Notes: a model not told the origin generated them from the sequence alone. Shown: positions 1 to 64,000, counted from the stretch's first letter. The stretch is DNA of 64,000 nt from an uncultured Myxococcales bacterium (GCA_964568275.1 CAZMRP010000001.1:8382-72381); one strand, 5' to 3'. Made by a program: numbers and translations.

Positions 1-641
1 AGCACCTCTAGCTGACGCCGCAGGTCGTGTTCCGACAGGCGTAGTGGCGGCCGCAGAGTCACCTCCATCTTCGGCTGCCCGTTGGCGAAGACCACGGCGA
101 GGCGCGGGAGCCGGTTCTTCAGCCGCTGCACCTGCTCCCGCAGCTTGCGGTTCTCCACCTCCAGCGGCTCGAGCTCATCGGGGTTCCGCATTTCGTCCGA
201 CGGCTGGAACACGGGAAGTCCTGCGGCGCGGGCGCTGAGCTTCATCCGAAGGTCGCCGGTGACGACCGCCACCTCATTGCGCCCAGGTGCCGAGCGGAAA
301 ACGGTGACAGCGGCGAGCATACGAGCGTCGTTGTCCACGTAGCCCCCGGCAGTCGGGGCCGGAGGAGGCGGCTCTGCTGTCAGAAGCACCGAGACCCCGT
401 CGCGCGGTTGCGGAGCGGATGCGTCACCCGATGCAATCTTCTCCAGCGCTACGATGACTCTCCGGGCGCGCTCCCGCCGCCGAGGACTTCGGCCTTCGTT
501 CTTCTGCTGATCAAGTTCGGCGATGACCGGCTCGCAGACGACGAGCGTGACGTCGCGCTGGCCGACGAGGTTGCACCAGTTCAGTTCGGTGAAGAACGTG
601 TAGTGCAAGAAGACGTTCGTGTCCGGGAAGACGTACCTCAT
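1..641 (-). CDS. PIN-domain protein, N-terminal part, partial (runs off window start); coiled-coil C-terminal region
   Basis: Own translation of the minus strand from ATG at 641: MRYVFPDTNVFLHY...CEPVIAELD...VVTGDLRMK. The D/E/D spacing is PIN-like. No stop before position 1. Not in the ORF track because it is open-ended. Confidence 0.45.
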   Translation of the reverse strand, partial: MRYVFPDTNVFLHYTFFTELNWCNLVGQRDVTLVVCEPVIAELDQQKNEGRSPRRRERARRVIVALEKIASGDASAPQPRDGVSVLLTAEPPPPAPTAGGYVDNDARMLAAVTVFRSAPGRNEVAVVTGDLRMKLSARAAGLPVFQPSDEMRNPDELEPLEVENRKLREQVQRLKNRLPRLAVVFANGQPKMEVTLRPPLRLSEHDLRRQLEV

Positions 642-829
642 GGGTTCTGCCAGCGTGCTCGCAGCGACCGCCCACTGCCGCCAGTCGGCTCAGGCCCGGC
701 GAGGCGCGACGGTGAGCCTACCGCGACCCTCGCGCGCGTCAACATGATCGTCGCGGTGGGGCGGTGGACTGCCATTCACCGGAAGGCCATCACGGCTGCT
801 GAGGGCCGTCCAGATGGCGGGGCGATCGC

Positions 830-1690
830 TTGCCCGGTCCGAGCATGGTAGCCTCGGTGGTGACGGCGGTGGACGACGTGGTGTTGGCTTTGGAACCCGC
901 GCAACGAACGACGCTCTCTGCCCGACGGCCACGGCACCTTCTCGGTCGGCAGCGCGGCCTCCTGTGCACCCTGGCGGCCACCATGCTCGCGGCCTGTGGC
1001 GCTTCGAGCGGCGAATCCGCCGCGTTGCAGTCCAGCCTGGACGACTTGCGGGAGCAGCACGAGGCCGAGATCGTCCGGCTCGACGGGGTCCGCCAGGATG
1101 TCCGGGTCGCGGAGGCGACCCTGCGGGCCCACGACGCCCGCATCGCGTGGACCGGCTGCCTCGCGGTCGAGAAGGACATCGAGGCCTTGGTGGCGGCTAG
1201 CGAGGCGGAGTGCATGCTGCGGGTGGCCGAGCACAGCGGCTGCGTGGCCGAGAACGCCGAGGGCACCATGGACAACGAGGTCATCGGCGGCCTCTTGGGC
1301 CTTGCAGCGGCGGTCGCCACCGGTGGGGTGGCTGCTCCGTTCATTCTCGGCGGGGCGGTCGCCGGCCGTGCGGTGAGCGATTCCGCCGCCGCGGCGTGCG
1401 GCCCGGTGCCTGTCTGTGCCGGCAACTCCGACGCGGACCGCCTCCGCGCAGCCCTCCAGGTACGCGGTCTCGACGATCTGCCGGAGTGCGATGACCTCCA
1501 GCATCCCGCCTGCGTCGCCGAGCACTTCCTGTTCCTGGGCGGCAAGGCCGAGACGGTTGCCGTGGAGTGCCTGGGCGACCGGGAGGCGGAGTGCGAGGCC
1601 CAGGCGCAGCTCGTCGAGCTTGGCGTCCTCGACTCCAGCGACTGCGATCCGCTCCTGGCGGATCCGCCGGCAGGGGCCTCGGCACGATGA
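830..1690 (+). CDS. putative lipoprotein (lipobox LAAC, cysteine-rich, coiled-coil); start uncertain
   Basis: ORF track; basic n-region RRPRH followed by LLCTLAATMLAAC-G. The true start is probably downstream of 830. Confidence 0.4.
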   Translation: MPGPSMVASVVTAVDDVVLALEPAQRTTLSARRPRHLLGRQRGLLCTLAATMLAACGASSGESAALQSSLDDLREQHEAEIVRLDGVRQDVRVAEATLRAHDARIAWTGCLAVEKDIEALVAASEAECMLRVAEHSGCVAENAEGTMDNEVIGGLLGLAAAVATGGVAAPFILGGAVAGRAVSDSAAAACGPVPVCAGNSDADRLRAALQVRGLDDLPECDDLQHPACVAEHFLFLGGKAETVAVECLGDREAECEAQAQLVELGVLDSSDCDPLLADPPAGASAR

Positions 1691-2346
1691 CCGCGCCGGG
1701 CACCGGTCTGCCGCCGGCGGTAGTTGTCGTTGCCGCCCTCGTCGGTTCCGCCTGCGGGGCCGCCGCCACCGGCAACGACGACCTGTCTGCCGAGATTGCC
1801 GACCTCCAGGCCTCCATGGACCAGCAGTCCACGGACCTCGACCAAGTCGAGGCAGATGCCGCCGCCCTGGTCCGCGGCGTCGCGGCGGTCGTCGACCGCT
1901 ACGAGGACGCGGCAGATCGGCTCCGGCGGGCGACGGAGGAGTACGAGCGGGCGACTCAGCAGTTCGACGAGGCGTCAACCGAGTTTCGGGCAGCCGCCGC
2001 GACCTTCGAGGAGGTGGCCGAGGGCTACCGGGTCGCCGCGATCGCCCTGATCGCAATCGCGGGCGCGGACATGGTCGGCAGCGCGATGTGCGGCCACAGG
2101 ATGTCCACGCAGGCCTATCGTGCCGAGCTGCGATCGCAGGGGTACAACCTCGACGGCCTCGATGTGGACCACATCATCCCAAGGTCGCTGGGCGGACCCG
2201 ACAACCCGATGAACTACCAGTTGCTGGATTCGAGCCTGAACCGGAGCCTCGGAGCCGGCGGCCTGCTCGACAAGTTCGTCGCCACGCCGCTGCCGTTTCT
2301 TGCCGCGCTGGCGACGACGGCGGTTAGCGCGTTGGCGTGCCCGTAG
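1687..2346 (+). CDS. lipoprotein with C-terminal HNH endonuclease domain
   Basis: ATG 1687 overlaps the upstream stop (ATGA). Lipobox VGSAC. C-terminal DVDHIIPRSLGGPDNPMNYQLLDSSLNRSLG matches an HNH (DH..N) motif. Confidence 0.5.
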   Translation: MTAPGTGLPPAVVVVAALVGSACGAAATGNDDLSAEIADLQASMDQQSTDLDQVEADAAALVRGVAAVVDRYEDAADRLRRATEEYERATQQFDEASTEFRAAAATFEEVAEGYRVAAIALIAIAGADMVGSAMCGHRMSTQAYRAELRSQGYNLDGLDVDHIIPRSLGGPDNPMNYQLLDSSLNRSLGAGGLLDKFVATPLPFLAALATTAVSALACP

Positions 2347-2367
2347 CTGGAACGATCACCTCTTCTG

Positions 2368-2952
2368 CTAGTTCGGCAACTGCTCAATCGCCGTTATCGA
2401 TCGGAGGCAATCTGCCACCAGTTCACACGCTGGTGCGTCGGCACACGTTTGCAGCAGGCCGGGCACGTCGCCAGCTGGATCCGCGCACCAGTTCCTCGCA
2501 CATACTTCGCAGCCCCAGGCGGCTGCGAGTTCTCCGCGCGCCTCGTGCGTGGAGAGCTTCGGCAGGCACTGCAAGACCAAGTCGTGCATCTTCGCGCAGG
2601 ACGTGCCTGCGGGATACGCCGGCAAGCGGTAGACGGCGTCCGTCAGGTCCGCCTCCCAGACGCACTTCGACATCTTGTGGCAGGGCTCTGACGAGCATTG
2701 GGCCAGAACCGCCACGGCTTCGGGTCTTAGGGCCGTGCACCGGTCCTTCATGCTGATCCGTGGCGTTCCACCGGGTGCCGTCAGTTCGGAACGGTTGTCC
2801 CACTGAGATCCGAGGTAGCTCGGGTCTTCGGCGCCTGGCGGCACGCACTTGTCGACTGCCTGCTGCATGCGCTCGCAGACCGACGGCTCCTTCTTCGCAC
2901 ATCCGCCAAGAGCCAGGAAACACACCAAACCCAGGATGAACAGGCTCCGCAT
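2368..2952 (-). CDS. cysteine-rich lipoprotein
   Basis: Start at MRSLFILGLVCFLALGGC (lipobox); many Cys; unknown family. Confidence 0.4.
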   Translation of the reverse strand: MRSLFILGLVCFLALGGCAKKEPSVCERMQQAVDKCVPPGAEDPSYLGSQWDNRSELTAPGGTPRISMKDRCTALRPEAVAVLAQCSSEPCHKMSKCVWEADLTDAVYRLPAYPAGTSCAKMHDLVLQCLPKLSTHEARGELAAAWGCEVCARNWCADPAGDVPGLLQTCADAPACELVADCLRSITAIEQLPN

Positions 2953-3116
2953 CGCGCTTCTCCCTCCTCTCGTATTTCGGAACACCCCGCCCCTTCGGCA
3001 TTCTCTACCATCCTATCGAGCTGTTGGCTAGATACAGGAAGGGCGCTCGGCTCCTGAGGGTTGCGAGACATGCTTCCTTGACGCTAACCTAGCCTGCGTC
3101 GTCGAAGGGAGGGGAG

Positions 3117-3710
3117 ATGAGCGCCCAACCACCGGGATGGCAGCCGGACCCGACGGAACGTTTCGCCCAGCGCTACTGGAACGGTACCGCCTGGACCGAA
3201 CAGGTGTCCGACGGTCGGAATCCGTCCATCGATCCGTCATGGGCAGGCCAACAGCCTGCCGCCCAACCAGCGGCGACAACAGCCCAAGCTGCAACAAGTC
3301 GCGGACCAGGCTTCTGGATCTGGGGTGCGGCTGGTGCGCTGATCATCTCGACCTTCCTCCCATGGGCGTCGATCAGTCTCGGCATGCTCTCCGTCTCGAA
3401 GAGCGGCATCGAGGGCGACGGCGTGTTCGTGTTGCTCCTGGCTGCCGGCGCGGCGCTGTGCGCCATCGGTGTCGGCAAGCCAGACTTTCCCAGATGGCGT
3501 GCGATCCTCGCCATCGTCTTCTTCCTTCTCGCCGGGCTGATTGCCGTCATCGACATCGGCAGCGTGGCTTCTCGGTTCGGCGAATCGCGCGGACGAATCG
3601 CGGTTTCCGTCAGCGTCGGGATCGGTCTCTGGCTGTGCCTCGCTGCATCCATCGTGGGACTGATCGGCGGACTCCGGGCGCTCCGGCGTCCACCAACGCC
3701 GAAGGCCTGA
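3117..3710 (+). CDS. membrane protein with DUF2510-like N-terminus
   Basis: MSAQPPGWQPDPTERFAQRYWNGTAWTEQV, followed by four hydrophobic helices. Confidence 0.5.
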   Translation: MSAQPPGWQPDPTERFAQRYWNGTAWTEQVSDGRNPSIDPSWAGQQPAAQPAATTAQAATSRGPGFWIWGAAGALIISTFLPWASISLGMLSVSKSGIEGDGVFVLLLAAGAALCAIGVGKPDFPRWRAILAIVFFLLAGLIAVIDIGSVASRFGESRGRIAVSVSVGIGLWLCLAASIVGLIGGLRALRRPPTPKA

Positions 3711-3808
3711 CACCGAACGGCGACGACGGGACCTCCCAAAGCTGCTACACGCCGGTCGCATCCAACGTTGCTCTCACGGCGCAGCTACCCGCGGGCTCGT
3801 GCGAATCG

Positions 3809-4630
3809 CTACCGCAGCAATCGCTGCGCCACCAGATCCATCGCCGCCTGCTGCTCGCGGGCGTCGACGTGGAGGTATTTTTCGGTCGACCTCGACGACG
3901 CGTGACCGAGGGCACGCTGAATCACCGTGAGCCGCTTGCCGCTCTCGTCGAGCAGGGTCGCAACGCCGTGGCGAAACCTGTGCGGGTTGGCGTACGAGAC
4001 GCCCGCCCGGCGGCACAGGTAGGCGAGGAAGCGGCGGCAGCGGTTCGCCGCCGTCGCTGGATGCTTGGCGAACAGGTCCTGCACGCGCTGCCATCGGTCG
4101 TTCTGGAGCAACCGCCCCAGCGAGTCCCGCACCGCCGACGAGGGAGCCCACGTCCGCGTTCTCCCGCCTTTCTGCTCGACGACGACCTCGCCCCGCGCGA
4201 GCACCGCCTCCGCGGCCGCGCGGCTGATGCCCATGAAGTCGCCGATCCTCAGCCCGCTGAGCAGCAGCAGTTCCATCGCCGACCGCTCAGGCTCGCGCAG
4301 TTGCCGCGCCGCGCGGAGAATCGTCCTCCAATCCTGCTCGGGCACCGGCATCGTCTCGCGTGCGGGCTTCGTCGGCTCCGGCACGGACTCGATCAGCGGC
4401 TCGACGTCTCCGAGCCTCGCCGCCTTCGCGTACGCCAGAAGCGCGGCCTTCGCGATCTGGTACGCCGACCGGCTCCTCGCCACCCGCATCGGGGCGAGGA
4501 ACTCGTTGGCGTCGATCGCCGCGGCTAGGCAACCCACGTACGCACGGATCGTGGCCGGCCGCCTCCGGCGTGCGCGGAGTTGATCGGCGAACGTTTCGAG
4601 GTCGATCGGGAAGGCGGTCGAGGACGGCAT
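3809..4630 (-). CDS. tyrosine site-specific recombinase (XerC/D-like, short)
   Basis: C-terminal RFRHGVATLL...RALGHASSRSTEKYLHV gives the R..H..R..Y catalytic tetrad region. Confidence 0.8.
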   Translation of the reverse strand: MPSSTAFPIDLETFADQLRARRRRPATIRAYVGCLAAAIDANEFLAPMRVARSRSAYQIAKAALLAYAKAARLGDVEPLIESVPEPTKPARETMPVPEQDWRTILRAARQLREPERSAMELLLLSGLRIGDFMGISRAAAEAVLARGEVVVEQKGGRTRTWAPSSAVRDSLGRLLQNDRWQRVQDLFAKHPATAANRCRRFLAYLCRRAGVSYANPHRFRHGVATLLDESGKRLTVIQRALGHASSRSTEKYLHVDAREQQAAMDLVAQRLLR

Positions 4631-4890
4631 GCAGCAACGTGGGGACCGATGGACGTGCTGTCAACCGCGCGTGCATAGATTCCACTGGACGCTGTGCTCG
4701 ATTCGCCGACCACGCATACCCTGTCCTCGCGGTTCCTACATCGACACGGCGGGACGGTCATCGCCGGGAGCGTCGAGCGCGGCGTCGTCGAGCTGGAGGC
4801 GGACCATTCCCAGCTGCGTGGCCCCGGAGGCGGCCCCGAGGTCGCCGGCGGAGGCGGGGGCGGGCTGGTGGCTAAGACGCAATACCCCTG

Positions 4891-5802
4891 GTGAGCAATA
4901 GTGAACACGATGGACCGCTGCCATCGACAGCGCCGTTGGACGTCCACAGCAGAACCGTGGTAGGCGAGGAAGATGAAGACGCGATCTCCCAGCACACAGG
5001 CCGGGCGACAACTCCGCCGATTGCGACGCGATTTGCTGCCCCAGGGGCACCGCAGATGATCAAGGACAAGATGACCCCCAAGGACGCGGCGAAGGAGTTC
5101 TGCGACCAGACCAAGATCCCCCTCGGCTCCCCGCCCGGATCGGTTTTCGCGACTACCTACTGGAGAACCAGACCCCTCTCGCCAGCCGAGGGTCCGTCAG
5201 ACGCTAGAACCCAGGCAATCGTTGACGCATACCACTACTACTGGCGCGACTTGGCCGAGGAGCAGGAGCGGTGGGTAAGAGCGCACATCGACTCAGCCGT
5301 ACGGAACTTGGAGCGGACCGCCGATCTGCTTCGAGACATGGCACGCCGCCGCAAGCCCTGGGCGCGGTGCGCCGCAGGACTGATGGACTGCGCGAGCGAA
5401 GATGAGGGGTGGCTCTTCAAGGCGGTGGAGTTCGTTCCTGGTCCGCAAGGTGAGTACGTCTTCGGGTCGGTCCTCGATTCGGTCCAGGGCAGAGACCCCA
5501 CTATCCTGCGCCTCGCAGAGGTGATGCGTCGCGCCGCGAGGATCGCAGGCCATCTGGAGTCCCAAGCTGGCGGACCGATGAAGCTGGCGAAGCGCGGATT
5601 CATCGGCGCGCTTCGGAAGATCTGCGTGAGGGAGAGGCAACTCGGCTACAGGCGCATTGCTCTTCTCTGGGTTGCTGGGGATCTCGATCGCGACTTCGAA
5701 CGGCATCGCGAGCTTCGCCCAACGGTGACGTACCGGATGAAGTCGGTCGAGAGCAGCATTCGAGAACTGATTCGGCACCCTCTGAAGCCTCACGTAGAGT
5801 AG
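4891..5802 (+). CDS. hypothetical protein
   Basis: ORF with normal composition; no recognisable motif. Confidence 0.35.
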   Translation: MSNSEHDGPLPSTAPLDVHSRTVVGEEDEDAISQHTGRATTPPIATRFAAPGAPQMIKDKMTPKDAAKEFCDQTKIPLGSPPGSVFATTYWRTRPLSPAEGPSDARTQAIVDAYHYYWRDLAEEQERWVRAHIDSAVRNLERTADLLRDMARRRKPWARCAAGLMDCASEDEGWLFKAVEFVPGPQGEYVFGSVLDSVQGRDPTILRLAEVMRRAARIAGHLESQAGGPMKLAKRGFIGALRKICVRERQLGYRRIALLWVAGDLDRDFERHRELRPTVTYRMKSVESSIRELIRHPLKPHVE

Positions 5803-6004
5803 CCCCCTCACGCTTCGGCCGAGGTCCGCATCGCCAGCCGTGTCTGGCGGTCGCCGAGTTACCTTCAAGCTAGCGCGCCAATCTTGCCCTGTCTCCGCCT
5901 CCGAAGAGCGTCCATGGGGGGAGATCCCCTCGCAGAAACCGCGGACTCCTACCTATGCGCGACCGTGCTGCGAAACGCATGCTTCCCGCTGCGAGGAGGA
6001 AGCC

Positions 6005-6214
6005 ATGGACGCACCCGCAACGAACTGCCTGACCACCGACGTTGAGACCTCGGCAAGGATCCTCAGCGTCTCGCCCCGGACCGTATGGTCGCTGATCCGG
6101 CGGGGTGTAATCCGACCGGTCCGCATCGGGCGACGCACACTGCTACGGGTCGCTGACCTACGTGCGCTGGCGGCCTCCTACGGTATGTCGTCCGACGGCG
6201 ACCATTGGGGCTAG
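6005..6214 (+). CDS. AlpA/excisionase-type HTH DNA-binding protein
   Basis: ATG 6005 preceded by GAGGAGGAAG. SPRTVWSLIRRGVIRPVRIGRRTLLRVADL is an HTH_17 motif. Confidence 0.5.
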   Translation: MDAPATNCLTTDVETSARILSVSPRTVWSLIRRGVIRPVRIGRRTLLRVADLRALAASYGMSSDGDHWG

Positions 6215-6275
6215 TGCGTGGCGATAGGCGTCCGGATCGCGGGTAGCGAATCACCGGACGCCGAGGAGATGAGTT

Positions 6276-7904
6276 ATGGTGCCATCTCAGACCGACCCTG
6301 TCAACAGCGTTACCTCAGTGTCTGGCACACTGGCGGCCGGGCAAGTCGGGACCTCGGCCAGTACGCCGACCGCCTTCGCCGGTCTTCATTTGCCCGACAT
6401 CGAGGTTGATGCCGACCTCGGGCGCATGTGCGACGAGAACGACGCCGCGCTGGTCGCTTCCGGGCGACTCTATCAACGCGCCGGCCGCATTGTGCGTCCA
6501 GTCGTCATTCGGGGAGCGCCCACGGGCCAAGCCATGCAGCGTACGGCGGGCTCGCCCATCATCGACGCCGTCGATCACTGGGCGCTATTGGAGTGCATGG
6601 CGACCTCGGCGGAATGGTGGCAACAGGGAAAGAAGGGCACGCAGGTCGCGGTCCTGCCCCCGACCGTTGTGGCACACGCCTACATAGCGAGACGCGAGTG
6701 GGCTCTCCCCGTGCTCGCGGACATTATCGAGACGCCGACGCTCCGAGCGGACGGCTCAATCCTCTCGACGCCCGGTTACGATCCGGCGACTGGGTTGCTG
6801 CTGATGCCGTGTGCCCCCATCGCACCTGTGCCCTCGAGCCCCACCCGCGACGACGCGAGATCCGCGCTGCGGTACATCGATAACCTGTTGATCGACTTCC
6901 CCTTCGCCGAACCGGGCGATCGGTCCGGGTGGACTGCGATGGTCATGTCCATCATCGCCCGCGGAGCAATCGCCGGCCCCGTCCCGCTGACGGCGATCGG
7001 CGGCCCGACACCTGGCTTGGGCAAGTCCTTGTTGGCAGACCTCGCGTCTGTGATAGCGCGTGGTCGTCATGCGGGGCGCATGGCACCGATCCGCGAGACC
7101 GCCGAGATGCGTCGTCAGTGCTTGGGCATCGGGATGGCTGGCGACTCCTTCGTCCTGATCGACAACGTTGATGGCGCATTCGGCTCGGAGGTTCTGGCCG
7201 GCGCCATCACGGCCGGCGAGATCGTGGATCGTCCGACAGGCAAGTCTGAGATGGTCCGGGCGCCATTTCGGGCCGTGTGGGCGATTACGGGCAACAACTT
7301 GTCCTTCGTCGGCGATCTGGGACGGCGCGTGATCCTCGCAGACTTGTATACGGAGTTGGAGCATCCGGAGGATCGAACGGACTTTCAGCACGCGAACGTG
7401 CTCGACTACGCGCTGGGGCTCCGAGGACGGATTGTGGCGGCAGCTCTCACCGTCCTGCGTGCATTCCATCTGGCCGGCCGGCCTCCGCATGGGGGTCCGC
7501 AGATGGGATCGTTCGAGCGTTGGGACGCGCTGGTCCGTTCGTCGCTGATCTGGGCGGGAGCGGCGGATCCTCGCGGTACCGTCGGGCGGATCCGCGAGGC
7601 CGCGGACGCCGACGTGCAGCCGCTGCGCGATGCGCTTCTGGCGTGGCGGAAGGCCTTCGGGCACCAGGCCCGGACGGTGGTGGAGGCGATGAAGCAGGCT
7701 AGTAGCGACCCGGATCTCGCGGCCGCCTTGTCCGCCCTGGTCGGCTGCGACTCGAAGTCGTTCGCTAATCAACTCGGGCGGAAGTTGCGGCGAATGGCCG
7801 GGCGCAACGTGGGCGGGTTGCGATTCCAGCGGGAGAACAAGGGCGGGTCGGGCGTGCGGTGGTGCGTGGTTGAGGTCTTGGGGGCGACCCGGACGGATGG
7901 GTAG
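6276..7904 (+). CDS. P-loop NTPase, phage/plasmid primase-associated (D5-like) replicative protein
   Basis: Walker A GGPTPGLGKS; good RBS before ATG 6276; sits with Prim-Pol and xis/int. Confidence 0.5.
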   Translation: MVPSQTDPVNSVTSVSGTLAAGQVGTSASTPTAFAGLHLPDIEVDADLGRMCDENDAALVASGRLYQRAGRIVRPVVIRGAPTGQAMQRTAGSPIIDAVDHWALLECMATSAEWWQQGKKGTQVAVLPPTVVAHAYIARREWALPVLADIIETPTLRADGSILSTPGYDPATGLLLMPCAPIAPVPSSPTRDDARSALRYIDNLLIDFPFAEPGDRSGWTAMVMSIIARGAIAGPVPLTAIGGPTPGLGKSLLADLASVIARGRHAGRMAPIRETAEMRRQCLGIGMAGDSFVLIDNVDGAFGSEVLAGAITAGEIVDRPTGKSEMVRAPFRAVWAITGNNLSFVGDLGRRVILADLYTELEHPEDRTDFQHANVLDYALGLRGRIVAAALTVLRAFHLAGRPPHGGPQMGSFERWDALVRSSLIWAGAADPRGTVGRIREAADADVQPLRDALLAWRKAFGHQARTVVEAMKQASSDPDLAAALSALVGCDSKSFANQLGRKLRRMAGRNVGGLRFQRENKGGSGVRWCVVEVLGATRTDG

Positions 7905-8090
7905 CGCTGTCGCCGCAGACAAAAATGAAGTGTGACGATGGGTGACGACAGTGACGACAATGACGACAATGACGCCAAGGAGCCCCCACCCCCCAGGAGC
8001 GACAGAGATCACTCTTGCACTAGTCAGGGGAGGGGGCCACGCCGGCGTCATCTGCATCACGGTCGTCACGGAGAAGGACAACGAATAGTA

Positions 8091-8099
8091 GAGGAGGAG
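8091..8099 (+). promoter_or_regulatory. Shine-Dalgarno GAGGAGGAG 4 nt upstream of ATG 8103
   Basis: Seen directly. Implies the ORF-track start at 7932 is not the real start. Confidence 0.55.
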
Positions 8100-8102
8100 T
8101 AC

Positions 8103-9503
8103 ATGAACCAGCATGACGAACACGAAGGCGGGAGCGAGACCAACAGCCCCGGCAGGGGACACGCCGGTGGGGGGGCGTGTGTCGAGTTCGTCGAGGCCCT
8201 TTACAGGTTCGGCACCGGTTTCGGCGAGATCCTCGTTGTCCCGTTCGATGGCCCGGTGGAGGAGATCTTCTTCCCGCTGCCGCTGGAGCCCGGGAAGGCG
8301 GAGGAACTCCTGCACCAGTACCGCAACGAAAGCCGGTTGCGCAGGAACATCTCTCTCGCGCTGAACCCCAGGATTCGGCGGCAGGCGGGGAACGTCTACG
8401 TCGAGCACATCGTCGCAGTGGCTGCCGACGTCGACGGCGACGCGCTGCCCGGCCTCCCGGAGAAACTGGCGCTGCTGGAGCAGGTCGGCTGCCCCGCGAC
8501 CGCGCTCATCCACAGCGGCCACGGCTGCCACCCGTACTTCATGTTGACCGAGCCGGTGCGGTACGCGGACCTCCCCGCCGACTCGAGCGAGATGCTGGCC
8601 GACTTCCTCGGCACCGGCCACGCGTTCGATCGCAACCGGCTGCTCGGGCTGCCCGGCACGATCAACTGGGGGACGGCGAAGAAGCCCAAGCAGCCGGCCT
8701 GGCGGACCATCGTCAGTTTCGATCCCAACGCGCGCATCGCGTGGCAGAAGCTGCTGGCTGGCCTCGACGCGCTAGGCGTCCAGCGGAAGCCGATCCGCCT
8801 GTCGCGGCCGAAATCGCCGACGCCTACATCAGCCAACCGACAGGCGTGTCCCCTGCCGCAGGGCCCCAAGCCGGCGTTGCCCGCCGAGGGCCTCTGGGAC
8901 CACGACCGCGAACTCATCGAGTCCGGCCACCAGGAGGCCGACGATTTCGATGGCCGATCCGAGGCGGACGCATCGGCGTCCTTCGCGCTCGTGCGTGCCG
9001 GCCTGGCTGACTTCCAGATCGAGCACGTCTTCGCCCGCTACGCGATCGGGGAGAAGTACCGCGAGAAACAAGCGGATGGTCCGCGGTACTTGGCGAGGAC
9101 GATTGCCGCCGCTCGTAGGCTCGATCTGGAGATGTACCCGCGGGAATGCGTGCCGGCCGTGGTCACGAGGTGCCGCGGCGGATCGCGCGTGAGGCTGAGC
9201 CTACGCCCGGGCGCAGGTCGCTCGGCCGGATTTGCACGTACCGCCGAGGTGCCGCGGGACGGACCGAGTCCGCTGCTCGACGACCTCGCTGCGGTGCTCG
9301 CCGCAGTGCAGGGCGAGGTGGTCAGTGATCCGCGGGCGCAGGGAATCTGGTGGGAGAGACTCGATGGGTGGCCGGTGATGGCCACGCTTGTCGTGCGCCC
9401 GGTGCCCTACCAGCCGAAGCCGAGAACCTTCATCGAGCGGGTCGCGTTGGTGCCCCCGATTGCGTTGCCGACCGGTCCGGCCGGCGGCAAGGCGTCTTCG
9501 TAG
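8103..9503 (+). CDS. Prim-Pol (bifunctional primase/polymerase) domain replication protein
   Basis: Motifs VAVAADVDGD (DxD) and IHSGHGCHPYF (SxH), as in RepSA/pRN1-type Prim-Pol. Confidence 0.55.
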   Translation: MNQHDEHEGGSETNSPGRGHAGGGACVEFVEALYRFGTGFGEILVVPFDGPVEEIFFPLPLEPGKAEELLHQYRNESRLRRNISLALNPRIRRQAGNVYVEHIVAVAADVDGDALPGLPEKLALLEQVGCPATALIHSGHGCHPYFMLTEPVRYADLPADSSEMLADFLGTGHAFDRNRLLGLPGTINWGTAKKPKQPAWRTIVSFDPNARIAWQKLLAGLDALGVQRKPIRLSRPKSPTPTSANRQACPLPQGPKPALPAEGLWDHDRELIESGHQEADDFDGRSEADASASFALVRAGLADFQIEHVFARYAIGEKYREKQADGPRYLARTIAAARRLDLEMYPRECVPAVVTRCRGGSRVRLSLRPGAGRSAGFARTAEVPRDGPSPLLDDLAAVLAAVQGEVVSDPRAQGIWWERLDGWPVMATLVVRPVPYQPKPRTFIERVALVPPIALPTGPAGGKASS

Positions 9504-9518
9504 ACGAAGGAAGAGGAG

Positions 9519-9782
9519 ATGGCGATGATCGAAAACCCTACTGACGAGCAGTTGAAAGAGCTGGAGCGGTTGCGGCGGACGCAGATCTGTCGGGCCGGGC
9601 AGCGCGTCCTGGCGGCGATGGACGACTTCGCGATCAGCCTGCGGTCGCTGCTGGTCACCATCGAGGTCGCGAGCCGACGGGACGCTGGTTTCGTCGACCC
9701 GCCCGACCACGGCCCACACGACGGCGACGTTCCGCTGCCGCACGCAGCCCACGGGACGAAGAAGCCGGGAGGCGGCAGGTAA
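9519..9782 (+). CDS. small hypothetical protein
   Basis: RBS GGAAGAGGAG before ATG. Confidence 0.3.
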   Translation: MAMIENPTDEQLKELERLRRTQICRAGQRVLAAMDDFAISLRSLLVTIEVASRRDAGFVDPPDHGPHDGDVPLPHAAHGTKKPGGGR

Positions 9783-9827
9783 CCGCTCCTGAGCCGGACG
9801 TGGTCCGGCAGAAGGTGGAGAAGAGAA

Positions 9828-10574
9828 ATGGACAACGACACGGACAACACGACGACGACGAAGGCGGCCGAGGCCGAGCCGCAGGGCGACCCGCCCCAGG
9901 CGGAGGGAGGCAGCCAGACCGACGTCGACGGGCCGATTTTCGACGACCCGGCTCTGGAGGCCGCCTTCGAGGCGATCTGGGACGAGGCTGACGAAGACGA
10001 ACGCCAGGCCATCATGGACGGCTGGGCGGCTGCCCGTCAGTTCAACGAGCGACAGCGATTCCTCGATGCGATCACGAAGGGCAAGCAGGCCCTCGTGCAG
10101 ATCGAGGATGACATCTGCGAGGCGAGCGGCGGCCGCTTCGGTCTCTACGAGTTGATGCACGAGATCGAGGCGACGACCGACCCGGATGCTCTGCGCAAGC
10201 GGCTGATGGTCGTTGTCGACAGCCTCACGGGATCGCGATGTGAGACGATCCTGTCGCTCGTCGCCGCGGCGGACGGCTGCGACGCCAGACGCGCGTGCAT
10301 GGCGAGGACGGTCGCCGACTACTACGAGGACCTGCGGTGGTTGCTGGTTGATCGGCCCGATCCCGACTGGCTGCCACGCTCGGAACCCCTGCGCGACTTG
10401 GGAATCGAAGCCTGCGATCTGCTGGCCAACACGATCACCGCGATCTGGGAGTACCTCCGCGAAATCGAGCGGGCGCTCGGCATCGCACAACCGGCCGCCC
10501 GAACGGCCGAGCTGCGGCGGTGCCCGAGGTGCGGCCGTCGGGTTCGTCCGGGTGCGGAGAGCAAAGCGAAGTAG
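9828..10574 (+). CDS. acidic hypothetical protein
   Basis: ORF track; D/E-rich; no motif. Confidence 0.4.
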   Translation: MDNDTDNTTTTKAAEAEPQGDPPQAEGGSQTDVDGPIFDDPALEAAFEAIWDEADEDERQAIMDGWAAARQFNERQRFLDAITKGKQALVQIEDDICEASGGRFGLYELMHEIEATTDPDALRKRLMVVVDSLTGSRCETILSLVAAADGCDARRACMARTVADYYEDLRWLLVDRPDPDWLPRSEPLRDLGIEACDLLANTITAIWEYLREIERALGIAQPAARTAELRRCPRCGRRVRPGAESKAK

Positions 10575-10602
10575 CAACGCAGCGCAGAGGAGCGCTGCCG
10601 GA

Positions 10603-11007
10603 ATGGGAGAAGAAGACATGAGCCAGAACAAGAAGAACGAGACGCAGGAGAGGCAGGCGAAGCGCATCACGCACGAGCAGGTGGTGCAGCCGTCGACCAC
10701 GAAGCCGGCCGCCACGACGGAGGCGACGACCAGCGAGCAGCCGCTCGGGTTGTTCGAGATCGTCGTCCGCCCCGCCAGCCGCTGCGGCTGCGACGCCGAC
10801 GACGGCTTCGGCGGCGACGACGCCGGATGCGACACGTCGTCGCCGTCGCCGTGCGAAGCCGAGGGGAGGCCGGGCCGAGCGGACTGCCCGGCGGGTTGCA
10901 TCCCCGGGAGCACCACCGACGAGAGCGAGAACGAGGTCTGTCGTTGCGAACTCGAGGTCGAAGTCGACTTCGCGTCGCGACGACTGGAGCAGCCCACCCG
11001 ACGATGA
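10603..11007 (+). CDS. Cys-rich hypothetical protein
   Basis: Internal ATG of ORF 10213..11007; CGCDADDGFGGDDAGCD...C...C. Confidence 0.3.
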   Translation: MGEEDMSQNKKNETQERQAKRITHEQVVQPSTTKPAATTEATTSEQPLGLFEIVVRPASRCGCDADDGFGGDDAGCDTSSPSPCEAEGRPGRADCPAGCIPGSTTDESENEVCRCELEVEVDFASRRLEQPTRR

Positions 11008-11303
11008 AGAGGGTGGCGAGGCAGTAGGAGAACAAGATGACGTGCGGAACCAAGAGATCGTGGCGCGAGGACGTCGCGCACCCCCAGAGAATCGACGGCT
11101 TCCTGGAGCCGGCGGGACAGCCGGATGATCTTCCGTGCGACAGAGTCCTGATGCCCCCGTCGCGCCGTGGCCGAGGGCGGACGGCGGGGCGGTCGAGCGC
11201 CCGGGCCAGCTCGCGATCGGGAGATGATGGCGGCGGAGGAGACGGCGACGGGGACGCCGACTCGACCCTGCCGGCCGAGACGCGCGGCGATCCGTCGCCG
11301 CTG

Positions 11304-11483
11304 ATGACCGTACCGGAGGCCGCGGCGTTGCTGCGCACGACGCCCAAGGGGATCTACGCGATGGTCGAGCGCGGGTTCCTCCGCGGGGCGGTCCGGCGGT
11401 TCGGAAAGCGCATCCTCTTGAAGCGCGAAGCCCTTCTGTCGTCTACTCGGTTTGGGCTTGAGCCGTCGTCGGGGAGGTCCTGA
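11304..11483 (+). CDS. xis: excisionase/AlpA-family HTH
   Basis: MTVPEAAALLRTTPKGIYAMVERGFLRGAVRRFGKRILLK. Its stop sits 3 nt before int. Confidence 0.6.
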   Translation: MTVPEAAALLRTTPKGIYAMVERGFLRGAVRRFGKRILLKREALLSSTRFGLEPSSGRS

Positions 11484-11485
11484 CG

Positions 11486-12643
11486 ATGAGCCTCAAGGTT
11501 CGAAGGTACCGAGGGCAGAGCAAGGTGTTCGAGTACGACATCCGACTGACCCTGGCTGGCGGCGGCGAGTTCCGGGAGCGGAAAAGGATCAAGGTCTGCT
11601 CCTCCGAGTCCGCTGCGAGGCGCTGGGCCGAGGCGCGCTACGCCAAGGTCCTCGCCGACGTCTCCAAGGGCAAGTCGGACGGAAAGGAGGTGCAGGAGAA
11701 GGTCGAAGTTCCGACGTTGGCGAAGTTCGCCCCGCGGTTCATCGAACGCTACGCCGAGGTGAACAACAAGCCCTCGGAGGTCGCCGCCAAGCGGTCGATC
11801 ATCGACAACCACCTGAAGAAGCGCTTCGGCAGGAAGCGGCTCGACGAGATCACGACCGAGCAGGCTGAGCGGATGAAGGCCGATCTGCTCAAGGCCAAGC
11901 GCAGCAAGAAAACGATCAACAACGCGCTCGCCGTCCTGCTCAAGATGCTTCGCGTTGCCGTGGACTGGGAGGTGATTCCACGGGTGCGGGTGAAGACCAA
12001 GCCGTTCAAGGTCCCGCGCCGGAAGCCGAGGTTCTACGAACCCGAGCAACTCGACGCGCTGCTCAAGATCGCGCCGGAGGTTGATCCCCGCCTGCCCTTG
12101 TTCATCCTGCTCGGCGTCGACGCCGGCATGAGGCTCGGGGAGATCCTCGCGCTGGAACAGACGTCGGTCGACTTCAGACGCCACAAGATCGACATCGTGA
12201 AGAGCACCTGGCAGGGGTTCGAAGGCACGACGAAGGGCGAAGATGAGGAATCGCTGAAGATGACGCCGCGGCTGGAGGCCGCGTTGCAGGCGCACCGGCA
12301 CCTGCGGGGCAAGTACGTGCTCTGCAACTCCGACGGGACGCCGCTCGACCGCAACGCGATCAAACGCATGATGGCCTCCGCGCAGCGCCGGGTGGGCCTG
12401 CGCGCGACCGGCGGCGTCCACCTGCTGCGGCACACGTTCTGCTCCCGGCTCGGCGCGCGGGAGAAGAACAACCCCTGGGCGATCATGGAAGCGGCCCGGC
12501 ACAAGGACATCGCGACGACGATGCGGTACGTGCACCAGTTTCGGGGCGCGACCGACTCGGTGATCGACTCGTTGAGCGAGCCCGAACCCTCGCAGACTCG
12601 TGGAGAAATGCTGGAGAAGGTTCCCGGCAGATCGGGAACCTGA
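11486..12643 (+). CDS. int: tyrosine integrase (phage integrase family)
   Basis: LLRHTFCSRLG...ARHKDIATTMRYVH; N-terminal SAM-like core-binding region; RBS GGGGAGG. Confidence 0.85.
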   Translation: MSLKVRRYRGQSKVFEYDIRLTLAGGGEFRERKRIKVCSSESAARRWAEARYAKVLADVSKGKSDGKEVQEKVEVPTLAKFAPRFIERYAEVNNKPSEVAAKRSIIDNHLKKRFGRKRLDEITTEQAERMKADLLKAKRSKKTINNALAVLLKMLRVAVDWEVIPRVRVKTKPFKVPRRKPRFYEPEQLDALLKIAPEVDPRLPLFILLGVDAGMRLGEILALEQTSVDFRRHKIDIVKSTWQGFEGTTKGEDEESLKMTPRLEAALQAHRHLRGKYVLCNSDGTPLDRNAIKRMMASAQRRVGLRATGGVHLLRHTFCSRLGAREKNNPWAIMEAARHKDIATTMRYVHQFRGATDSVIDSLSEPEPSQTRGEMLEKVPGRSGT

Positions 12644-12665
12644 CGTAACTACTGGTGGATCGGAG

Positions 12666-12707
12666 AGCGGGAGACGGGATTTGAACCCGCGACGTCCACC
12701 TTGGCAA
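12666..12707 (-). other. tRNA-Gly(GCC) 3'-terminal fragment (anticodon loop through acceptor 3' strand), the att core; not a complete tRNA
   Basis: Minus-strand read TTGCCAAGGTGGACGTCGCGGGTTCAAATCCCGTCTCCCGCT, nearly identical to the 3' two-thirds of tRNA-Gly(GCC). Further 5', no D-arm or acceptor pairing. Confidence 0.6.
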
Positions 12708-12750
12708 TACTCCCATACCCGTCGGAACCATTGACGTATTCTAGCCGTTC

Positions 12751-12800
12751 CGCAGACTTGCTGCAACAGGCCGTCACAGGCTGTCACAGGCTGCAACAGC
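12751..12800. repeat. tandem 10-bp direct repeats CTGCAACAGG / CCGTCACAGG / CTGTCACAGG / CTGCAACAGC beside the att core
   Basis: Seen directly. Confidence 0.5.
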
Positions 12801-12857
12801 TTGGGAGTCCGAAATGGAGTCCGTGATGTGGACGGCGGAGTCCGGTTCCAGGCGACC

Positions 12858-13619
12858 TCACGCACGGCAGATCACCCCCACATCGATGAGCGCCTCCAGA
12901 TGGTCTCGAAGGGTCCGTGGAACCGGTCCGCCAGGAATCGCCACCCCGGCTTCCATGTTCTTCTCCAACGCGTAGCCCGTAAGGTTCGCGCTGGTGATGA
13001 AGGCGCGTGCCCCGTCCACCACCGCCACCTTCGCATGGACCTTGCCATCGACGAACGGCTCCGGCTTTTCCTTCCACGTGTAGATCTCGGCAGAGGGGAC
13101 GCAACCACGCATCGTCGCAGCAGGGTCGACGCTGAGGCTGCCTCCGTGACTCGTCGAGGCTTCTAGCAGTACGCGGATGCGGACGCCGCGCGCGTTCGCC
13201 TCGTTCATCGCCTTCACGACGCTGGGCACGTCGTAGGCGACGAAGCTGACGAGAAAGAGATCCTTGTCAGCACTACGAATCATGTCGATTAGAACCTGCT
13301 CGGTGCGACGTGTCGCAACGAACCGTGTCGTCGGACCCGTCCAGACCAGCTCAACGTTGAGCTCTTCCTCCGTTCGCCTACGCGCCGCGGACGCCCCGAG
13401 AAGCATGCCGGCGACCTCGACTCCGCTGGCGGGCGTACTCGCCCATGCATCCAGGAGACGGACCACAGAAGCGCGGGCGGCCGGGGTTCCTACCAGCGAT
13501 TCGGCGCCCGGTGCGTCGGAGGGACTCGAGATGCCCCGCAACGCTCCGGCGACAGCCCCCACCTTCGTCGGCGATACCAACGCGACGAGATCCACGATGG
13601 CGTCGAGGAGAGCCTGCAT
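12858..13619 (-). CDS. drmC: PLD-family (HxK x4 D) nuclease, DISARM DrmC-like
   Basis: VHAKVAVVDG...ITSANLT; start ATG overlaps drmB stop (TGATG). Confidence 0.65.
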   Translation of the reverse strand: MQALLDAIVDLVALVSPTKVGAVAGALRGISSPSDAPGAESLVGTPAARASVVRLLDAWASTPASGVEVAGMLLGASAARRRTEEELNVELVWTGPTTRFVATRRTEQVLIDMIRSADKDLFLVSFVAYDVPSVVKAMNEANARGVRIRVLLEASTSHGGSLSVDPAATMRGCVPSAEIYTWKEKPEPFVDGKVHAKVAVVDGARAFITSANLTGYALEKNMEAGVAIPGGPVPRTLRDHLEALIDVGVICRA

Positions 13620-15457
13620 CAGATCGCCCCGAAGAACGCGGCGTCGGTCACTTGGAGCGTCGGGATGACGAGGGCTCGGTCGAGATACCGGTTGCCACAC
13701 TCGCACGATGTCTCGGAGACGAACGAGCACGCGTGGCACGAGGCGGCGTGGAGCGACTGGTCCTTCCGAGGGTCGTGCTCGGCGCACAAGGGATCCGAGG
13801 CGCACACCTTCGCACGATCGAGCGCCTGCCTGAGCAGTCGCCCCAAGTTCTCGGGTTTGCCCAGCTCGACGAGCCCGCCGAGCGTTCCGTCCGAGTCGGC
13901 GGCAGCCGTGTAGATCAGGATGCCCGCCTGCGACTTGCCGCCTTCGGTATCGGCGTAGACGCGCTCACGGATGCTCGCCGCGTTGTAGCCGCAGTCGAGC
14001 GCCAGCTCGCGGATGAGCAGATGGGCAATCGTGTGCAGCAGCGCGAAGCGGACACCGGGGAACCCGGGGTCCGGCTCGAGGCCACGTCGAGCACGCCAGC
14101 CACGGTGGCCTCGGCGCAGGATAGACCCCTGCGCCCGGGAACCGGTGCCGGCCTCCCACTTCGCGAGTGCGTCCTCGCAGAATCGCAGGAAGATCCCCTC
14201 GCCATGGACCTGCGTCGCGGGCACCCAGGTCGGAGCACCTCTGCCGATCGGCGCGCGCGGTGCGCGGTCCTCGCCACCTTCCGTCGGTGATTCCACCCGA
14301 GTGAAGCCGAGAAGCGCGTTCACCTCTCTCAGCCGCTCCAAGAGCAACACCCTGGCGATGTACGGCTCGAAACCGGTGGGGACGTCCACCTCCTTGCTCA
14401 TGAAGAACGGGTAGTCGGTCGGCGGCGTCGGCGCCGTCAGCACATCCCATTCTGGACCCTTCAGGTCGAATCCCTGGTCGTCACTGGTGCCGCTCCGATG
14501 CTCCTCGATCGCCGCCCAGACCTGGGCGCCGTCGAACGCTTCGATGCCAGGTAGCTGTGCGGACTTCTTGAGCGTCTTCACGACGGCCGCCGCCTCCACC
14601 TCGCTCTCGACGTCTTCGAAGAAGGTCCAACCGTCGGCGACGACCTGGGCGAGCGGGCTCCCGGTCTGCGGAATCGCCAGCACCGAGAGCGTCAGAGGGA
14701 ACCAACCGTTCGTAGCGCCGAGCAGAATCGCTCTGGGCACCTCGGTGCAGCCATCCTCGAATCGATCGAGGTGCGGGTGCCGCCCGCGGCACCCCGGCAG
14801 GTTGTCCTTGCCCACCTGGCCGAACGCCTGCGCCATGCTCTTGGCCGCGCCACAGGAGTCGCACCGGACCCACAGGTTCTCGGTCTGGAGCGAAGCGCCG
14901 CTCTCGAAGAACCTGAGCGTGCCCTTGCACCCGCTCGCGCCGCCATGGACGAACCAGTGCCATGGGAAGTCGTCGAGGTGTCCAGCTCGGCAGGCGAGCA
15001 AGAAACGCGCGGGAACGGCATCGGCGTCTCGTGGCGGCAGATCCCCCCGCGAACCACGACATCCCTTGTGGACGAATCTCGTGAACTCGGGCCGGAACCG
15101 GTTCGCCTTGAGTTCGAAGAGGCCGGCATCGAACGGCGACAGCAGACCGCACTTCACGCAGCGCATCCAGCGCGGGAACGGCTTCACGGGAACGCCGATG
15201 TATGCCTCCGCAGAGAACGGATCGACGTCGTCCGCGTCCGTCATCGGCGGCATGCGCAAGGATTCGACCTGGTCGCCGAGCGCCCTCCGCACGTTGGCGA
15301 GCAGCCGGGCCTCCTGGATGGGCTGGCACCGATTGCGCTCCCAACGGTCGATGCCCATCGTCACGACGGAGAGGTTCGGCAGGTCGACGAGCGAACCGGG
15401 ACCATAGGTCCACAGGAGCTGGCTGGGCCTGACGTCGCCTACGGGGGTCTTGCTCAT
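13619..15457 (-). CDS. drmB: DUF1998-domain protein, DISARM DrmB-like
   Basis: N-terminal RPSQLLWTYGPGSLVDLP; C-terminal Cys cluster CHACSFVSETSCECGN; 4-nt overlap with drmA. Confidence 0.65.
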   Translation of the reverse strand: MSKTPVGDVRPSQLLWTYGPGSLVDLPNLSVVTMGIDRWERNRCQPIQEARLLANVRRALGDQVESLRMPPMTDADDVDPFSAEAYIGVPVKPFPRWMRCVKCGLLSPFDAGLFELKANRFRPEFTRFVHKGCRGSRGDLPPRDADAVPARFLLACRAGHLDDFPWHWFVHGGASGCKGTLRFFESGASLQTENLWVRCDSCGAAKSMAQAFGQVGKDNLPGCRGRHPHLDRFEDGCTEVPRAILLGATNGWFPLTLSVLAIPQTGSPLAQVVADGWTFFEDVESEVEAAAVVKTLKKSAQLPGIEAFDGAQVWAAIEEHRSGTSDDQGFDLKGPEWDVLTAPTPPTDYPFFMSKEVDVPTGFEPYIARVLLLERLREVNALLGFTRVESPTEGGEDRAPRAPIGRGAPTWVPATQVHGEGIFLRFCEDALAKWEAGTGSRAQGSILRRGHRGWRARRGLEPDPGFPGVRFALLHTIAHLLIRELALDCGYNAASIRERVYADTEGGKSQAGILIYTAAADSDGTLGGLVELGKPENLGRLLRQALDRAKVCASDPLCAEHDPRKDQSLHAASCHACSFVSETSCECGNRYLDRALVIPTLQVTDAAFFGAI

Positions 15458-18400
15458 GGCGCCTCCTCATCGGTCGTCGGGCGGGGCTGCCAGGCAGGGT
15501 CCGTGAGCGAGCGGTCGTCCTCCATGACGAGACGCACGGCGGGCTCGACCTCGCGCATCGAAGTGGGCACGGTCCAGGTCGACCACGGCCGGATCCCCGG
15601 CGATTCGAGCAGGGGGTATGCCGTGGGACCGGCTCGGTACTTCTGATACACGAGGGTGCGCCCTCCGACTCCAGCTTCCTGGGCCCAGGCATCGGCGCGA
15701 CTCTTCAGCTCCGCTTCCGCCAGGGTCTTCTTCACCGAGTCCTCGGTCACGTCCCATCCGCGCGCGCCGAGCGCCTGTATCGTCGAGATCATCTCCGGCC
15801 GGCTCGGGCTGGTCATCGCGCCGGCCCCCGCGTTCGGGGAGAACGGCTCGAAGCGATTGCGCATCAGCGAGAGCATGGTGCCCGTCAGTCCGCGGTCCAT
15901 CGCTCGGGGAGAGAAGGGCGTGACCGATTGGGCCTCGACGTGCTGGTAGAACGTCGCGTGGTAGTGCTCGTACGTCTCGTAGTGGGAGAGGTCGCGCGGC
16001 CGAGCCCATGTCAACACCGACACGACGAGCCCCGGAAACGCACGACCGACTCGACTCGTCGCTTGGATGTACTCGGCGGTCCCCTTGGGCTGGCCGTTGA
16101 CGACCATGACTCCCAGGCGGTTCACGTCGACGCCGACCGACAGCATGTTGGTCGCGAGTACGACATCGATGGGGCGCGGATCGTTCTCACCGCGCCGGAA
16201 CACCCACCTCTGCTCGGCGATGTCGTACACGCCGTCGAAACGGACCTCGAGCTGATCCAGGTACTTGGGGATGTCGGAGTTCGAGACGCGAGAGGTGAGC
16301 TCCACGACGCTGCCGACTCGCCTCTGAGCCAGTCCCGGCCTCTCGACCAGGCTCATCCTCACTCGGAACGAGCGGGTCTGCACATCGTCCTCGGCCAGTC
16401 GCTTCATCCCTCCCAGCTCACGGAGCGAGTTGAAGTACCCGACGAGGGTCATGTACGGGTCGGCGACCGGACCGAAGCTGTCGAACAAGGCCTGCGCCGC
16501 CGTGAGGATCGCGGTGTAGGTCCGGATCAGCACAGCGGGTCGCGAACTGCCAGGTGCGCAGACTCCCACGTAGCATCGGCCGGGCTTGCTCGCGATGGGG
16601 CGCTGCAGCGAGAAGAAGTCGTCCTCGACGTCGAGCGCCTTCGGCGGGAAGAGCGCGAGCCTCCGCATGAAGACGTTCCGCACCTGGTCACCTGCGCGTC
16701 GGGCGGTCGCGGTCGAGGCCACGACCTTGGGACGAACCTTCGTCTCCCCGAAGTCCCAACTGCAGAGGTCGTCGACGGCACTCTCGTATAGACCGACCAT
16801 CGTCCCCAGGGGGCCGCTGATGAGGTGGAACTCGTCCTGGATGATCAGGTCCGGCGGACGCACCGCGCGCACGGGAGTCACCTTCGCCGCCGGATGCGGC
16901 TTTCGCGCCCGGTGACCGGTCCCGCAGTCGTGCCCGGGCCAGAGCAGTCCATGCCGGTCGCACTCCTCTCTCGCTCGGCCGAAGAGCGTGCGGACTTCCG
17001 GTCGCCATGCCATCATCGCGAACTTGTCGACGGTCGCGATCATCATGCTCGGAGGTCGGTAGTAGATCTCCTCGTCCACGACCTCGACGGGAATGCCCGG
17101 ATGGCGACGGTCGGCCGAACGAGCCTTCGAGAACGGACACCGACTCAGCTTGTCTCCGCAGCAGATCGACGTTCTGCAGACGGTCTTGTCCACTTCGATG
17201 TCGCGCCCCGGAGAGATTTCGGCACCGCACCAGGGGCAGCTCGTGAGCTGGGCCGGCGACGCGATCCCGGAGCGATTGCGATCCTTGTCGCGGATCGCCT
17301 CGATCGCCTGGTGAGATTGTTCGGTGGTGCCCGGGGTCACGCGATTGCCGACCCAGAGGCCCAGCGTGAAAGGCTCTCTGCCCCAGGCGGCCTCCTCCTC
17401 CCAGCGGATCGTCTCCATGGCGCAGATCAGGGTCGCCGCCCTCTGGAACTGCTGCAGGGTGAGGAGGCGCAGCGTGTAGCGCATGATCACTGCGAGGCCA
17501 CGCGTGCCATCCAGCTCGGCCACGACGCCCTGGAGGCGTCGGATCCCCATCGCGAAGGCGGCCACCCCGAGATAGGCCTCCGTCTTGCCGCCGCCTGTCG
17601 GGAACCAGAGCAGGTCCGCGAATGCCTCGGCCGGACTGGTCCGGTCCGCGTGCCTCGGATCGGTCAGGGAGGGTATCGAGAGCAGGAGGAACGCCAGCTG
17701 GAACGGCCGCCACGACCGATTCCCGGGAACGTCGAGGTCGTCCAACTCGACAGCTTCTCTTCGCCTTCGCTTCAGGGCGAAGATCGAGTGGATGCGCTGC
17801 AGCGCCATGGCCCGGTTGGTGAACCGGAAGGCGGCCAGCGCGTTGGGATCCGCGAGGAGGACTTCCATTCCCGCCCGGAGACGCTTCAGGGTCGTATCGC
17901 AGCGATCCAGTGCAGCATTCGCCGGCTCGTCGTATTCCACGACATCGGCGCCGACCCGTGCCCGCTGCTCCCCGATCCACGACTCGTAGTCGTCGACGAG
18001 CGTCGAGAGCGCCCGACGGAGGTCGGCAGGTTCCATCTCGGCGAGCGACGACATGTCGAGCCAGCCGCGTTCGACCATCTCGCGCATCGCCGGGCGGTCG
18101 GCCGGGTCGAGCCCTGGAGTCTCCGTGACCGGAACCTCCAGCCGGGGAATGACCACGGTTCGGACCTCCACCGCTCGCGTCGGATCGTCCGGTGCCGTCT
18201 CCGCGTGGACGGCGACCCCGTGCCCGACAGCGAATTCGACACGTCGACGGTAGATGAGGCCGAGGTGGTCCCGCTCGGGATCGTCGACGACGACGTCGTT
18301 GCTAGGTCGCCGCCTGAAGATAGCCGGAGCCTCGTGGTGCCGGCTACGCACGATGATCTCCGGTTGGAACAGCCAGGCCCTGTCCTTGTTCGTTTCGGGC

Positions 18401-19428
18401 TCGAGCCGACCGTTGACGAGGAACAGCGTCACGAGGCGTTCGCCGTTCGCATTCGTGCGGACCGTGCCCTGCATCCGCACTTCTTCCTCGCGGGGATCGG
18501 GAACGAGCGGGCGAACCGGGCCATCGGTCATCGGCAGTGGCGACGTGCCACCACAGGGCACCCGCCGCCACACCTTGACCTTCGCTTCTTCCTGCTCGCC
18601 CGTCTTCCGGTTCTTCCGAGGCTTCGTGTACTCGTGTTCGTCGTTCGGGACCCGCTCGTACCGGCCCCATCGGGCCGTCACTTCGATTTCATCGACATCG
18701 GGAGCGACGCAGAACGTGAGCCCCATGCTCGAAGGGATCAGGGACTGGTTGTTCGAGGTGTCGATCTCGTCGAGGGCATCGTCTTCGGGTTCCACCCGTC
18801 CGCTGGCCCGATTGAATTCCGCGCCGGGCTCGTGGAGCGGAGCCGGGCTCTCGTCTTCGAGAGACACCTCCGTCGCGTCCGCGGCTGCGGCGGGCTCCAC
18901 CTCTACCGTGTCCTCATCGCCCGGACGCCTCGGCGCCAGCTTGCCGACGAGGTACCGGTCGCGAACGCTCATGTCGATGACGAGCTCCTCCGGCCCGTTC
19001 GCCGGGCCGAGCAGGTCGTCCCGTGTCGCGAACTCGAGCAACTCGCGCACGTAAACGGCGTCCTGAATCAGGGGCACGTCCTCCGATGTCGAGACCCCGT
19101 CGCGGGCGAGGACACTCGCGAGGTCCTCGGGGCGCAGCCGCGCGATCGGTCCAGAGGGTGGCGCGAGCCCGACGTCGGCGAGGGAGCCCGCTTTCGCCAC
19201 GGTGTGGAGCTTGTCGAAGTAGAGCGTGGTCCCTTCGAGGTCGACCCGGATCCGGAGGATGCGCCCTACGCGATTCAGCGCCCCGGTCCCATCGACCACG
19301 ACCACCCAGCCGCCAGGGCCCACCGCGCTGCCGAGGCGATCACCGTCGAGCCGAACGACGAACGGGCCGAGCGACGTCTCCTCCTTGACACGCCATGCCT
19401 GTGCGTTCGGTGCGGTGGTCGTCTCCAT
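15454..19428 (-). CDS. drmA: large SF2 helicase, DISARM DrmA-like
   Basis: Motif I PTGGGKTEAY, motif II IIQDEFHLISG, motif VI QATSRVGR; 1324 aa. Confidence 0.7.
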   Translation of the reverse strand: METTTAPNAQAWRVKEETSLGPFVVRLDGDRLGSAVGPGGWVVVVDGTGALNRVGRILRIRVDLEGTTLYFDKLHTVAKAGSLADVGLAPPSGPIARLRPEDLASVLARDGVSTSEDVPLIQDAVYVRELLEFATRDDLLGPANGPEELVIDMSVRDRYLVGKLAPRRPGDEDTVEVEPAAAADATEVSLEDESPAPLHEPGAEFNRASGRVEPEDDALDEIDTSNNQSLIPSSMGLTFCVAPDVDEIEVTARWGRYERVPNDEHEYTKPRKNRKTGEQEEAKVKVWRRVPCGGTSPLPMTDGPVRPLVPDPREEEVRMQGTVRTNANGERLVTLFLVNGRLEPETNKDRAWLFQPEIIVRSRHHEAPAIFRRRPSNDVVVDDPERDHLGLIYRRRVEFAVGHGVAVHAETAPDDPTRAVEVRTVVIPRLEVPVTETPGLDPADRPAMREMVERGWLDMSSLAEMEPADLRRALSTLVDDYESWIGEQRARVGADVVEYDEPANAALDRCDTTLKRLRAGMEVLLADPNALAAFRFTNRAMALQRIHSIFALKRRRREAVELDDLDVPGNRSWRPFQLAFLLLSIPSLTDPRHADRTSPAEAFADLLWFPTGGGKTEAYLGVAAFAMGIRRLQGVVAELDGTRGLAVIMRYTLRLLTLQQFQRAATLICAMETIRWEEEAAWGREPFTLGLWVGNRVTPGTTEQSHQAIEAIRDKDRNRSGIASPAQLTSCPWCGAEISPGRDIEVDKTVCRTSICCGDKLSRCPFSKARSADRRHPGIPVEVVDEEIYYRPPSMMIATVDKFAMMAWRPEVRTLFGRAREECDRHGLLWPGHDCGTGHRARKPHPAAKVTPVRAVRPPDLIIQDEFHLISGPLGTMVGLYESAVDDLCSWDFGETKVRPKVVASTATARRAGDQVRNVFMRRLALFPPKALDVEDDFFSLQRPIASKPGRCYVGVCAPGSSRPAVLIRTYTAILTAAQALFDSFGPVADPYMTLVGYFNSLRELGGMKRLAEDDVQTRSFRVRMSLVERPGLAQRRVGSVVELTSRVSNSDIPKYLDQLEVRFDGVYDIAEQRWVFRRGENDPRPIDVVLATNMLSVGVDVNRLGVMVVNGQPKGTAEYIQATSRVGRAFPGLVVSVLTWARPRDLSHYETYEHYHATFYQHVEAQSVTPFSPRAMDRGLTGTMLSLMRNRFEPFSPNAGAGAMTSPSRPEMISTIQALGARGWDVTEDSVKKTLAEAELKSRADAWAQEAGVGGRTLVYQKYRAGPTAYPLLESPGIRPWSTWTVPTSMREVEPAVRLVMEDDRSLTDPAWQPRPTTDEEAP

Positions 19429-19444
19429 GCATTTGCTCCTCTCG

Positions 19445-20440
19445 CTACAGTTCCACCCGCGAAAAGTGCGGGTAGATCCGGTAGAACTTCTTGAACACCT
19501 CGAAGGGATCGGTCCCCATGTCCGAAGTCGGCAGCTCGAAACCGAGTCTGGTCTTGGCGTCCTCGTTCGACTCCATCGTCAGCCTCTCCAGCGTCGATAG
19601 TGCAGGGAGGTCTAGCCGGTGTGGCGCATCCGTGGTCGTGTAGAACTCCCACCCCTTCACGAGGTCCTCGATGACCGTGTCGTCCGTCGGGACGACCACC
19701 AACGCCGCGGTGACCATCGCCTGGCCGTCGGCATAGTGCGTGGCGAGCGCCCAGACGATGCGGCGTTCACGGAAGCTGAGCGCCTCGTTGTCGACAGCCA
19801 GCTTCACGGCGCGCAGGAGGCTCGGTCCGTACGTCTTGAGGGTCATGCCCTCTGCAGTCAGCCCGCTGGGGAACAACGCGCCCAAACGCTCCCTGAGGCG
19901 CGCGAGGCGCCACTCGTGGATCGTCGGCTTCATGGAGCGGTCCTCCGACGCCTCGCCTTCGAGTTCGACCGAGAGGTCCTTCGGGTCAGGGTTCCCTAGA
20001 GACGCCGGGTTCGCGTTCAGCGTCAAGCGCACGATGCTGCCGAGCGGCACGGTGCCGATGGTGCGTGCGAAGCGCTCGATCTGCGTCGTGATGCCCCGGG
20101 GCTCGGAGTAGTCGAACCAGACGATGACGGGTGTGTCGAAGTCGGTCTCGTCGAGGTGGTCCTCGAGGGTCCTGTGAACGCACTCGATGGAGGCGATCGG
20201 TCGATTGAAAGCCTGGCGCAAGTGCACCTACTCCTCCGTCTCGATGCACGTCATCTTGGCGATGCCCAACCGCCCGTGGACCAACCGGAAATCCTCGAGG
20301 AACGGCCCACCGAGCCCGACGTAGTGGTACTTCTCGAGCCCAAGCGTCGGCGTCAGCCGCATCAAGAGCGACAGGAACAGTTCGCGGTCCACGGCCTTGT
20401 TCGGCCGCAACCTGTACGGAAGTGAAGAGCCGGCGGTCAT
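19445..20440 (-). pseudogene. single ~330-aa reading frame interrupted by in-frame TAG at 20228-20230 (70-aa and 260-aa halves); unknown function
   Basis: The 70-aa ORF ends ...IETEE-TAG and the next codon GTG, in the same frame, opens the 260-aa ORF. Sits between the GHKL ATPase and drmA. Confidence 0.45.
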
Positions 20441-20442
20441 GG

Positions 20443-21864
20443 TCAGCCACCCCGCTTCTTCGCCTTGGCCAGTGCCAGGTCGAAAGCCTTCTCGCCGACG
20501 ACACCGGGCTTCGCGTTCTCGTCGTCGAGCAACGCCTTGCCGACCAGGCGGATCTCCCCGGCAGGCTTCGAGAACGTGACCCGGCGCGAAGACGGCGTCT
20601 TGTTCGGGGGCTCGGGCAGTACCTTGTTCTTCTTCGGGTTGAACTCGACGCCCTCGTCGTCAGACCTCTTCGTGGCCTTTCGTTGAGCCACCGCCTCGAG
20701 CGCCTTGCTGAGCGACATCGGACGAGCGTCCTCCCAGTGTCGCGCCTGCTGCTGCTCGGCCTCCGCCTGGTTCTTCCACTGATTCGTGTAGTCGATCCAG
20801 ACGCGCATGCCCTCCTTCATCTTGACGAGGGACTCGAGCCACACGTTCGACGACGTGTCGAGGGCGCGCTTGGTCGTCGTGACCGGCAGCTTCTCGGCGC
20901 GCTTCGATCGGAACTCGATGATGCCGGTAATGATGGCAAACTGCGGGTGGTAGAGCGGGATGCCGTCGCCCCAGCCCGTGAGGCGCGTCTTGTCGCCGAC
21001 GATCACTGCGCGGTCGTTGCACAGCACCGTCCAACCTGCGGTCGGCGACGAACGATCGCGTTCGAACCCGGCGTCCTCGTCCTCATCGTTCCCGAAGCCT
21101 CGGTTGAGATTCCTGCCGACGGTGATCGAGACGACCACGCCGTCGATCGTCTTGCGAAACACGTAGGGCGCCGGGCCGTCCTCGCGCTGCGAGACGAGGA
21201 CTTCGACCCGAACGGGCTCCACCAATTTCCCGTTGAGTTCGACCTTCAGCCCCCACTGCAGGAAGATCGTGAAGTGCTCGGAGATGGCCTTGCGCACCTT
21301 CTCTACGAACGCGTCGTTCTCGAAGTGCCGCGCGACGCCCTCGTAGAGTTCCTTGACGATGATCGTGGTGCCCGGCTCCGCAAGTTTCTCGCTCGCCTCC
21401 GTCGGTTCGTTGATGGGCAGCGGATCCCAGTTCTTCGCCTCGAGCCACTGCGAGGTGATGGGCACCTCGAACGTGTTGCCACCATGCCGCGTTCGGACGA
21501 GCGACTCCCTCCCCATCTTGAAGATCGCGCGCTTCATGCCGACGCCGTACATGCCGATGGTCTCGGTGTCCGAGTCGCGGTCGTCGTCGGGCTCCCGGCC
21601 CATCTTGAAGGCGTAGTTGATGGCGACATCGCGCGGGATGCCGCCGCAGTTGTCCTCGATCGAGAAGTGGTCCTTCGCGAGAGAGATGTTCACGGAGTGC
21701 TTGGCGTAGTCCACCTTGTCGCCGTTGGCGACGCGCATCGCGCCGTCGAGGCAATTGTCGAGAAGGTCGAGGATGGCGTCGTCGAGGCTGATGTCTCGCG
21801 TCAGCATCGATACGAAGAACTGCTTGGTCGGAGTCGCCTGCGCTTTGTCTGTGCTCTGTTTCAT
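20443..21864 (-). CDS. GHKL (Bergerat-fold, MORC/HATPase_c-like) ATPase
   Basis: N-box ILDLLDNCLDGA, G1 IEDNCGGI, G2 GMYGVGMKRA; start overlaps drmMI stop by 4 nt. Confidence 0.65.
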   Translation of the reverse strand: MKQSTDKAQATPTKQFFVSMLTRDISLDDAILDLLDNCLDGAMRVANGDKVDYAKHSVNISLAKDHFSIEDNCGGIPRDVAINYAFKMGREPDDDRDSDTETIGMYGVGMKRAIFKMGRESLVRTRHGGNTFEVPITSQWLEAKNWDPLPINEPTEASEKLAEPGTTIIVKELYEGVARHFENDAFVEKVRKAISEHFTIFLQWGLKVELNGKLVEPVRVEVLVSQREDGPAPYVFRKTIDGVVVSITVGRNLNRGFGNDEDEDAGFERDRSSPTAGWTVLCNDRAVIVGDKTRLTGWGDGIPLYHPQFAIITGIIEFRSKRAEKLPVTTTKRALDTSSNVWLESLVKMKEGMRVWIDYTNQWKNQAEAEQQQARHWEDARPMSLSKALEAVAQRKATKRSDDEGVEFNPKKNKVLPEPPNKTPSSRRVTFSKPAGEIRLVGKALLDDENAKPGVVGEKAFDLALAKAKKRGG

Positions 21865-24800
21865 CGGCTGGCCCTCCGTTTGCTGGCCTTCTTCGCAGGC
21901 GCCGCGTTCGTCTTGGAATTCCTCGACTCGCTCGGCTCGACCTCAGGCGCCTCAACGCCCCTGCGCGTAGTTGCTGCGACAAATAGATCTTCAACCGAAG
22001 CGTTGAGTTCGCGCTCAAGAGCGGTACGATCCTCGTGCGACAAGCGTCCGTGGAGGCGCCGTGCAAGACTGGCGATCCGCTCGCTCAATTCGAGTCCTTG
22101 GTCAGGGAACACCATCGGCAATCTCCCCAATAGTGTGGGCTTTACCTGCGCCATGACGCGGCCTTCTTCCTGCGAGAAGACGCGGTAAACCCGCGCCATG
22201 AGGTCCGAATTCAATATGCCCGCCAGAAAGTACGGATCGATGTCGTGACGAGGGGCGAGCACGTAGACACCGTCCAGTGCGTAACGTTGCTCTTTGTCGA
22301 CTGCGACCTTCGGGCGGTCAGCGGTGATGACGCCCAAGAGCTTCGGGGTCCGCTCGAAAACGCGCCGCTCTCTCGCTCTGTGAAGCGCATGAAGCTCGTG
22401 TTTTCCGTCCTTCACTTCCTTGCAGGTGATCTTGTGCGCGTTACGCAGAACCCATTTCACGATATTTGGAACCGACTCGGGCTTGGTGCTCTTGTCCGTG
22501 TAGATGAGTAGAGGAAGACCTGCAGCTACTTCGAAGGGGCGCACATGAACGCCGCCTGTAACTACCGGACGGAGCACTTCTTCTTCAAGCCGCTCTTTCC
22601 GCGCTAACGATTCATCGACAACGAACACGTCCTTGTTGTCCGCACTCGCGCCGCGCTGGATCCCGAGGTCGTCGATAAGATTCGCAAGTTTACACTCTGC
22701 CTTCAGGACCAACGCGGCTACTTCCCGGTATTCGCCAACATCAGTCGTTGGAATGACGCATCCCGGGAAGGAGGCGACGGCAGCTGACGAAAGCGACTGT
22801 GTCTCATGGTGGCCTGTTGCCCACTTCTCGATGCTTAGCTCATATTCCGCCGATGGGTCGCGACACGCGGCGAAGACCACAAAGCAGCATGGCCGGACGA
22901 CCTTGAGAAACACGCCCTCGCCCAGGTCGCAGACGGTTACGAGGCGGTGGTGTCGAAGAAGATGCTCTCGGAGAGGCTGTGAATAGCCTTGGTAGAGAAG
23001 CACGTCGGGGACCACCAATCCGGAGAACCCATTGTGCGTGTGGTATCTTGAGGACCCCGAAACCATCAGGTGCCCGGCTCGCAAGATGAATAGATGGAAT
23101 GAATCAACAAGCCGCCCAAGCTTGTCGCCGTCGATCGTTTTCCAGAGCCGCTGCAACTCGTCGGCAAGACGTGCACCCCACGGCGGGTTGGACAACACGG
23201 CATCAAACCCCTGTCGTGCCATGCTGAACACTTCAGGAAACTCGAGCGGCCAGTGCAACGGGCGCAGGTGGTTGGAGACCGTCGCCAACGACCTGCGCTG
23301 GTTGTCACCGTTCACGAGCCGATCCGCACTAACGGCGAACCCCGCAAGTCGCGACTCCAGCACTCGATCGGTCTCCGCTGTCAGTACGGTCGATATGAAT
23401 TCATCGGCCAGTTCCTCCGAGACGCTGATCTTCTCGCGGGCAGCGGCATCGAGCGAGGCCATCGCCTCCACGTCGCGAATGTCACGGATAGGCATCTGGC
23501 GTAGCTGAAGGCGGATCGCCAACGCCTCCTCGACGGCCTGTCTGACGTTCCTCCCGAAGAGTCGTCCTTGCGTCTGCTGCTTCGGAGCCATCGACAGCTC
23601 CGTGAGTTGTTCGAGGCAGGTGATACCGAGCAGGCTGTCGCCACACCGCAGGTTGTGGTCGAGGAATCCGAAGGGGCGGCCCTTCGCGATCGTGACGAGC
23701 CAGAGAGAGAGCTTGGCGAGTTCGACGGCGAGCGGATTCAGGTCGACACCGTACAGGCAGCGCTCCGCGACGAGACGACGAGCCTGCTCAGCCCGCGCCT
23801 CCGCGGTGGCGGGGATCGGTTCCACGTCGGCACCTGCTCCGTGGACTCGGCCCTCGATATTGACCGCGTTGCCGGCGGCCTCGGCGATGCCCCACGCTTC
23901 GACCACCCTCGCGCTGAGACACCGGCACGCCTGGACCAGGAACGCTCCCGAGCCCATCGCCGGATCGCAGACCTTCAGGTCCAGGAGTTCCGCAGGCGAC
24001 TTCAGCGTCCAGGATTCCCTGGGCGCTCCCTTCGCCGGCCCATCGTAGACCAGGGGCGTCAGCGTCTCTTCGACGATCTTCTCGGTCAGGCTCTTCGGGG
24101 TGTAGTGCGTTCCGGTCTCTCGTCGGTCGATTCCCATCACGACGACGAAGGCGCCCTCGGGATGGACGAGCGGGTAGCCCCACGGATCCGTGCGCAGCAG
24201 CCACGCGTAGGGCTCGAGTCGATCTCGCAGCGCGACGTCTCCGCGGCACGCCGTCAGGAGCCGAGCGCCGAGTCGTGCGTCGACCTCGTGCTCAAGCGCA
24301 TTCCGGATGGAGGACTCGGAACGGCGAGTCCTCTCCACGAAGAGAGCGACGACCGCGTCGTCGCCGTCCAGTCGAGCCGACTCCAGCTCTCCGAGAGTCA
24401 CCCGCGGGTCTTTCGCCTGAGCGCCGCTCTCCAGCTCCAGGGTCACGTCGTCGACCCGTTTCACGGTCCTCTCCAGCAGACCCTCGTATACGTGGCCTAT
24501 CTGCTCGACATCGAGAGCGCGATACGAGAGCGTGCGCCCCTCGAAGGTCTGGATGGCGTCGAGGAGGAGGAGCACGGTCCGGTCGTCGATGGGCAGAGGA
24601 GCGGCCGGATGATGTCTCCAGCTCGATCCCTTGGACCGGCCCTCGAGGAACGGGAAGCGGTCGGGATCGAAGAGCGAGCCGCCCATCGCAGGGAGATGGA
24701 GGGTCGGGTGGTCGATGCCCCCGAAGACCGCGCGGAACACCGCCAGCAAACGCGACCACGCAGAGCGTCGCCGTTCGAGGATCTCCTCGCTCTCGACCCT

Positions 24801-25739
24801 CAGCTGCATTCGGAGCGTCGAGACCGCGTAGAACGAATCGTACCTCGGCTCGCCCAGCAGCAGGAGCCCGCGCTCCTCGGCCGCTAGGAGGAAGACGAGC
24901 CGCATCATGACCGTCAAGCCGGCCTCGTAGAGCTCCTGGGGCTTCACATCTCTGAGAAGCTCTCGATTGCGGTCCTGGTCGGCACGGTCGAGGGCCTGGA
25001 CCAGCACCTCGACTGCACGTCGAACGTGCTCGCCGAGGGCGTCTGTCACCTCGTCCTGGTGCTTCAGCGATCTCTCGAAGAGGCTCGGGAGACGGTCCTG
25101 CTCGGGTCCGAAGAGACGGCGCACGCCGAGCAGCGACGCGAACGCGCGGAGCGTCTCCGGCTCCTGACCCCACAGACGAGCGTACCAGCTCGCGAACGTG
25201 GACACCTGGCCCACCGGAGCATGGACGACCATCCAGCGTTCGCCGTTCGTCACGACGCCGAGCGGACAGCCCACCGCTCGCAGATGCATGGCCATGCGAT
25301 CGGCCGGCGAGCACGACAGTCCTCCGAATCGCATCGAAGCGACCAGATCGGTGTCGGGGGAGAAGACGTGCACCGGAACCAGGAGCGCATCCGAGCGAGC
25401 GGGGTCCACCAGAGCCCAGTCCGGCACGATCGCCGTATCGTGTTCGGGCAGATCCGCGCGAGCCGCGGAAGGAACGCGGTCGCCGCGCCGGAGCAGCTCG
25501 TCATCCGCCTCGAGCGCGGTGCGCAGGACCTCCTCGACCCAGGCCTCGTGGAGCCGTCCGAGGTCGCTGTCCTCCGAGTCCACGGCGTCCCGCCACTCTT
25601 CGTAGGCGCTGCGGAGCCGCCTGGCGCGGAGGGCATCCAGTTCCTCCAGTCCCTGCGGGAACGCTTCCCGGAGGACCGGGAGAGCCAGGAAGGGGCCCGA
25701 GACCTCGATGAGCTCCAGCCACTCGTGATTGCGGCTCAT
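21861..25739 (-). CDS. drmMI: large N6-adenine DNA methyltransferase, DISARM DrmMI-like
   Basis: Motif I DPAMGSGAFLV, motif IV VLSNPPWG; 1292 aa; 4-nt overlaps on both sides. Confidence 0.75.
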   Translation of the reverse strand: MSRNHEWLELIEVSGPFLALPVLREAFPQGLEELDALRARRLRSAYEEWRDAVDSEDSDLGRLHEAWVEEVLRTALEADDELLRRGDRVPSAARADLPEHDTAIVPDWALVDPARSDALLVPVHVFSPDTDLVASMRFGGLSCSPADRMAMHLRAVGCPLGVVTNGERWMVVHAPVGQVSTFASWYARLWGQEPETLRAFASLLGVRRLFGPEQDRLPSLFERSLKHQDEVTDALGEHVRRAVEVLVQALDRADQDRNRELLRDVKPQELYEAGLTVMMRLVFLLAAEERGLLLLGEPRYDSFYAVSTLRMQLRVESEEILERRRSAWSRLLAVFRAVFGGIDHPTLHLPAMGGSLFDPDRFPFLEGRSKGSSWRHHPAAPLPIDDRTVLLLLDAIQTFEGRTLSYRALDVEQIGHVYEGLLERTVKRVDDVTLELESGAQAKDPRVTLGELESARLDGDDAVVALFVERTRRSESSIRNALEHEVDARLGARLLTACRGDVALRDRLEPYAWLLRTDPWGYPLVHPEGAFVVVMGIDRRETGTHYTPKSLTEKIVEETLTPLVYDGPAKGAPRESWTLKSPAELLDLKVCDPAMGSGAFLVQACRCLSARVVEAWGIAEAAGNAVNIEGRVHGAGADVEPIPATAEARAEQARRLVAERCLYGVDLNPLAVELAKLSLWLVTIAKGRPFGFLDHNLRCGDSLLGITCLEQLTELSMAPKQQTQGRLFGRNVRQAVEEALAIRLQLRQMPIRDIRDVEAMASLDAAAREKISVSEELADEFISTVLTAETDRVLESRLAGFAVSADRLVNGDNQRRSLATVSNHLRPLHWPLEFPEVFSMARQGFDAVLSNPPWGARLADELQRLWKTIDGDKLGRLVDSFHLFILRAGHLMVSGSSRYHTHNGFSGLVVPDVLLYQGYSQPLREHLLRHHRLVTVCDLGEGVFLKVVRPCCFVVFAACRDPSAEYELSIEKWATGHHETQSLSSAAVASFPGCVIPTTDVGEYREVAALVLKAECKLANLIDDLGIQRGASADNKDVFVVDESLARKERLEEEVLRPVVTGGVHVRPFEVAAGLPLLIYTDKSTKPESVPNIVKWVLRNAHKITCKEVKDGKHELHALHRARERRVFERTPKLLGVITADRPKVAVDKEQRYALDGVYVLAPRHDIDPYFLAGILNSDLMARVYRVFSQEEGRVMAQVKPTLLGRLPMVFPDQGLELSERIASLARRLHGRLSHEDRTALERELNASVEDLFVAATTRRGVEAPEVEPSESRNSKTNAAPAKKASKRRASR

Positions 25740-28700
25740 CGCTTCTTCCCCTCGCTGAGCGACTCGGGCACGAGGAAGACCACGGCCACCGGGAAGGTGT
25801 GCTCCACGAGGTCCGTGTGGCGTTCTTCTATGGCCTTCCGTTCACGTTCCCGCTCGTCCGGTATCCGCGCGAGCCGCGCCTCGAGAGCCGCTCGGTCCCG
25901 CCGGAGCTGGGTCCGCTCGTCCTCGGAGAAGAGCGATAGCTGGCGGGGCTCCTCGTCCTTCTCCAGCTCGGACTCGAGGTTGGCGGCGAGGTCGTCGAGG
26001 AGCTGCATCATGTCCTCGATCTCGCGGCGCTTGCGGATCTCGATGGTGTTGCCGAGCGTGCGGAGCCTCTCTCTCGAGCGTGCCTCGACGGCACCCAGCA
26101 CCGCATCCGTGTGTTTCTCGAAGCGAGCCCTGAGCGCGTCGAAGAGCGACTGCGGCACCTGCCCGGGTCGCGAAGAAGCGAGCCACTCGCGCAGGCTCGT
26201 CACCCGGTCTTCTCGCTTGAAGCTCCCGTCGCGGAGATGGCCACCGGCCTCGGTCAGCTCTTCGTGGAGGCGGTGGTGGTTCCCGCCCGTGATCACCAGA
26301 CGCGAGAGCACGGCGACAGCAGGAGTCTCCAGCTTCGCGTCCGGCACCGTCCGGACGGTCGCGCGATTCAGCTTCTTCACGTCGTCGCGCGCCCAGACCT
26401 CGGCCCGGAGGAGCCGCAGGCTCATCTGGACCAGAGGGTGGTTGAGATGGACGAGAACGACGTCGTCGCGACCCTTGGCGACCTCGTGGTCGAATGTGAT
26501 CGGGCGAATCCGCTTCGTGTAAGGGTGCTCGAGTCCATCGAGACAGCGCGACCACGACCCGGCCAGCGGCGGGAGGTGGAACACCTTGGCTCCGGCGGCT
26601 CCTTCCAAGCCTGTCGGAACGAGGTCCGGCTTGTCCGTCAACCGCAACGCCGTCCTCACCGCTCGCGCGATACGGTCCGGCGTGAGATGCTGCTCGCTCC
26701 GAGTGGTCGTCAGTCGTTCGTGCAGCTTGGCGATCCGCTCGCGGAGATCGCGCTCGGCTCTGATGTACTTGCGAGCGCGCTCCATCCGCTTCTCGGCCAG
26801 GGCGGTGTCCAGCTCTCGCCGCCGGCCTTCGAGCAGAGCGGGAAGCTGCGGTGCGATCACGGGATTCACGCTTCCCATGTCGGCCCGCATCGCGTCGAGC
26901 TTCCTGAGTGCGCGGAGGATGTCGTCCCCGTGGTTGCCGCTTGCGTCGACCGGGTGCCAGATCACGACTTCTCTCTGCTTCTGGCCGTGGCGATCGATGC
27001 GCCCGTTGCGCTGCTCCATCACGTTCGGGTTGTAGGGGATCTCGATGTGAATCAGGAGATTGCAGTGGTTCTGGAGGTCGATGCCTTCCGATGCGGCATC
27101 CGTCGCGAGAAGGATGCGGACCGGAGAATCCTTCGGATCCGCCTGGAACGCCGCCTTGACGGCCTCCCGGTCCTTGGGGTCCATGCCTCCGAAGATCAGC
27201 GCGAGGCGCTCGCCTCCGAAGCCGTGGGTCGCGAGTATCTCGTGGAGCCAGGCCTGCGTCGTGCGGTACTCCGTGAAGAGGATGACGCGGCGGTCCGTCC
27301 AGCGACCGTCGGGGCGGATGTGTTCTCCGAGCCAGGCGATCAGCGCCCCAGCTTTGGAGTCCGGCTGCCGGGAAGCTCGTCGTGCCCAGGAACGCAGCGC
27401 CTCTGCCTGCCGGCGCTCGTCCGCGGACAGGCGTCTCAGTCGCCGACTCGCCTCCTCCACGGCGTCGCCCTCGGCGGATTCGCGGATCTCGTCGTCGGCG
27501 TAGTCCTCCTCGGTCTTCGCGATGGCGCGCCTGAGAATGCGGTCGTCGAGCCGTGACGAACGGCTCGTGCCGACCCGCTGACCTTCGATGGTGGCGATGT
27601 ATCGCTCGAAGGTCGATGCGAAGGCCGCGGGCGACGAGGCCAGTCTCTTGCGGAGCAATCGATGGATGAAATGCGAAGCGGCGCCTTCCTGCTCGTCCTG
27701 CTTCTCGCGGCTGGCGATGTACTCGACTAGCAGCCGACGCGCGTCTCGCTCGTCCTCGGTGTAGTCGACTTCGAGAGCCTCGAGCCGTCTTTCGGGATGG
27801 ATGCGATTGCCCTCGCCGTCGACCAGGTCGCCCTTGAGACGACGGACCATCACTCGTGCCAGTTGCTCCTCGGACGGAAGGACGTTGCGCGAGAATCGCT
27901 GGTCGTCCAGCAGCTCGAGCAACGCGGTGAAGGACTCCGTGTATCCGTCGTGCGGCGTCGCGGTCAGGAAGAGCTTGTGCTGGAAGTGGGGCGCCAGCAG
28001 GCGCACGAGTCGGGTGCGGAGGCTCTCCACCGCGTATCTGCCCACCGTCGGTGCGACGTTGTGCGCCTCGTCCACGATCAGCAGGTCGAAGCGCCTCGGG
28101 AAGCTCGGGTGCGAAGGAAGCGTGTCTCGCAGGAGCCGGATGCCCTCGCCTTGCTTGATCCAGTCGATCGATGCGATGAGCCTCGGAAATGAAGTCCACG
28201 GATTGGCGTGCACGCCGCGATCTCTGCGTAGTCTCTTGACATAGTCGGTGTCGACGATGAGGAAGTCGAGACCGAACTTCTCGATCATCTCGGTGCGCCA
28301 CTTCTCCTGCAGCGACGCCGGGCACAGGACGAGAATCGTGCGAGCCCGATGGCGGAGCAGCATCTCCTGGACTACGAGGCCGGCCTCGATGGTCTTGCCG
28401 AGGCCGACGTCGTCCGCGATCAGCAGGTTGGTCCGAGCCATGTCTATCGCACGGACCAGCGGATCGAGCTGATAGTCCTCGATGCTGACGCCGCTGCGAA
28501 ACGGTGCCTGGAGATAGCCGTGATCCGCATTGGTCGCAGCACCCCATCGGACGGCGTCGAGGAAGGCCTCGAGGTCCTCCGGCGGGTCGAGCGCAGCGAG
28601 GGTCGGAAGACCGGCGCGCTCGATGACATGCGCTCCAGGCTCGAGCTCCCAGAGGACCTCGAGTTCTTCGCCGAGCGCGTCTTCGTCTATGGATGCGAGC

Positions 28701-28819
28701 TTGACGAGACTGCGCTTCGGAAGCTCGGGGGCCGCCGCGGCGGCATCGACGTCCGAGACGATCCACTGTCGGCGTCTAACTTCGACGAGTTGGCCAGGTT
28801 CGGGTGCGGTACCGTTCAT
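25736..28819 (-). CDS. drmD: SNF2-family helicase, DISARM DrmD-like
   Basis: GLGKTIEAG, LLIVDEAHNV, LFLTATPHDG, helicase-C ...NGRIDRHGQ. Start taken at ATG 28819 (MNGTAPEPGQ), not the ORF-track 29065. Confidence 0.75.
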   Translation of the reverse strand: MNGTAPEPGQLVEVRRRQWIVSDVDAAAAAPELPKRSLVKLASIDEDALGEELEVLWELEPGAHVIERAGLPTLAALDPPEDLEAFLDAVRWGAATNADHGYLQAPFRSGVSIEDYQLDPLVRAIDMARTNLLIADDVGLGKTIEAGLVVQEMLLRHRARTILVLCPASLQEKWRTEMIEKFGLDFLIVDTDYVKRLRRDRGVHANPWTSFPRLIASIDWIKQGEGIRLLRDTLPSHPSFPRRFDLLIVDEAHNVAPTVGRYAVESLRTRLVRLLAPHFQHKLFLTATPHDGYTESFTALLELLDDQRFSRNVLPSEEQLARVMVRRLKGDLVDGEGNRIHPERRLEALEVDYTEDERDARRLLVEYIASREKQDEQEGAASHFIHRLLRKRLASSPAAFASTFERYIATIEGQRVGTSRSSRLDDRILRRAIAKTEEDYADDEIRESAEGDAVEEASRRLRRLSADERRQAEALRSWARRASRQPDSKAGALIAWLGEHIRPDGRWTDRRVILFTEYRTTQAWLHEILATHGFGGERLALIFGGMDPKDREAVKAAFQADPKDSPVRILLATDAASEGIDLQNHCNLLIHIEIPYNPNVMEQRNGRIDRHGQKQREVVIWHPVDASGNHGDDILRALRKLDAMRADMGSVNPVIAPQLPALLEGRRRELDTALAEKRMERARKYIRAERDLRERIAKLHERLTTTRSEQHLTPDRIARAVRTALRLTDKPDLVPTGLEGAAGAKVFHLPPLAGSWSRCLDGLEHPYTKRIRPITFDHEVAKGRDDVVLVHLNHPLVQMSLRLLRAEVWARDDVKKLNRATVRTVPDAKLETPAVAVLSRLVITGGNHHRLHEELTEAGGHLRDGSFKREDRVTSLREWLASSRPGQVPQSLFDALRARFEKHTDAVLGAVEARSRERLRTLGNTIEIRKRREIEDMMQLLDDLAANLESELEKDEEPRQLSLFSEDERTQLRRDRAALEARLARIPDERERERKAIEERHTDLVEHTFPVAVVFLVPESLSEGKKR

Positions 28820-29313
28820 CGTCGCCGTCCGTTCTCGCCGGTGTCCGGCGCCAGTCTCCTGCAGGCGCGAGCGATACGTTCCACGATTCGGCGGTTCACT
28901 GGCCGACAGTCGTGCTCCCAGACACGGATTACCGTCCAGCCGGCTCCTTTCAGGCGCGCGGTCTGGCGACGATCGCGTTCCCTGTTCTCCTCCAGCTTGG
29001 GCAGCCAGTAGGAGGTGTTCGTCTTCGGGTATGTCGCATGCGCAGGGCAGCAGTGCCAGAAACATCCATCGACGAGGACTGCGACCTTGGCGCCCGGGAA
29101 CACGATATCGACGGCGATCTTCTCGATGCGGCGGTGCAGGCGAAACCTGAGGCCCTCAGCATGCAAGGCCGAACGAAGCGCGACCTCCGCGCCCGTGTTC
29201 TTCTGCATGACCCGCTTCATGATCTCGGAGCGAGTGAGCGGATCGCGAACCCGTCGAGCAGGCGTCCTTCCGCGTCTCTGCGCTCCGTCTCCACTCTCGG
29301 CGCGTCGAGTCAT
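28816..29313 (-). CDS. vsr: very-short-patch-repair endonuclease
   Basis: VDIVFPGAKVAVLVDGCFWHCC...WTVIRVWEHD; stop overlaps drmD start (ATGA). Confidence 0.8.
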   Translation of the reverse strand: MTRRAESGDGAQRRGRTPARRVRDPLTRSEIMKRVMQKNTGAEVALRSALHAEGLRFRLHRRIEKIAVDIVFPGAKVAVLVDGCFWHCCPAHATYPKTNTSYWLPKLEENRERDRRQTARLKGAGWTVIRVWEHDCRPVNRRIVERIARACRRLAPDTGENGRRR

Positions 29314-29414
29314 GTGCCGGTCTCCGACGACGATTCAGGGTGGAGATCGGGCCCCCTTTGCGGGACTATGCTCGGGAATCGGCTCTTGAATGCCCTCATG
29401 TGCCCCCCCCCAGT

Positions 29415-30494
29415 TCACCCGTGTCGAGAGACGTGCTTCAGGAGAACCTGCCCGAGCGCCTTGGCGAGTTTGGGCGGCACAGCGTTTCCGATCATGCGGC
29501 CGACGGCCTTGCGGTTGAGCCTCTGCTCTCGAGGCCAGAACTCGTAGGTACGCGGGAAGCTCTGGAACAGGGCCGCTTCCCGTAGCGTGATGGCGCGGTC
29601 TTGCTCTGGATGACCGAAGCGCCCGTTGCCGATGCCGGTGCAGAGCGTCGTCATCGTCGGCGACGGTTGCTCCCACCACATCCTCGCGTAGATCGAGCCG
29701 TAGGACCGGCCAGATTCCTTGCGGTGGCAGTCGAGCACGAGGTCGTCGGGCCAGTCTCGACGGGTACCGCCGTCAAGCCGGGTGGCGCGAATTCGCTTGA
29801 GGTTCATCGGCGAGAGGAGCGCAGCCACGTGCAGAGGGTCGTTCGGGTCCTCCTCGCCCGAGGCGAGCGGTGGCAGGTCACCGATCGTCTCTCGCACCGT
29901 CTTCCATTGGCTGGGACACCGATATCGACCCTCGGGGACAGCGATGGGACCGAGGCGCGACGCGAGCAGCACCAGCCTCTGGCGGGCCTGCGGGATACCG
30001 TACTCGACACAGCGGACGAGCTTCCAATCGGTGAAGTAGCCCTGTCGTTCGAGCGTCCGCACGAACCGGTCGAACACCTCGCGTCCGCGGTCTGCGAGCT
30101 CTGGGACGTTCTCCATCGTCACCAGCTCCGGGAGGATGCCCACCACGAAGCGGCCGAAGTTGTCGAGGAGGTCCCACGCCTCGTGTTCGCGTATGCCGTT
30201 CGTCAATCGCGAGAACGGCTGACACGGCGCGCATCCCGCGAGGAGTTTGATCTTGCCGTTGTCGTAGAGCTTCTCGATGCTGGGGTAGTTCTTCCGTGAC
30301 ACGTCCCAGCAGAGAAAGGCAGAACCAGGGTTGTTCTTCACGAAGGCATGCTTGGCCTGCTTGTCGATGTCGATGCCCGCATTGACCTTGATCCCCGCCT
30401 GCAGGAGGCCATGCGTCAGGCCGCCTGCACCGCAGAAGAGGTCCACAGCGCAAATCGGACTGGAAGCGAGCGTCGAGACGGTTCGAGAGGTCAT
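29415..30494 (-). CDS. dcm: DNA cytosine-5 methyltransferase
   Basis: Motif I VDLFCGAGGLTHGL, motif IV PCQPFS, ENV motif; start ATG 30494 (MTSRTVSTL). The 180-aa Arg-rich N-extension in the ORF track is rejected. Confidence 0.85.
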   Translation of the reverse strand: MTSRTVSTLASSPICAVDLFCGAGGLTHGLLQAGIKVNAGIDIDKQAKHAFVKNNPGSAFLCWDVSRKNYPSIEKLYDNGKIKLLAGCAPCQPFSRLTNGIREHEAWDLLDNFGRFVVGILPELVTMENVPELADRGREVFDRFVRTLERQGYFTDWKLVRCVEYGIPQARQRLVLLASRLGPIAVPEGRYRCPSQWKTVRETIGDLPPLASGEEDPNDPLHVAALLSPMNLKRIRATRLDGGTRRDWPDDLVLDCHRKESGRSYGSIYARMWWEQPSPTMTTLCTGIGNGRFGHPEQDRAITLREAALFQSFPRTYEFWPREQRLNRKAVGRMIGNAVPPKLAKALGQVLLKHVSRHG

Positions 30495-30924
30495 CGCACG
30501 ACCTGCCGCTCGGGGCGCAGTCGCCCGCCCGCCTGGCGTCGGTGCGAGGCGCGGAGTAGAAGTGCCCTTCGCCTCCTTCTCGTCCGTCGGGTGATCATTC
30601 TTCTTCCCGCCGCGTCGCCGGATGCTCCCGCGCCATGCACAAGACCCTGGGGTGGGGGGCCTCTGCTTCGCTCCTCGCGGGCCCGCCACGGCCGCACGGC
30701 ACATCACGGCGATGCCAAGCGCCGACACGCTGCACGCTACCACGAGCCGAACCGGGTCCTCAACAGCCGGCCGACGCCGGGCGACACGGTACCTCGCTTC
30801 GCGATGAACGAAGGCGGGGTTCTCCCAAGCACCCGTGACCCGGCTCCGGGTCGACAACGGCCGAAGCCCGTGCCGTCGGTGGCCCGAGCAGCGCAGCAGA
30901 ATTCCCAGCGGGCGCTGGCTGCCT

Positions 30925-31914
30925 CTACGAATTGGCGGCACGGAAGATGCGCTCTCGGTGGTAGCGCAGGTAGCGGTCGGCCGGGGCGACGCCACCGGCG
31001 GGCAGCAAGAGCGACGGCCCGATCGCATCGCCACCGAAGTAGCGACGGTATTGCGCGTCGCGTTCGACGTTCTCCTCGAGAGCGGCTGCGCGGCGGATCC
31101 GCAGTCCGCCGTTCACCGCGAGCAGGCCGGCGTCGAAGGCGGCGTCGTGGATCGGGCACGCCGCAATCCCGTTCCTGCGGTCGAGCCTCTCGCGGTCGCT
31201 CGACTCCGCCCACGGCTTGATGTGGGAGGCGATCAGGAGCCGATGGCCTTGGAGATCCCTCGGCCCGAAGCCACAGAACCCGCATCGGTGGTCGTAGTTC
31301 GCCAGGACATCCCTCGCGAAACGGTGCTGCCCAAGTCGAACTTGTTGCTCCACGAGGCGGCAGGTCTCCTCCTCGCGGAAGTCGAACGTGCGGGACATCT
31401 CGTCCATCCTCTCGCGCCGCTCCTGCAGTGCGAGGCGCAGTTCGCGCTCGCCCAGCTCGTCTTGGCCGAGCATCGGAACGTCTCCGGCATCGATGACACC
31501 GAGGAAGTCCGGCACGCCACTCGCGTCGAATCCGGCGTCCCTCGCAGCGAGCACGATGGTCCGGTAGAGGGCATGGAAACGCGTTGGCTGAGCAGCGAGA
31601 TGCAGGAAGAGCTCGGGCTCGGCGCGGGCCGCGTGGGGAAGTGCTCCCTCCAGGTTCAGCATCTTGTGCGTCAGGGAGTTCGGTGGCCGCCGCAGCGTCG
31701 CGGCGAGAACACGCACGGACGGTGGCAGCCGATGCACATTGCTGCCGCCGAACCCATGCGGATCCACTACGAAGAACAGGCCGTAGCAGAGCAGCGTCTC
31801 CACCGGAAGGAACGGCTCCTGGCGGCTCCGGGCCACGCGACCGCGGATCCTCTGCCATTGCTGTCGTGCCGCGTCGGGCGTCAAATCCAAGTACACGGAA
31901 ATCGACGGCGCCAT
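30925..31914 (-). CDS. HNH_2-type endonuclease (candidate restriction enzyme)
   Basis: RLGQHRFARDVLANYDHRCGFCGF...LIASHIKPW...NGIAACPIHDAAFDAG; start at ATG 31914 (MAPSISVY). Confidence 0.5.
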   Translation of the reverse strand: MAPSISVYLDLTPDAARQQWQRIRGRVARSRQEPFLPVETLLCYGLFFVVDPHGFGGSNVHRLPPSVRVLAATLRRPPNSLTHKMLNLEGALPHAARAEPELFLHLAAQPTRFHALYRTIVLAARDAGFDASGVPDFLGVIDAGDVPMLGQDELGERELRLALQERRERMDEMSRTFDFREEETCRLVEQQVRLGQHRFARDVLANYDHRCGFCGFGPRDLQGHRLLIASHIKPWAESSDRERLDRRNGIAACPIHDAAFDAGLLAVNGGLRIRRAAALEENVERDAQYRRYFGGDAIGPSLLLPAGGVAPADRYLRYHRERIFRAANS

Positions 31915-32050
31915 CGAGCCGATCGTACCAGATCGCAGGGCGGATGTCGGGCGCGAACAGGGGAACACGGGTCCCCACGTGCGCGAACGGCGCACGATCA
32001 CGCGAGTACTGCCGCTTCGTGGGGACCCGATCCTGGCCGATCGAGGGAAC

Positions 32051-32512
32051 CTACTCCGACTCCCTCTCGCCCGGCGACCGTCTTGCCAAACGCTTCCGAG
32101 TCCGTCCCCGGTACGCCTCGCCCGGGTTGCCCTGCCGAGCCTCCGCGATCGCCGCCAGTTCGTCCAGATCGACCAGACGCTCGATCGCACGCTTCGGCTT
32201 CCTGGCTCCCTGCGCGTCGGCCGGGGCCTCCGGCGTCCGGGAGGGGGACGACTCGGCATCCTCACCAGTCGGAGCAGTCGCGACCCACTGGTCACGCAGC
32301 ATCTTCCGCTGCGCGCGAGGCGAGAGGACCTGCCCGCGCTGCACGACGTGCTGTTCGTTGAGCCATGCGCGAATCTCGCCGGGATCGAACCGCAGAACGC
32401 CGCCGACCTTCAGCGCCGGCAGCTTGCCGGCGGTCGCCAAGGCGTACACGGTTGAGCGCCCGACGCGAAGGAGTGCCGCGATCTCGGACACGGTCATCAA
32501 CGGCTCCATCAT
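32051..32512 (-). CDS. AlpA/excisionase-type HTH protein with Pro/Ala-rich tail
   Basis: MTVSEIAALLRVGRSTVYALATAGKLPALKVGGVLRF. Confidence 0.45.
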   Translation of the reverse strand: MMEPLMTVSEIAALLRVGRSTVYALATAGKLPALKVGGVLRFDPGEIRAWLNEQHVVQRGQVLSPRAQRKMLRDQWVATAPTGEDAESSPSRTPEAPADAQGARKPKRAIERLVDLDELAAIAEARQGNPGEAYRGRTRKRLARRSPGERESE

Positions 32513-32815
32513 CCTCGTTCCTCCGAACGCCGGCGCTTCCGGCTCCCGTGCCGCGGACGCCGTCACCGGCGGATACCGCCCAAGGTCGGCCAGAACCAAG
32601 TCCGCCAGGGCCTCTACGAATCGGCGGTAGCTCGCCTCCTGTTGGGCACGTTCCTCAGCCGTTCTGGGCTCCGGCGCAAACTCCAACACGACGATGTCGC
32701 CGCTCGATCCGACGGTCGTCACCCGTTCTCCGGCCGCCGTGTCCGCCATCCTGTCCACCTCTCTCTTGACGATCGCGGCGGAACCGGCGACCGTCCCTCC
32801 ACCGGCTCCCCGTCC

Positions 32816-33027
32816 TCACGGACGGCGTTTCGGCGACGGCACTCGCAAGGTCTCGATCCACGAAACCAGTTCGTCACGGTCGACGAGGAGCCGGCGTCCC
32901 AGCCGAACGATGCCGGGAAGCTGGCCGCGCTCGGCCATCGCGTAGACCTGCTTCTTCGAGGTGCGCAGTGCGGCAGCGACCTCGTCTGGGGTCAAGAGGA
33001 CGGGCATGGTTTGTTCGAGCTTGGGCA
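32816..33027 (-). CDS. AlpA/excisionase-type HTH protein (~70 aa)
   Basis: MPKLEQTMPVLLTPDEVAAALRTSKKQVYAMAERGQLPGIVRLGRRLLV. Confidence 0.5.
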
Positions 33028-33175
33028 TCGCTGCGCTCCGTCCCCGGAGCAGATGCCGAGGATACAGGCATGCGTACCGGCTGATCCAGGGGAGATCCCC
33101 TGTTGGCGTTCGCCGCTGCGACGCGGTCGCATCCGCGGTTGCACGCGACGTCGGGCTGCGGTCCACTCCCGGGCG

Positions 33176-33508
33176 ATGGGCGAGAAACTGCTGAAGGCAA
33201 CTGCGGTCGCGGAGCTGCTCGGCGTCTCCCGGAGCACGGCGTACCGGCTGATGAAGGACATGCGGCACGTCGTGCTCGGCGGCAACATGCTCCGGGTATC
33301 CGAGACCGCCCTGCAGGACTACATCAACCGGAGGACCGTGCACCCGGAGGCCTGTGTTCCCGGGAAACCGCGAAGCCGGAGGCTGCCGAAACCGCCCGAG
33401 GCGGCGGCGCCCGATCGACGACCGGACTCGGCCCTGCCACGCAGGGTCGTGAGGATCGTCTTCCCGCGCACGCGACCGCGACAGGCCGCCGCGCAGGAGC
33501 GGGACTGA
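33176..33508 (+). CDS. AlpA/excisionase-type HTH protein
   Basis: MGEKLLKATAVAELLGVSRSTAYRLMKDMRHVVLGGNMLRV. Confidence 0.45.
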   Translation: MGEKLLKATAVAELLGVSRSTAYRLMKDMRHVVLGGNMLRVSETALQDYINRRTVHPEACVPGKPRSRRLPKPPEAAAPDRRPDSALPRRVVRIVFPRTRPRQAAAQERD

Positions 33509-33572
33509 CGCCCACGCGACCGCGGCGTTCGCCGCCGGCTCCGGCCCGGCGGACCTCGGCAAGCACGTAGGC

Positions 33573-34376
33573 TCAGGTCGGAACGACGATGCCGCCCTGG
33601 TTCGCCGTACCGATCATCTCGACTCGCCCCTGCGGCACGAGCGCCGAGAGGTACGCGCAGAAGAACGCGTCGAGTCGGTCCTTCTTCTTCTTGCACGCTC
33701 TGCCAACCGATCCCTCGGGATCGAGTTCGCCGAGCAGCTCTCGAGGCAGGAGCACCCGTGGCGCATCAAGCCGACGGACGAAGTCGAGGTATCGTCGGAA
33801 CTCGCGTCGGGCGGCCGGCCAGCCCTGCCGCTTCTTCTTGTATCTCAGCGTCCGCGTGAGGCCGAAGAGCACGACCTGGGCCGGGTGAGGGTAGCACTCG
33901 AAGACGGACTTGCCAGCCACCGCGGGAAGCGACATGGTGCTGGGCGCGTCCGGGAAACCGAGGCCCTCCAACCGGCGGGCCAGCACCTCCCCTCGCGGAA
34001 TGCCGCAGTTGTACCGCCCCATGTTGGTGCGGTTCGCAGGATAGGCACCGGCCTCGAAACGACCGAAGCAGCGGTGCGTCTCGCGGTCGCATTCCCGCAT
34101 GCCCTTGGCGTTTGGAACCACCAGCGGCGCGTCGACCATGACGTTCGTCAGGTCGGCGAGGTACTCGGCGACGAACGCCACGACATCGTCGCTGGAGACC
34201 CGCGTTTCGGGGGCGACGACGCGAAGCCCTCCCGGGTCGTCGGACGCAGATCGGTCAGCGGAAGGCGAGAACGAGGCCGACCGCGCTGTCTGATGACGAG
34301 TACCGACCGAGTCAACCGGTCGTGACATCTCGTACAGCTGTGTAATCATGAAACAAACAGTCGCACATGCAAACAT
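33573..34376 (-). CDS. DUF429-like (RNase-H-fold) protein
   Basis: ECYPHPAQV...; weak recollection of the family motif. Confidence 0.35.
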   Translation of the reverse strand: MFACATVCFMITQLYEMSRPVDSVGTRHQTARSASFSPSADRSASDDPGGLRVVAPETRVSSDDVVAFVAEYLADLTNVMVDAPLVVPNAKGMRECDRETHRCFGRFEAGAYPANRTNMGRYNCGIPRGEVLARRLEGLGFPDAPSTMSLPAVAGKSVFECYPHPAQVVLFGLTRTLRYKKKRQGWPAARREFRRYLDFVRRLDAPRVLLPRELLGELDPEGSVGRACKKKKDRLDAFFCAYLSALVPQGRVEMIGTANQGGIVVPT

Positions 34377-34455
34377 TCAATCCACATCTTGACAGATGCG
34401 GTCCGCGTGGCTAACCTGATTGGTGGCTGGTCGAGACCAGCCACGGAGGTGAAAG

Positions 34456-34908
34456 ATGCCGAACGCGAGGGTCCACAAGGTGAGCGGCGGCGTGGCCGGC
34501 GCTGGCTACGCTTTGATCCGGGCGAAGGGACAGTCCGGGGGGCACGTCATCATCGAGACGTTTGGCGGCGCGGTAGGAGGCACTCTCGGAGGTTTGGCGC
34601 CCGACCGACTCGACCCGCCGCTCTGGCCCGGGCACCGAAGCGTCGGCCACGGCCTCGTGCCAGTGGCGGTCGCGGGGGATGCGGTGCGGCGGCGGGTGGA
34701 CGGATGGCAGCAGTCGCTTCGCGCGGAAGCCGAACGGCACGCGCAGACTGCTGCCGCTGCCACGGAGCCTCTCGACCGCCTCCTGCACGGCTTCCTGGAA
34801 CTTCTGTTTCGCTTCCTGGCGGGGCTCGCCGCGGGGTTCGCGGCGGGCTACATCTCCCACGTCGCGCTCGATGCATTCAGCCCGGCGGGCCTGCCGCTGT
34901 TGGCGTAG
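34456..34908 (+). CDS. DUF457/YdjM-like membrane-bound metal-dependent hydrolase
   Basis: Gly/Ala-rich membrane segments with HVALDAFSP at the C-terminus. Confidence 0.35.
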   Translation: MPNARVHKVSGGVAGAGYALIRAKGQSGGHVIIETFGGAVGGTLGGLAPDRLDPPLWPGHRSVGHGLVPVAVAGDAVRRRVDGWQQSLRAEAERHAQTAAAATEPLDRLLHGFLELLFRFLAGLAAGFAAGYISHVALDAFSPAGLPLLA

Positions 34909-34919
34909 GGAGGGCATTC

Positions 34920-36188
34920 ATGGCGGTGACGCAGGAAGAGCTCGGCCGGCGCCTGCGGGAAGCGCGCGAGGCGTGCGGGATGACGCAGGACGATGTCGCG
35001 AAGCACCTCGGCGTGTCCCGTCCGACCGTCACCCAGCTGGAGAACGGCAAGCGCCCGGTGTCGACGCTGGAGCTTGACCGGCTTGCTCGGCTCTTCGGCC
35101 GCGACCTCCGCGAGTTCGTCGGCGAGGAGTTCAGCGCCGAGAAGACCCTGGCCGCGCTGTTCCGGGGGCACGTGGAGGCCACCCAGGAGAGCGCAGTCCA
35201 GGAACGCCTACGGAACACGATCTGGCTCGCCCGCGAGCTAACGAACCTGGAGGAAGTCCTCTCGGTCGACCGGTCGTCGGCCAGCGCGCCCAGCTACCGC
35301 GTCCCGACCCCGAGCACGAAGTGGGATGCCGTCGTGCAGGGGTCGCGCGCGTCGGAGGAGGAGCGACGGCGACTCGGCCTGGGGGCGCTCCCGCTTGCGG
35401 GGATGACCGACCTGCTGGAATCCCAAGGCGTCCACGCGTTCCTCGTCGAGCTCCCCGACGACATCTCGGGCGTGACAATGAACGATCCCCGGATGGGGCT
35501 GATCGTGATCGCCAACACCTGGGATTCGGCGCTCCGTTGCCGCTTCTCGCTGGCCCACGAGTACGCGCATCTCCTCTTCGACCGGGAGCGGTTCGGGATC
35601 CTGAGCAGGACCAGCGACCGCGACGACCTCGCCGAGGTCCGGGCGAACTCCTTCGCGGCTGCGTTCCTCATGCCCGAGGAGGGCGTCCGCGCGTTTCTGG
35701 CCGGGCTCGGGAAGGGCCGGCCCAGCCGCGCCTCCGCGCAGGTGTTCGACGAGCACGGCGCCCTTCCCGCAGAAGGCCGAACGGCACCCGGCTCGCAGGA
35801 CGTGCAACTGGTGGATGTGGTGCGTCTGGCGCACAACTTCGGTGTCAGCCGTCTCGCCGCGCTCTACCGGCTGCTGAACCTCAAGCTGGTCACGCGGCCC
35901 GAGTTCGATGCCCTGAAGACCGAGGAGGAGCAGAAGGGCGCGCAGGCGGCCAAGCTGCTTGGAATCGACAAGCCGACCCACGACGACATCCAGGCCCAGC
36001 TCCGTCAGCGGGTCCTGAATCTCGGCCTGGAGGCGCTTCGGCGACAGCTCATCACCAGGGCCAAGCTCCTCGAGTTGGCGGACGCGATGTCCTTCTCAGG
36101 GAGTTCTGCCGCCGAGTTGGCGCGCTGGGTCGTCGGTAACGAGGGGGACCGCGACGGCGACGTGTTGCTCCCCGAAGGAGAAGCGTGA
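34920..36188 (+). CDS. XRE-family HTH fused to ImmA/IrrE (COG2856) zinc metallopeptidase
   Basis: LREAREACGMTQDDVAKHLGVSRPTVTQLENGKR (HTH) and SLAHEYAHLLFD (HExxH). Confidence 0.7.
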   Translation: MAVTQEELGRRLREAREACGMTQDDVAKHLGVSRPTVTQLENGKRPVSTLELDRLARLFGRDLREFVGEEFSAEKTLAALFRGHVEATQESAVQERLRNTIWLARELTNLEEVLSVDRSSASAPSYRVPTPSTKWDAVVQGSRASEEERRRLGLGALPLAGMTDLLESQGVHAFLVELPDDISGVTMNDPRMGLIVIANTWDSALRCRFSLAHEYAHLLFDRERFGILSRTSDRDDLAEVRANSFAAAFLMPEEGVRAFLAGLGKGRPSRASAQVFDEHGALPAEGRTAPGSQDVQLVDVVRLAHNFGVSRLAALYRLLNLKLVTRPEFDALKTEEEQKGAQAAKLLGIDKPTHDDIQAQLRQRVLNLGLEALRRQLITRAKLLELADAMSFSGSSAAELARWVVGNEGDRDGDVLLPEGEA

Positions 36189-36745
36189 CAGCACCCGCTG
36201 CTCCGGCCCGCGTCGTCGTGACCGACGCGAACGTGCTGATCAACTTGCTCCACGCAGGCATGGTTGACCTGCTCGGTCGACTGCCCGGCTACGAGTTTGT
36301 CGCGCCTGACCATGTGATCGAGGAGGTGACGGATCCCGCGCAGCGCCCGATGCTCGACGATGCCATCGTGCGCGACATCATCAAGAGGGAGTCGATCACG
36401 GACATCACCGGCATCGAGTTGTATGCGGAACTCCGCAGCCGGATGGGCAGCGGGGAGGCGGCTTGCATCGCGCTGGCGTCCACCAAGCGATGGATCGTCG
36501 CCTCGGACGAGAAGGGCGCGTTTCGCCGCGAAGCCGTGCGCCTTCTTGGGCCGGGCTCCGTGATCACGACGGCCGGCCTCTTCGTGCTCGCGATCCGTGC
36601 CGGACTCCTGAACGTCGCGCAGGCTGACGAGGCGAAGTCACTGCTCGAGCAGCACCGTTTCCGGATGACGTTCCGGTCGTTCCGAGAACTGGCCGATGTC
36701 GCGCGGCCGGGCAAGCCGCAGCCGGTCGGCCGCAGGAAGAGGTGA
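36185..36745 (+). CDS. PIN-like domain protein
   Basis: VVVTDANVLINLLH...D...; 4-nt overlap with the upstream gene. Confidence 0.5.
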   Translation: MTAPAAPARVVVTDANVLINLLHAGMVDLLGRLPGYEFVAPDHVIEEVTDPAQRPMLDDAIVRDIIKRESITDITGIELYAELRSRMGSGEAACIALASTKRWIVASDEKGAFRREAVRLLGPGSVITTAGLFVLAIRAGLLNVAQADEAKSLLEQHRFRMTFRSFRELADVARPGKPQPVGRRKR

Positions 36746-36750
36746 GAAGC

Positions 36751-36984
36751 ATGTCGAAACGAAGAACGTATCACGTGACCCGGTCCAGCGAGGGCGCTTG
36801 GCGGGTGAAGGCCGCCGGGGGCGAGAAGGCGTCCGCCGTCTGCGACACGAAGGCTGAGGCCGTTGATCGGGCGAAGGAACTGGCCAAGAACCAGGCCCTC
36901 GGCCAGGTCGTGGTGCATGGCCGCGACAACGAGATCCAGGCCGAGTACACCTACGGCAAGGACCCGTGTCCGCCGAAGGGGTAG
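36751..36984 (+). CDS. DUF2188 family small protein
   Basis: RRTYHVTRSSEGAWRVKAAGGEKASAVCDTKAEAVDRAKELAKNQ...VVHGRDNEIQAEYTYGKDP. Confidence 0.55.
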   Translation: MSKRRTYHVTRSSEGAWRVKAAGGEKASAVCDTKAEAVDRAKELAKNQALGQVVVHGRDNEIQAEYTYGKDPCPPKG

Positions 36985-37013
36985 AGCCCGCGCGGGCGGG
37001 AGGGAGTCGGCCA

Positions 37014-37309
37014 TGGCGAGGAAGCGCAAGACGTGCTCGTGCCTGTACAAGCTGAAGAAGGGGCGGAAGGTCCAGCGCATCGGGAAGGGACCGTGCTTCG
37101 ATCGGCCCGGGGCGGCCGAGCGGTACCTGGAGCAGAGGTACGGCAAGAAGAAGTGGTGGGATGGGTACGACACCGGGCCGTGCTACTCCGACGAAGAGAA
37201 GGCATATGAAGCGGAGCGCAAGGCAATCGATCGCTACCGGCGATCGCACGGCGGTCGTCTCCCTCCCCACAACGCGGTCGGCGGCGGCGGAGGTGCACGT
37301 TCGAACTGA
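37014..37309 (+). CDS. small basic hypothetical protein
   Basis: Internal ATG of ORF 36863..37309. Confidence 0.3.
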
Positions 37310-37392
37310 GGCTTCCAGCGATCGGAAGCACGCTCCGGCGACGATGGGCAACGCGGCACCGAGAAGGCGGAGCCCAACCGCGAGGAGGCACC

Positions 37393-38181
37393 GTGAGCGA
37401 CAAGAGCAAGATCGAGTGGACGGATGCTACGTGGAACCCCGTGCGCGGGTGCAGGAAGATCGGTCCGGGCTGCCTCCACTGCTACGCTGAGACGTTCGCC
37501 GAGCGGTTCCGCGGGGTGCCGGGCCACCCGTACGAGCAGGGATTCGACCTGCGCCTGGTCCCGCACAAGCTCGAGGAGCCGCTGCGCTGGCGTCGGCCGA
37601 GGATGGTGTTCGTCAACTCGATGAGCGACCTATTCCAGAACGGCGTGGATGACGCGTACATCGGACAGGTGTTCGAAGTAATGCGGCGCGCCGACTGGCA
37701 CACCTACCAGGTGTTGACGAAGCGCGCCGACCGTCTTCGCGACGTCCTCTCGCGCCCGGAATACTCGTGGGTCCTGGCGTCTCGGCACATCTGGATCGGC
37801 GTCAGCGTGGAGGACCAGAGGCACGGGATTCCGCGCGTCGCTCGGCTTCGCGAGACACCGGCCGCCGTTCGCTTCCTATCCCTCGAGCCTCTGCTCGAGG
37901 ATCCCGGGGATGTGGATCTCCGAGACATCCACTGGGTCATCGTGGGGGGCGAGAGCGGCCCCGGGGCACGGCCGATGCAGAAGGACTGGGTCATCTCCGT
38001 GCGCCGGCAATGCCGTGCTGCCGGCGTTCCCTTCTTCTTCAAGCAGTGGGGCGGTATCAACAAGGCCAAGGCGGGCCGACTGCTGCAGGGCCGCACGTAT
38101 GACGAGTACCCCGCCTTCCCCCACCTCGGAGCGGGCACGTGCAGTCGGCGCGGTTCGCCGCGACGCCAGGCTTCGCGGTGA
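37393..38181 (+). CDS. phage Gp37/Gp68 (DUF5131) family three-Cys-motif protein
   Basis: SKIEWTDATWNPVRGCRKIGPGCLHCYAE is a C-x5-C-x2-C motif. Confidence 0.6.
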   Translation: MSDKSKIEWTDATWNPVRGCRKIGPGCLHCYAETFAERFRGVPGHPYEQGFDLRLVPHKLEEPLRWRRPRMVFVNSMSDLFQNGVDDAYIGQVFEVMRRADWHTYQVLTKRADRLRDVLSRPEYSWVLASRHIWIGVSVEDQRHGIPRVARLRETPAAVRFLSLEPLLEDPGDVDLRDIHWVIVGGESGPGARPMQKDWVISVRRQCRAAGVPFFFKQWGGINKAKAGRLLQGRTYDEYPAFPHLGAGTCSRRGSPRRQASR

Positions 38182-38186
38182 CGCCG

Positions 38187-39305
38187 ATGGCAGACGAGTC
38201 GTCCACGACTTGGCCGATCGAACCCCACACCGAAGCCAAGCTCCGCATCCTGCGCACCTACCTCAACGCGTGGTTGCCGATCTTGGCCCGCTCCCCCAAG
38301 ACGCGTCGTGTCCTCTATGTTGACGGGTTCGCCGGCCCCGGGGAGTACTCCGGCGGCGAGGCCGGCAGTCCCGTCGTCGCGGTCAAGGCCTTCGTTGAGC
38401 ATGCCCTGACGATCCCCTCGCCCGTCCACATGCGGTTCATCGAGTCGAACCGGGACTGCCACGATCATCTCTGCCGGATCCTCGCCGGACTGCAGACGGA
38501 CATTGCGACCGCGACCGCCGACGGCACGAAGCGCCTTGACGTCCGCACGTTCTGCGACGACTGCGCCACAGTCCTCGCGAAGGCGGTCGACCAGATCGAG
38601 TTGCGCCAAGACGACCTCGGCCCCGCCCTGTTCTTCCTCGACCAATTCGGCTACTCGGACGTTCCGCTCGACCTGATTGCCCGCATCATGCGGCATCCGA
38701 GATGCGAGGTTCTCTCCTACCTGAGCGCCGACGGTCTGCATCGCTTCCTCGCCGACGAAACCAAGTGGCCAGCGATCACCCGTGCCTTCGGCGGGGAGTC
38801 GTGGCGGTCTGCGTTGTCGTGTCCGCTTGCGGGCCGCAATCTCGCCCTGGCGACCGAATTCGAACGCTCCCTTCGCCAGCAGGCCAACACCCGATTCGTC
38901 TGGCGTTTCTCGATGCACGGCAAGGACGACCGCCTTCTGTACTGGCTCTTCTTCTGTACCAACAGCGACCGCGGCTTGGAGGTCATGAAGGGGGCCATGA
39001 GGAAGGCGGATACGTCCGGCGGGTCGTTCAGGTTCTCGGACAGCACCTGCCCAGATCAGTTGGTTCTTCTTGATTCATTCTCCTCCGACTCGTTGAAGCG
39101 CCACCTTGTCGACTTCTTCGCCGGGCGCGACGTCACCCTCGAAGAGGTGCGCCTGCACGTCCTCGAGCACACGCCGGCCGTCGTGTACAAGAGGGAGTTG
39201 GCCGCCCTGGAGCGAGACGGCTTGCTCTGGCCCGCAGGCGGCAGCAAGCGCGCACGACCGGCGTTCAACGACCCGCAGCTGGTGCTGCGATTCAGGCAGA
39301 AATGA
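38187..39305 (+). CDS. three-Cys-motif partner protein TcmP-like
   Basis: WPIEPHTEAKLRILRTYLNAW...YVDGFAGPGEY; immediately downstream of Gp37/Gp68. Confidence 0.5.
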   Translation: MADESSTTWPIEPHTEAKLRILRTYLNAWLPILARSPKTRRVLYVDGFAGPGEYSGGEAGSPVVAVKAFVEHALTIPSPVHMRFIESNRDCHDHLCRILAGLQTDIATATADGTKRLDVRTFCDDCATVLAKAVDQIELRQDDLGPALFFLDQFGYSDVPLDLIARIMRHPRCEVLSYLSADGLHRFLADETKWPAITRAFGGESWRSALSCPLAGRNLALATEFERSLRQQANTRFVWRFSMHGKDDRLLYWLFFCTNSDRGLEVMKGAMRKADTSGGSFRFSDSTCPDQLVLLDSFSSDSLKRHLVDFFAGRDVTLEEVRLHVLEHTPAVVYKRELAALERDGLLWPAGGSKRARPAFNDPQLVLRFRQK

Positions 39306-39609
39306 GCAGGTCATTCACGCGCCCAGTCCGCAACAGCCGCCGATCCAGGCGGCAGGTCGTGTCGATCGCCGCCCCCGTCAAACCATGGGAGCAGTCCCGA
39401 GAAGCGAGTCCTTCGAGAGGCCCTCGTCGTCGGTGCCGGCGGCACCTGGACCGCGTCGACCTGGCCGTTCCGGCGGCCCGCCGCCCCGGCGTTTCTGTTG
39501 CACTCGACGGGTTTGACGTGGACGCGGCTGAGGCCGTACTCGATGCGGCGCCGCGACTCGTCACGCGTCAGCGGCCCTCTCGGTAGGAACGTGCACGGCG
39601 GGAGTTGGG

Positions 39610-40857
39610 TTGAGAGCGAAGATCCACCGGGGCGCGCACGAAGTCGGCGGCAACTGCATCGAGGTGGAGGCTGCCGGCAGCCGGATCCTGCTCGACCTCG
39701 GATGGCCGCTCGACTTGCCGCTCGACGCCGACCTCCCCCTCCCCGACGTGGCCGGTCTTGCCGGCGCTGACCCGTCCCTGTTGGGCGTGATCGTCTCCCA
39801 CCCACACTTCGACCACTTCGGGCTGGCGCGCAAGGTCGGGGTCCCCCTGCCCGTCTTCATCGGCGAGGCCGCGCATCGCATCCTGCGGGAGGCCGCGTTC
39901 TTCACCGGGACCGGGCTGGCGGTCGAGCCGGCCGGGTACTTGCGTCACCGCGAGCTGTTGACGCTCGGCCCGTTCACGATCACGCCGTACCTGATCGACC
40001 ACAGCGCGTTCGACTCGTACTGCCTGCTCGTCGAGGCGGAGGGCCGCCGGTTGTTCTACAGCGGCGACATCCGGGCCCACGGGCGCAAGCCCGGCACGTT
40101 CCAGGAACTGCTCCGGGATCCGCCCGCGAAGGTGGACGTGCTCGTCCTGGAGGGAACGAACATCCGTCCCGGCGTGGACGGCACCGAGCGCGTGGTCTCC
40201 GAGACCGACGTCGAGAACGCCTGCGTCGAGACGTTCAAGGCCGCGACCGGCATCGTGCTCGCGCTCTTCTCCCCGCAGAACATCGATCGGCTGGTCACGG
40301 TGTACCGGGCGGCCATCCGCTCCGGCCGCGACCTGGTGCTCGACCTGTACGGGGCCGCCGTCGCCGCTGCCACGGGTCGCGACACGATCCCCCAGGCCAG
40401 CTGGGATCGGGTGCGCATCTACCTGCCGAACAGCCAGCGGACCAAGGTGATCGAGTCCGGCGCGTTCCACCGGACGGATGCGGTGCGGCCGCGGAGGATC
40501 TACCCGGAGGAGTTGAGCGAGCGACCCGGCAACTTGGTCATGATCTTCCGCACGAGCATGGCCCGGGAGATGGAGAGAATCGGCTGCCTAGACGGCGCGC
40601 ACGCGGTGTGGTCGATGTGGCCAGGGTACCTCGAGGAGCCGTCGGGCGAGAAGCTGAAGGCGTTCCTCGACCGGCTCGGAATCGGGATGAGCATCCACCA
40701 CGCGAGCGGCCACGCCGCGATCCCCGACCTGCAGCGACTCGTCGCTGCTCTCGCCCCCGGGAAGGTGGTGCCGATCCACTGCTCGGCCGGTGATCGCTTC
40801 CACGAGTTCGTGGCTGGCGTCGAGCAGCATGCCGACAGCGAGTGGTGGGAGGCGTGA
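39610..40857 (+). CDS. MBL-fold metallo-hydrolase
   Basis: VSHPHFDHFGLA (HxHxDH); TTG start as in the ORF track. Confidence 0.6.
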   Translation: MRAKIHRGAHEVGGNCIEVEAAGSRILLDLGWPLDLPLDADLPLPDVAGLAGADPSLLGVIVSHPHFDHFGLARKVGVPLPVFIGEAAHRILREAAFFTGTGLAVEPAGYLRHRELLTLGPFTITPYLIDHSAFDSYCLLVEAEGRRLFYSGDIRAHGRKPGTFQELLRDPPAKVDVLVLEGTNIRPGVDGTERVVSETDVENACVETFKAATGIVLALFSPQNIDRLVTVYRAAIRSGRDLVLDLYGAAVAAATGRDTIPQASWDRVRIYLPNSQRTKVIESGAFHRTDAVRPRRIYPEELSERPGNLVMIFRTSMAREMERIGCLDGAHAVWSMWPGYLEEPSGEKLKAFLDRLGIGMSIHHASGHAAIPDLQRLVAALAPGKVVPIHCSAGDRFHEFVAGVEQHADSEWWEA

Positions 40858-41564
40858 TGGGCAAGCCGAGCGTTCCGACCGACGAGCTCCGCTGGAAGGT
40901 CGATGGCGCCGTGGCGGACCTGTGCCAGGAAGTAGCCGAGGAGCCGCTCTGCTTCTTCTCGGAGGCCGACCTCCAGGCGATGATGTACATGCGGCTTCGC
41001 CAGATCTTCCCCCGGTCCGTGCCTCTGCGGGAGGCGCGCGGTCCCGGGGCCAAGACGCGGTTCACGACCTCGCAGGTCCACCGCGAGTACGGGGCCGGCG
41101 AGCGGCGGAGGCTGGACCTTGCCGTGCTTGCCGCCGCGCAGTTCGCGCTGGCTGACCGCTTCTACAAGGACGGTGCCGACTACCTCGTCCCCGCCTTCGG
41201 CTTCGAGTTCGGCACGGAGAAGATCGGTGACGCTACTTCGGAGCACATCCGAAGCGACGTTGGAAAGTTGCAGCGCTGTGACCGCGGATACCTGGTCCAC
41301 ATCTTCCGCGATATGGCCGTTGCCGACGAGGGAACGGATCTGCGAGCCGCGGCCGAGCAGAGGATTGATAGGATCTTCCGCAGGGTCGCCGGCGCGATCA
41401 CTCCTCCGAACAACGTGCGCGCCGTGCTGCTCGTTGTCGGGGTCACCCACAGCCGGAAGAACCTCCGCGGGCGGTGTCAACTGCTCGATCCTCGCACGGG
41501 GGAGTGGCAAAGGATCAACGCCCGCCACGTTGGGCGAAGGGTTCTGAAGCTGCTGTCCGCCTGA
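40857..41564 (+). CDS. hypothetical protein, translationally coupled to the MBL hydrolase
   Basis: ATG overlaps the TGA of the MBL gene (TGATG). Confidence 0.35.
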   Translation: MGKPSVPTDELRWKVDGAVADLCQEVAEEPLCFFSEADLQAMMYMRLRQIFPRSVPLREARGPGAKTRFTTSQVHREYGAGERRRLDLAVLAAAQFALADRFYKDGADYLVPAFGFEFGTEKIGDATSEHIRSDVGKLQRCDRGYLVHIFRDMAVADEGTDLRAAAEQRIDRIFRRVAGAITPPNNVRAVLLVVGVTHSRKNLRGRCQLLDPRTGEWQRINARHVGRRVLKLLSA

Positions 41565-41718
41565 GCAGAGCCAAGAAGGCGTCGCCACCGGTCCTCGTCC
41601 CGTCCTGCGGGGCGAGTGGTTGGTCGCCTTCGACGTCCTTCGCGAGCGACCCTGCCCGCCGATGACGGCGCCGCGGTCGTCGACGCCACCTGCCCGCCGA
41701 TGGGCGGTTCCGCGCGGA

Positions 41719-44709
41719 TCATTTCGGCTGTGGACTGCGCTTCCGTAGCCGATGCCCCTCGCCCGCCCGCGCGTCCGCCGTCCCATCCACATCCGACCGC
41801 AGCACGAGCCGATGGGCGCGCTCAGCCAACCCGCCACCTTCCAGGATCCGACGCCGAAGCCAGAGGATGGCCCAGGAAGGCAACGGGACGGACGGCTGCT
41901 CAAGCGAATCGAGTAGGGTCCCGTGCAACGATTCGGGTGCCGCGAAGTACCAACCCGATTCGCCCTCACGACCCTCGACCGCCTCGCGGGCATGGGCCAG
42001 CGCAAGGTCGGGGGCCAAGCGCCACACGATCCGCTGGAAGCCCCCCGGGGCTCGGCTGTCGCGCGCAAGCAGTTCGATCCACCGGACGTCTTCGCCGTCG
42101 ACGTGGGCGTCGACGCGACGCTCGTCCCCGCGGAAGGCGAGGTCGACCGCGATGCCGGCCAGGGCGGCCGCGCCGGGCTGGTGCTCGGTCGCGTATTGGA
42201 CGAGCGGCAGACGGAACCGGGGCGGAAGGTCGAGGACGCGGGCCACCGCCTCGGCGTCCTTGGGCACCAGTTCCGCCGCGAAACGCTCGGGAGGCACGTT
42301 GTCTTCGACCAGCACGGCCAAGCGTGCATCCATCTCAAGGCGGCCAAGCGCCGCAACCGCTCCGCCGCCCGCGCTCGCAGCCGCGGTCCAGAGAGTTTCC
42401 ACAACCGCCGCGCGCTGGTCCGGCGTAAGCTGGCAGACCTGCTGCGCGATGAACGCGCCTCCCCACGCGGTCCCGATGATGCGATCGATCTGTTCGTGCG
42501 TCAGCACCCATCGCGGATGGCGTCGGTGAGCCGCGAGCAGGACCGCAGGAAGCAGGATCGCCGGCGGTGGCGTAGTCACGCTCTCGTCCCGGCAAGCGTC
42601 GACGACGTCGGGGGCCATCCCAAGCAGTCGGTCGAAGGCCGGGGGGAGCGGCGGCACGTGGGCCAGACCCTCGTGCATCCAGCGACTCCACGACCGCCGA
42701 GGGAGCGTTCCGGGGGGACGGCGGGAGTCCTGATGCGGTTCGCTCGGCAGTCCCGGTTCGCCGAGCCCCTGGTGCGCCAACGGCGCCAACTTCCCGAGCG
42801 TCGGCCCCCCAGCGACCCATCCGGGAAAGAGCCATGCCCGGCCGTCGTCGATCTCGCAGCGCGGACCGTAGAGGCTCCAGGCCCAACAGCACGCGACCCA
42901 CGCGCCGTCGCCCTCGCCACCGCCCGGCCGCGTCAGCGGCGCGACGCCCGCCAAGCCTGTGAACCGCGAGGTCAGCAGCCCCCGCTGCAACTGCCAGAGA
43001 GGCGCCAGATCGTCCGCCAGCCGACGGCCCGGACCGAGCCGGCGCCCGACTTCAGCAAACAGGGCCTCGATGGCGCCGACCGCTCCAAGATCGGAGACGT
43101 CGAACTTCGCGACAGCCTCCCGGATGACGCGGAGCAGGTCCGCCTCCGGCACGTCAGCCAGTTCGGCGTCCACGAACGCCCGCCGATCGGCGTTCGCCGC
43201 CCAGCGGCCCCAGATGTGCGGATCTCCCCTGAGGATCTCGTCCCGTACTCGGATTCTGTGGAAACGCGTCGAGACCCAGTGCGGGTGCATGATGAGGCCG
43301 TTGCCGGCCGGACGGAGCAGTCGCAGCGGCAACAAGCACTCGATCGCCTCGGCCGACGGACGGCGCTGCACGATGCGCATCGCCTCCGCCTTGCGCGCCT
43401 TCTTCTCCCGGGGGCCGCGTGCCGCACTGACAGAATCCAGGGCGGCCTCGACGTCCTGCAACGACGGAGCCGGCGAGACGGTGCCCGTCGGTGCGAGCGA
43501 TGCCCATGCCTCCCGCGACAGCGGGCCCTGGAGCGGCGACTCGACGTGCGCCAAGCGGGAGACGGCAAGCGCCCGGACGAGATCGACGGCCCATGCGCGC
43601 AGCCAGACGCTCTGCTCGGTCCCGTCCGAGGCTTCGCGATCCACGCGCTGACGCAGGTACCTCTCGGCGACGTCCCGCTTGAACGACGGAACCCCGGCGT
43701 CGTTGGCGAACGCGCACAACGGCACCACGTCGCCCGGCGTCGCGAACATCTCGTGGCGGGGATCCACGTCGTCCATCCACCCGATGAGTTGCTCGGCATC
43801 CAGCAGGGACTCGCGGTCATCGACCCGGCCGGCAAGCCAGCGCACCAAGCGGGGCCTCCATCCCTCCGCAGGCCGCCAGCGCTCCTCGAGCCATCTCACG
43901 TTCTGGACGGAGGCGCCACGCGGGTCCTTTCCGGCTGACACGCGCGGCATCGGGAAAGGGGCAATTACGATGACGTCCTCGCGACGGTCGAGCCGTGCCA
44001 GGATGCTCAGGTCCGTGTCGGGGTCGGGTGCGTCGACGCCCAGCAGGATCGGCCTCCTTTCGTCGAACAGCGCGCCAGCATCGGCAAGGTGCAGCACCTC
44101 CTTGATGGATGCCGTTCCCCGAACGCGATGCCAGTGCAGCACGAAGCTGCGCCCTGCGCCCGGCGGCGCGATGATCCACTGGCGGTAGTTCACCCATTTC
44201 GGGTCGAACCACTCCGGGGTGCAGAGCGCCAGGGGATCCTCCGTACCCGGGTTGAAAGGACGCAGCCGAGGGAAGTCCGGCGAGGGAAGCAGGTCGCGAG
44301 GAAGCGGCAGTTCGGCGTAGCGAAGTCTGCCAGCCTGTTCCAGAGCACGGATCGCGGTCCGTTCGCGGGCGTCCCACCAGCCGGCACGGCCTTTTTCCAG
44401 ATCGCCGAGACGGTTGCTGATCGCGACGGCCTTCGGTGGGGGGTCGCGGGGCGCGATCTTCCGCCACTCCTTCTCGATGCGGCCGGCAAGTTGCAGCTTC
44501 GACATCTTGGTGAGTTCGGCGAATCGGAATAGCGGGGTTGTGCTCATGGAGCAAGCCTGGCACGGACCACCCCATGCGTCAACTGCGTATTCACCAGTGA
44601 ACATGGTGAATGGTTCGGTGGCACCGACCAGGGAAACGGACCATGCTTTCTGGCAGGAGGTGGCTGATGCCAGAAGCACACGAACCGGGCCCGAACCGTC
44701 GCGATCCAT
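41719..44709 (-). CDS. large hypothetical protein (~940-996 aa); start uncertain, 44547 or 44709
   Basis: Long ORF of ordinary composition; no motif recognised. Confidence 0.4.
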   Translation of the reverse strand: MDRDGSGPVRVLLASATSCQKAWSVSLVGATEPFTMFTGEYAVDAWGGPCQACSMSTTPLFRFAELTKMSKLQLAGRIEKEWRKIAPRDPPPKAVAISNRLGDLEKGRAGWWDARERTAIRALEQAGRLRYAELPLPRDLLPSPDFPRLRPFNPGTEDPLALCTPEWFDPKWVNYRQWIIAPPGAGRSFVLHWHRVRGTASIKEVLHLADAGALFDERRPILLGVDAPDPDTDLSILARLDRREDVIVIAPFPMPRVSAGKDPRGASVQNVRWLEERWRPAEGWRPRLVRWLAGRVDDRESLLDAEQLIGWMDDVDPRHEMFATPGDVVPLCAFANDAGVPSFKRDVAERYLRQRVDREASDGTEQSVWLRAWAVDLVRALAVSRLAHVESPLQGPLSREAWASLAPTGTVSPAPSLQDVEAALDSVSAARGPREKKARKAEAMRIVQRRPSAEAIECLLPLRLLRPAGNGLIMHPHWVSTRFHRIRVRDEILRGDPHIWGRWAANADRRAFVDAELADVPEADLLRVIREAVAKFDVSDLGAVGAIEALFAEVGRRLGPGRRLADDLAPLWQLQRGLLTSRFTGLAGVAPLTRPGGGEGDGAWVACCWAWSLYGPRCEIDDGRAWLFPGWVAGGPTLGKLAPLAHQGLGEPGLPSEPHQDSRRPPGTLPRRSWSRWMHEGLAHVPPLPPAFDRLLGMAPDVVDACRDESVTTPPPAILLPAVLLAAHRRHPRWVLTHEQIDRIIGTAWGGAFIAQQVCQLTPDQRAAVVETLWTAAASAGGGAVAALGRLEMDARLAVLVEDNVPPERFAAELVPKDAEAVARVLDLPPRFRLPLVQYATEHQPGAAALAGIAVDLAFRGDERRVDAHVDGEDVRWIELLARDSRAPGGFQRIVWRLAPDLALAHAREAVEGREGESGWYFAAPESLHGTLLDSLEQPSVPLPSWAILWLRRRILEGGGLAERAHRLVLRSDVDGTADARAGEGHRLRKRSPQPK

Positions 44710-46091
44710 CGGCGGCCGTCAAGGCGGCGCTATCGCGTCCCCTGGGACGCCGTCGTCACGTCGTCCTCGTGGCTCTGGACTGGACGCGCCCCAAGGACCC
44801 TCGCTCCCCCCTGGGACACGCGTCCCTGGTGGCGGCCCTGAACCAGGCACGCGCCGTCGAGGTCAGCGAGTTGTCCTTCGCCGTCAACGAATCGACCGCG
44901 CGCCCTGATGACATCGCGCGGCAGATCCTCGCTCGGGCCAACGGAGTCCCGAGCCGCCAGGTCGACGTGGCCATCGGAGTCTACGTCTGGAACGAACCGC
45001 TCGTGGTCGAGGTTCTGCGGGCGCTCCGGCAGTCCGGCTTCGCAGGTCGCATCGGCCTCGGCGGCCCGCAGATCACCTACGCTGGCCCGGACCTGGAAGC
45101 CCGGTACCCGGAGGCGGACTTCTTCATCCGCGGCACCGCAGAGTCGGCCCTTGCCTCCGTCGCCGCCGCCGACCGGCGCGTCGACGTCCCCGGCGTGCAC
45201 TGGGCCGGAGACGCCGATGATGGTGTCGTTGCCCAGGTCGACCCGTCGACCTTGCCATCGCCCTTCCTCTCCGGCGTGATCGACGTCCGGGGGCAGCGCT
45301 TCCTTCGCTGGGAGACGCAGCGCGGCTGCCCCTACAGCTGTTCGTTCTGCCAGCATCGCGCGGCCAAGGAACGGTTCGCGTGCCAAGCGTTCGCCCTGGA
45401 TCGGCTCCGCCGCGAGATCGCGCTGTTCGTCGAAGCGGGCGTCGAGGACATCGCCGTGCTCGACCCCGTGTTCAACCTGGGCAAGACCGACCTTCCCGTT
45501 CTGGAGGAGTTCCGCCGCCTGGGGTTCCGCGGGCGGCTATCCCTGCAATGCAGAGCCGAACGCGTGCAGCCGGCGTTTCTCGACGCGTGCGCCGGCATGG
45601 ATGTGCGCCTGGAGTTCGGTCTTCAGACGATCCATGCCGCTGAGGCGGACGCGGTGCTGCGGCGGAACGACCTGGACAGGATCGACGGCGTGCTCGCCGA
45701 GGTACGCCGACGCGGAATCAAGCACGAGGTATCCCTGATCTACGGGCTGCCGGAGCAGACGTTGGGCTCCTTCCTGGCGTCCGTAGAGTGGTGCCTTGCG
45801 CGACGTGTTCCGGTCGTCAAGGCCTTCCCGCTGCTGCTCCTGCGAGGGACACAACTGGCCCAGACCAGCGATCGATGGGCGCTGCGCGTGCAGCAGGGGG
45901 GCATGCCAGCCGTGGTCGCCTCCGACAGCTTCGATGAGCACTCCTGGCGTCAGATGGCGCGTGTCGCCGATGCGCTTGCAGCGACCGAGGGGCGACACCC
46001 GGCTAACGTCGAGGAGTTGCTGCGCAGAGCCGAGTCCTGCACTCCCGCACAGGAAAGCATGCAGCAGGCACGGCATGGGTGGCTGGCATGA
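44667..46091 (+). CDS. B12-binding-domain radical SAM protein
   Basis: IGLGGPQITY (B12-domain GGPH-like) and RGCPYSCSFCQH (CxxxCxxC); RBS AGGAGG before ATG 44667. Confidence 0.75.
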   Translation: MPEAHEPGPNRRDPSAAVKAALSRPLGRRRHVVLVALDWTRPKDPRSPLGHASLVAALNQARAVEVSELSFAVNESTARPDDIARQILARANGVPSRQVDVAIGVYVWNEPLVVEVLRALRQSGFAGRIGLGGPQITYAGPDLEARYPEADFFIRGTAESALASVAAADRRVDVPGVHWAGDADDGVVAQVDPSTLPSPFLSGVIDVRGQRFLRWETQRGCPYSCSFCQHRAAKERFACQAFALDRLRREIALFVEAGVEDIAVLDPVFNLGKTDLPVLEEFRRLGFRGRLSLQCRAERVQPAFLDACAGMDVRLEFGLQTIHAAEADAVLRRNDLDRIDGVLAEVRRRGIKHEVSLIYGLPEQTLGSFLASVEWCLARRVPVVKAFPLLLLRGTQLAQTSDRWALRVQQGGMPAVVASDSFDEHSWRQMARVADALAATEGRHPANVEELLRRAESCTPAQESMQQARHGWLA

Positions 46092-46702
46092 GCATCGAGA
46101 AGCCGGTCTTCGTCGTCTTCGAAGGGCTTGATGGTTCCGGGAAGAGCACCGTCGCCAAGCTGGTCGCCGACGCCCTGGATGCGATCTTGATGACGACGCC
46201 ATCCGTCCGCGTCCGGGAATTCCGCGATGACATCATCGCCGACTTCGGAGGTTCGCAAGAGGCGGCGCAGCTGTTCTACCTCGCGACCGTGTTCGCCGCG
46301 TCAAGGGCCGCGGACGGGCACATCGCCGCGGGTCGAAGCGCGGTGCTCGACCGGTACTTCCTGTCCACGCAAGCCTACGCGAGCTTCCGGGGCTCCGTCC
46401 TCCGCGACGACGACGTCCAGCGGCATCTGCTGCCTGCTGACTTGACCGTCTTCCTGCAGGCGCCTCTGGATGTCCGCCGGGTCCGCGTTTCCGAACGTGG
46501 CGGGTCCGCCGCCGACCGGGAGACTCTGCTTCCCTCCGGCGACTCGGCGTTGCGGCGAGAGTACGAGACCAGATTCGACCTACCGGTCGTCGGACGGCTT
46601 CTGATCCTCGATTCGGCCACAGCGAGTCCCGATGAGCTTGCCGTGCAGGTGATGCAGGAACTCGACGGCGCCTCGCGACGACGGCGCGCCGGTTCGACTT
46701 GA
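46088..46702 (+). CDS. thymidylate (dTMP) kinase-like P-loop kinase
   Basis: VVFEGLDGSGKST and DRYFLST; ATG overlaps rSAM TGA (ATGA). Confidence 0.7.
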   Translation: MSIEKPVFVVFEGLDGSGKSTVAKLVADALDAILMTTPSVRVREFRDDIIADFGGSQEAAQLFYLATVFAASRAADGHIAAGRSAVLDRYFLSTQAYASFRGSVLRDDDVQRHLLPADLTVFLQAPLDVRRVRVSERGGSAADRETLLPSGDSALRREYETRFDLPVVGRLLILDSATASPDELAVQVMQELDGASRRRRAGST

Positions 46703-46722
46703 CAGGCGGCGGGAGGCCCAAG

Positions 46723-48540
46723 ATGCTGAGCAAGGCGATGCGCGGAACGGTGACGAGGTGGGGGACGCGCGGCTACGGTTTCGTCCGCCCGGACGATACC
46801 GACATCGACGCGTGGGTGCACTTCCGTTTCCTGGCCGAACCCAACTGGGTGCCCTCCACCGGCGAACGCGTCGAGTTCGAGCTGAAGGAACTGCCCGACG
46901 GCCGCTACCAAGCCTGGTTTCTACGACCCGCCAGGCAGACCCTCCCGCCGGGGCCACCGGTGGAAGGAACAGGCGACGCCGGGACTGCCACGCCAGGGTC
47001 CGGACTCGGTCCGCCGGCCGGCAGCCGCAGCCTGGGCACCCTGGGCGAGGCCCTTGTACGTGCCGGCATCGCGCGCGTCGAGGCCAGCGACGCGGCGTCG
47101 GCGGCACCAACCGCCGAACCGGCTACCGCGCCGCCTGCCGTTCTTCCCGCTCCGGTCACGAAGCTCCAGGATCGGCTGGCGTTGCACCGGGCCGCCGCCG
47201 AGCAGAAGTCTGCCACCCTGCGCGCCGAGGCCGAGACCTTCCGCCAGCGCATCGCGGAACTGGAGGCGAAGGCGGGGCAGGTCGCGCTGCGGCTGGAAGA
47301 GCACCAGGCTCAGGTTCTCCAGGAGGAATCCTCCCTCGTCGCGTCGGCCGTCTCTACCGTCGCGGACGAGTTCGAACGCGCGCTTGGCGAACGACGACGA
47401 CTGCTGGATTCGATCCGTCCGTTGCGCGAGGACGCCGTTGCCCGGCTCGGGCGGCAGCCCGTGGAGGAGTACGAAGCCATCCGCCGACGCCTTGGGCCAG
47501 ACGTCGAGGGTCGAGACGAACTCGAGCGGCGAGCATATCAGGCGCTTGAGCGGGAGATGAGGCCAAGCCTAGTAGAGTTGGCCGCCGGCATGGACGCGCT
47601 TGACGCTCTGGCTCCGCCGAACGTCCGGTTCACCCTGTTCGTGGCCGGGACAGATGCCCCCTCTGCCATCTTCGTGAGCCCTCTCCACGGGCGGCGGGCG
47701 CCGACCGAGGACAACCTGGACGACGTTGTCGATGACATTCGCTGGCGCGTCGGCTGCGTGTTCTGGCAGACGGTGGAACGCGCCGCGTGCGAGCTCGGCG
47801 CCGGGGGCGGTGCGACCGAGTACGGCACCGTCGCCGGCTCGCTGGCCGCGCGCCTCGGCGGGTGCGACCCCGATCTGTTCGGCATCCTGCTCGACGAGGC
47901 GTGGGCCTGCCGACCCTTCCTCGAACAGGCGAACGTGGACTTCGGGTTCGATGTCGTCTCCGGGCTCGCGCCCCGGTTCGAGCCGGAGGCGCCGAACTCG
48001 GCCGAGGCGGAACGGGCGCCATGCGCCGAGAAGAACTGCAAAGGTGGGGCGTTGCCGGAGGTCGCGCTCCGGCTCGGGCTGTCGATTCGTGACCTCGTGG
48101 TAGCCTTGCAGCACTTCGGCCTGCCGCCGGCCGACGACACTGTGGAGCCCGGAGCGGAAGCGTCTCTGCGGCTGCTCGTTGGGGTTGCCGATCAACTCGC
48201 CCTGCCCGAGGCGGGAGCGGAGCCGGCGGAACCGGCGCCTGCCGGTGAGCCGCCTTCGGGTCCGCGCGCGGCGGCGGGTCGGTTGCTGGCCAAGCTCCTG
48301 CGCGACCGTCGCATCGGCGGCAGGCACACCGGCATCGAGCACGTCTACGGGCACCACTTCGCGGACGAGGAGAAGCACGTGGCGCGGCGCATCGTCGAGT
48401 TCTTCGAGCGCGACGGGCTCCTGATCACGAAGTACAACGAGGGAGCCCATCACGTGTCGGTCAACCCACGCCGGCTGCGCGAGGTCGGGGAGATCATCGG
48501 CCGAACCTGGAGCCGGATGGCGGAGATCGACGCGCTGTAG
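46723..48540 (+). CDS. cold-shock-domain (OB-fold) N-terminus protein with long Ala/Glu-rich coiled-coil and C-terminal globular region
   Basis: GTVTRWGTRGYGFVRPDD...VHFRF. Confidence 0.5.
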   Translation: MLSKAMRGTVTRWGTRGYGFVRPDDTDIDAWVHFRFLAEPNWVPSTGERVEFELKELPDGRYQAWFLRPARQTLPPGPPVEGTGDAGTATPGSGLGPPAGSRSLGTLGEALVRAGIARVEASDAASAAPTAEPATAPPAVLPAPVTKLQDRLALHRAAAEQKSATLRAEAETFRQRIAELEAKAGQVALRLEEHQAQVLQEESSLVASAVSTVADEFERALGERRRLLDSIRPLREDAVARLGRQPVEEYEAIRRRLGPDVEGRDELERRAYQALEREMRPSLVELAAGMDALDALAPPNVRFTLFVAGTDAPSAIFVSPLHGRRAPTEDNLDDVVDDIRWRVGCVFWQTVERAACELGAGGGATEYGTVAGSLAARLGGCDPDLFGILLDEAWACRPFLEQANVDFGFDVVSGLAPRFEPEAPNSAEAERAPCAEKNCKGGALPEVALRLGLSIRDLVVALQHFGLPPADDTVEPGAEASLRLLVGVADQLALPEAGAEPAEPAPAGEPPSGPRAAAGRLLAKLLRDRRIGGRHTGIEHVYGHHFADEEKHVARRIVEFFERDGLLITKYNEGAHHVSVNPRRLREVGEIIGRTWSRMAEIDAL

Positions 48541-48627
48541 CTCCGGGAGAGCGACGGTCTCCCGCCTTCCCGATCCCGCCGCCATCTCCGACACGCCGCC
48601 TTCGCCGCCGCAACGTCTCATCCAACG

Positions 48628-49485
48628 TCATCGGCCCGGAGGAAGCCGCGGCGGCCGGGTTGGTCGGGCCGGCGCGCACCGCGCGAGAATGCGCTTCCAC
48701 CCGTTCCGGGCCGCCACGGCCTCGCGCAGAATGTCGAGGTGCTCGTCGGCGGAGACCGTGTCGTCGTTGTGCAACGGGCCGGCCTCGAGTTCGACCAGCA
48801 GCGCCCGGCGAGCGGCCGCAGTCGCACCCAACTCCAGGATACGGCTGTACGCCTCGCACGCGTACGCGAACGTCTCCCGCTTCCGGAACTCGATGTCGAG
48901 CAGCCACTCCTTGGTCCGCGTCTCCGGGAGCCCGATAGTCCCGCGCTTGCAGTTATGGAACACGTGGGCGACCTCGTGGACGACGAAGTCGGCGAACCGG
49001 TGCTTGTGGACGAAGTACTCCATCGAGACGTAGCAGGTTCTCTCCTCGCTCATCCCCACCACGTGCGGGGCGGTGAAACCGAGGAGCTTGAGACCGAGAC
49101 TGCCGAGGTAAATGTTCGCCAAGTCCCAGGCCGAGTGGGGCCACGCCCGTTGCCCGCGAAGGATCTCCTCAATGCGGTCGGGGGTGAGGAAGACGACGGA
49201 CCGCTCCAGCGCGGCGAGCACGGTCTCCTGTTCGACCCGGGGGAAGAGGCCGCGGATCATCGGTCCGATCTTCCGGCGGGTGAACGAGGCCAAGTCCAGA
49301 TCCAGTGGGTCGTGGGTCGGGCGCTTCCCACTCGCGCGTCGCTGCACCTCGGCCACAAGGGCGTCGGACAGTGCCGTCTCGCCGTTCTGGCTGCTCTCGA
49401 CGACGTTGTCGCCGGGCCAGCCGAAGAGCAGGTCGTCGTGCTGGCCGGTGCGGAGGTAGCGGCGGATGGCTTGCTTCGGGGTCAT
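48628..49485 (-). CDS. hypothetical protein with HExxH motif (VHEVAHVFH)
   Basis: ORF track plus motif. Confidence 0.35.
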   Translation of the reverse strand: MTPKQAIRRYLRTGQHDDLLFGWPGDNVVESSQNGETALSDALVAEVQRRASGKRPTHDPLDLDLASFTRRKIGPMIRGLFPRVEQETVLAALERSVVFLTPDRIEEILRGQRAWPHSAWDLANIYLGSLGLKLLGFTAPHVVGMSEERTCYVSMEYFVHKHRFADFVVHEVAHVFHNCKRGTIGLPETRTKEWLLDIEFRKRETFAYACEAYSRILELGATAAARRALLVELEAGPLHNDDTVSADEHLDILREAVAARNGWKRILARCAPARPTRPPRLPPGR

Positions 49486-49784
49486 CGTCGTCGGGACGCC
49501 GGGGATGGAGGCGGCGCCGCAGCAGCAGGATCAAGCACGGTCGGCGGCAGCAGGGCAAGGGCGGAGGCGTGCGACGGTCCCGGGCCGCCTCCGTCGCCCG
49601 CGCCGCCCTTCGCTGCCTGCGCCGAGTGCCCCGCCACGATGCCCACGACGCTCCCGCTGTTCGCCGCATCGCCGCCCCGACGCTCACGACGTTCTCGACG
49701 TCCGCGAGCCGCTCGACGTGGACGACGCGGACGAGGCGGCGCCGTCCGCGACGCTGCGCCGCCGGGATCGCGACCCGCCGCCCC

Positions 49785-50642
49785 TCAACGTCGGCGACGT
49801 GCACGCGGGGAGCCGGACACGGTGCGGTCGCCGCCTTGGGTGCCTTCGCCATCACGCCGTGTCGACGCACGCGCCGCCGCTGCTGCCGCCCTCTGGTGCC
49901 TCACGCAGATCGCTGCCACCCGCTCCGCCATCAGGTGCCCCTTCCGGAACAACTCTTCCCCCACTCTCCGAACTTCGGCCTCGTGGTCAGCCACCAGCTT
50001 CGCGGCCCTGCGACTGCAAGACCGAAGAAGGCGCTCCCGGGCTTCGCGTCCCCGGCACAGGACGGCCGCGAGTTCCCGGGCTCGCTTGAGGTCGGGGCCG
50101 CATCCGGTGGCGGTGTGGAGGATTCGCCGTGACGCCGCACCTCCGGCAAGGCAGGCCGTGAGCTCGTTGATGACGGCCTCGCGCCCCCGCTCCTTCGCAC
50201 CCTCCACGTGGCCGGCTTCGTCGAGCAAGAGCACCTTGCCTCCCCCGCTCCGGCGCAGGGTGATGCCATAGAAGGGAACGCCGAGGTAGTGGAAGGCCAC
50301 GCCGTGACCGGCCTCGTGCATGGCGGTCTGCAACTCGGAAGTCAGCCGCTTCTCCCGCTCCACCGTCGTCTCCAGGCCATGAGGATCGCGGATCCCGCGG
50401 GCGATCCCCGCCCTCACGTCCGCGGCGTAGTCGAGGCACCCAAGCAGCTTCTGCGCCCGGAACATAGCCTCCAACGTCCGGTTGAACTCGACCATCTCGA
50501 AGAACGTGAACTCCTCGGGAAGCGGCCCCCACCCGTCCTTCTGCGGATCCGGGTGCGCCTCCAGCCACGCCCATCGTGCCTTGGCGGCATCGAGCACCTT
50601 CGCGCTGCCCGCGATCCCCATCAGCACATTGTCGAGATTCAC
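49785..50642 (-). CDS. zinc-metalloprotease-like domain protein (HEAGHGVAFH, FtsH/M41-like motif); start estimated
   Basis: Motif lies in the C-terminal half of ORF 49785..51323. The N-terminal 220 aa of that ORF is Arg-rich and rejected. Confidence 0.35.
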   Translation of the reverse strand: MNLDNVLMGIAGSAKVLDAAKARWAWLEAHPDPQKDGWGPLPEEFTFFEMVEFNRTLEAMFRAQKLLGCLDYAADVRAGIARGIRDPHGLETTVEREKRLTSELQTAMHEAGHGVAFHYLGVPFYGITLRRSGGGKVLLLDEAGHVEGAKERGREAVINELTACLAGGAASRRILHTATGCGPDLKRARELAAVLCRGREARERLLRSCSRRAAKLVADHEAEVRRVGEELFRKGHLMAERVAAICVRHQRAAAAAARASTRRDGEGTQGGDRTVSGSPRARRRR

Positions 50643-50807
50643 GATCTTCTCCGTCACCGACGTCGACGCGCCCCGGAACTGTGCATCGGGCTTCGACGTT
50701 CCTCGCTTGCGAGGATACCACGCACGGGGAGGCACTCCGCCGCGTCGCCGCTTGGCCCTCGGGACTTCGCCGCTGCACCGCCGCGCCTTCCCGTGGCCGG
50801 CGCCGAT

Positions 50808-50839
50808 TCGAACCTGCGACGCCGCGTCGCACCTTGAAG
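50808..50839. repeat. REP-like 31-bp palindromic element, copy 1 (inverted relative to copies 2 and 3)
   Basis: TCGAACCTGCGACGCCGCGTCGCACCTTGAAG. Confidence 0.55.
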
Positions 50840-51142
50840 CGGCGGCTACGTCGAGCACCACGGCCCACGTCCCTCGCCGCCGCCACGCCGGTCGGGTGCG
50901 TCGCCGGCCTCGACTGCCATGCGCACGACGCCGCTCGACGTCCACCGCCTCGCCGTCCACGTCGTCCTCGATCCAGAGATTGAGCACACCGAACGTCGCG
51001 ACGTTCCCACCCCGGCTGCGCGGCGCGGTGCAGGAACGACACGTCGCCCCGAGACCCTCGCGTCGGCGCGGCGTGCTATGCTCCGGTCTGGGGTGGTCGC
51101 CGACGCCATGACGGTCGTTGCCAGGGCCGCCGAGGAGCAGGC

Positions 51143-52258
51143 GTGAGTCCATCGAAGCGCCGCGCCGGCGAATTCCCGAAGGCAGTGCGGGATCGTGTCG
51201 CCCTGCGCGCCGCGTATCGGTGCTCCAACCCAGTCTGCGGCCGCCAGACGGTTGGTCCAAGTGCTGAAGCAGACGATGCCGTCGCCAACGTGGGCGAGGC
51301 TGCGCACATCTGCGCCGCCTCATCCGATGGCTCGCGATTCGATCCCCGAATGACCGATGATGAACGCCGCGCGATCACGAACGCGATCTGGCTGTGTGGG
51401 TCCTGCCACACCCTGGTGGACCGTGACGTCGTCACCTACCCCGCCGAGCTCTTGCGCGGTTGGAAGCAGGTGCATGAGAGGGCGATGGCGGACACGCTTG
51501 CCGGACGGCGGGCGGACAGCGACCGACGGGTGATCGTGGCAGTTGCGCACGTGCTGGGGACTTCGCCGACTCGTCTTGAGAACTTCATGTCCCCATCGGT
51601 CCCTGGCGCGTCGCCCGGAGGGGTCGGCATGTCACCAGCCGAGGCGATCGAGCTTGTTGCATCCGCAATGTACTCGGAGGAGAAGGACGCGGTGATCGTC
51701 GTCGCCGAGTTCGGCAATTCGGCCCGCCAGCAGGTGACACTCCGTGATGCCCAGCTGACGGTGACGAGCTTCGGCCGGTTCTCGCCCGACGGCATGGTCG
51801 GCGGACTCGTCGTGCCCGGTCACCAATGGCTCGCGGACGATCCTCTCACCGTCGAAGCCGGGAGCTTGGTGAAACTCGCTTGGCTCTTCCGCGTGGCAGG
51901 CAGCGGCATCGGACCACGACTGCAGGTCGCACAACCGATCGGCTGTTCCATCGAGATTCGCTGTTTTCCGGCCAGCACGGTGCGCCAGGGGATGGACCTG
52001 TATTCGATCAGGCGACTCCAGGCCCCGTCGCCCGTGGATCCAAGCCCGGAACAGCGGACGTGGGACGTGCTCCTCGCTGGCGTTGAGACCGGTTCCCGCA
52101 ACTTCCTCTGGGACATGCTCCAGCCCAACCCCTGCGCCAAGTGCGGGCAGCCGTTCGAGCGAGATTCAGCGAAGTTCGCATGGGGAGAGCGCCGCGGGAT
52201 CGTCGCGGAGTGCCCACATTGTGGCCAGCGAGTCGGAATGGGGTGGCGTCGGAAGTAG
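51143..52258 (+). CDS. HNH endonuclease-domain protein with C-terminal zinc ribbon
   Basis: CSNPVCG...AHICAASSDG...NAIWLCGSCH...; CAKCG...CPHCG. Confidence 0.45.
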   Translation: MSPSKRRAGEFPKAVRDRVALRAAYRCSNPVCGRQTVGPSAEADDAVANVGEAAHICAASSDGSRFDPRMTDDERRAITNAIWLCGSCHTLVDRDVVTYPAELLRGWKQVHERAMADTLAGRRADSDRRVIVAVAHVLGTSPTRLENFMSPSVPGASPGGVGMSPAEAIELVASAMYSEEKDAVIVVAEFGNSARQQVTLRDAQLTVTSFGRFSPDGMVGGLVVPGHQWLADDPLTVEAGSLVKLAWLFRVAGSGIGPRLQVAQPIGCSIEIRCFPASTVRQGMDLYSIRRLQAPSPVDPSPEQRTWDVLLAGVETGSRNFLWDMLQPNPCAKCGQPFERDSAKFAWGERRGIVAECPHCGQRVGMGWRRK

Positions 52259-52267
52259 CGTCTCCGC

Positions 52268-54004
52268 GTGATCGATACCTCCGCTCTCCTCTTCTCGATC
52301 CGTGATCGATCCGACGGCAACCATCGCCGCCCTCGCCGCCCCCACGCCCGTCGGGCATCGGGTCAACGGAACGACGCGAACGGCGCCGCCACGTCGACCA
52401 CCTCGTCCGGCGTCGCCTCATCACCACCACGCCCGGCGTGGGCATCGCAGCCAGCTCGACGAACTCGGTGTCCTCAACGGCCCCGATGCCGACGAGGAGC
52501 AAACCGGACGAGGTCCGGGGGCGACGAGCCGACAGCGCTGCTCGCCGGAAGCGACAGGCACATCGAGGGGCTGACGGCCCGCGCCTCACGACATGCTATC
52601 GTCTTGCTGCGTCCCGGCTCGGCCCCGTGGAAGCCTCCGATAGCGTGGCCGAGTGCCCAAGTGGCCAGCGGCCAGCGAGTTGGTCGGGGCAGGAGGGATG
52701 CGGGTGGGGCGGGAGACGTGGAGGCGATGCGTTTCGCAGGAGACCGCTGGATCGACTCCGCAGACGGGCAGCGCGCACGGCAACGCAAGCGTGACGCTGT
52801 CCGTGTGTTCGTCCGATCGCTGGGTGAGCCACGAAGCAAGGGCGCGATCAAGGCCGGGGAGAAGGACGCCTTCCGACGCGCCCTGGCCGAAGGCCTTGGT
52901 CATCGTCAGCGCTTTCGCGCGCCAGTGATGCTCGAGCTCGATCTCTATCCAACGGCCAGCAACCCGCCGGAGATCCACACGGTCGCGAAGAACTACATCG
53001 ACCTCCTGTACACCGGAGACGCGTCCGAACCCAAGCTCCTGGGCGACGATCGTCAAGTGCAGTATCTCGCCGTCAGGTACATCGCGGGTGCGGCCTCGGA
53101 ACCCTCCATCTTCCTCCGCGCCAATCGGATGTCGTGCTTTCGCGAAGAGGTTCGACTCGTTCAACGAATCCGGAGCGACAGACACGACTCGTGGCACGAC
53201 GAGGACGACGAGGAGAAGGAGGACGAGGAGAACCCCATCGACGAATTGCGGAGGTGGGAGCGACTCCGGCCTCGGATGGCGTCGGCGTCGGAAAGGGAGC
53301 TCTTCGATCTCAACAGGCGCTTCCTGCTCGCGCAAGTCCAACAGCGGCGGTTGGCCTCAACCGAGCGCTTCGTGCACTCGATTCTCGTCGATCTTCTCGG
53401 TCTGGATCAGGCCACCGTGCTCCCCGCGTTCTCCGTCCGCGGCGCTCGGTTCCCGGCGCTGCATCTCGGCGAGGCGTTCCGAAGCATGCTCTTCTCGTCC
53501 ACCGTTTCGTTGCGGCTTGGCGACCTGCCGGCCGAACATGGTGACGGCGACGCATTTCAAGAAGCGATGCGGGTGGCGTTGCGCACGTTGCGCGCTTCGC
53601 AGCCGTCGCTGTTCCCGCTCTTCGTGCAACTGGCCGTCGTGATCCTCGTGGTCCCGCCCGACCCGAGGATGCCTGGGCACCCTCCGGACCTCGACAACCT
53701 CGCCCGCCACGTGATCCCCCTGGTCCACTCGGTGCTGCAGCCACCAGGCACGACGCCGCTGCTGGTGGACCCGCAGACCGTGGCCGAGCCGCGTCTTCGC
53801 GAGTTCTTCGAACGCGAGGTCAGGTTGGCCCGCCGGCTGCCGAAACACCACGTCACGCGCTTCGAGGTCGTTCGGCTGCCGCGGATGCCCGGCGACCCTC
53901 GATCGGGATCCGTTCGTCTCGCGTTGTGCGACGGGACCGAAGGGCGCAGCTTCGCCGAGTTCGTGGCGAAGACGATCGACAACTGGATCGAGGCCGACGA
54001 CTAG
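52268..54004 (+). CDS. hypothetical protein (578 aa), downstream of the HNH gene
   Basis: Long ORF of ordinary composition. Confidence 0.4.
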   Translation: MIDTSALLFSIRDRSDGNHRRPRRPHARRASGQRNDANGAATSTTSSGVASSPPRPAWASQPARRTRCPQRPRCRRGANRTRSGGDEPTALLAGSDRHIEGLTARASRHAIVLLRPGSAPWKPPIAWPSAQVASGQRVGRGRRDAGGAGDVEAMRFAGDRWIDSADGQRARQRKRDAVRVFVRSLGEPRSKGAIKAGEKDAFRRALAEGLGHRQRFRAPVMLELDLYPTASNPPEIHTVAKNYIDLLYTGDASEPKLLGDDRQVQYLAVRYIAGAASEPSIFLRANRMSCFREEVRLVQRIRSDRHDSWHDEDDEEKEDEENPIDELRRWERLRPRMASASERELFDLNRRFLLAQVQQRRLASTERFVHSILVDLLGLDQATVLPAFSVRGARFPALHLGEAFRSMLFSSTVSLRLGDLPAEHGDGDAFQEAMRVALRTLRASQPSLFPLFVQLAVVILVVPPDPRMPGHPPDLDNLARHVIPLVHSVLQPPGTTPLLVDPQTVAEPRLREFFEREVRLARRLPKHHVTRFEVVRLPRMPGDPRSGSVRLALCDGTEGRSFAEFVAKTIDNWIEADD

Positions 54005-54043
54005 CGTCCGGCCTGGGCCTGCTGGGTCGCCCGGCCCAGCCGA

Positions 54044-54376
54044 CTATCCCTCCTCGTTCGCGTACCAGACCGCCACGTAGACGTAGCTCGAGTATTCCGG
54101 CGACACGCCGCCACCCGCATGGTCCGCCTCGTTGCTGCACTTCTCGCGGTCGATGAACTCGGTGATCAACGCCTCCTCGACGGCAAGGGCGTACTCGTCG
54201 CTGTCCGTCCGGTAGAGCGCCAGGATGTCGTCAGCCCCGTGTTCCGCCCTCCGCTTGTCGAGATCGCTCGTCCTGCCGACGTAGAACTCGACGACATCCT
54301 CGTCGGCATCGACCGCCTCGACACGGTCGATGATCTCGTCCAGGACGTCGTCGGGCCGCCCGGTCAGGGCCTTCAT
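54044..54376 (-). CDS. GIY-YIG nuclease-like small protein
   Basis: VEFYVGRTSDLDKRRAEHG. Confidence 0.35.
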   Translation of the reverse strand: MKALTGRPDDVLDEIIDRVEAVDADEDVVEFYVGRTSDLDKRRAEHGADDILALYRTDSDEYALAVEEALITEFIDREKCSNEADHAGGGVSPEYSSYVYVAVWYANEEG

Positions 54377-55134
54377 GTCGTCATCGCCGTCGCACGGACC
54401 GTCAAGCCGGTCAACATGAGGAGGATCCGAACGGGCTTCGAATCCGCTGTCGGCGGGTGCGGCAGGGGCCCGCCGCCCCCTTGCAGTCGACCTCGATCCG
54501 CCACCACCGGCCGTTCGCGTCGCGCACGATGCGGTCGGGAATGCACGACCGCTTGTTGCGCCGCTTGTCCGGACAGCGGCACTTCGGAAGCCGGGTTCCT
54601 TTCGGCAAAGCCAGCGGGTACTTGGCGGACTCGCGGTCAATGATCTTCTCGTGCAGGCGTCCCGGCATGATGCCCTCCTCGCCCCGGCGGTTGTCCCGCC
54701 ACCCCACCTTCAAGGTCCCATGCGGGAGGTCGATCGTCAAGATCGCGCCGGGACTTGCGGTGACAGGGACCTGCGGGTTGCGCTTCACGTCGCGCGGGTC
54801 GCGATCGCCACGCCGCTGAGGGCGACGAGGCCGTTCGGCGAGGGGATCTGCCCGACGAGGCGCCTCTGCGTAGGGCCGGCGTTCCGTGGGCTCGGGGGCG
54901 GACGGCGGCTGGCGGGGGAGGACATCGAAGCGGCGCTGAGGGAGGGCTACGCGAAGATGCACCGGGATGCCGTGCCGGGGATGGTCAAGTCGAACACGGT
55001 GGAACGGACGCGGGGGGCGCACAGGTCGCGGCGTGCGGGCGTGCGGGGGTAGCACTTGACGCCCGACCGCTCTTCGTGCGCGGATCGGTTGGCGGATCAA
55101 TTGCCGCGCCAGGGTCCTGCGGGGAGGTGACACC

Positions 55135-56730
55135 ATGGCCAGCGACATCTTGAACTCGGAGGAGATGTCCACGCTGTTGACGCTCGTCGAGGAGGCAGCG
55201 CGTTCAACGCCGGAAGGGGTCAAGTACTTCGTTGAGCCAGCCGAGGGGGCACTGCGCCGCGCGACGAGCCGCCGACACCACATCGTCTTCGGCCGGCGCG
55301 GATCTGGCAAGTCCAGCCTTCTTCGCAAGGCCGCAGCAGACCTCACCGTCGATCGCCGTCCAATAGCGTGGATCGACCTGGAGCCTTTCAAGAACCACAG
55401 CTACCCGGATCTGCTCCTCAGCATTCTCATCGCGACCTTCAGGGAGTTCCGTCTCTGGCTCGAAACCGCCGCTGTCATGCCGGCGACCAAGCTGAGCTTC
55501 TGGAAGAAGCTGTTCGGGAAGAAGCCCACGCGGAAGGCGTTCGACAAGCCAGGCTGCGCGACGTTGGTGGGACGCCTCGCCGCACAACTCGTCGAACTCG
55601 AGCAACAGCTTCACGCCGCGGATGCCGCCAGTGTCTCGACGGAGGCCACCGTGCTTCGAGGAGTGGAGCGGTCGGATACCGTCGGCGTCTCGGCAGCTGC
55701 GAGCGTTCCGGGGGGGACGCTTGCGGCCAGAGGCGAACGGTGTTCGAAAAGCGCAGAGTCCGCCAAGCAAGTCGAACACGAGGAGTTCCGCCGCTCCAAG
55801 GTGGAGTTCCTGCAACATCATGTCCTCGACTACCAGAGCATCTTCGACGAAATGGCGAGGATCTCGGATGGCGATTCGTACTTGTTCTTGGATGACCTCT
55901 ACCACATCCGCAAGAGCGACCAGCCGCGGGTCCTCGACTACTTCCACTCCGTCGCGAAGGGCCACAGACTGTGGCTGAAGACAGGGACGATCCGCCACCG
56001 GACGGAATGGTACGTCCACGGCAATCCCCCTCTCGGCGTGAAGCTCGGGGACGACGCTGATGACATCGATCTGGACCTGACGCTCGAGAAGTACGCGCTG
56101 GCCAAGGAGTTCCTCACCAAGATCCTGGCGAACTTCGCGAGAACCGCCGGCCTCTCGGATCTCGGCGACTTCCTGACCGACGGCGCCGTTGACCGGCTGG
56201 TGCTCGCGAGCGGCGGAGTGGCCAGGGACTTCCTCTCGGTGTTCCGGCGGGCTGTCACGGTGGCCCGAGAACGGGGTGATGGCCCACGGGGTCCGAAGGT
56301 CGGCGCTGAGGATATCAACATGGCCGCTGGCGAATACGATTCGACCAAGCGCGACGAGTTCAAGCGGGATGTACACAGCGAGGACGAGGCCTCGCTGGAC
56401 GCCGTGTTCCGCGAGGTGCGCGCTTTCTGCCTGGACGAGATCGAAACCAACTGCTTCCTTCTGGCAAAAGACGCCAAGGGAGCGACGGTCGAGGCAATCC
56501 ACGAACTCGTTGATCTCAAGTTGCTTCACCTGATCCGCTCGCGCGTCACCGTGAACACGCGGCAGGGTCAGTTGTTCGAGGCGTACATGCTGGATCTCAG
56601 CCAATACGCCGGGGAACGGAAGCGCCGCGGGTTGAACATGATTGAGTTCTGGCATGCCACCTCGAAGGACGACCTGCGCAAGGCGTCGTTCATTCTGGAC
56701 GCGGAGAAGAGGGCAAGCACGGTGGAGTGA
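55135..56730 (+). CDS. P-loop NTPase (AAA/ORC-like ATPase)
   Basis: Walker A IVFGRRGSGKSSLL; Walker B-like LFLDDLYHI; RBS GGGGAGG. Confidence 0.6.
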   Translation: MASDILNSEEMSTLLTLVEEAARSTPEGVKYFVEPAEGALRRATSRRHHIVFGRRGSGKSSLLRKAAADLTVDRRPIAWIDLEPFKNHSYPDLLLSILIATFREFRLWLETAAVMPATKLSFWKKLFGKKPTRKAFDKPGCATLVGRLAAQLVELEQQLHAADAASVSTEATVLRGVERSDTVGVSAAASVPGGTLAARGERCSKSAESAKQVEHEEFRRSKVEFLQHHVLDYQSIFDEMARISDGDSYLFLDDLYHIRKSDQPRVLDYFHSVAKGHRLWLKTGTIRHRTEWYVHGNPPLGVKLGDDADDIDLDLTLEKYALAKEFLTKILANFARTAGLSDLGDFLTDGAVDRLVLASGGVARDFLSVFRRAVTVARERGDGPRGPKVGAEDINMAAGEYDSTKRDEFKRDVHSEDEASLDAVFREVRAFCLDEIETNCFLLAKDAKGATVEAIHELVDLKLLHLIRSRVTVNTRQGQLFEAYMLDLSQYAGERKRRGLNMIEFWHATSKDDLRKASFILDAEKRASTVE

Positions 56731-56911
56731 ATGCCGAAGGCGCGTCGGTCTTGCTCGACGGGAGAGCCACCAACTGGGACCGGCGTCCCTTCGCACGTCC
56801 GCCTTGGCTTCTCCCGGTGCTTCACCCCGCTCGCGTCACCCACGCCGCTTGTCGAGCATTGACCTCTTCCACCCACTCCCCCTATCGTCCCTGCCGTAGG
56901 AGGAGACCACC

Positions 56912-57865
56912 ATGCATCACGGCACGCTCACCAAGCCGATCGCCCAGGGGCTGAAGATCCTGCGGCAGCGCATCGTCGCCGCCGAGATCCCGCCCTCGAA
57001 GCTCGACGAGACGCTCAACCTCGCGACCTGGAACGTCCGCGAATTCGGCAAGAAGCCGCGGCTCGAGGCGTCGCTACACTTCATCGCCGAGATCATCGGA
57101 CAGTTCGACCTCGTCGCCCTTGTCGAGGTCCGCGACAACGTCGGCGACCTCGCCCAGGTGATGCGCTTCCTCGGGCCGTACTGGCGCGTCGTGTTCTCGG
57201 ACTACCTCACCGACGCCGGCGGCAACCGCGAGCGCATCGCCTACGTCTACGACCACCGCGCCGTCACGTTCACCGGCCTCGCGTCGTTCGCCTTGCCGTT
57301 CCGCAAGAAGGCCGGCGACGAGTACCTCTCGAAGATCAGCTGGTGGCGCAACCCCTACATCGCCTCGTTCCGCGCCGGCAGTTTCGACTTCATCCTGGTG
57401 ACCGCGCACATCCGCTGGGGCACGACCGAGAAGGGGCGCATTCCCGAGCTCCAGATGCTCGCCGACTGGGTAGCCACTCGGAGCGACGAACAGTACCTCG
57501 GAGACAAGGACATCGTCGTCATGGGCGACTTCAACATCCCCGACGACCAAGGGGCCCTCTACCAAGCGATCACGAGCCGCGGCTTGCGGATGCCGGCAGC
57601 CCTGATGGGCCTGCACGGCTCGAACCTGGCGAAGGACAAGCGGTACGACCAGATCCTCCACGACCCGACGTACGTGAAGTGCTTCACCGGCGTCGGCGGA
57701 GTGCTCGACTTCTACCAGGGCGACCACGAACCGCTGTTCCCGGGGACGACGCTCACCAGGCAGAAGTTCACCTACGAGCTCAGCGACCACCTGCCGCTCT
57801 GGATTCACCTCGACACGGACACCGAGGACGAGAAGCTCGACCAGATCCTGAACCCGAAGAGGTAG
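56912..57865 (+). CDS. endonuclease/exonuclease/phosphatase (EEP, DNase I-like) family protein
   Basis: LNLATWNVREFG...DLVALVEV...VMGDFNIPDD...SDHLPLW. Confidence 0.7.
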   Translation: MHHGTLTKPIAQGLKILRQRIVAAEIPPSKLDETLNLATWNVREFGKKPRLEASLHFIAEIIGQFDLVALVEVRDNVGDLAQVMRFLGPYWRVVFSDYLTDAGGNRERIAYVYDHRAVTFTGLASFALPFRKKAGDEYLSKISWWRNPYIASFRAGSFDFILVTAHIRWGTTEKGRIPELQMLADWVATRSDEQYLGDKDIVVMGDFNIPDDQGALYQAITSRGLRMPAALMGLHGSNLAKDKRYDQILHDPTYVKCFTGVGGVLDFYQGDHEPLFPGTTLTRQKFTYELSDHLPLWIHLDTDTEDEKLDQILNPKR

Positions 57866-57967
57866 CGGGCGACCGGAACGCGAGGCCGGCAGCCCTGGAC
57901 CGTCCGAGCCGTTGGCGCCGCCTCGACTTGCACGCAGCCCCCACCGTGCGATACGTCTCCCGGCCGG

Positions 57968-58513
57968 TTGGACGCGCGGGGGGCACCGCAGGAGAAGAGC
58001 AACATGCCGAAGACGAGCACGAAGGGAATCGAGAACATCGCCGGGCTGGACCTCGCCTACGCCGTCCGCTGCCTCATCGCCGCCGGCAAGACGTCGGCCG
58101 CCGAGGTCTCGCGGCTGGCAGCGGAACGCGGCGAGCGCATCAAGGCGCTCCAGGCCGAGCTGGCCCAGCTCAAGGGCGGGAGGGCTCCGGCCGCGACAAC
58201 GCCCGCCAAGCCGCCGAAGACCGCCAAGACCAGGAAGCTGGCCGCCCGGCCGGCACGGTCGCCGAAGCGGACGGCGGCGAAGGCGACGGCGAAGGCCGCC
58301 ACCGGCAAGGCCCTCCTGGTCACGACGCGTAAGGACGGGCGGACGTTCACCGTCACGCAGAAGGTCGTCGATGCCCGCCGCGTGCAGGGGCAGTACCTCG
58401 GTTACCTGGCCCAGTTGCCGGCGAAGGAGAAGGACCGCTTCAAGACGATCGCCCGCGAGAAGGGCGTGCCGGTCGCGATCGTCGAGATCAAGAAGCGGCT
58501 CGGGAAGGCGTAG
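57968..58513 (+). CDS. Lys/Ala-rich histone-like putative DNA-binding protein
   Basis: Central KPPKTAKTRKLAARPARSPKRTAAKATAKAATGKA tract. Confidence 0.35.
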   Translation: MDARGAPQEKSNMPKTSTKGIENIAGLDLAYAVRCLIAAGKTSAAEVSRLAAERGERIKALQAELAQLKGGRAPAATTPAKPPKTAKTRKLAARPARSPKRTAAKATAKAATGKALLVTTRKDGRTFTVTQKVVDARRVQGQYLGYLAQLPAKEKDRFKTIAREKGVPVAIVEIKKRLGKA

Positions 58514-58577
58514 GCGGGGGACGGCCGCAGCGGGCCGCGCTGCGTCAGCGTTGTCCCGGCGCGGGCCTCCTCCTGCG

Positions 58578-60350
58578 CTACCGCCGCGAAGGTCCCCGGT
58601 CCGCGCCGTCCTCGCGGCGGCATTCGACCTGGGTCTCCGGAGACGCGTCGGACGGCGCTTGGGGCTCCGCAACTGGCGGGGCTCCCGCGGCATCTGCCGA
58701 AGGCTCATCGTCCGAAGCCGGAAACTCCGCCGCGAACCACCGCTCGACGGCCGCGCTCCGGCTCCCGCCTCTCCCAGCCACGCGCGCGACGATCTCGTAG
58801 CAGTCGGCGTACATGCGGACGGCGCTTGCCGTCATCTCCGGACGAAGCGGCCGGGGGGAAGCGGCTGGAAGCCGATGGACACCGTGGAGCGGACTCCCGC
58901 ACGGGACCAGGTTCTCGCGCTCCAGGCAGTTCCAGTGCCCGTGGACCACCGCCGAGAACGGCTGGAAGATGAGCGCCCTCTCGTCGGCGCAACCCGCGTC
59001 CTCGGCCATCTTTCGCAGGTCCTTGTCGTTCGTGCCGCTGCCGACGTCGACGGCCTGGAGGAAGCCGTACCGCTGCACGTCGAGCCAGCGACCCCTGTCC
59101 TTGATCTCGGTTTCGACGAAGGAGTGATCGGGCCGCTCCGGATTCTCCTCGAGCAACCGCTTCAGATGCTCGATGTGCAGCTTCTCCTGGCCGAGTCCGT
59201 AGTCGACGAACCAGTCGTAATCGTCGGCCGAGTCGCGCTTGGCGAACCACGATAGGCGGATGAGCGTTTCGCACATCGCCCGTAGAGCCATCTCGCCCCA
59301 GGGAAAGGTGGAAAGGAACGGAAGGGCCGCCAGGTCGGAGGCCATTTCGGCCTGTCGCTGGAGGAGACCGAGAAGAACCTCGGGGCGGCGCGGCGCCGCG
59401 AGGTCGGAAGGAAACGCCTCCGCGAGGTCAGCGACCTCCCGCATCGCCTCCTGGCGAAACTTGGCCCCGACGAGGGCCGCCGCGGTCACCGTCGCGCGGT
59501 CGAACGCCGGCGTCTCCCACGTCGGGATCCTGCATGCGGTGAGCGAGCGCCCATGCTTCCAGAACACCTTCGACCATTCGGATCCCGTCGCGAGCGGCAT
59601 GACCGTGCCGTTCAGCGACGCGCGCACGAACGCCGCCGCTTTCTTGCCCTCGTCGGAGTCCGGCTGCTCCAGGATCACGTTGATGTCCGGCGGCGGGCAC
59701 GACGTCGAGAACTTGATCCGTCCCGACTGCACGAAGCCGTAGAACGCGGTGGTCTGGACGAACATCGCCTTCCTCCCGCGGCGATCGAACAGGCCCTGGA
59801 CGCAGGAGGCGATCACGTCGAGCGCCTCCATGCCGGCGGAAGCCGTTTCCAGTGAGCCTCGCCCGACGAGCCAGGCCATCGGGAAGGCCGGGTAGAACTT
59901 CACGAACGGGGCGAGCGCCTCGCTGATTCGCCGACGGACATCGTCTGCGAGTTCGCGCGTGATGGTGTCGCGAACCGCGCCTTCGAGGTCGCGGTAGTCG
60001 GATGCCAGGCAGAACGTGCGCTGGTTCAACTCGGGAGACGCCGCCTTCGCGGCCGCCGAGATCAACGCCTCGGTGGTCGCCGCGGCGTCATGCGGCCCGA
60101 ACCGGTCGGCCAGCAATCCGATCCACAGCAGTTCGGGCAGCGCCCATCGGATCCAGTCGATCTCGGGAGCGCCGCGGTTGATGCCCTCGAAGAACGGGAG
60201 CATCGGCGGCACGAAGCGCTTGCCTTGCCGGAGGTGGTCCTGAAGCACACGCTGGGGCGCCGGTCCACTTCCACGTTTCGCGCGGCCACGGCGATGCGCA
60301 CGCCGCTCTCCCTTCTTGCCCTTGCTCATCTTCCGGGTCCTTCCCCTCAC
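58578..60350 (-). CDS. hypothetical protein (590 aa)
   Basis: ORF track; basic N-terminus; no motif. Confidence 0.35.
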   Translation of the reverse strand: MRGRTRKMSKGKKGERRAHRRGRAKRGSGPAPQRVLQDHLRQGKRFVPPMLPFFEGINRGAPEIDWIRWALPELLWIGLLADRFGPHDAAATTEALISAAAKAASPELNQRTFCLASDYRDLEGAVRDTITRELADDVRRRISEALAPFVKFYPAFPMAWLVGRGSLETASAGMEALDVIASCVQGLFDRRGRKAMFVQTTAFYGFVQSGRIKFSTSCPPPDINVILEQPDSDEGKKAAAFVRASLNGTVMPLATGSEWSKVFWKHGRSLTACRIPTWETPAFDRATVTAAALVGAKFRQEAMREVADLAEAFPSDLAAPRRPEVLLGLLQRQAEMASDLAALPFLSTFPWGEMALRAMCETLIRLSWFAKRDSADDYDWFVDYGLGQEKLHIEHLKRLLEENPERPDHSFVETEIKDRGRWLDVQRYGFLQAVDVGSGTNDKDLRKMAEDAGCADERALIFQPFSAVVHGHWNCLERENLVPCGSPLHGVHRLPAASPRPLRPEMTASAVRMYADCYEIVARVAGRGGSRSAAVERWFAAEFPASDDEPSADAAGAPPVAEPQAPSDASPETQVECRREDGADRGPSRR

Positions 60351-60723
60351 GGCCGTCCAAGACGGATTCTCAACAGCGCTTCCTCCGCGGACCTACCTAC
60401 CTACCAACGCTCGCCACGAACCACGCGTCCCACTTGGAGTGTACCCCGTTGCCGGTACGGGCCGTAGGCGAGACGATCCCGTCCGAACACCGGCTCGGTC
60501 CGTCTGGCGGGACGGCCGCGTCGGAATCGCGCCAAGGTCCTCGGCGGCCTCGACACCGCCGTCGTCCGGCGGGAGTTGGGCGACGGCGCGATCCTGCTCT
60601 GCTGGAAGACCCGGGGCCGCCGTGCCATCGGAGGATCGTGGAGGGATGGCTGGATCATGTGCTGGAGATCGAGGTGGATGAGGTGGAGTGGAGGGAGCCG
60701 CACGGTTCGGCGCCGGCGACGGC

Positions 60724-60754
60724 TCGAACCTGCGACGCGGCGTCGCACCTTCGA
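60724..60754. repeat. REP-like palindromic element, copy 2
   Basis: TCGAACCTGCGACGCGGCGTCGCACCTTCGA. Confidence 0.55.
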
Positions 60755-60802
60755 CTCACTGCTCCGCAGCCACCGGCGCTCGGACGGTGCATCACGTCCA
60801 CT

Positions 60803-62317
60803 TCACGGAGGCCCGGAGTCGTCCCCGTTCGCGTCCTCCTCGGTGAGCCAGCGCAGAAGGCGCTCCAACTGTGGGGCATCATCGGCGCCGCATGTCGTGC
60901 GCCGGATTACTACGTTCGGGAGTTCCCGTCGAAGACCCGACAGGTGTAGGTCGATCGAATGCGCCGTCAGCCACGACACCAGCGCCAGCGACTGCTCGTT
61001 GTCCGCGATGCACTTCCTCAAGGCACGGTCCCCGACGACGTAGACCGGTGCCGCCGCCTGCTTCCGTCGTGGGCGAGGGTTGGCAACGAGGTTGACGGAG
61101 ACGCTCGACGCCGATGCCTGAGCAAGGGTGGGAAGGACGCGCAGTATCGAGAGCTCGCCCAGCAACGCCCCTCGCTCCGCCGGCGTCAGGGAATCGGTGG
61201 CTACGAGCGCAGCAATGCCGGTGGCTGCGACCGCGCACTCCTGCGAACGTGCCCGAGCGATGAATCCGGCCAGCAGCTTGGCAGCCTCGCCAGGACGGCC
61301 AGCCCGGAGTCGTCGCCGTGCTCCAACGAGGACTTCGTCGATCCTGCGCCCGAAGCGCGGCCGCGTGCGATCCAGCCAGTCGACGAACTTGGGGTTCGTC
61401 AGGGGCGAACAAGGCACGGCCAAACACGGGCGCCCCAGTCGGGCAGCCACCGCCGGGACGGTGCTCCAGCGTTCGGCGGGGAGGTCCAAGGCACGGAAGT
61501 CCACGCTGCCGGCATCGCCGAAGGCGTCAAGAACCGCCAGCGCCGGGAAGCGTCCGCAGAAGGCACGGAGGCTGCGGCCGTACAGCCCCTCCGAGATGCC
61601 GCACAGGTGCCTGAGCGTCGGGCGCGGTTCGTCCGGGGACTGCTCCAGGACGAGCGACGCTGATTCCGGGAAACGCCACCATGCGAGGGCGGCGTAGGCA
61701 GCGGACGAGAAGAAGTCGGTGGTTCCCGCCGGCAGGGACTCCAACGCCAAGCGCATCTGGCGATCCGAGAAGCGGGGCCTCGGGAGCCGTCCGCCGAGAA
61801 CGTGTGGGAGTGCCGAGTTGAGCACAACGAGGAGTTCGATCGGTTCCAGGTGGCAACAGGCAGCAAGGACCTCGTCGACGTCGGTCGACTGGTGAAACCC
61901 CTGCAACCAGGCGCCCACCAGCCAGAACGCGCCCCGATCACGCGAGCGCGCCAACCGGAGAGCCATGCGGTACGGGACGTCATAGTCGTGAACGGTGAAG
62001 CCGTGTCGGCGACCGGCCTGATGCGCGGGCACATCCGCCCACGCGACGACTTCCTCGCCCGTGGCCGCCACGGATGCGGGGGGCGGTGAGATACCGAGTT
62101 GCTCGGCCGCCTCCGTCATCAGTTCGATCATCGTCGAACGGCACCCGATCAGCCGTGCAGGCCTTCTTGGCGCCGAGCCTGCGAGGCTCGGGATGTCGGA
62201 ATCGCAAGCCCCTGGCCCGAACGAGAAGGAGTCGCGCGCCGCGGCTAGCGGAAACAGCCGGATGGTACCCCTGCGGTCGACTACGAAGCGCATGTTTCCA
62301 CCTCCTGTTTGGGACAT
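60803..62317 (-). CDS. hypothetical protein (504 aa)
   Basis: ORF track. Confidence 0.35.
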   Translation of the reverse strand: MSQTGGGNMRFVVDRRGTIRLFPLAAARDSFSFGPGACDSDIPSLAGSAPRRPARLIGCRSTMIELMTEAAEQLGISPPPASVAATGEEVVAWADVPAHQAGRRHGFTVHDYDVPYRMALRLARSRDRGAFWLVGAWLQGFHQSTDVDEVLAACCHLEPIELLVVLNSALPHVLGGRLPRPRFSDRQMRLALESLPAGTTDFFSSAAYAALAWWRFPESASLVLEQSPDEPRPTLRHLCGISEGLYGRSLRAFCGRFPALAVLDAFGDAGSVDFRALDLPAERWSTVPAVAARLGRPCLAVPCSPLTNPKFVDWLDRTRPRFGRRIDEVLVGARRRLRAGRPGEAAKLLAGFIARARSQECAVAATGIAALVATDSLTPAERGALLGELSILRVLPTLAQASASSVSVNLVANPRPRRKQAAAPVYVVGDRALRKCIADNEQSLALVSWLTAHSIDLHLSGLRRELPNVVIRRTTCGADDAPQLERLLRWLTEEDANGDDSGPP

Positions 62318-62540
62318 CTACCACAGAGATCGACCGATCCCGCTCGCTTCGTCTGCACGACCGCTCCGAACAAAGAGGAACGACAGCGCCATGGGACGAG
62401 GGTGAGCTGCGAATCAACTGCCCCCCACGTCCCACAACTCGACCCTTCGCAGGCCGTCGGACCTCGCCTCGAAGAAGAGCGAGCAGTCGTTCCCGGCACT
62501 TGACGATGCGTGACGGATGCTCCCTCCCCCCGACACCATT

Positions 62541-62571
62541 TCGAGCCTGCGACGCGGCGTCGCACCTTCGA
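62541..62571. repeat. REP-like palindromic element, copy 3
   Basis: TCGAGCCTGCGACGCGGCGTCGCACCTTCGA. Confidence 0.55.
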
Positions 62572-62709
62572 CCGGATGGGTTGCCGCTACGGCACCGAGC
62601 CGGTGGCTCGCGGCGCACGAGCCCATCACGCCGCTGCCGCTCGGCGCTTCGCCGGTCCTTGACGCACGCCCCACCGGGGCGAAACCTATAGGGCCGTGGC
62701 GGCGATGGC

Positions 62710-63429
62710 ATGGGAAGGAGTGGCGGGATGGCGGCGAGAGCGACACGGCAACCGAGACTTGGGCAGGCCGAGGTACGAGGTGACCGCGTGGCGAGCCGTG
62801 CCGGGACCCGCTCGGACGTTCCCCGTCCGTTCACGGTGATCGTTGCGGATCCGCCGTGGCGCTTCCACGACAAGCTCCGCATGGGGAAGACCAGGCGCGG
62901 CTCCGACGATCAGTACCAGACGCTGTCCGTCCGCGAGCTCTGCGCCCTCCGCGTCAAGGACGTGGCCGCCGGCGACGCCGTCGTGGCCCTGTGGACGCCG
63001 GGGGCCCTCGTCGAGCAGGGTCTCCAGGTCGTGAGGGCCTGGGGCTTCACGCAGAAGCAGGTCTGGGTCTGGGTGAAGACGACGCGGCGCAGGAAGCTGC
63101 ACTTCGGAATGGGCAACACCATCCGGTCGGCCTGCGAAGTGGCGCTGATCGGCACCCGGGGAAGCCCAAAGGTCCGAAGCCGCTCGGAGAGGAACGTGTG
63201 GTGCGGGTTGGCCACTCGCCACAGCGCCAAGCCAGAGGCCTTGCAGGAAGCGCTCGAGAGGATGCTGCGGGGACCCAGGCTCGAGCTCTTCGCCCGCCGG
63301 CGTCGCCCGAACTGGGAGTGTACCGGGCTGGAACTCGACGGCATCGATGTGCGGCGCAAGCTCGATGCCCTCGCGGCCGCGATCAGGCGCGGGGATCGCC
63401 CGCGAAGCCGGGGAACGAAGCCGCGGTGA
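62710..63429 (+). CDS. MT-A70-family N6-adenine DNA methyltransferase
   Basis: VIVADPPWRF...LWTPGAL...; catalytic DPPW. Confidence 0.7.
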   Translation: MGRSGGMAARATRQPRLGQAEVRGDRVASRAGTRSDVPRPFTVIVADPPWRFHDKLRMGKTRRGSDDQYQTLSVRELCALRVKDVAAGDAVVALWTPGALVEQGLQVVRAWGFTQKQVWVWVKTTRRRKLHFGMGNTIRSACEVALIGTRGSPKVRSRSERNVWCGLATRHSAKPEALQEALERMLRGPRLELFARRRRPNWECTGLELDGIDVRRKLDALAAAIRRGDRPRSRGTKPR

Positions 63430-63527
63430 TCGGCGGTCCGGAGGACGGCGTCGTCAACTGGGCCAACCGGCGGCGTGAACGAGGACGAGCGGCCGACCCG
63501 CGGCACGGAACCGACTGCGTCCCCCGG

Positions 63528-64000
63528 TCACCACCCGGCACCGCATCGATGGAGGATGGTCCCGACGCCGCCCACCGCGAAGACGTTGGTCCCGGAACTG
63601 CCCCAGACGCCGAGCAGGTTCTCCGTCGTGGCGCGCGGGATCGTGGTCCATGAGGTCCCGCCGAAACGCGTGACAGTTCCTGCCCAGCCAACGGCAAACA
63701 CGTTGGTCGCTGAACTACCCCAAACATCGTACAGGCTGGTGCCGGGGAACGAGGCGACCGTCGACCAGCTTCCGCCGTCGAAGTGGAGTACCGAACCGTT
63801 GGAACCGGAGAACGAGTAGCCGGCGGCGAAGACGTTCGTCGGCGAGGAGCCCCAAACCCCCCTCAACCAGTCCGTCGTCCCGGACGACATGTCCGACCAC
63901 GTGGCGCCGTCGAAGCGGAGAAGAGTGCCGCCGGCACCGACGGCAAAGACGTCCGTAGCACCGCTTCCCCAGACACCGTCTAGTTGGGCAATCGTTGTCG
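63528..64000 (-). CDS. beta-propeller-type repeat protein, C-terminal part, partial; N-terminus beyond window end
   Basis: Four or more repeats of about 40 aa (GVWGSSxTNVFAVG...G.I..DG..W). My back-translation shows the frame open to position 64000. Confidence 0.5.
   Translation of the reverse strand, partial: TTIAQLDGVWGSGATDVFAVGAGGTLLRFDGATWSDMSSGTTDWLRGVWGSSPTNVFAAGYSFSGSNGSVLHFDGGSWSTVASFPGTSLYDVWGSSATNVFAVGWAGTVTRFGGTSWTTIPRATTENLLGVWGSSGTNVFAVGGVGTILHRCGAGW

Follow-up and report, generated by a model that had tools for sequence, protein, structure and literature searches.

Two overlapping genes in the window (the whole stretch of 64,000 nucleotides analysed here, from an uncultured Myxococcales bacterium) encode a radical-SAM enzyme (rSAM) and a thymidylate-kinase-like kinase, and profile matches place this locus as a further member of PDC-M51, a catalogued candidate family for which no mechanism has been proposed. 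Our preferred reading, which we hold with a probability of roughly 0.4, is that this mobile pair would make a modified nucleotide directed against phage, and that the gene for a cold-shock-domain (CSD) protein immediately downstream is independent of it.

Gene layout and flanking DNA

The features of the locus are as follows.

44667–46091, + strand: rSAM gene (PADLOC PDC-M51A), 474 aa; ORF, ribosome-binding site (RBS), Pfam, PADLOC, AF2 and Foldseek
46088–46702, + strand: kinase gene (PADLOC PDC-M51B), 204 aa; Pfam, NCBIfam, PADLOC and profile
46723–48540, + strand: CSD-protein gene, 605 aa; RBS, 20-nt gap, Pfam and profile matches to CSD
41719–44709, − strand: gene of no recognised family, divergent from the rSAM gene, up to 996 aa; ORF and GC3
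40849–46737, no strand: variable segment between conserved flanks; blastn and tblastn against L082

The first three ORFs all lie on the + strand and show coding-type GC3 values (0.80–0.83). The rSAM gene begins at the ATG at 44667, a start given identically by public gene calls (P0001) and preceded by GGAGG at 44656–44660, and ends with the TGA at 46089–46091. The kinase ATG lies at 46088, the ATGA at 46088–46091 forming a 4-nt stop/start overlap from rSAM to kinase, and its stop is the TGA at 46700–46702. A 20-nt gap containing GGGAGG (46711–46716) precedes the CSD-gene ATG at 46723; coordinates, overlap and gap are all as described in the initial annotation, which had the three genes overlapping or nearly abutting. 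A + strand scan of the intergenic sequence of this three-gene run found no terminator-like site. Given the common strand, the 20-nt gap, the RBS and the lack of such a site, the CSD gene is probably co-transcribed with the pair in the window genome.

Directly upstream of the rSAM gene, in opposite orientation, lies the gene of up to 996 aa, which has no significant Pfam, PADLOC or NCBIfam match; the actual start probably lies downstream of 44709, since one at that position would overlap the rSAM start. This gene, a 240-aa ORF and the rSAM–kinase pair together occupy the variable segment, whose boundaries emerge from comparison with L082, a locus in a related genome. By blastn, window positions 39598–40848 correspond to L082 1539–2789 (84%) and 46738–48540 to L082 4106–5926 (73%), while the DNA between 40848 and 46738 has no match in L082, in agreement with tblastn. 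What lies between the same two flanks in L082 is an unrelated stretch of 1.3 kb. Relatives of the 996-aa, 285-aa and 240-aa proteins and of the MBL nuclease were absent from all 80 rSAM loci surveyed.

Like cold-shock/Y-box CSD proteins, the third protein has an N-terminal five-strand OB domain with RNP1-like (GYGFV) and RNP2-like (WVHF) motifs; unlike these proteins, which are typically ~70 aa, it is 605 aa long and carries added helical and C-terminal parts. The Pfam CSD match (1e-5, 25.6 bits) falls just under the 27-bit cut-off and is found in 12/29 members of the family, and the family profile matches solved CSD structures at 3e-7, bearing out the earlier assignment of a CSD (OB fold). 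A coiled-coil-like helix is predicted at residues 143–295 in an AF2 model of low confidence (pLDDT 51), and the ~300-aa C-terminal part has no Pfam or PDB relatives. The family is small, with seven close homologues and some 61 clusters at 50% identity. The CSD/coiled-coil protein appears to represent a separate, rare family in defence-island-like settings.

Family and fold of the rSAM and the kinase

Pfam recognises a Radical_SAM domain in the rSAM (3e-14) and, at 1e-5 and 25.4 bits, below the 32.1-bit cut-off, a B12-binding domain that is confirmed by fold. Its sole PADLOC match is PDC-M51A (E 4.3e-141), with ORF residues 48–461 covering profile positions 4–416 of 420. The confident AF2 model (pLDDT 91.8) contains an N-terminal Rossmann-type domain with strands at 30–38, 64–72, 99–104 and 128–132. 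CysS and TokK are the best structural matches by Foldseek (E 1e-27, TM 0.72–0.74, ~445–465 aligned columns) and are also matched by the sequence profile (TokK 4e-27, CysS 7e-27). These results agree with the initial classification of the enzyme as a class-B type rSAM of about 475 aa with a B12 domain, and not a viperin: PADLOC gives no pVip match, and a viperin-like structure ranks only 47th in the Foldseek list (TM 0.31).

Across 120 homologues, the CX3CX2C cluster motif (C221/C225/C228), Y106-V107-W108 and many arginines are invariant. The YVW triplet sits in the loop after strand 3 (99–104), and in the profile alignment W108 of the GxYVW motif corresponds to Trp76 of TokK (CYVW76) and to the CYVW of CysS. 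In TokK, the hydrophobic Trp76 reaches under the cobalt from the loop after strand 3, and the same is predicted for CysS and ThnK (PMC13331322). On these grounds the rSAM is predicted to be a TokK/CysS/ThnK-like cobalamin-dependent enzyme and, because the invariant tryptophan that lies under cobalt in TokK is retained, it is probably a methylase.

The rSAM thus shares with the TokK/ThnK/CysS/KedN5 C-methyltransferases the Rossmann cobalamin domain, the rSAM barrel, and the CX3CX2C, GGPQ and YVW motifs. It differs in showing only 20–22% identity, in being ~200 residues shorter and in lying outside antibiotic clusters, paired with a nucleoside-monophosphate (NMP) kinase. At 474 aa against 626–681 aa for CysS/TokK, its TM normalised to target is 0.53–0.57; it lacks the large, helical C-terminal domain with which TokK/CysS-type enzymes close their active site, and the profile alignments with TokK and CysS stop at positions 360 and 412 of 457. 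The score against the KedN5-family model NF033712 (84.8 bits) is far under its 700-bit cut-off. The closest characterised enzymes, TokK, CysS and KedN5, methylate antibiotic intermediates bound to pantetheine or a carrier, and not nucleotides. Rfam and tRNA scans over the whole window returned nothing, including no cobalamin riboswitch.

The kinase is thymidylate-kinase-like, as initially proposed: Thymidylate_kin (PF02223) matches at 1.4e-12 (48 bits, above the 27-bit cut-off), and the kinase profile aligns end to end with solved thymidylate kinases (4e-17). The NCBIfam dTMP kinase model (TIGR00041) scores 49.1 bits, under its 83.25-bit cut-off, whereas PDC-M51B matches with an E of 2.4e-55, residues 10–181 covering profile positions 3–174 of 191; the PADLOC VakA kinase model also matches (3.7e-23). 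Like Tmk, the protein has the P-loop EGxDGxGK(S/T), DRY, LSTQAY and lid arginines, residues E12, D15, G16, G18, K19, D88, R89, Y90, R130, R133 and R137 of these elements being invariant. Unlike Tmk, it has (T/A)TP(S/G) in place of REPGG and Tyr-x3-Val in place of the Phe-x3-Arg thymine contact, its Y64-x3-V68 aligning with F-x3-R of the Thermus enzyme. The arginine four residues past the stacking aromatic is what we take to be the thymine contact, following M. tuberculosis TMK (F70/R74), and this thymine-O4 arginine position is a nearly invariant Val in the kinase family. The base pocket, as read from these alignments, is unlike the one in true dTMP kinases, and the gene is an accessory one, not a housekeeping Tmk copy. 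No rSAM–kinase fusions occur among the top 120 kinase homologues.

Distribution and genomic setting of the pair

The rSAM locus set comprised 80 genomes, of which 70 had sufficient downstream sequence for the kinase count; the kinase HMM for this search was built from a trimmed alignment. In 27 of these 70 loci (39%) a kinase gene lies directly 3' of the rSAM and on its strand, and 25 of the 27 kinase-bearing loci carry a 4-nt (A/G)TGA start/stop overlap. As this overlap recurs across several phyla, the coupling is, on comparative grounds, non-chance, and the co-occurrence of the two genes noticed initially extends across phyla. The 2.0-kb cassette is conserved from Myxococcota to Betaproteobacteria, and the kinase is the sole conserved neighbour of the rSAM in the 80-locus set. 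About 60% of rSAM loci lack a kinase; remnants persist at two loci, and its patchy presence over the rSAM tree, together with these remnants, fits repeated loss of a helper gene.

The rSAM itself is sparse, with 133 confirmed matches among 185,579 species genomes, many of the hosts coming from lineages that are predatory or associated with a host (Myxococcota, Bradymonadia, Legionellales). Even among close rSAM relatives the loci have no flanking ORF family in common, and they conserve no genes for biosynthesis, export or resistance; RiPP or antibiotic clusters, which the initial annotation had regarded as the setting that would speak against it, were not seen in the loci examined. One apparent conserved neighbour, from a 14-locus cluster, was set aside as generic Ser/Thr kinases common in Myxococcota. 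Phage collections contained no rSAM match, plasmid collections yielded only a distant KedN5-family gene, and IMG/VR held only relatives of 21–25% identity with no kinase nearby.

The window represents a defence island, with DISARM (DrmB, DrmA, DrmMI, DrmD, DrmMII), PDC-M30, RmrA-like, HNH PDC-M68A-like and DitA-like genes, among others. Elsewhere, family members adjoin Mrr, AAA_21/DUF4435, CHAT, AbiEii, integrases, IS elements and Xre-RES. The flanks of 47 rSAM loci are heterogeneous and recognised defence genes are only modestly frequent among them; at one Cystobacter locus the neighbours (NUDIX/NrtR, AraC, TonB receptor) suggest metabolism or regulation.

PDC-M51 was described as cassette CAS_00169 (FAM_01858>>FAM_00353), comprising two families with 55 RefSeq occurrences and picked because instances lie inside BREX, DISARM or type I RM systems; it is one of 145 phage-defence candidates, its own role being predicted by genomic association only (Payne et al. 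2024, bioRxiv 10.1101/2024.01.29.577857). The window pair agrees with it in near full-length matches to both HMMs, gene order, strand, adjacency and DISARM-side setting, and we found no difference in the two-gene core; the CSD gene falls outside PDC-M51. Hence the system, initially thought not described as such, has a core that is already a PADLOC candidate. Literature searches found no later paper on PDC-M51 and none on the rSAM family that links B12/radical SAM with phage defence, and a search for VakA with viperin gave only unrelated papers.

Proposed function and alternative explanations

We propose that genes 44667–46091 and 46088–46702 would form a self-contained, horizontally mobile cassette within the defence island. 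The rSAM would, most probably, use a 5'-deoxyadenosyl radical and methylcobalamin to place a methyl group onto an unactivated carbon. Its substrate would be a nucleotide, to which it is linked solely through the kinase. The kinase may feed the rSAM or, as we judge likelier, phosphorylate a modified NMP that host kinases accept poorly, and the C-methyl nucleotide so formed would disrupt the synthesis of phage nucleic acids. As about 60% of rSAM loci do without it, the kinase would act as a facultative helper. A more specific version, in which PDC-M51 is a second radical-SAM route that C-methylates a (deoxy)nucleotide on its sugar or base, the altered-pocket kinase phosphorylates the NMP and phage polymerases stall, is unlikely as a whole. 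A C-methyl nucleotide of this kind would be a natural counterpart of the synthetic 2'-C-methyl nucleoside antivirals.

The arrangement would be an analogue of viperin with a CMPK2-type kinase, operating through different chemistry. In both, a radical-SAM gene is linked to an NMP kinase in defence contexts, and the PDC-M51-type kinase matches the VakA model (4e-23 when rounded). The kinase is facultative in each case, accompanying 12% of bacterial viperins (CMPK2/TMK superfamily; bioRxiv 10.1101/2023.09.13.557418) and 39% of rSAM loci, an analogy of organisation and not of membership. The rSAM differs from viperins in its N-terminal cobalamin-type domain, which they lack, and in its predicted methyl transfer, in place of 3'-dehydration.

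A defence role on a nucleotide with non-methylating chemistry, in which the ribose diol is dehydrated in the manner of viperin or AprD4 or the substrate is rearranged as by OxsB, would yield a deoxy, didehydro or ring-contracted chain terminator; we consider it distinctly unlikely. Viperin provides a precedent for dehydration as antiviral chemistry, and AprD4, a 1,2-diol dehydratase of similar fold and size that works without cobalamin use, matches the rSAM (Foldseek E 3e-19, TM 0.70–0.73; NCBIfam 2.6e-7). However, the sequence similarity of AprD4 is confined to the rSAM core (residues 203–361), whereas TokK and CysS also align over the cobalamin domain, including GGPQ and YVW. The cobalamin-dependent rSAM OxsB takes a (deoxy)nucleotide as substrate, namely deoxyadenosine phosphates, on the way to the antiviral nucleoside analogue oxetanocin-A, and it resembles the rSAM at the level of fold (Foldseek E 3e-16, TM 0.65). 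Against this, the rSAM sequence profile does not find OxsB at E ≤ 0.01, and the OxsB/OxsA system differs in the size of OxsB (~740 aa, with an extra N-terminal domain), in ring contraction instead of methylation and in an HD phosphohydrolase as partner instead of a kinase; no HD-domain gene adjoins the rSAM in the window. A tryptophan under cobalt is the TokK/ThnK/CysS methylase signature, whereas OxsB has an Asn-water at this position (PMC13331322). OxsB-like ring contraction was rejected as the main model because only the fold is similar and a different residue lies under cobalt. That the rSAM instead modifies a macromolecule (DNA, RNA or protein), with the kinase regulatory or polynucleotide-directed, appears very unlikely, even if B12-type rSAMs acting on proteins exist (among them MgmA, a glutamine methylase matched at E 8e-17), MiaB and RimO, with tRNA and protein substrates, are fold neighbours (E 1e-11 to 1e-12) and the many invariant arginines could contact the backbone of a nucleic acid. 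The NMP-kinase signature (P-loop with Asp, DRY, lid arginines) is complete in the kinase, which aligns end to end with thymidylate kinases, Pfam recognises no nucleic-acid-binding domain (TRAM, PUA and the like) on the rSAM, and neither a partner specificity nor a target gene is conserved.

Two further alternatives concern the role and extent of the system. The pair may not be immune at all, but a metabolic or secondary-metabolite module making a methylated nucleoside or cofactor for self-use or as an antibiotic aimed at prey or competitors, its island location being incidental. This we regard as unlikely, while acknowledging that the closest characterised enzymes are antibiotic-pathway methylases, that many hosts are predatory or host-associated, that some loci have no recognisable defence neighbours amid a modest defence-gene density, and that the defence role of PDC-M51 is itself a prediction. 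Weighing against it are the sparse distribution, the kinase as only conserved neighbour where biosynthetic, export and resistance genes are not conserved, the recurrence of the cassette beside restriction, Abi, TA, integrase and IS genes, and the first recovery of PDC-M51 inside BREX, DISARM or RM (10.1101/2024.01.29.577857). Highly improbable is a single system of all three genes, in which the CSD/coiled-coil protein would serve the pair as a nucleic-acid-binding sensor or effector. The shared strand, 20-nt gap, RBS and missing terminator-like site in the window genome favour it, and the arrangement is the same on identical contigs obtained in two sequencing runs. Yet relatives of the CSD protein occur in none of the 80 rSAM loci and beside none of the kinase homologues examined, and five such relatives, in four independent contexts (L081, L082, L083-85 and L135), have neither rSAM nor kinase nearby. 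Furthermore, the match to L082 picks up again 15 nt into the CSD ORF, all sequence 5' of that point being replaced there. Comparative genomics therefore largely refutes the one-system model: gene 46723–48540 is, by this evidence, an independent stand-alone gene for a nucleic-acid-binding-type CSD protein, adjoining the cassette only in the window genome and not a conserved partner. Accordingly, the initial observation and its rSAM–kinase coupling stand, while the CSD membership and the novelty it claimed do not, the CSD linkage, whose lack of conservation was half of what it had named as counting against it, proving not to be conserved.

The gene content of the candidate is thereby corrected to two genes, not three, and as these span 2.0 kb and are conserved from Myxococcota to Betaproteobacteria, the cassette should be easy to test. 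If the preferred reading, that of a mobile pair making a modified nucleotide against phage, is true, class-B radical-SAM methylases would gain their first nucleotide substrate, the pair may offer a source of new natural polymerase inhibitors, and cobalamin-dependent radical methylation would join viperin dehydration among the chemistries so far known in innate immunity.

Gene content of the locus and its catalogue status

The genes of interest form a closely spaced run on the forward strand. The starts, the ATGA overlap and the 20-nt gap described in the initial annotation were all recovered, with public gene calls placing the same starts (474, 204 and 605 aa). GC3 is of coding type in all three genes (0.80–0.83), and no terminator-like site was found between them on the plus strand.

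Genes of the radical-SAM locus
44667–46091, +, B12-type radical-SAM gene (rSAM): ATG 44667, stop 46089–46091, GGAGG box upstream of the start, 474 aa
46088–46702, +, thymidylate-kinase-like gene (kinase): ATG 46088 overlapping the rSAM stop as ATGA, 204 aa
46723–48540, +, cold-shock-domain (CSD) gene: ATG 46723, 20 nt after the kinase with GGGAGG in the gap, 605 aa

Pfam assigned Radical_SAM (3e-14) and a sub-threshold B12-binding match to the first product, Thymidylate_kin (1e-12) to the second and a near-threshold CSD to the third. In PADLOC-DB, the rSAM matched PDC-M51A (4.3e-141) and the kinase PDC-M51B (2.4e-55), which also matched the VakA kinase model (3.7e-23). No entry of that database matched the third gene. 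PDC denotes ‘phage defence candidate’, a gene cassette found inside a BREX, DISARM or type I RM system, of which 145 entered PADLOC as candidates only (Payne et al. 2024, bioRxiv 10.1101/2024.01.29.577857); that study also names a radical-SAM plus deoxynucleoside-kinase example in a figure legend. PDC-M51 corresponds to cassette CAS_00169 (FAM_01858>>FAM_00353), with 55 RefSeq occurrences, and literature searches returned no paper reporting an experimental test of it. The present locus adds a new member to this already catalogued candidate family, and the pair had been wrongly regarded as not described.

The window is a defence island containing a complete DISARM set. Upstream of DISARM are two tyrosine integrase genes, suggesting a present or former integrative element; the 64 kb contain no tRNA gene. 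The genes listed below from 51143 onwards are additional defence-like genes on the downstream side.

Other features of the island
3809–4630, −, tyrosine integrase (phage-integrase family), upstream of DISARM
11486–12643, +, tyrosine integrase (phage-integrase family), upstream of DISARM
13619–15457, DrmB (DISARM)
15454–19428, DrmA (DISARM)
21861–25739, DrmMI (DISARM)
25736–29065, DrmD (DISARM)
29415–31034, DrmMII (DISARM)
30925–32295, −, HNH_2 endonuclease, between DISARM and PDC-M30
33573–34376, −, DUF429 protein, between DISARM and PDC-M30
34389–36188, +, RmrA/CapP-like regulator (HTH and peptidase-M78), between DISARM and PDC-M30
37393–39305, +, PDC-M30, a DUF5131 gene (Pfam 3.5e-98) overlapping that of a 388-aa partner
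41719–44709, −, divergent gene of up to 996 aa, adjoining the rSAM in opposite orientation
51143–52258, +, HNH protein like PDC-M68A and SAVED-HNH effectors
52268–54004, +, 578-aa protein, next after the PDC-M68A-like HNH gene
55135–56730, +, ORC/Cdc6-like ATPase
56912–57865, +, EEP-family nuclease/phosphatase, next after the ORC/Cdc6-like ATPase
58578–60350, −, DitA-like DUF5677 protein

Within the DISARM operon, the interval from DrmA to DrmMI contains two further genes, encoding a putative O-methyltransferase (Methyltransf_35, Pfam 1e-46; 19445–20227, −) and a GHKL-type ATPase (HATPase_c_3; 20443–21864, −). Neither matched a PADLOC model, and by the logic of ‘guilt by embedding’ both are themselves defence candidates. 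The pair of DUF5131 and its 388-aa partner matches PADLOC PDC-M30/PDC-M41, a further candidate system in the same island. The 996-aa gene matched no Pfam, PADLOC or NCBIfam model significantly and had no relative in the 80 rSAM homologue neighbourhoods compared; since its longest ORF overlaps the rSAM start by 43 nt, its true start probably lies further in.

The cold-shock-domain gene and the limits of the unit

Conservation across genomes divided the three genes. The rSAM–kinase link was recovered in 27/70 loci and the CSD link in none (0/80). The CSD gene, previously counted as part of the system, is also without rSAM or kinase neighbours in four independent contexts (L081, L082, L083–85 and L135), where it lies near DISARM-like SNF2/methylase genes or MZB helicases. 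A word-indexed search with the CSD protein returned only seven homologues, and an exhaustive HMMER search using the C-terminal half as query, against 1.84 billion representatives clustered at 50% identity, returned 61 cluster representatives, mostly of 450–690 aa. Members of this CSD/coiled-coil family occur singly, several of them beside DISARM-like or MZB-helicase genes.

The related Deltaproteobacteria MAG locus L082 retains both flanks of the variable region, namely an MBL/beta-CASP gene (window 39598–40848, L082 1539–2789; 84% DNA identity) and the CSD gene (window 46738–48540, L082 4106–5926; 73%). Between them lie 1.3 kb of unrelated DNA in L082 versus 5.9 kb in the window, the latter comprising a 240-aa ORF, the 996-aa gene, the rSAM and the kinase and having no counterpart between the same flanks in L082. 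The slot looks like a cargo-exchange hotspot. Because the flanks are kept while the interior is replaced, the kinase–CSD junction is the edge of a variable segment rather than a conserved operon joint. Overall, it is highly probable that the unit comprises only the rSAM and kinase genes, with the CSD gene standing apart.

Judged from its family profile, which matches solved CSDs (E 3e-7), the third protein contains a genuine CSD; the Pfam CSD model was matched by 12 of 29 aligned full-length relatives. A long helix is predicted, the AF2 model is poor (pLDDT 51), and the C-terminal 300 residues are conserved within the family and have no relatives in Pfam or the PDB.

Distribution of the rSAM–kinase pair

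The rSAM belongs to a large family, comprising >1,425 clusters at an E-value cut-off of 1e-10, but a sparse one, with 133 confirmed matches across 185,579 species represented by one genome each. Most hosts are Myxococcota; others are Bradymonadia, Planctomycetota, Betaproteobacteria, marine group II archaea and Legionellales-type MAGs. All-against-all ORF clustering within 6 kb identified the kinase as the sole conserved neighbour. In the 70 loci whose sequence extends 700 nt or more beyond the rSAM, a clean kinase HMM found a full-length kinase in the 27 cases mentioned, always on the same strand and immediately downstream, and the two genes share an (A/G)TGA overlap in 25 of these. Two independently traced kinase homologues (Rhodocyclus tenuis and a metagenome contig) likewise overlap an upstream rSAM by 4 nt. 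No rSAM–kinase fusions were seen among the top 120 kinase homologues.

Kinase presence is patchy across the rSAM tree, being absent from the whole Cystobacterineae, Legionellales-type and archaeal clades. Repeated loss is supported by kinase fragments directly 3′ of the rSAM in two more loci (L048, about 9350–9463; L053, about 9323–9466). These are short, match parts of the kinase profile and resemble remnants of a decayed gene.

No member of the rSAM family was found in sequenced phages or plasmids. In two unrelated settings, a Rhodocyclus tenuis genome (L131, 7984–8460, −) and a metagenome contig (L133, 11510–12019, +), the pair adjoins a gene for the phage regulatory protein Phage_CP76, which might either act as a linked regulator or mark a prophage or satellite that carries the pair. 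In addition, 41 IMG/VR viral contigs (L090–L130; GC 0.41–0.46, some >200 kb) encode B12-rSAM-like proteins with 21–25% identity to the window rSAM and WETQRGC or (L/I)I(F/Y)GLPxQT motifs in common; no TMK-like kinase lies near these genes, which are a separate phage-borne branch.

Predicted chemistry and rival explanations

The AF2 model of the rSAM is confident (pLDDT 91.8), and its fold is closest to those of CysS and TokK (E 1e-27, TM 0.72–0.74, 20–22% identity), followed by TsrM, AprD4, MgmA and OxsB, with viperin-like structures far lower, in agreement with its initial assignment to the class-B, non-viperin enzymes. Sequence profiles likewise recovered TokK (3.7e-27) and CysS (7.3e-27), with alignments extending through the cobalamin domain; the nearest NCBIfam family, the KedN5 methylases, scored far below cut-off. 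Across 120 aligned sequences, the cluster cysteines C221, C225 and C228 and the GGPQ motif (G132-G133-P134-Q135) are invariant. Also invariant is Y106-V107-W108, placed by the model in the loop that follows Rossmann-domain strand 3 and aligned with C-Y-V-W76 of TokK and the same motif in CysS. According to a recent review, Trp76 in TokK fills the lower axial side of cobalt, as predicted for CysS and ThnK, a position taken by an Asn-water in OxsB and an Arg in TsrM (PMC13331322). The match of W108 to this residue supports the view that the enzyme truly uses cobalamin and transfers methyl groups by a radical route like that of TokK. Because the rSAM lacks TokK's C-terminal domain, it must act on a different substrate. 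The loop after strand 1 carries an invariant motif specific to the family, W39-T-R-x-K-D-P-R-x-P-L-G-H51.

The kinase, recognized from the outset as thymidylate-kinase-like, can be aligned over its full length with solved thymidylate kinases (4e-17) and retains the P-loop (E12, D15, G16, G18, K19), DRY (88–90), LSTQAY and the lid arginines, while scoring below the NCBIfam dTMP-kinase cut-off. Tyr64-x3-Val68 replaces the aromatic-x3-Arg pair that contacts thymine in thymidylate kinases, a role known for this arginine in the M. tuberculosis enzyme; hence the kinase probably phosphorylates something other than plain dTMP.

The conserved tight coupling of a cobalamin-type radical methylase with an NMP kinase, in a mobile cassette and defence settings, is most consistent with a pair that would make a modified nucleotide interfering with phage replication. 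Cobalamin-dependent rSAM enzymes can act on nucleotides, as in OxsB. Rival readings are a different radical chemistry on a nucleotide, modification of a macromolecule, and a metabolic or antibiotic module without an immune role. One Cystobacter locus looks non-defensive, and no biosynthetic theme was found among 141 flanking proteins from 47 loci, which match 147 different Pfam families. Defence models, SoFic, MkoA, PDC-S03 and HNH among them, are scattered in these flanks, and single loci adjoin Mrr, AAA_21/DUF4435, CHAT, DUF4258, an IS66 element, AbiEii, integrases, REase-ARP, Xre-RES or a DEAD/methylase protein. No ORF families are common to the flanks, even between closely related rSAMs.

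We place the probability that the rSAM–kinase cassette is defensive at about 0.6–0.7; that it would work specifically by nucleotide methylation seems rather unlikely. The nearest organizational precedent is viperin with a CMPK2-type kinase, a partner linked to only 12% of bacterial viperins (bioRxiv 10.1101/2023.09.13.557418). The reading in the initial annotation is supported in part: it holds for the class of the rSAM, for the kinase and for the logic shared with viperin, but not for the CSD gene or the undescribed status. The TokK-like methylase signature, together with the altered kinase pocket, offers a mechanistic reading of this candidate family that is new as far as literature searches showed.
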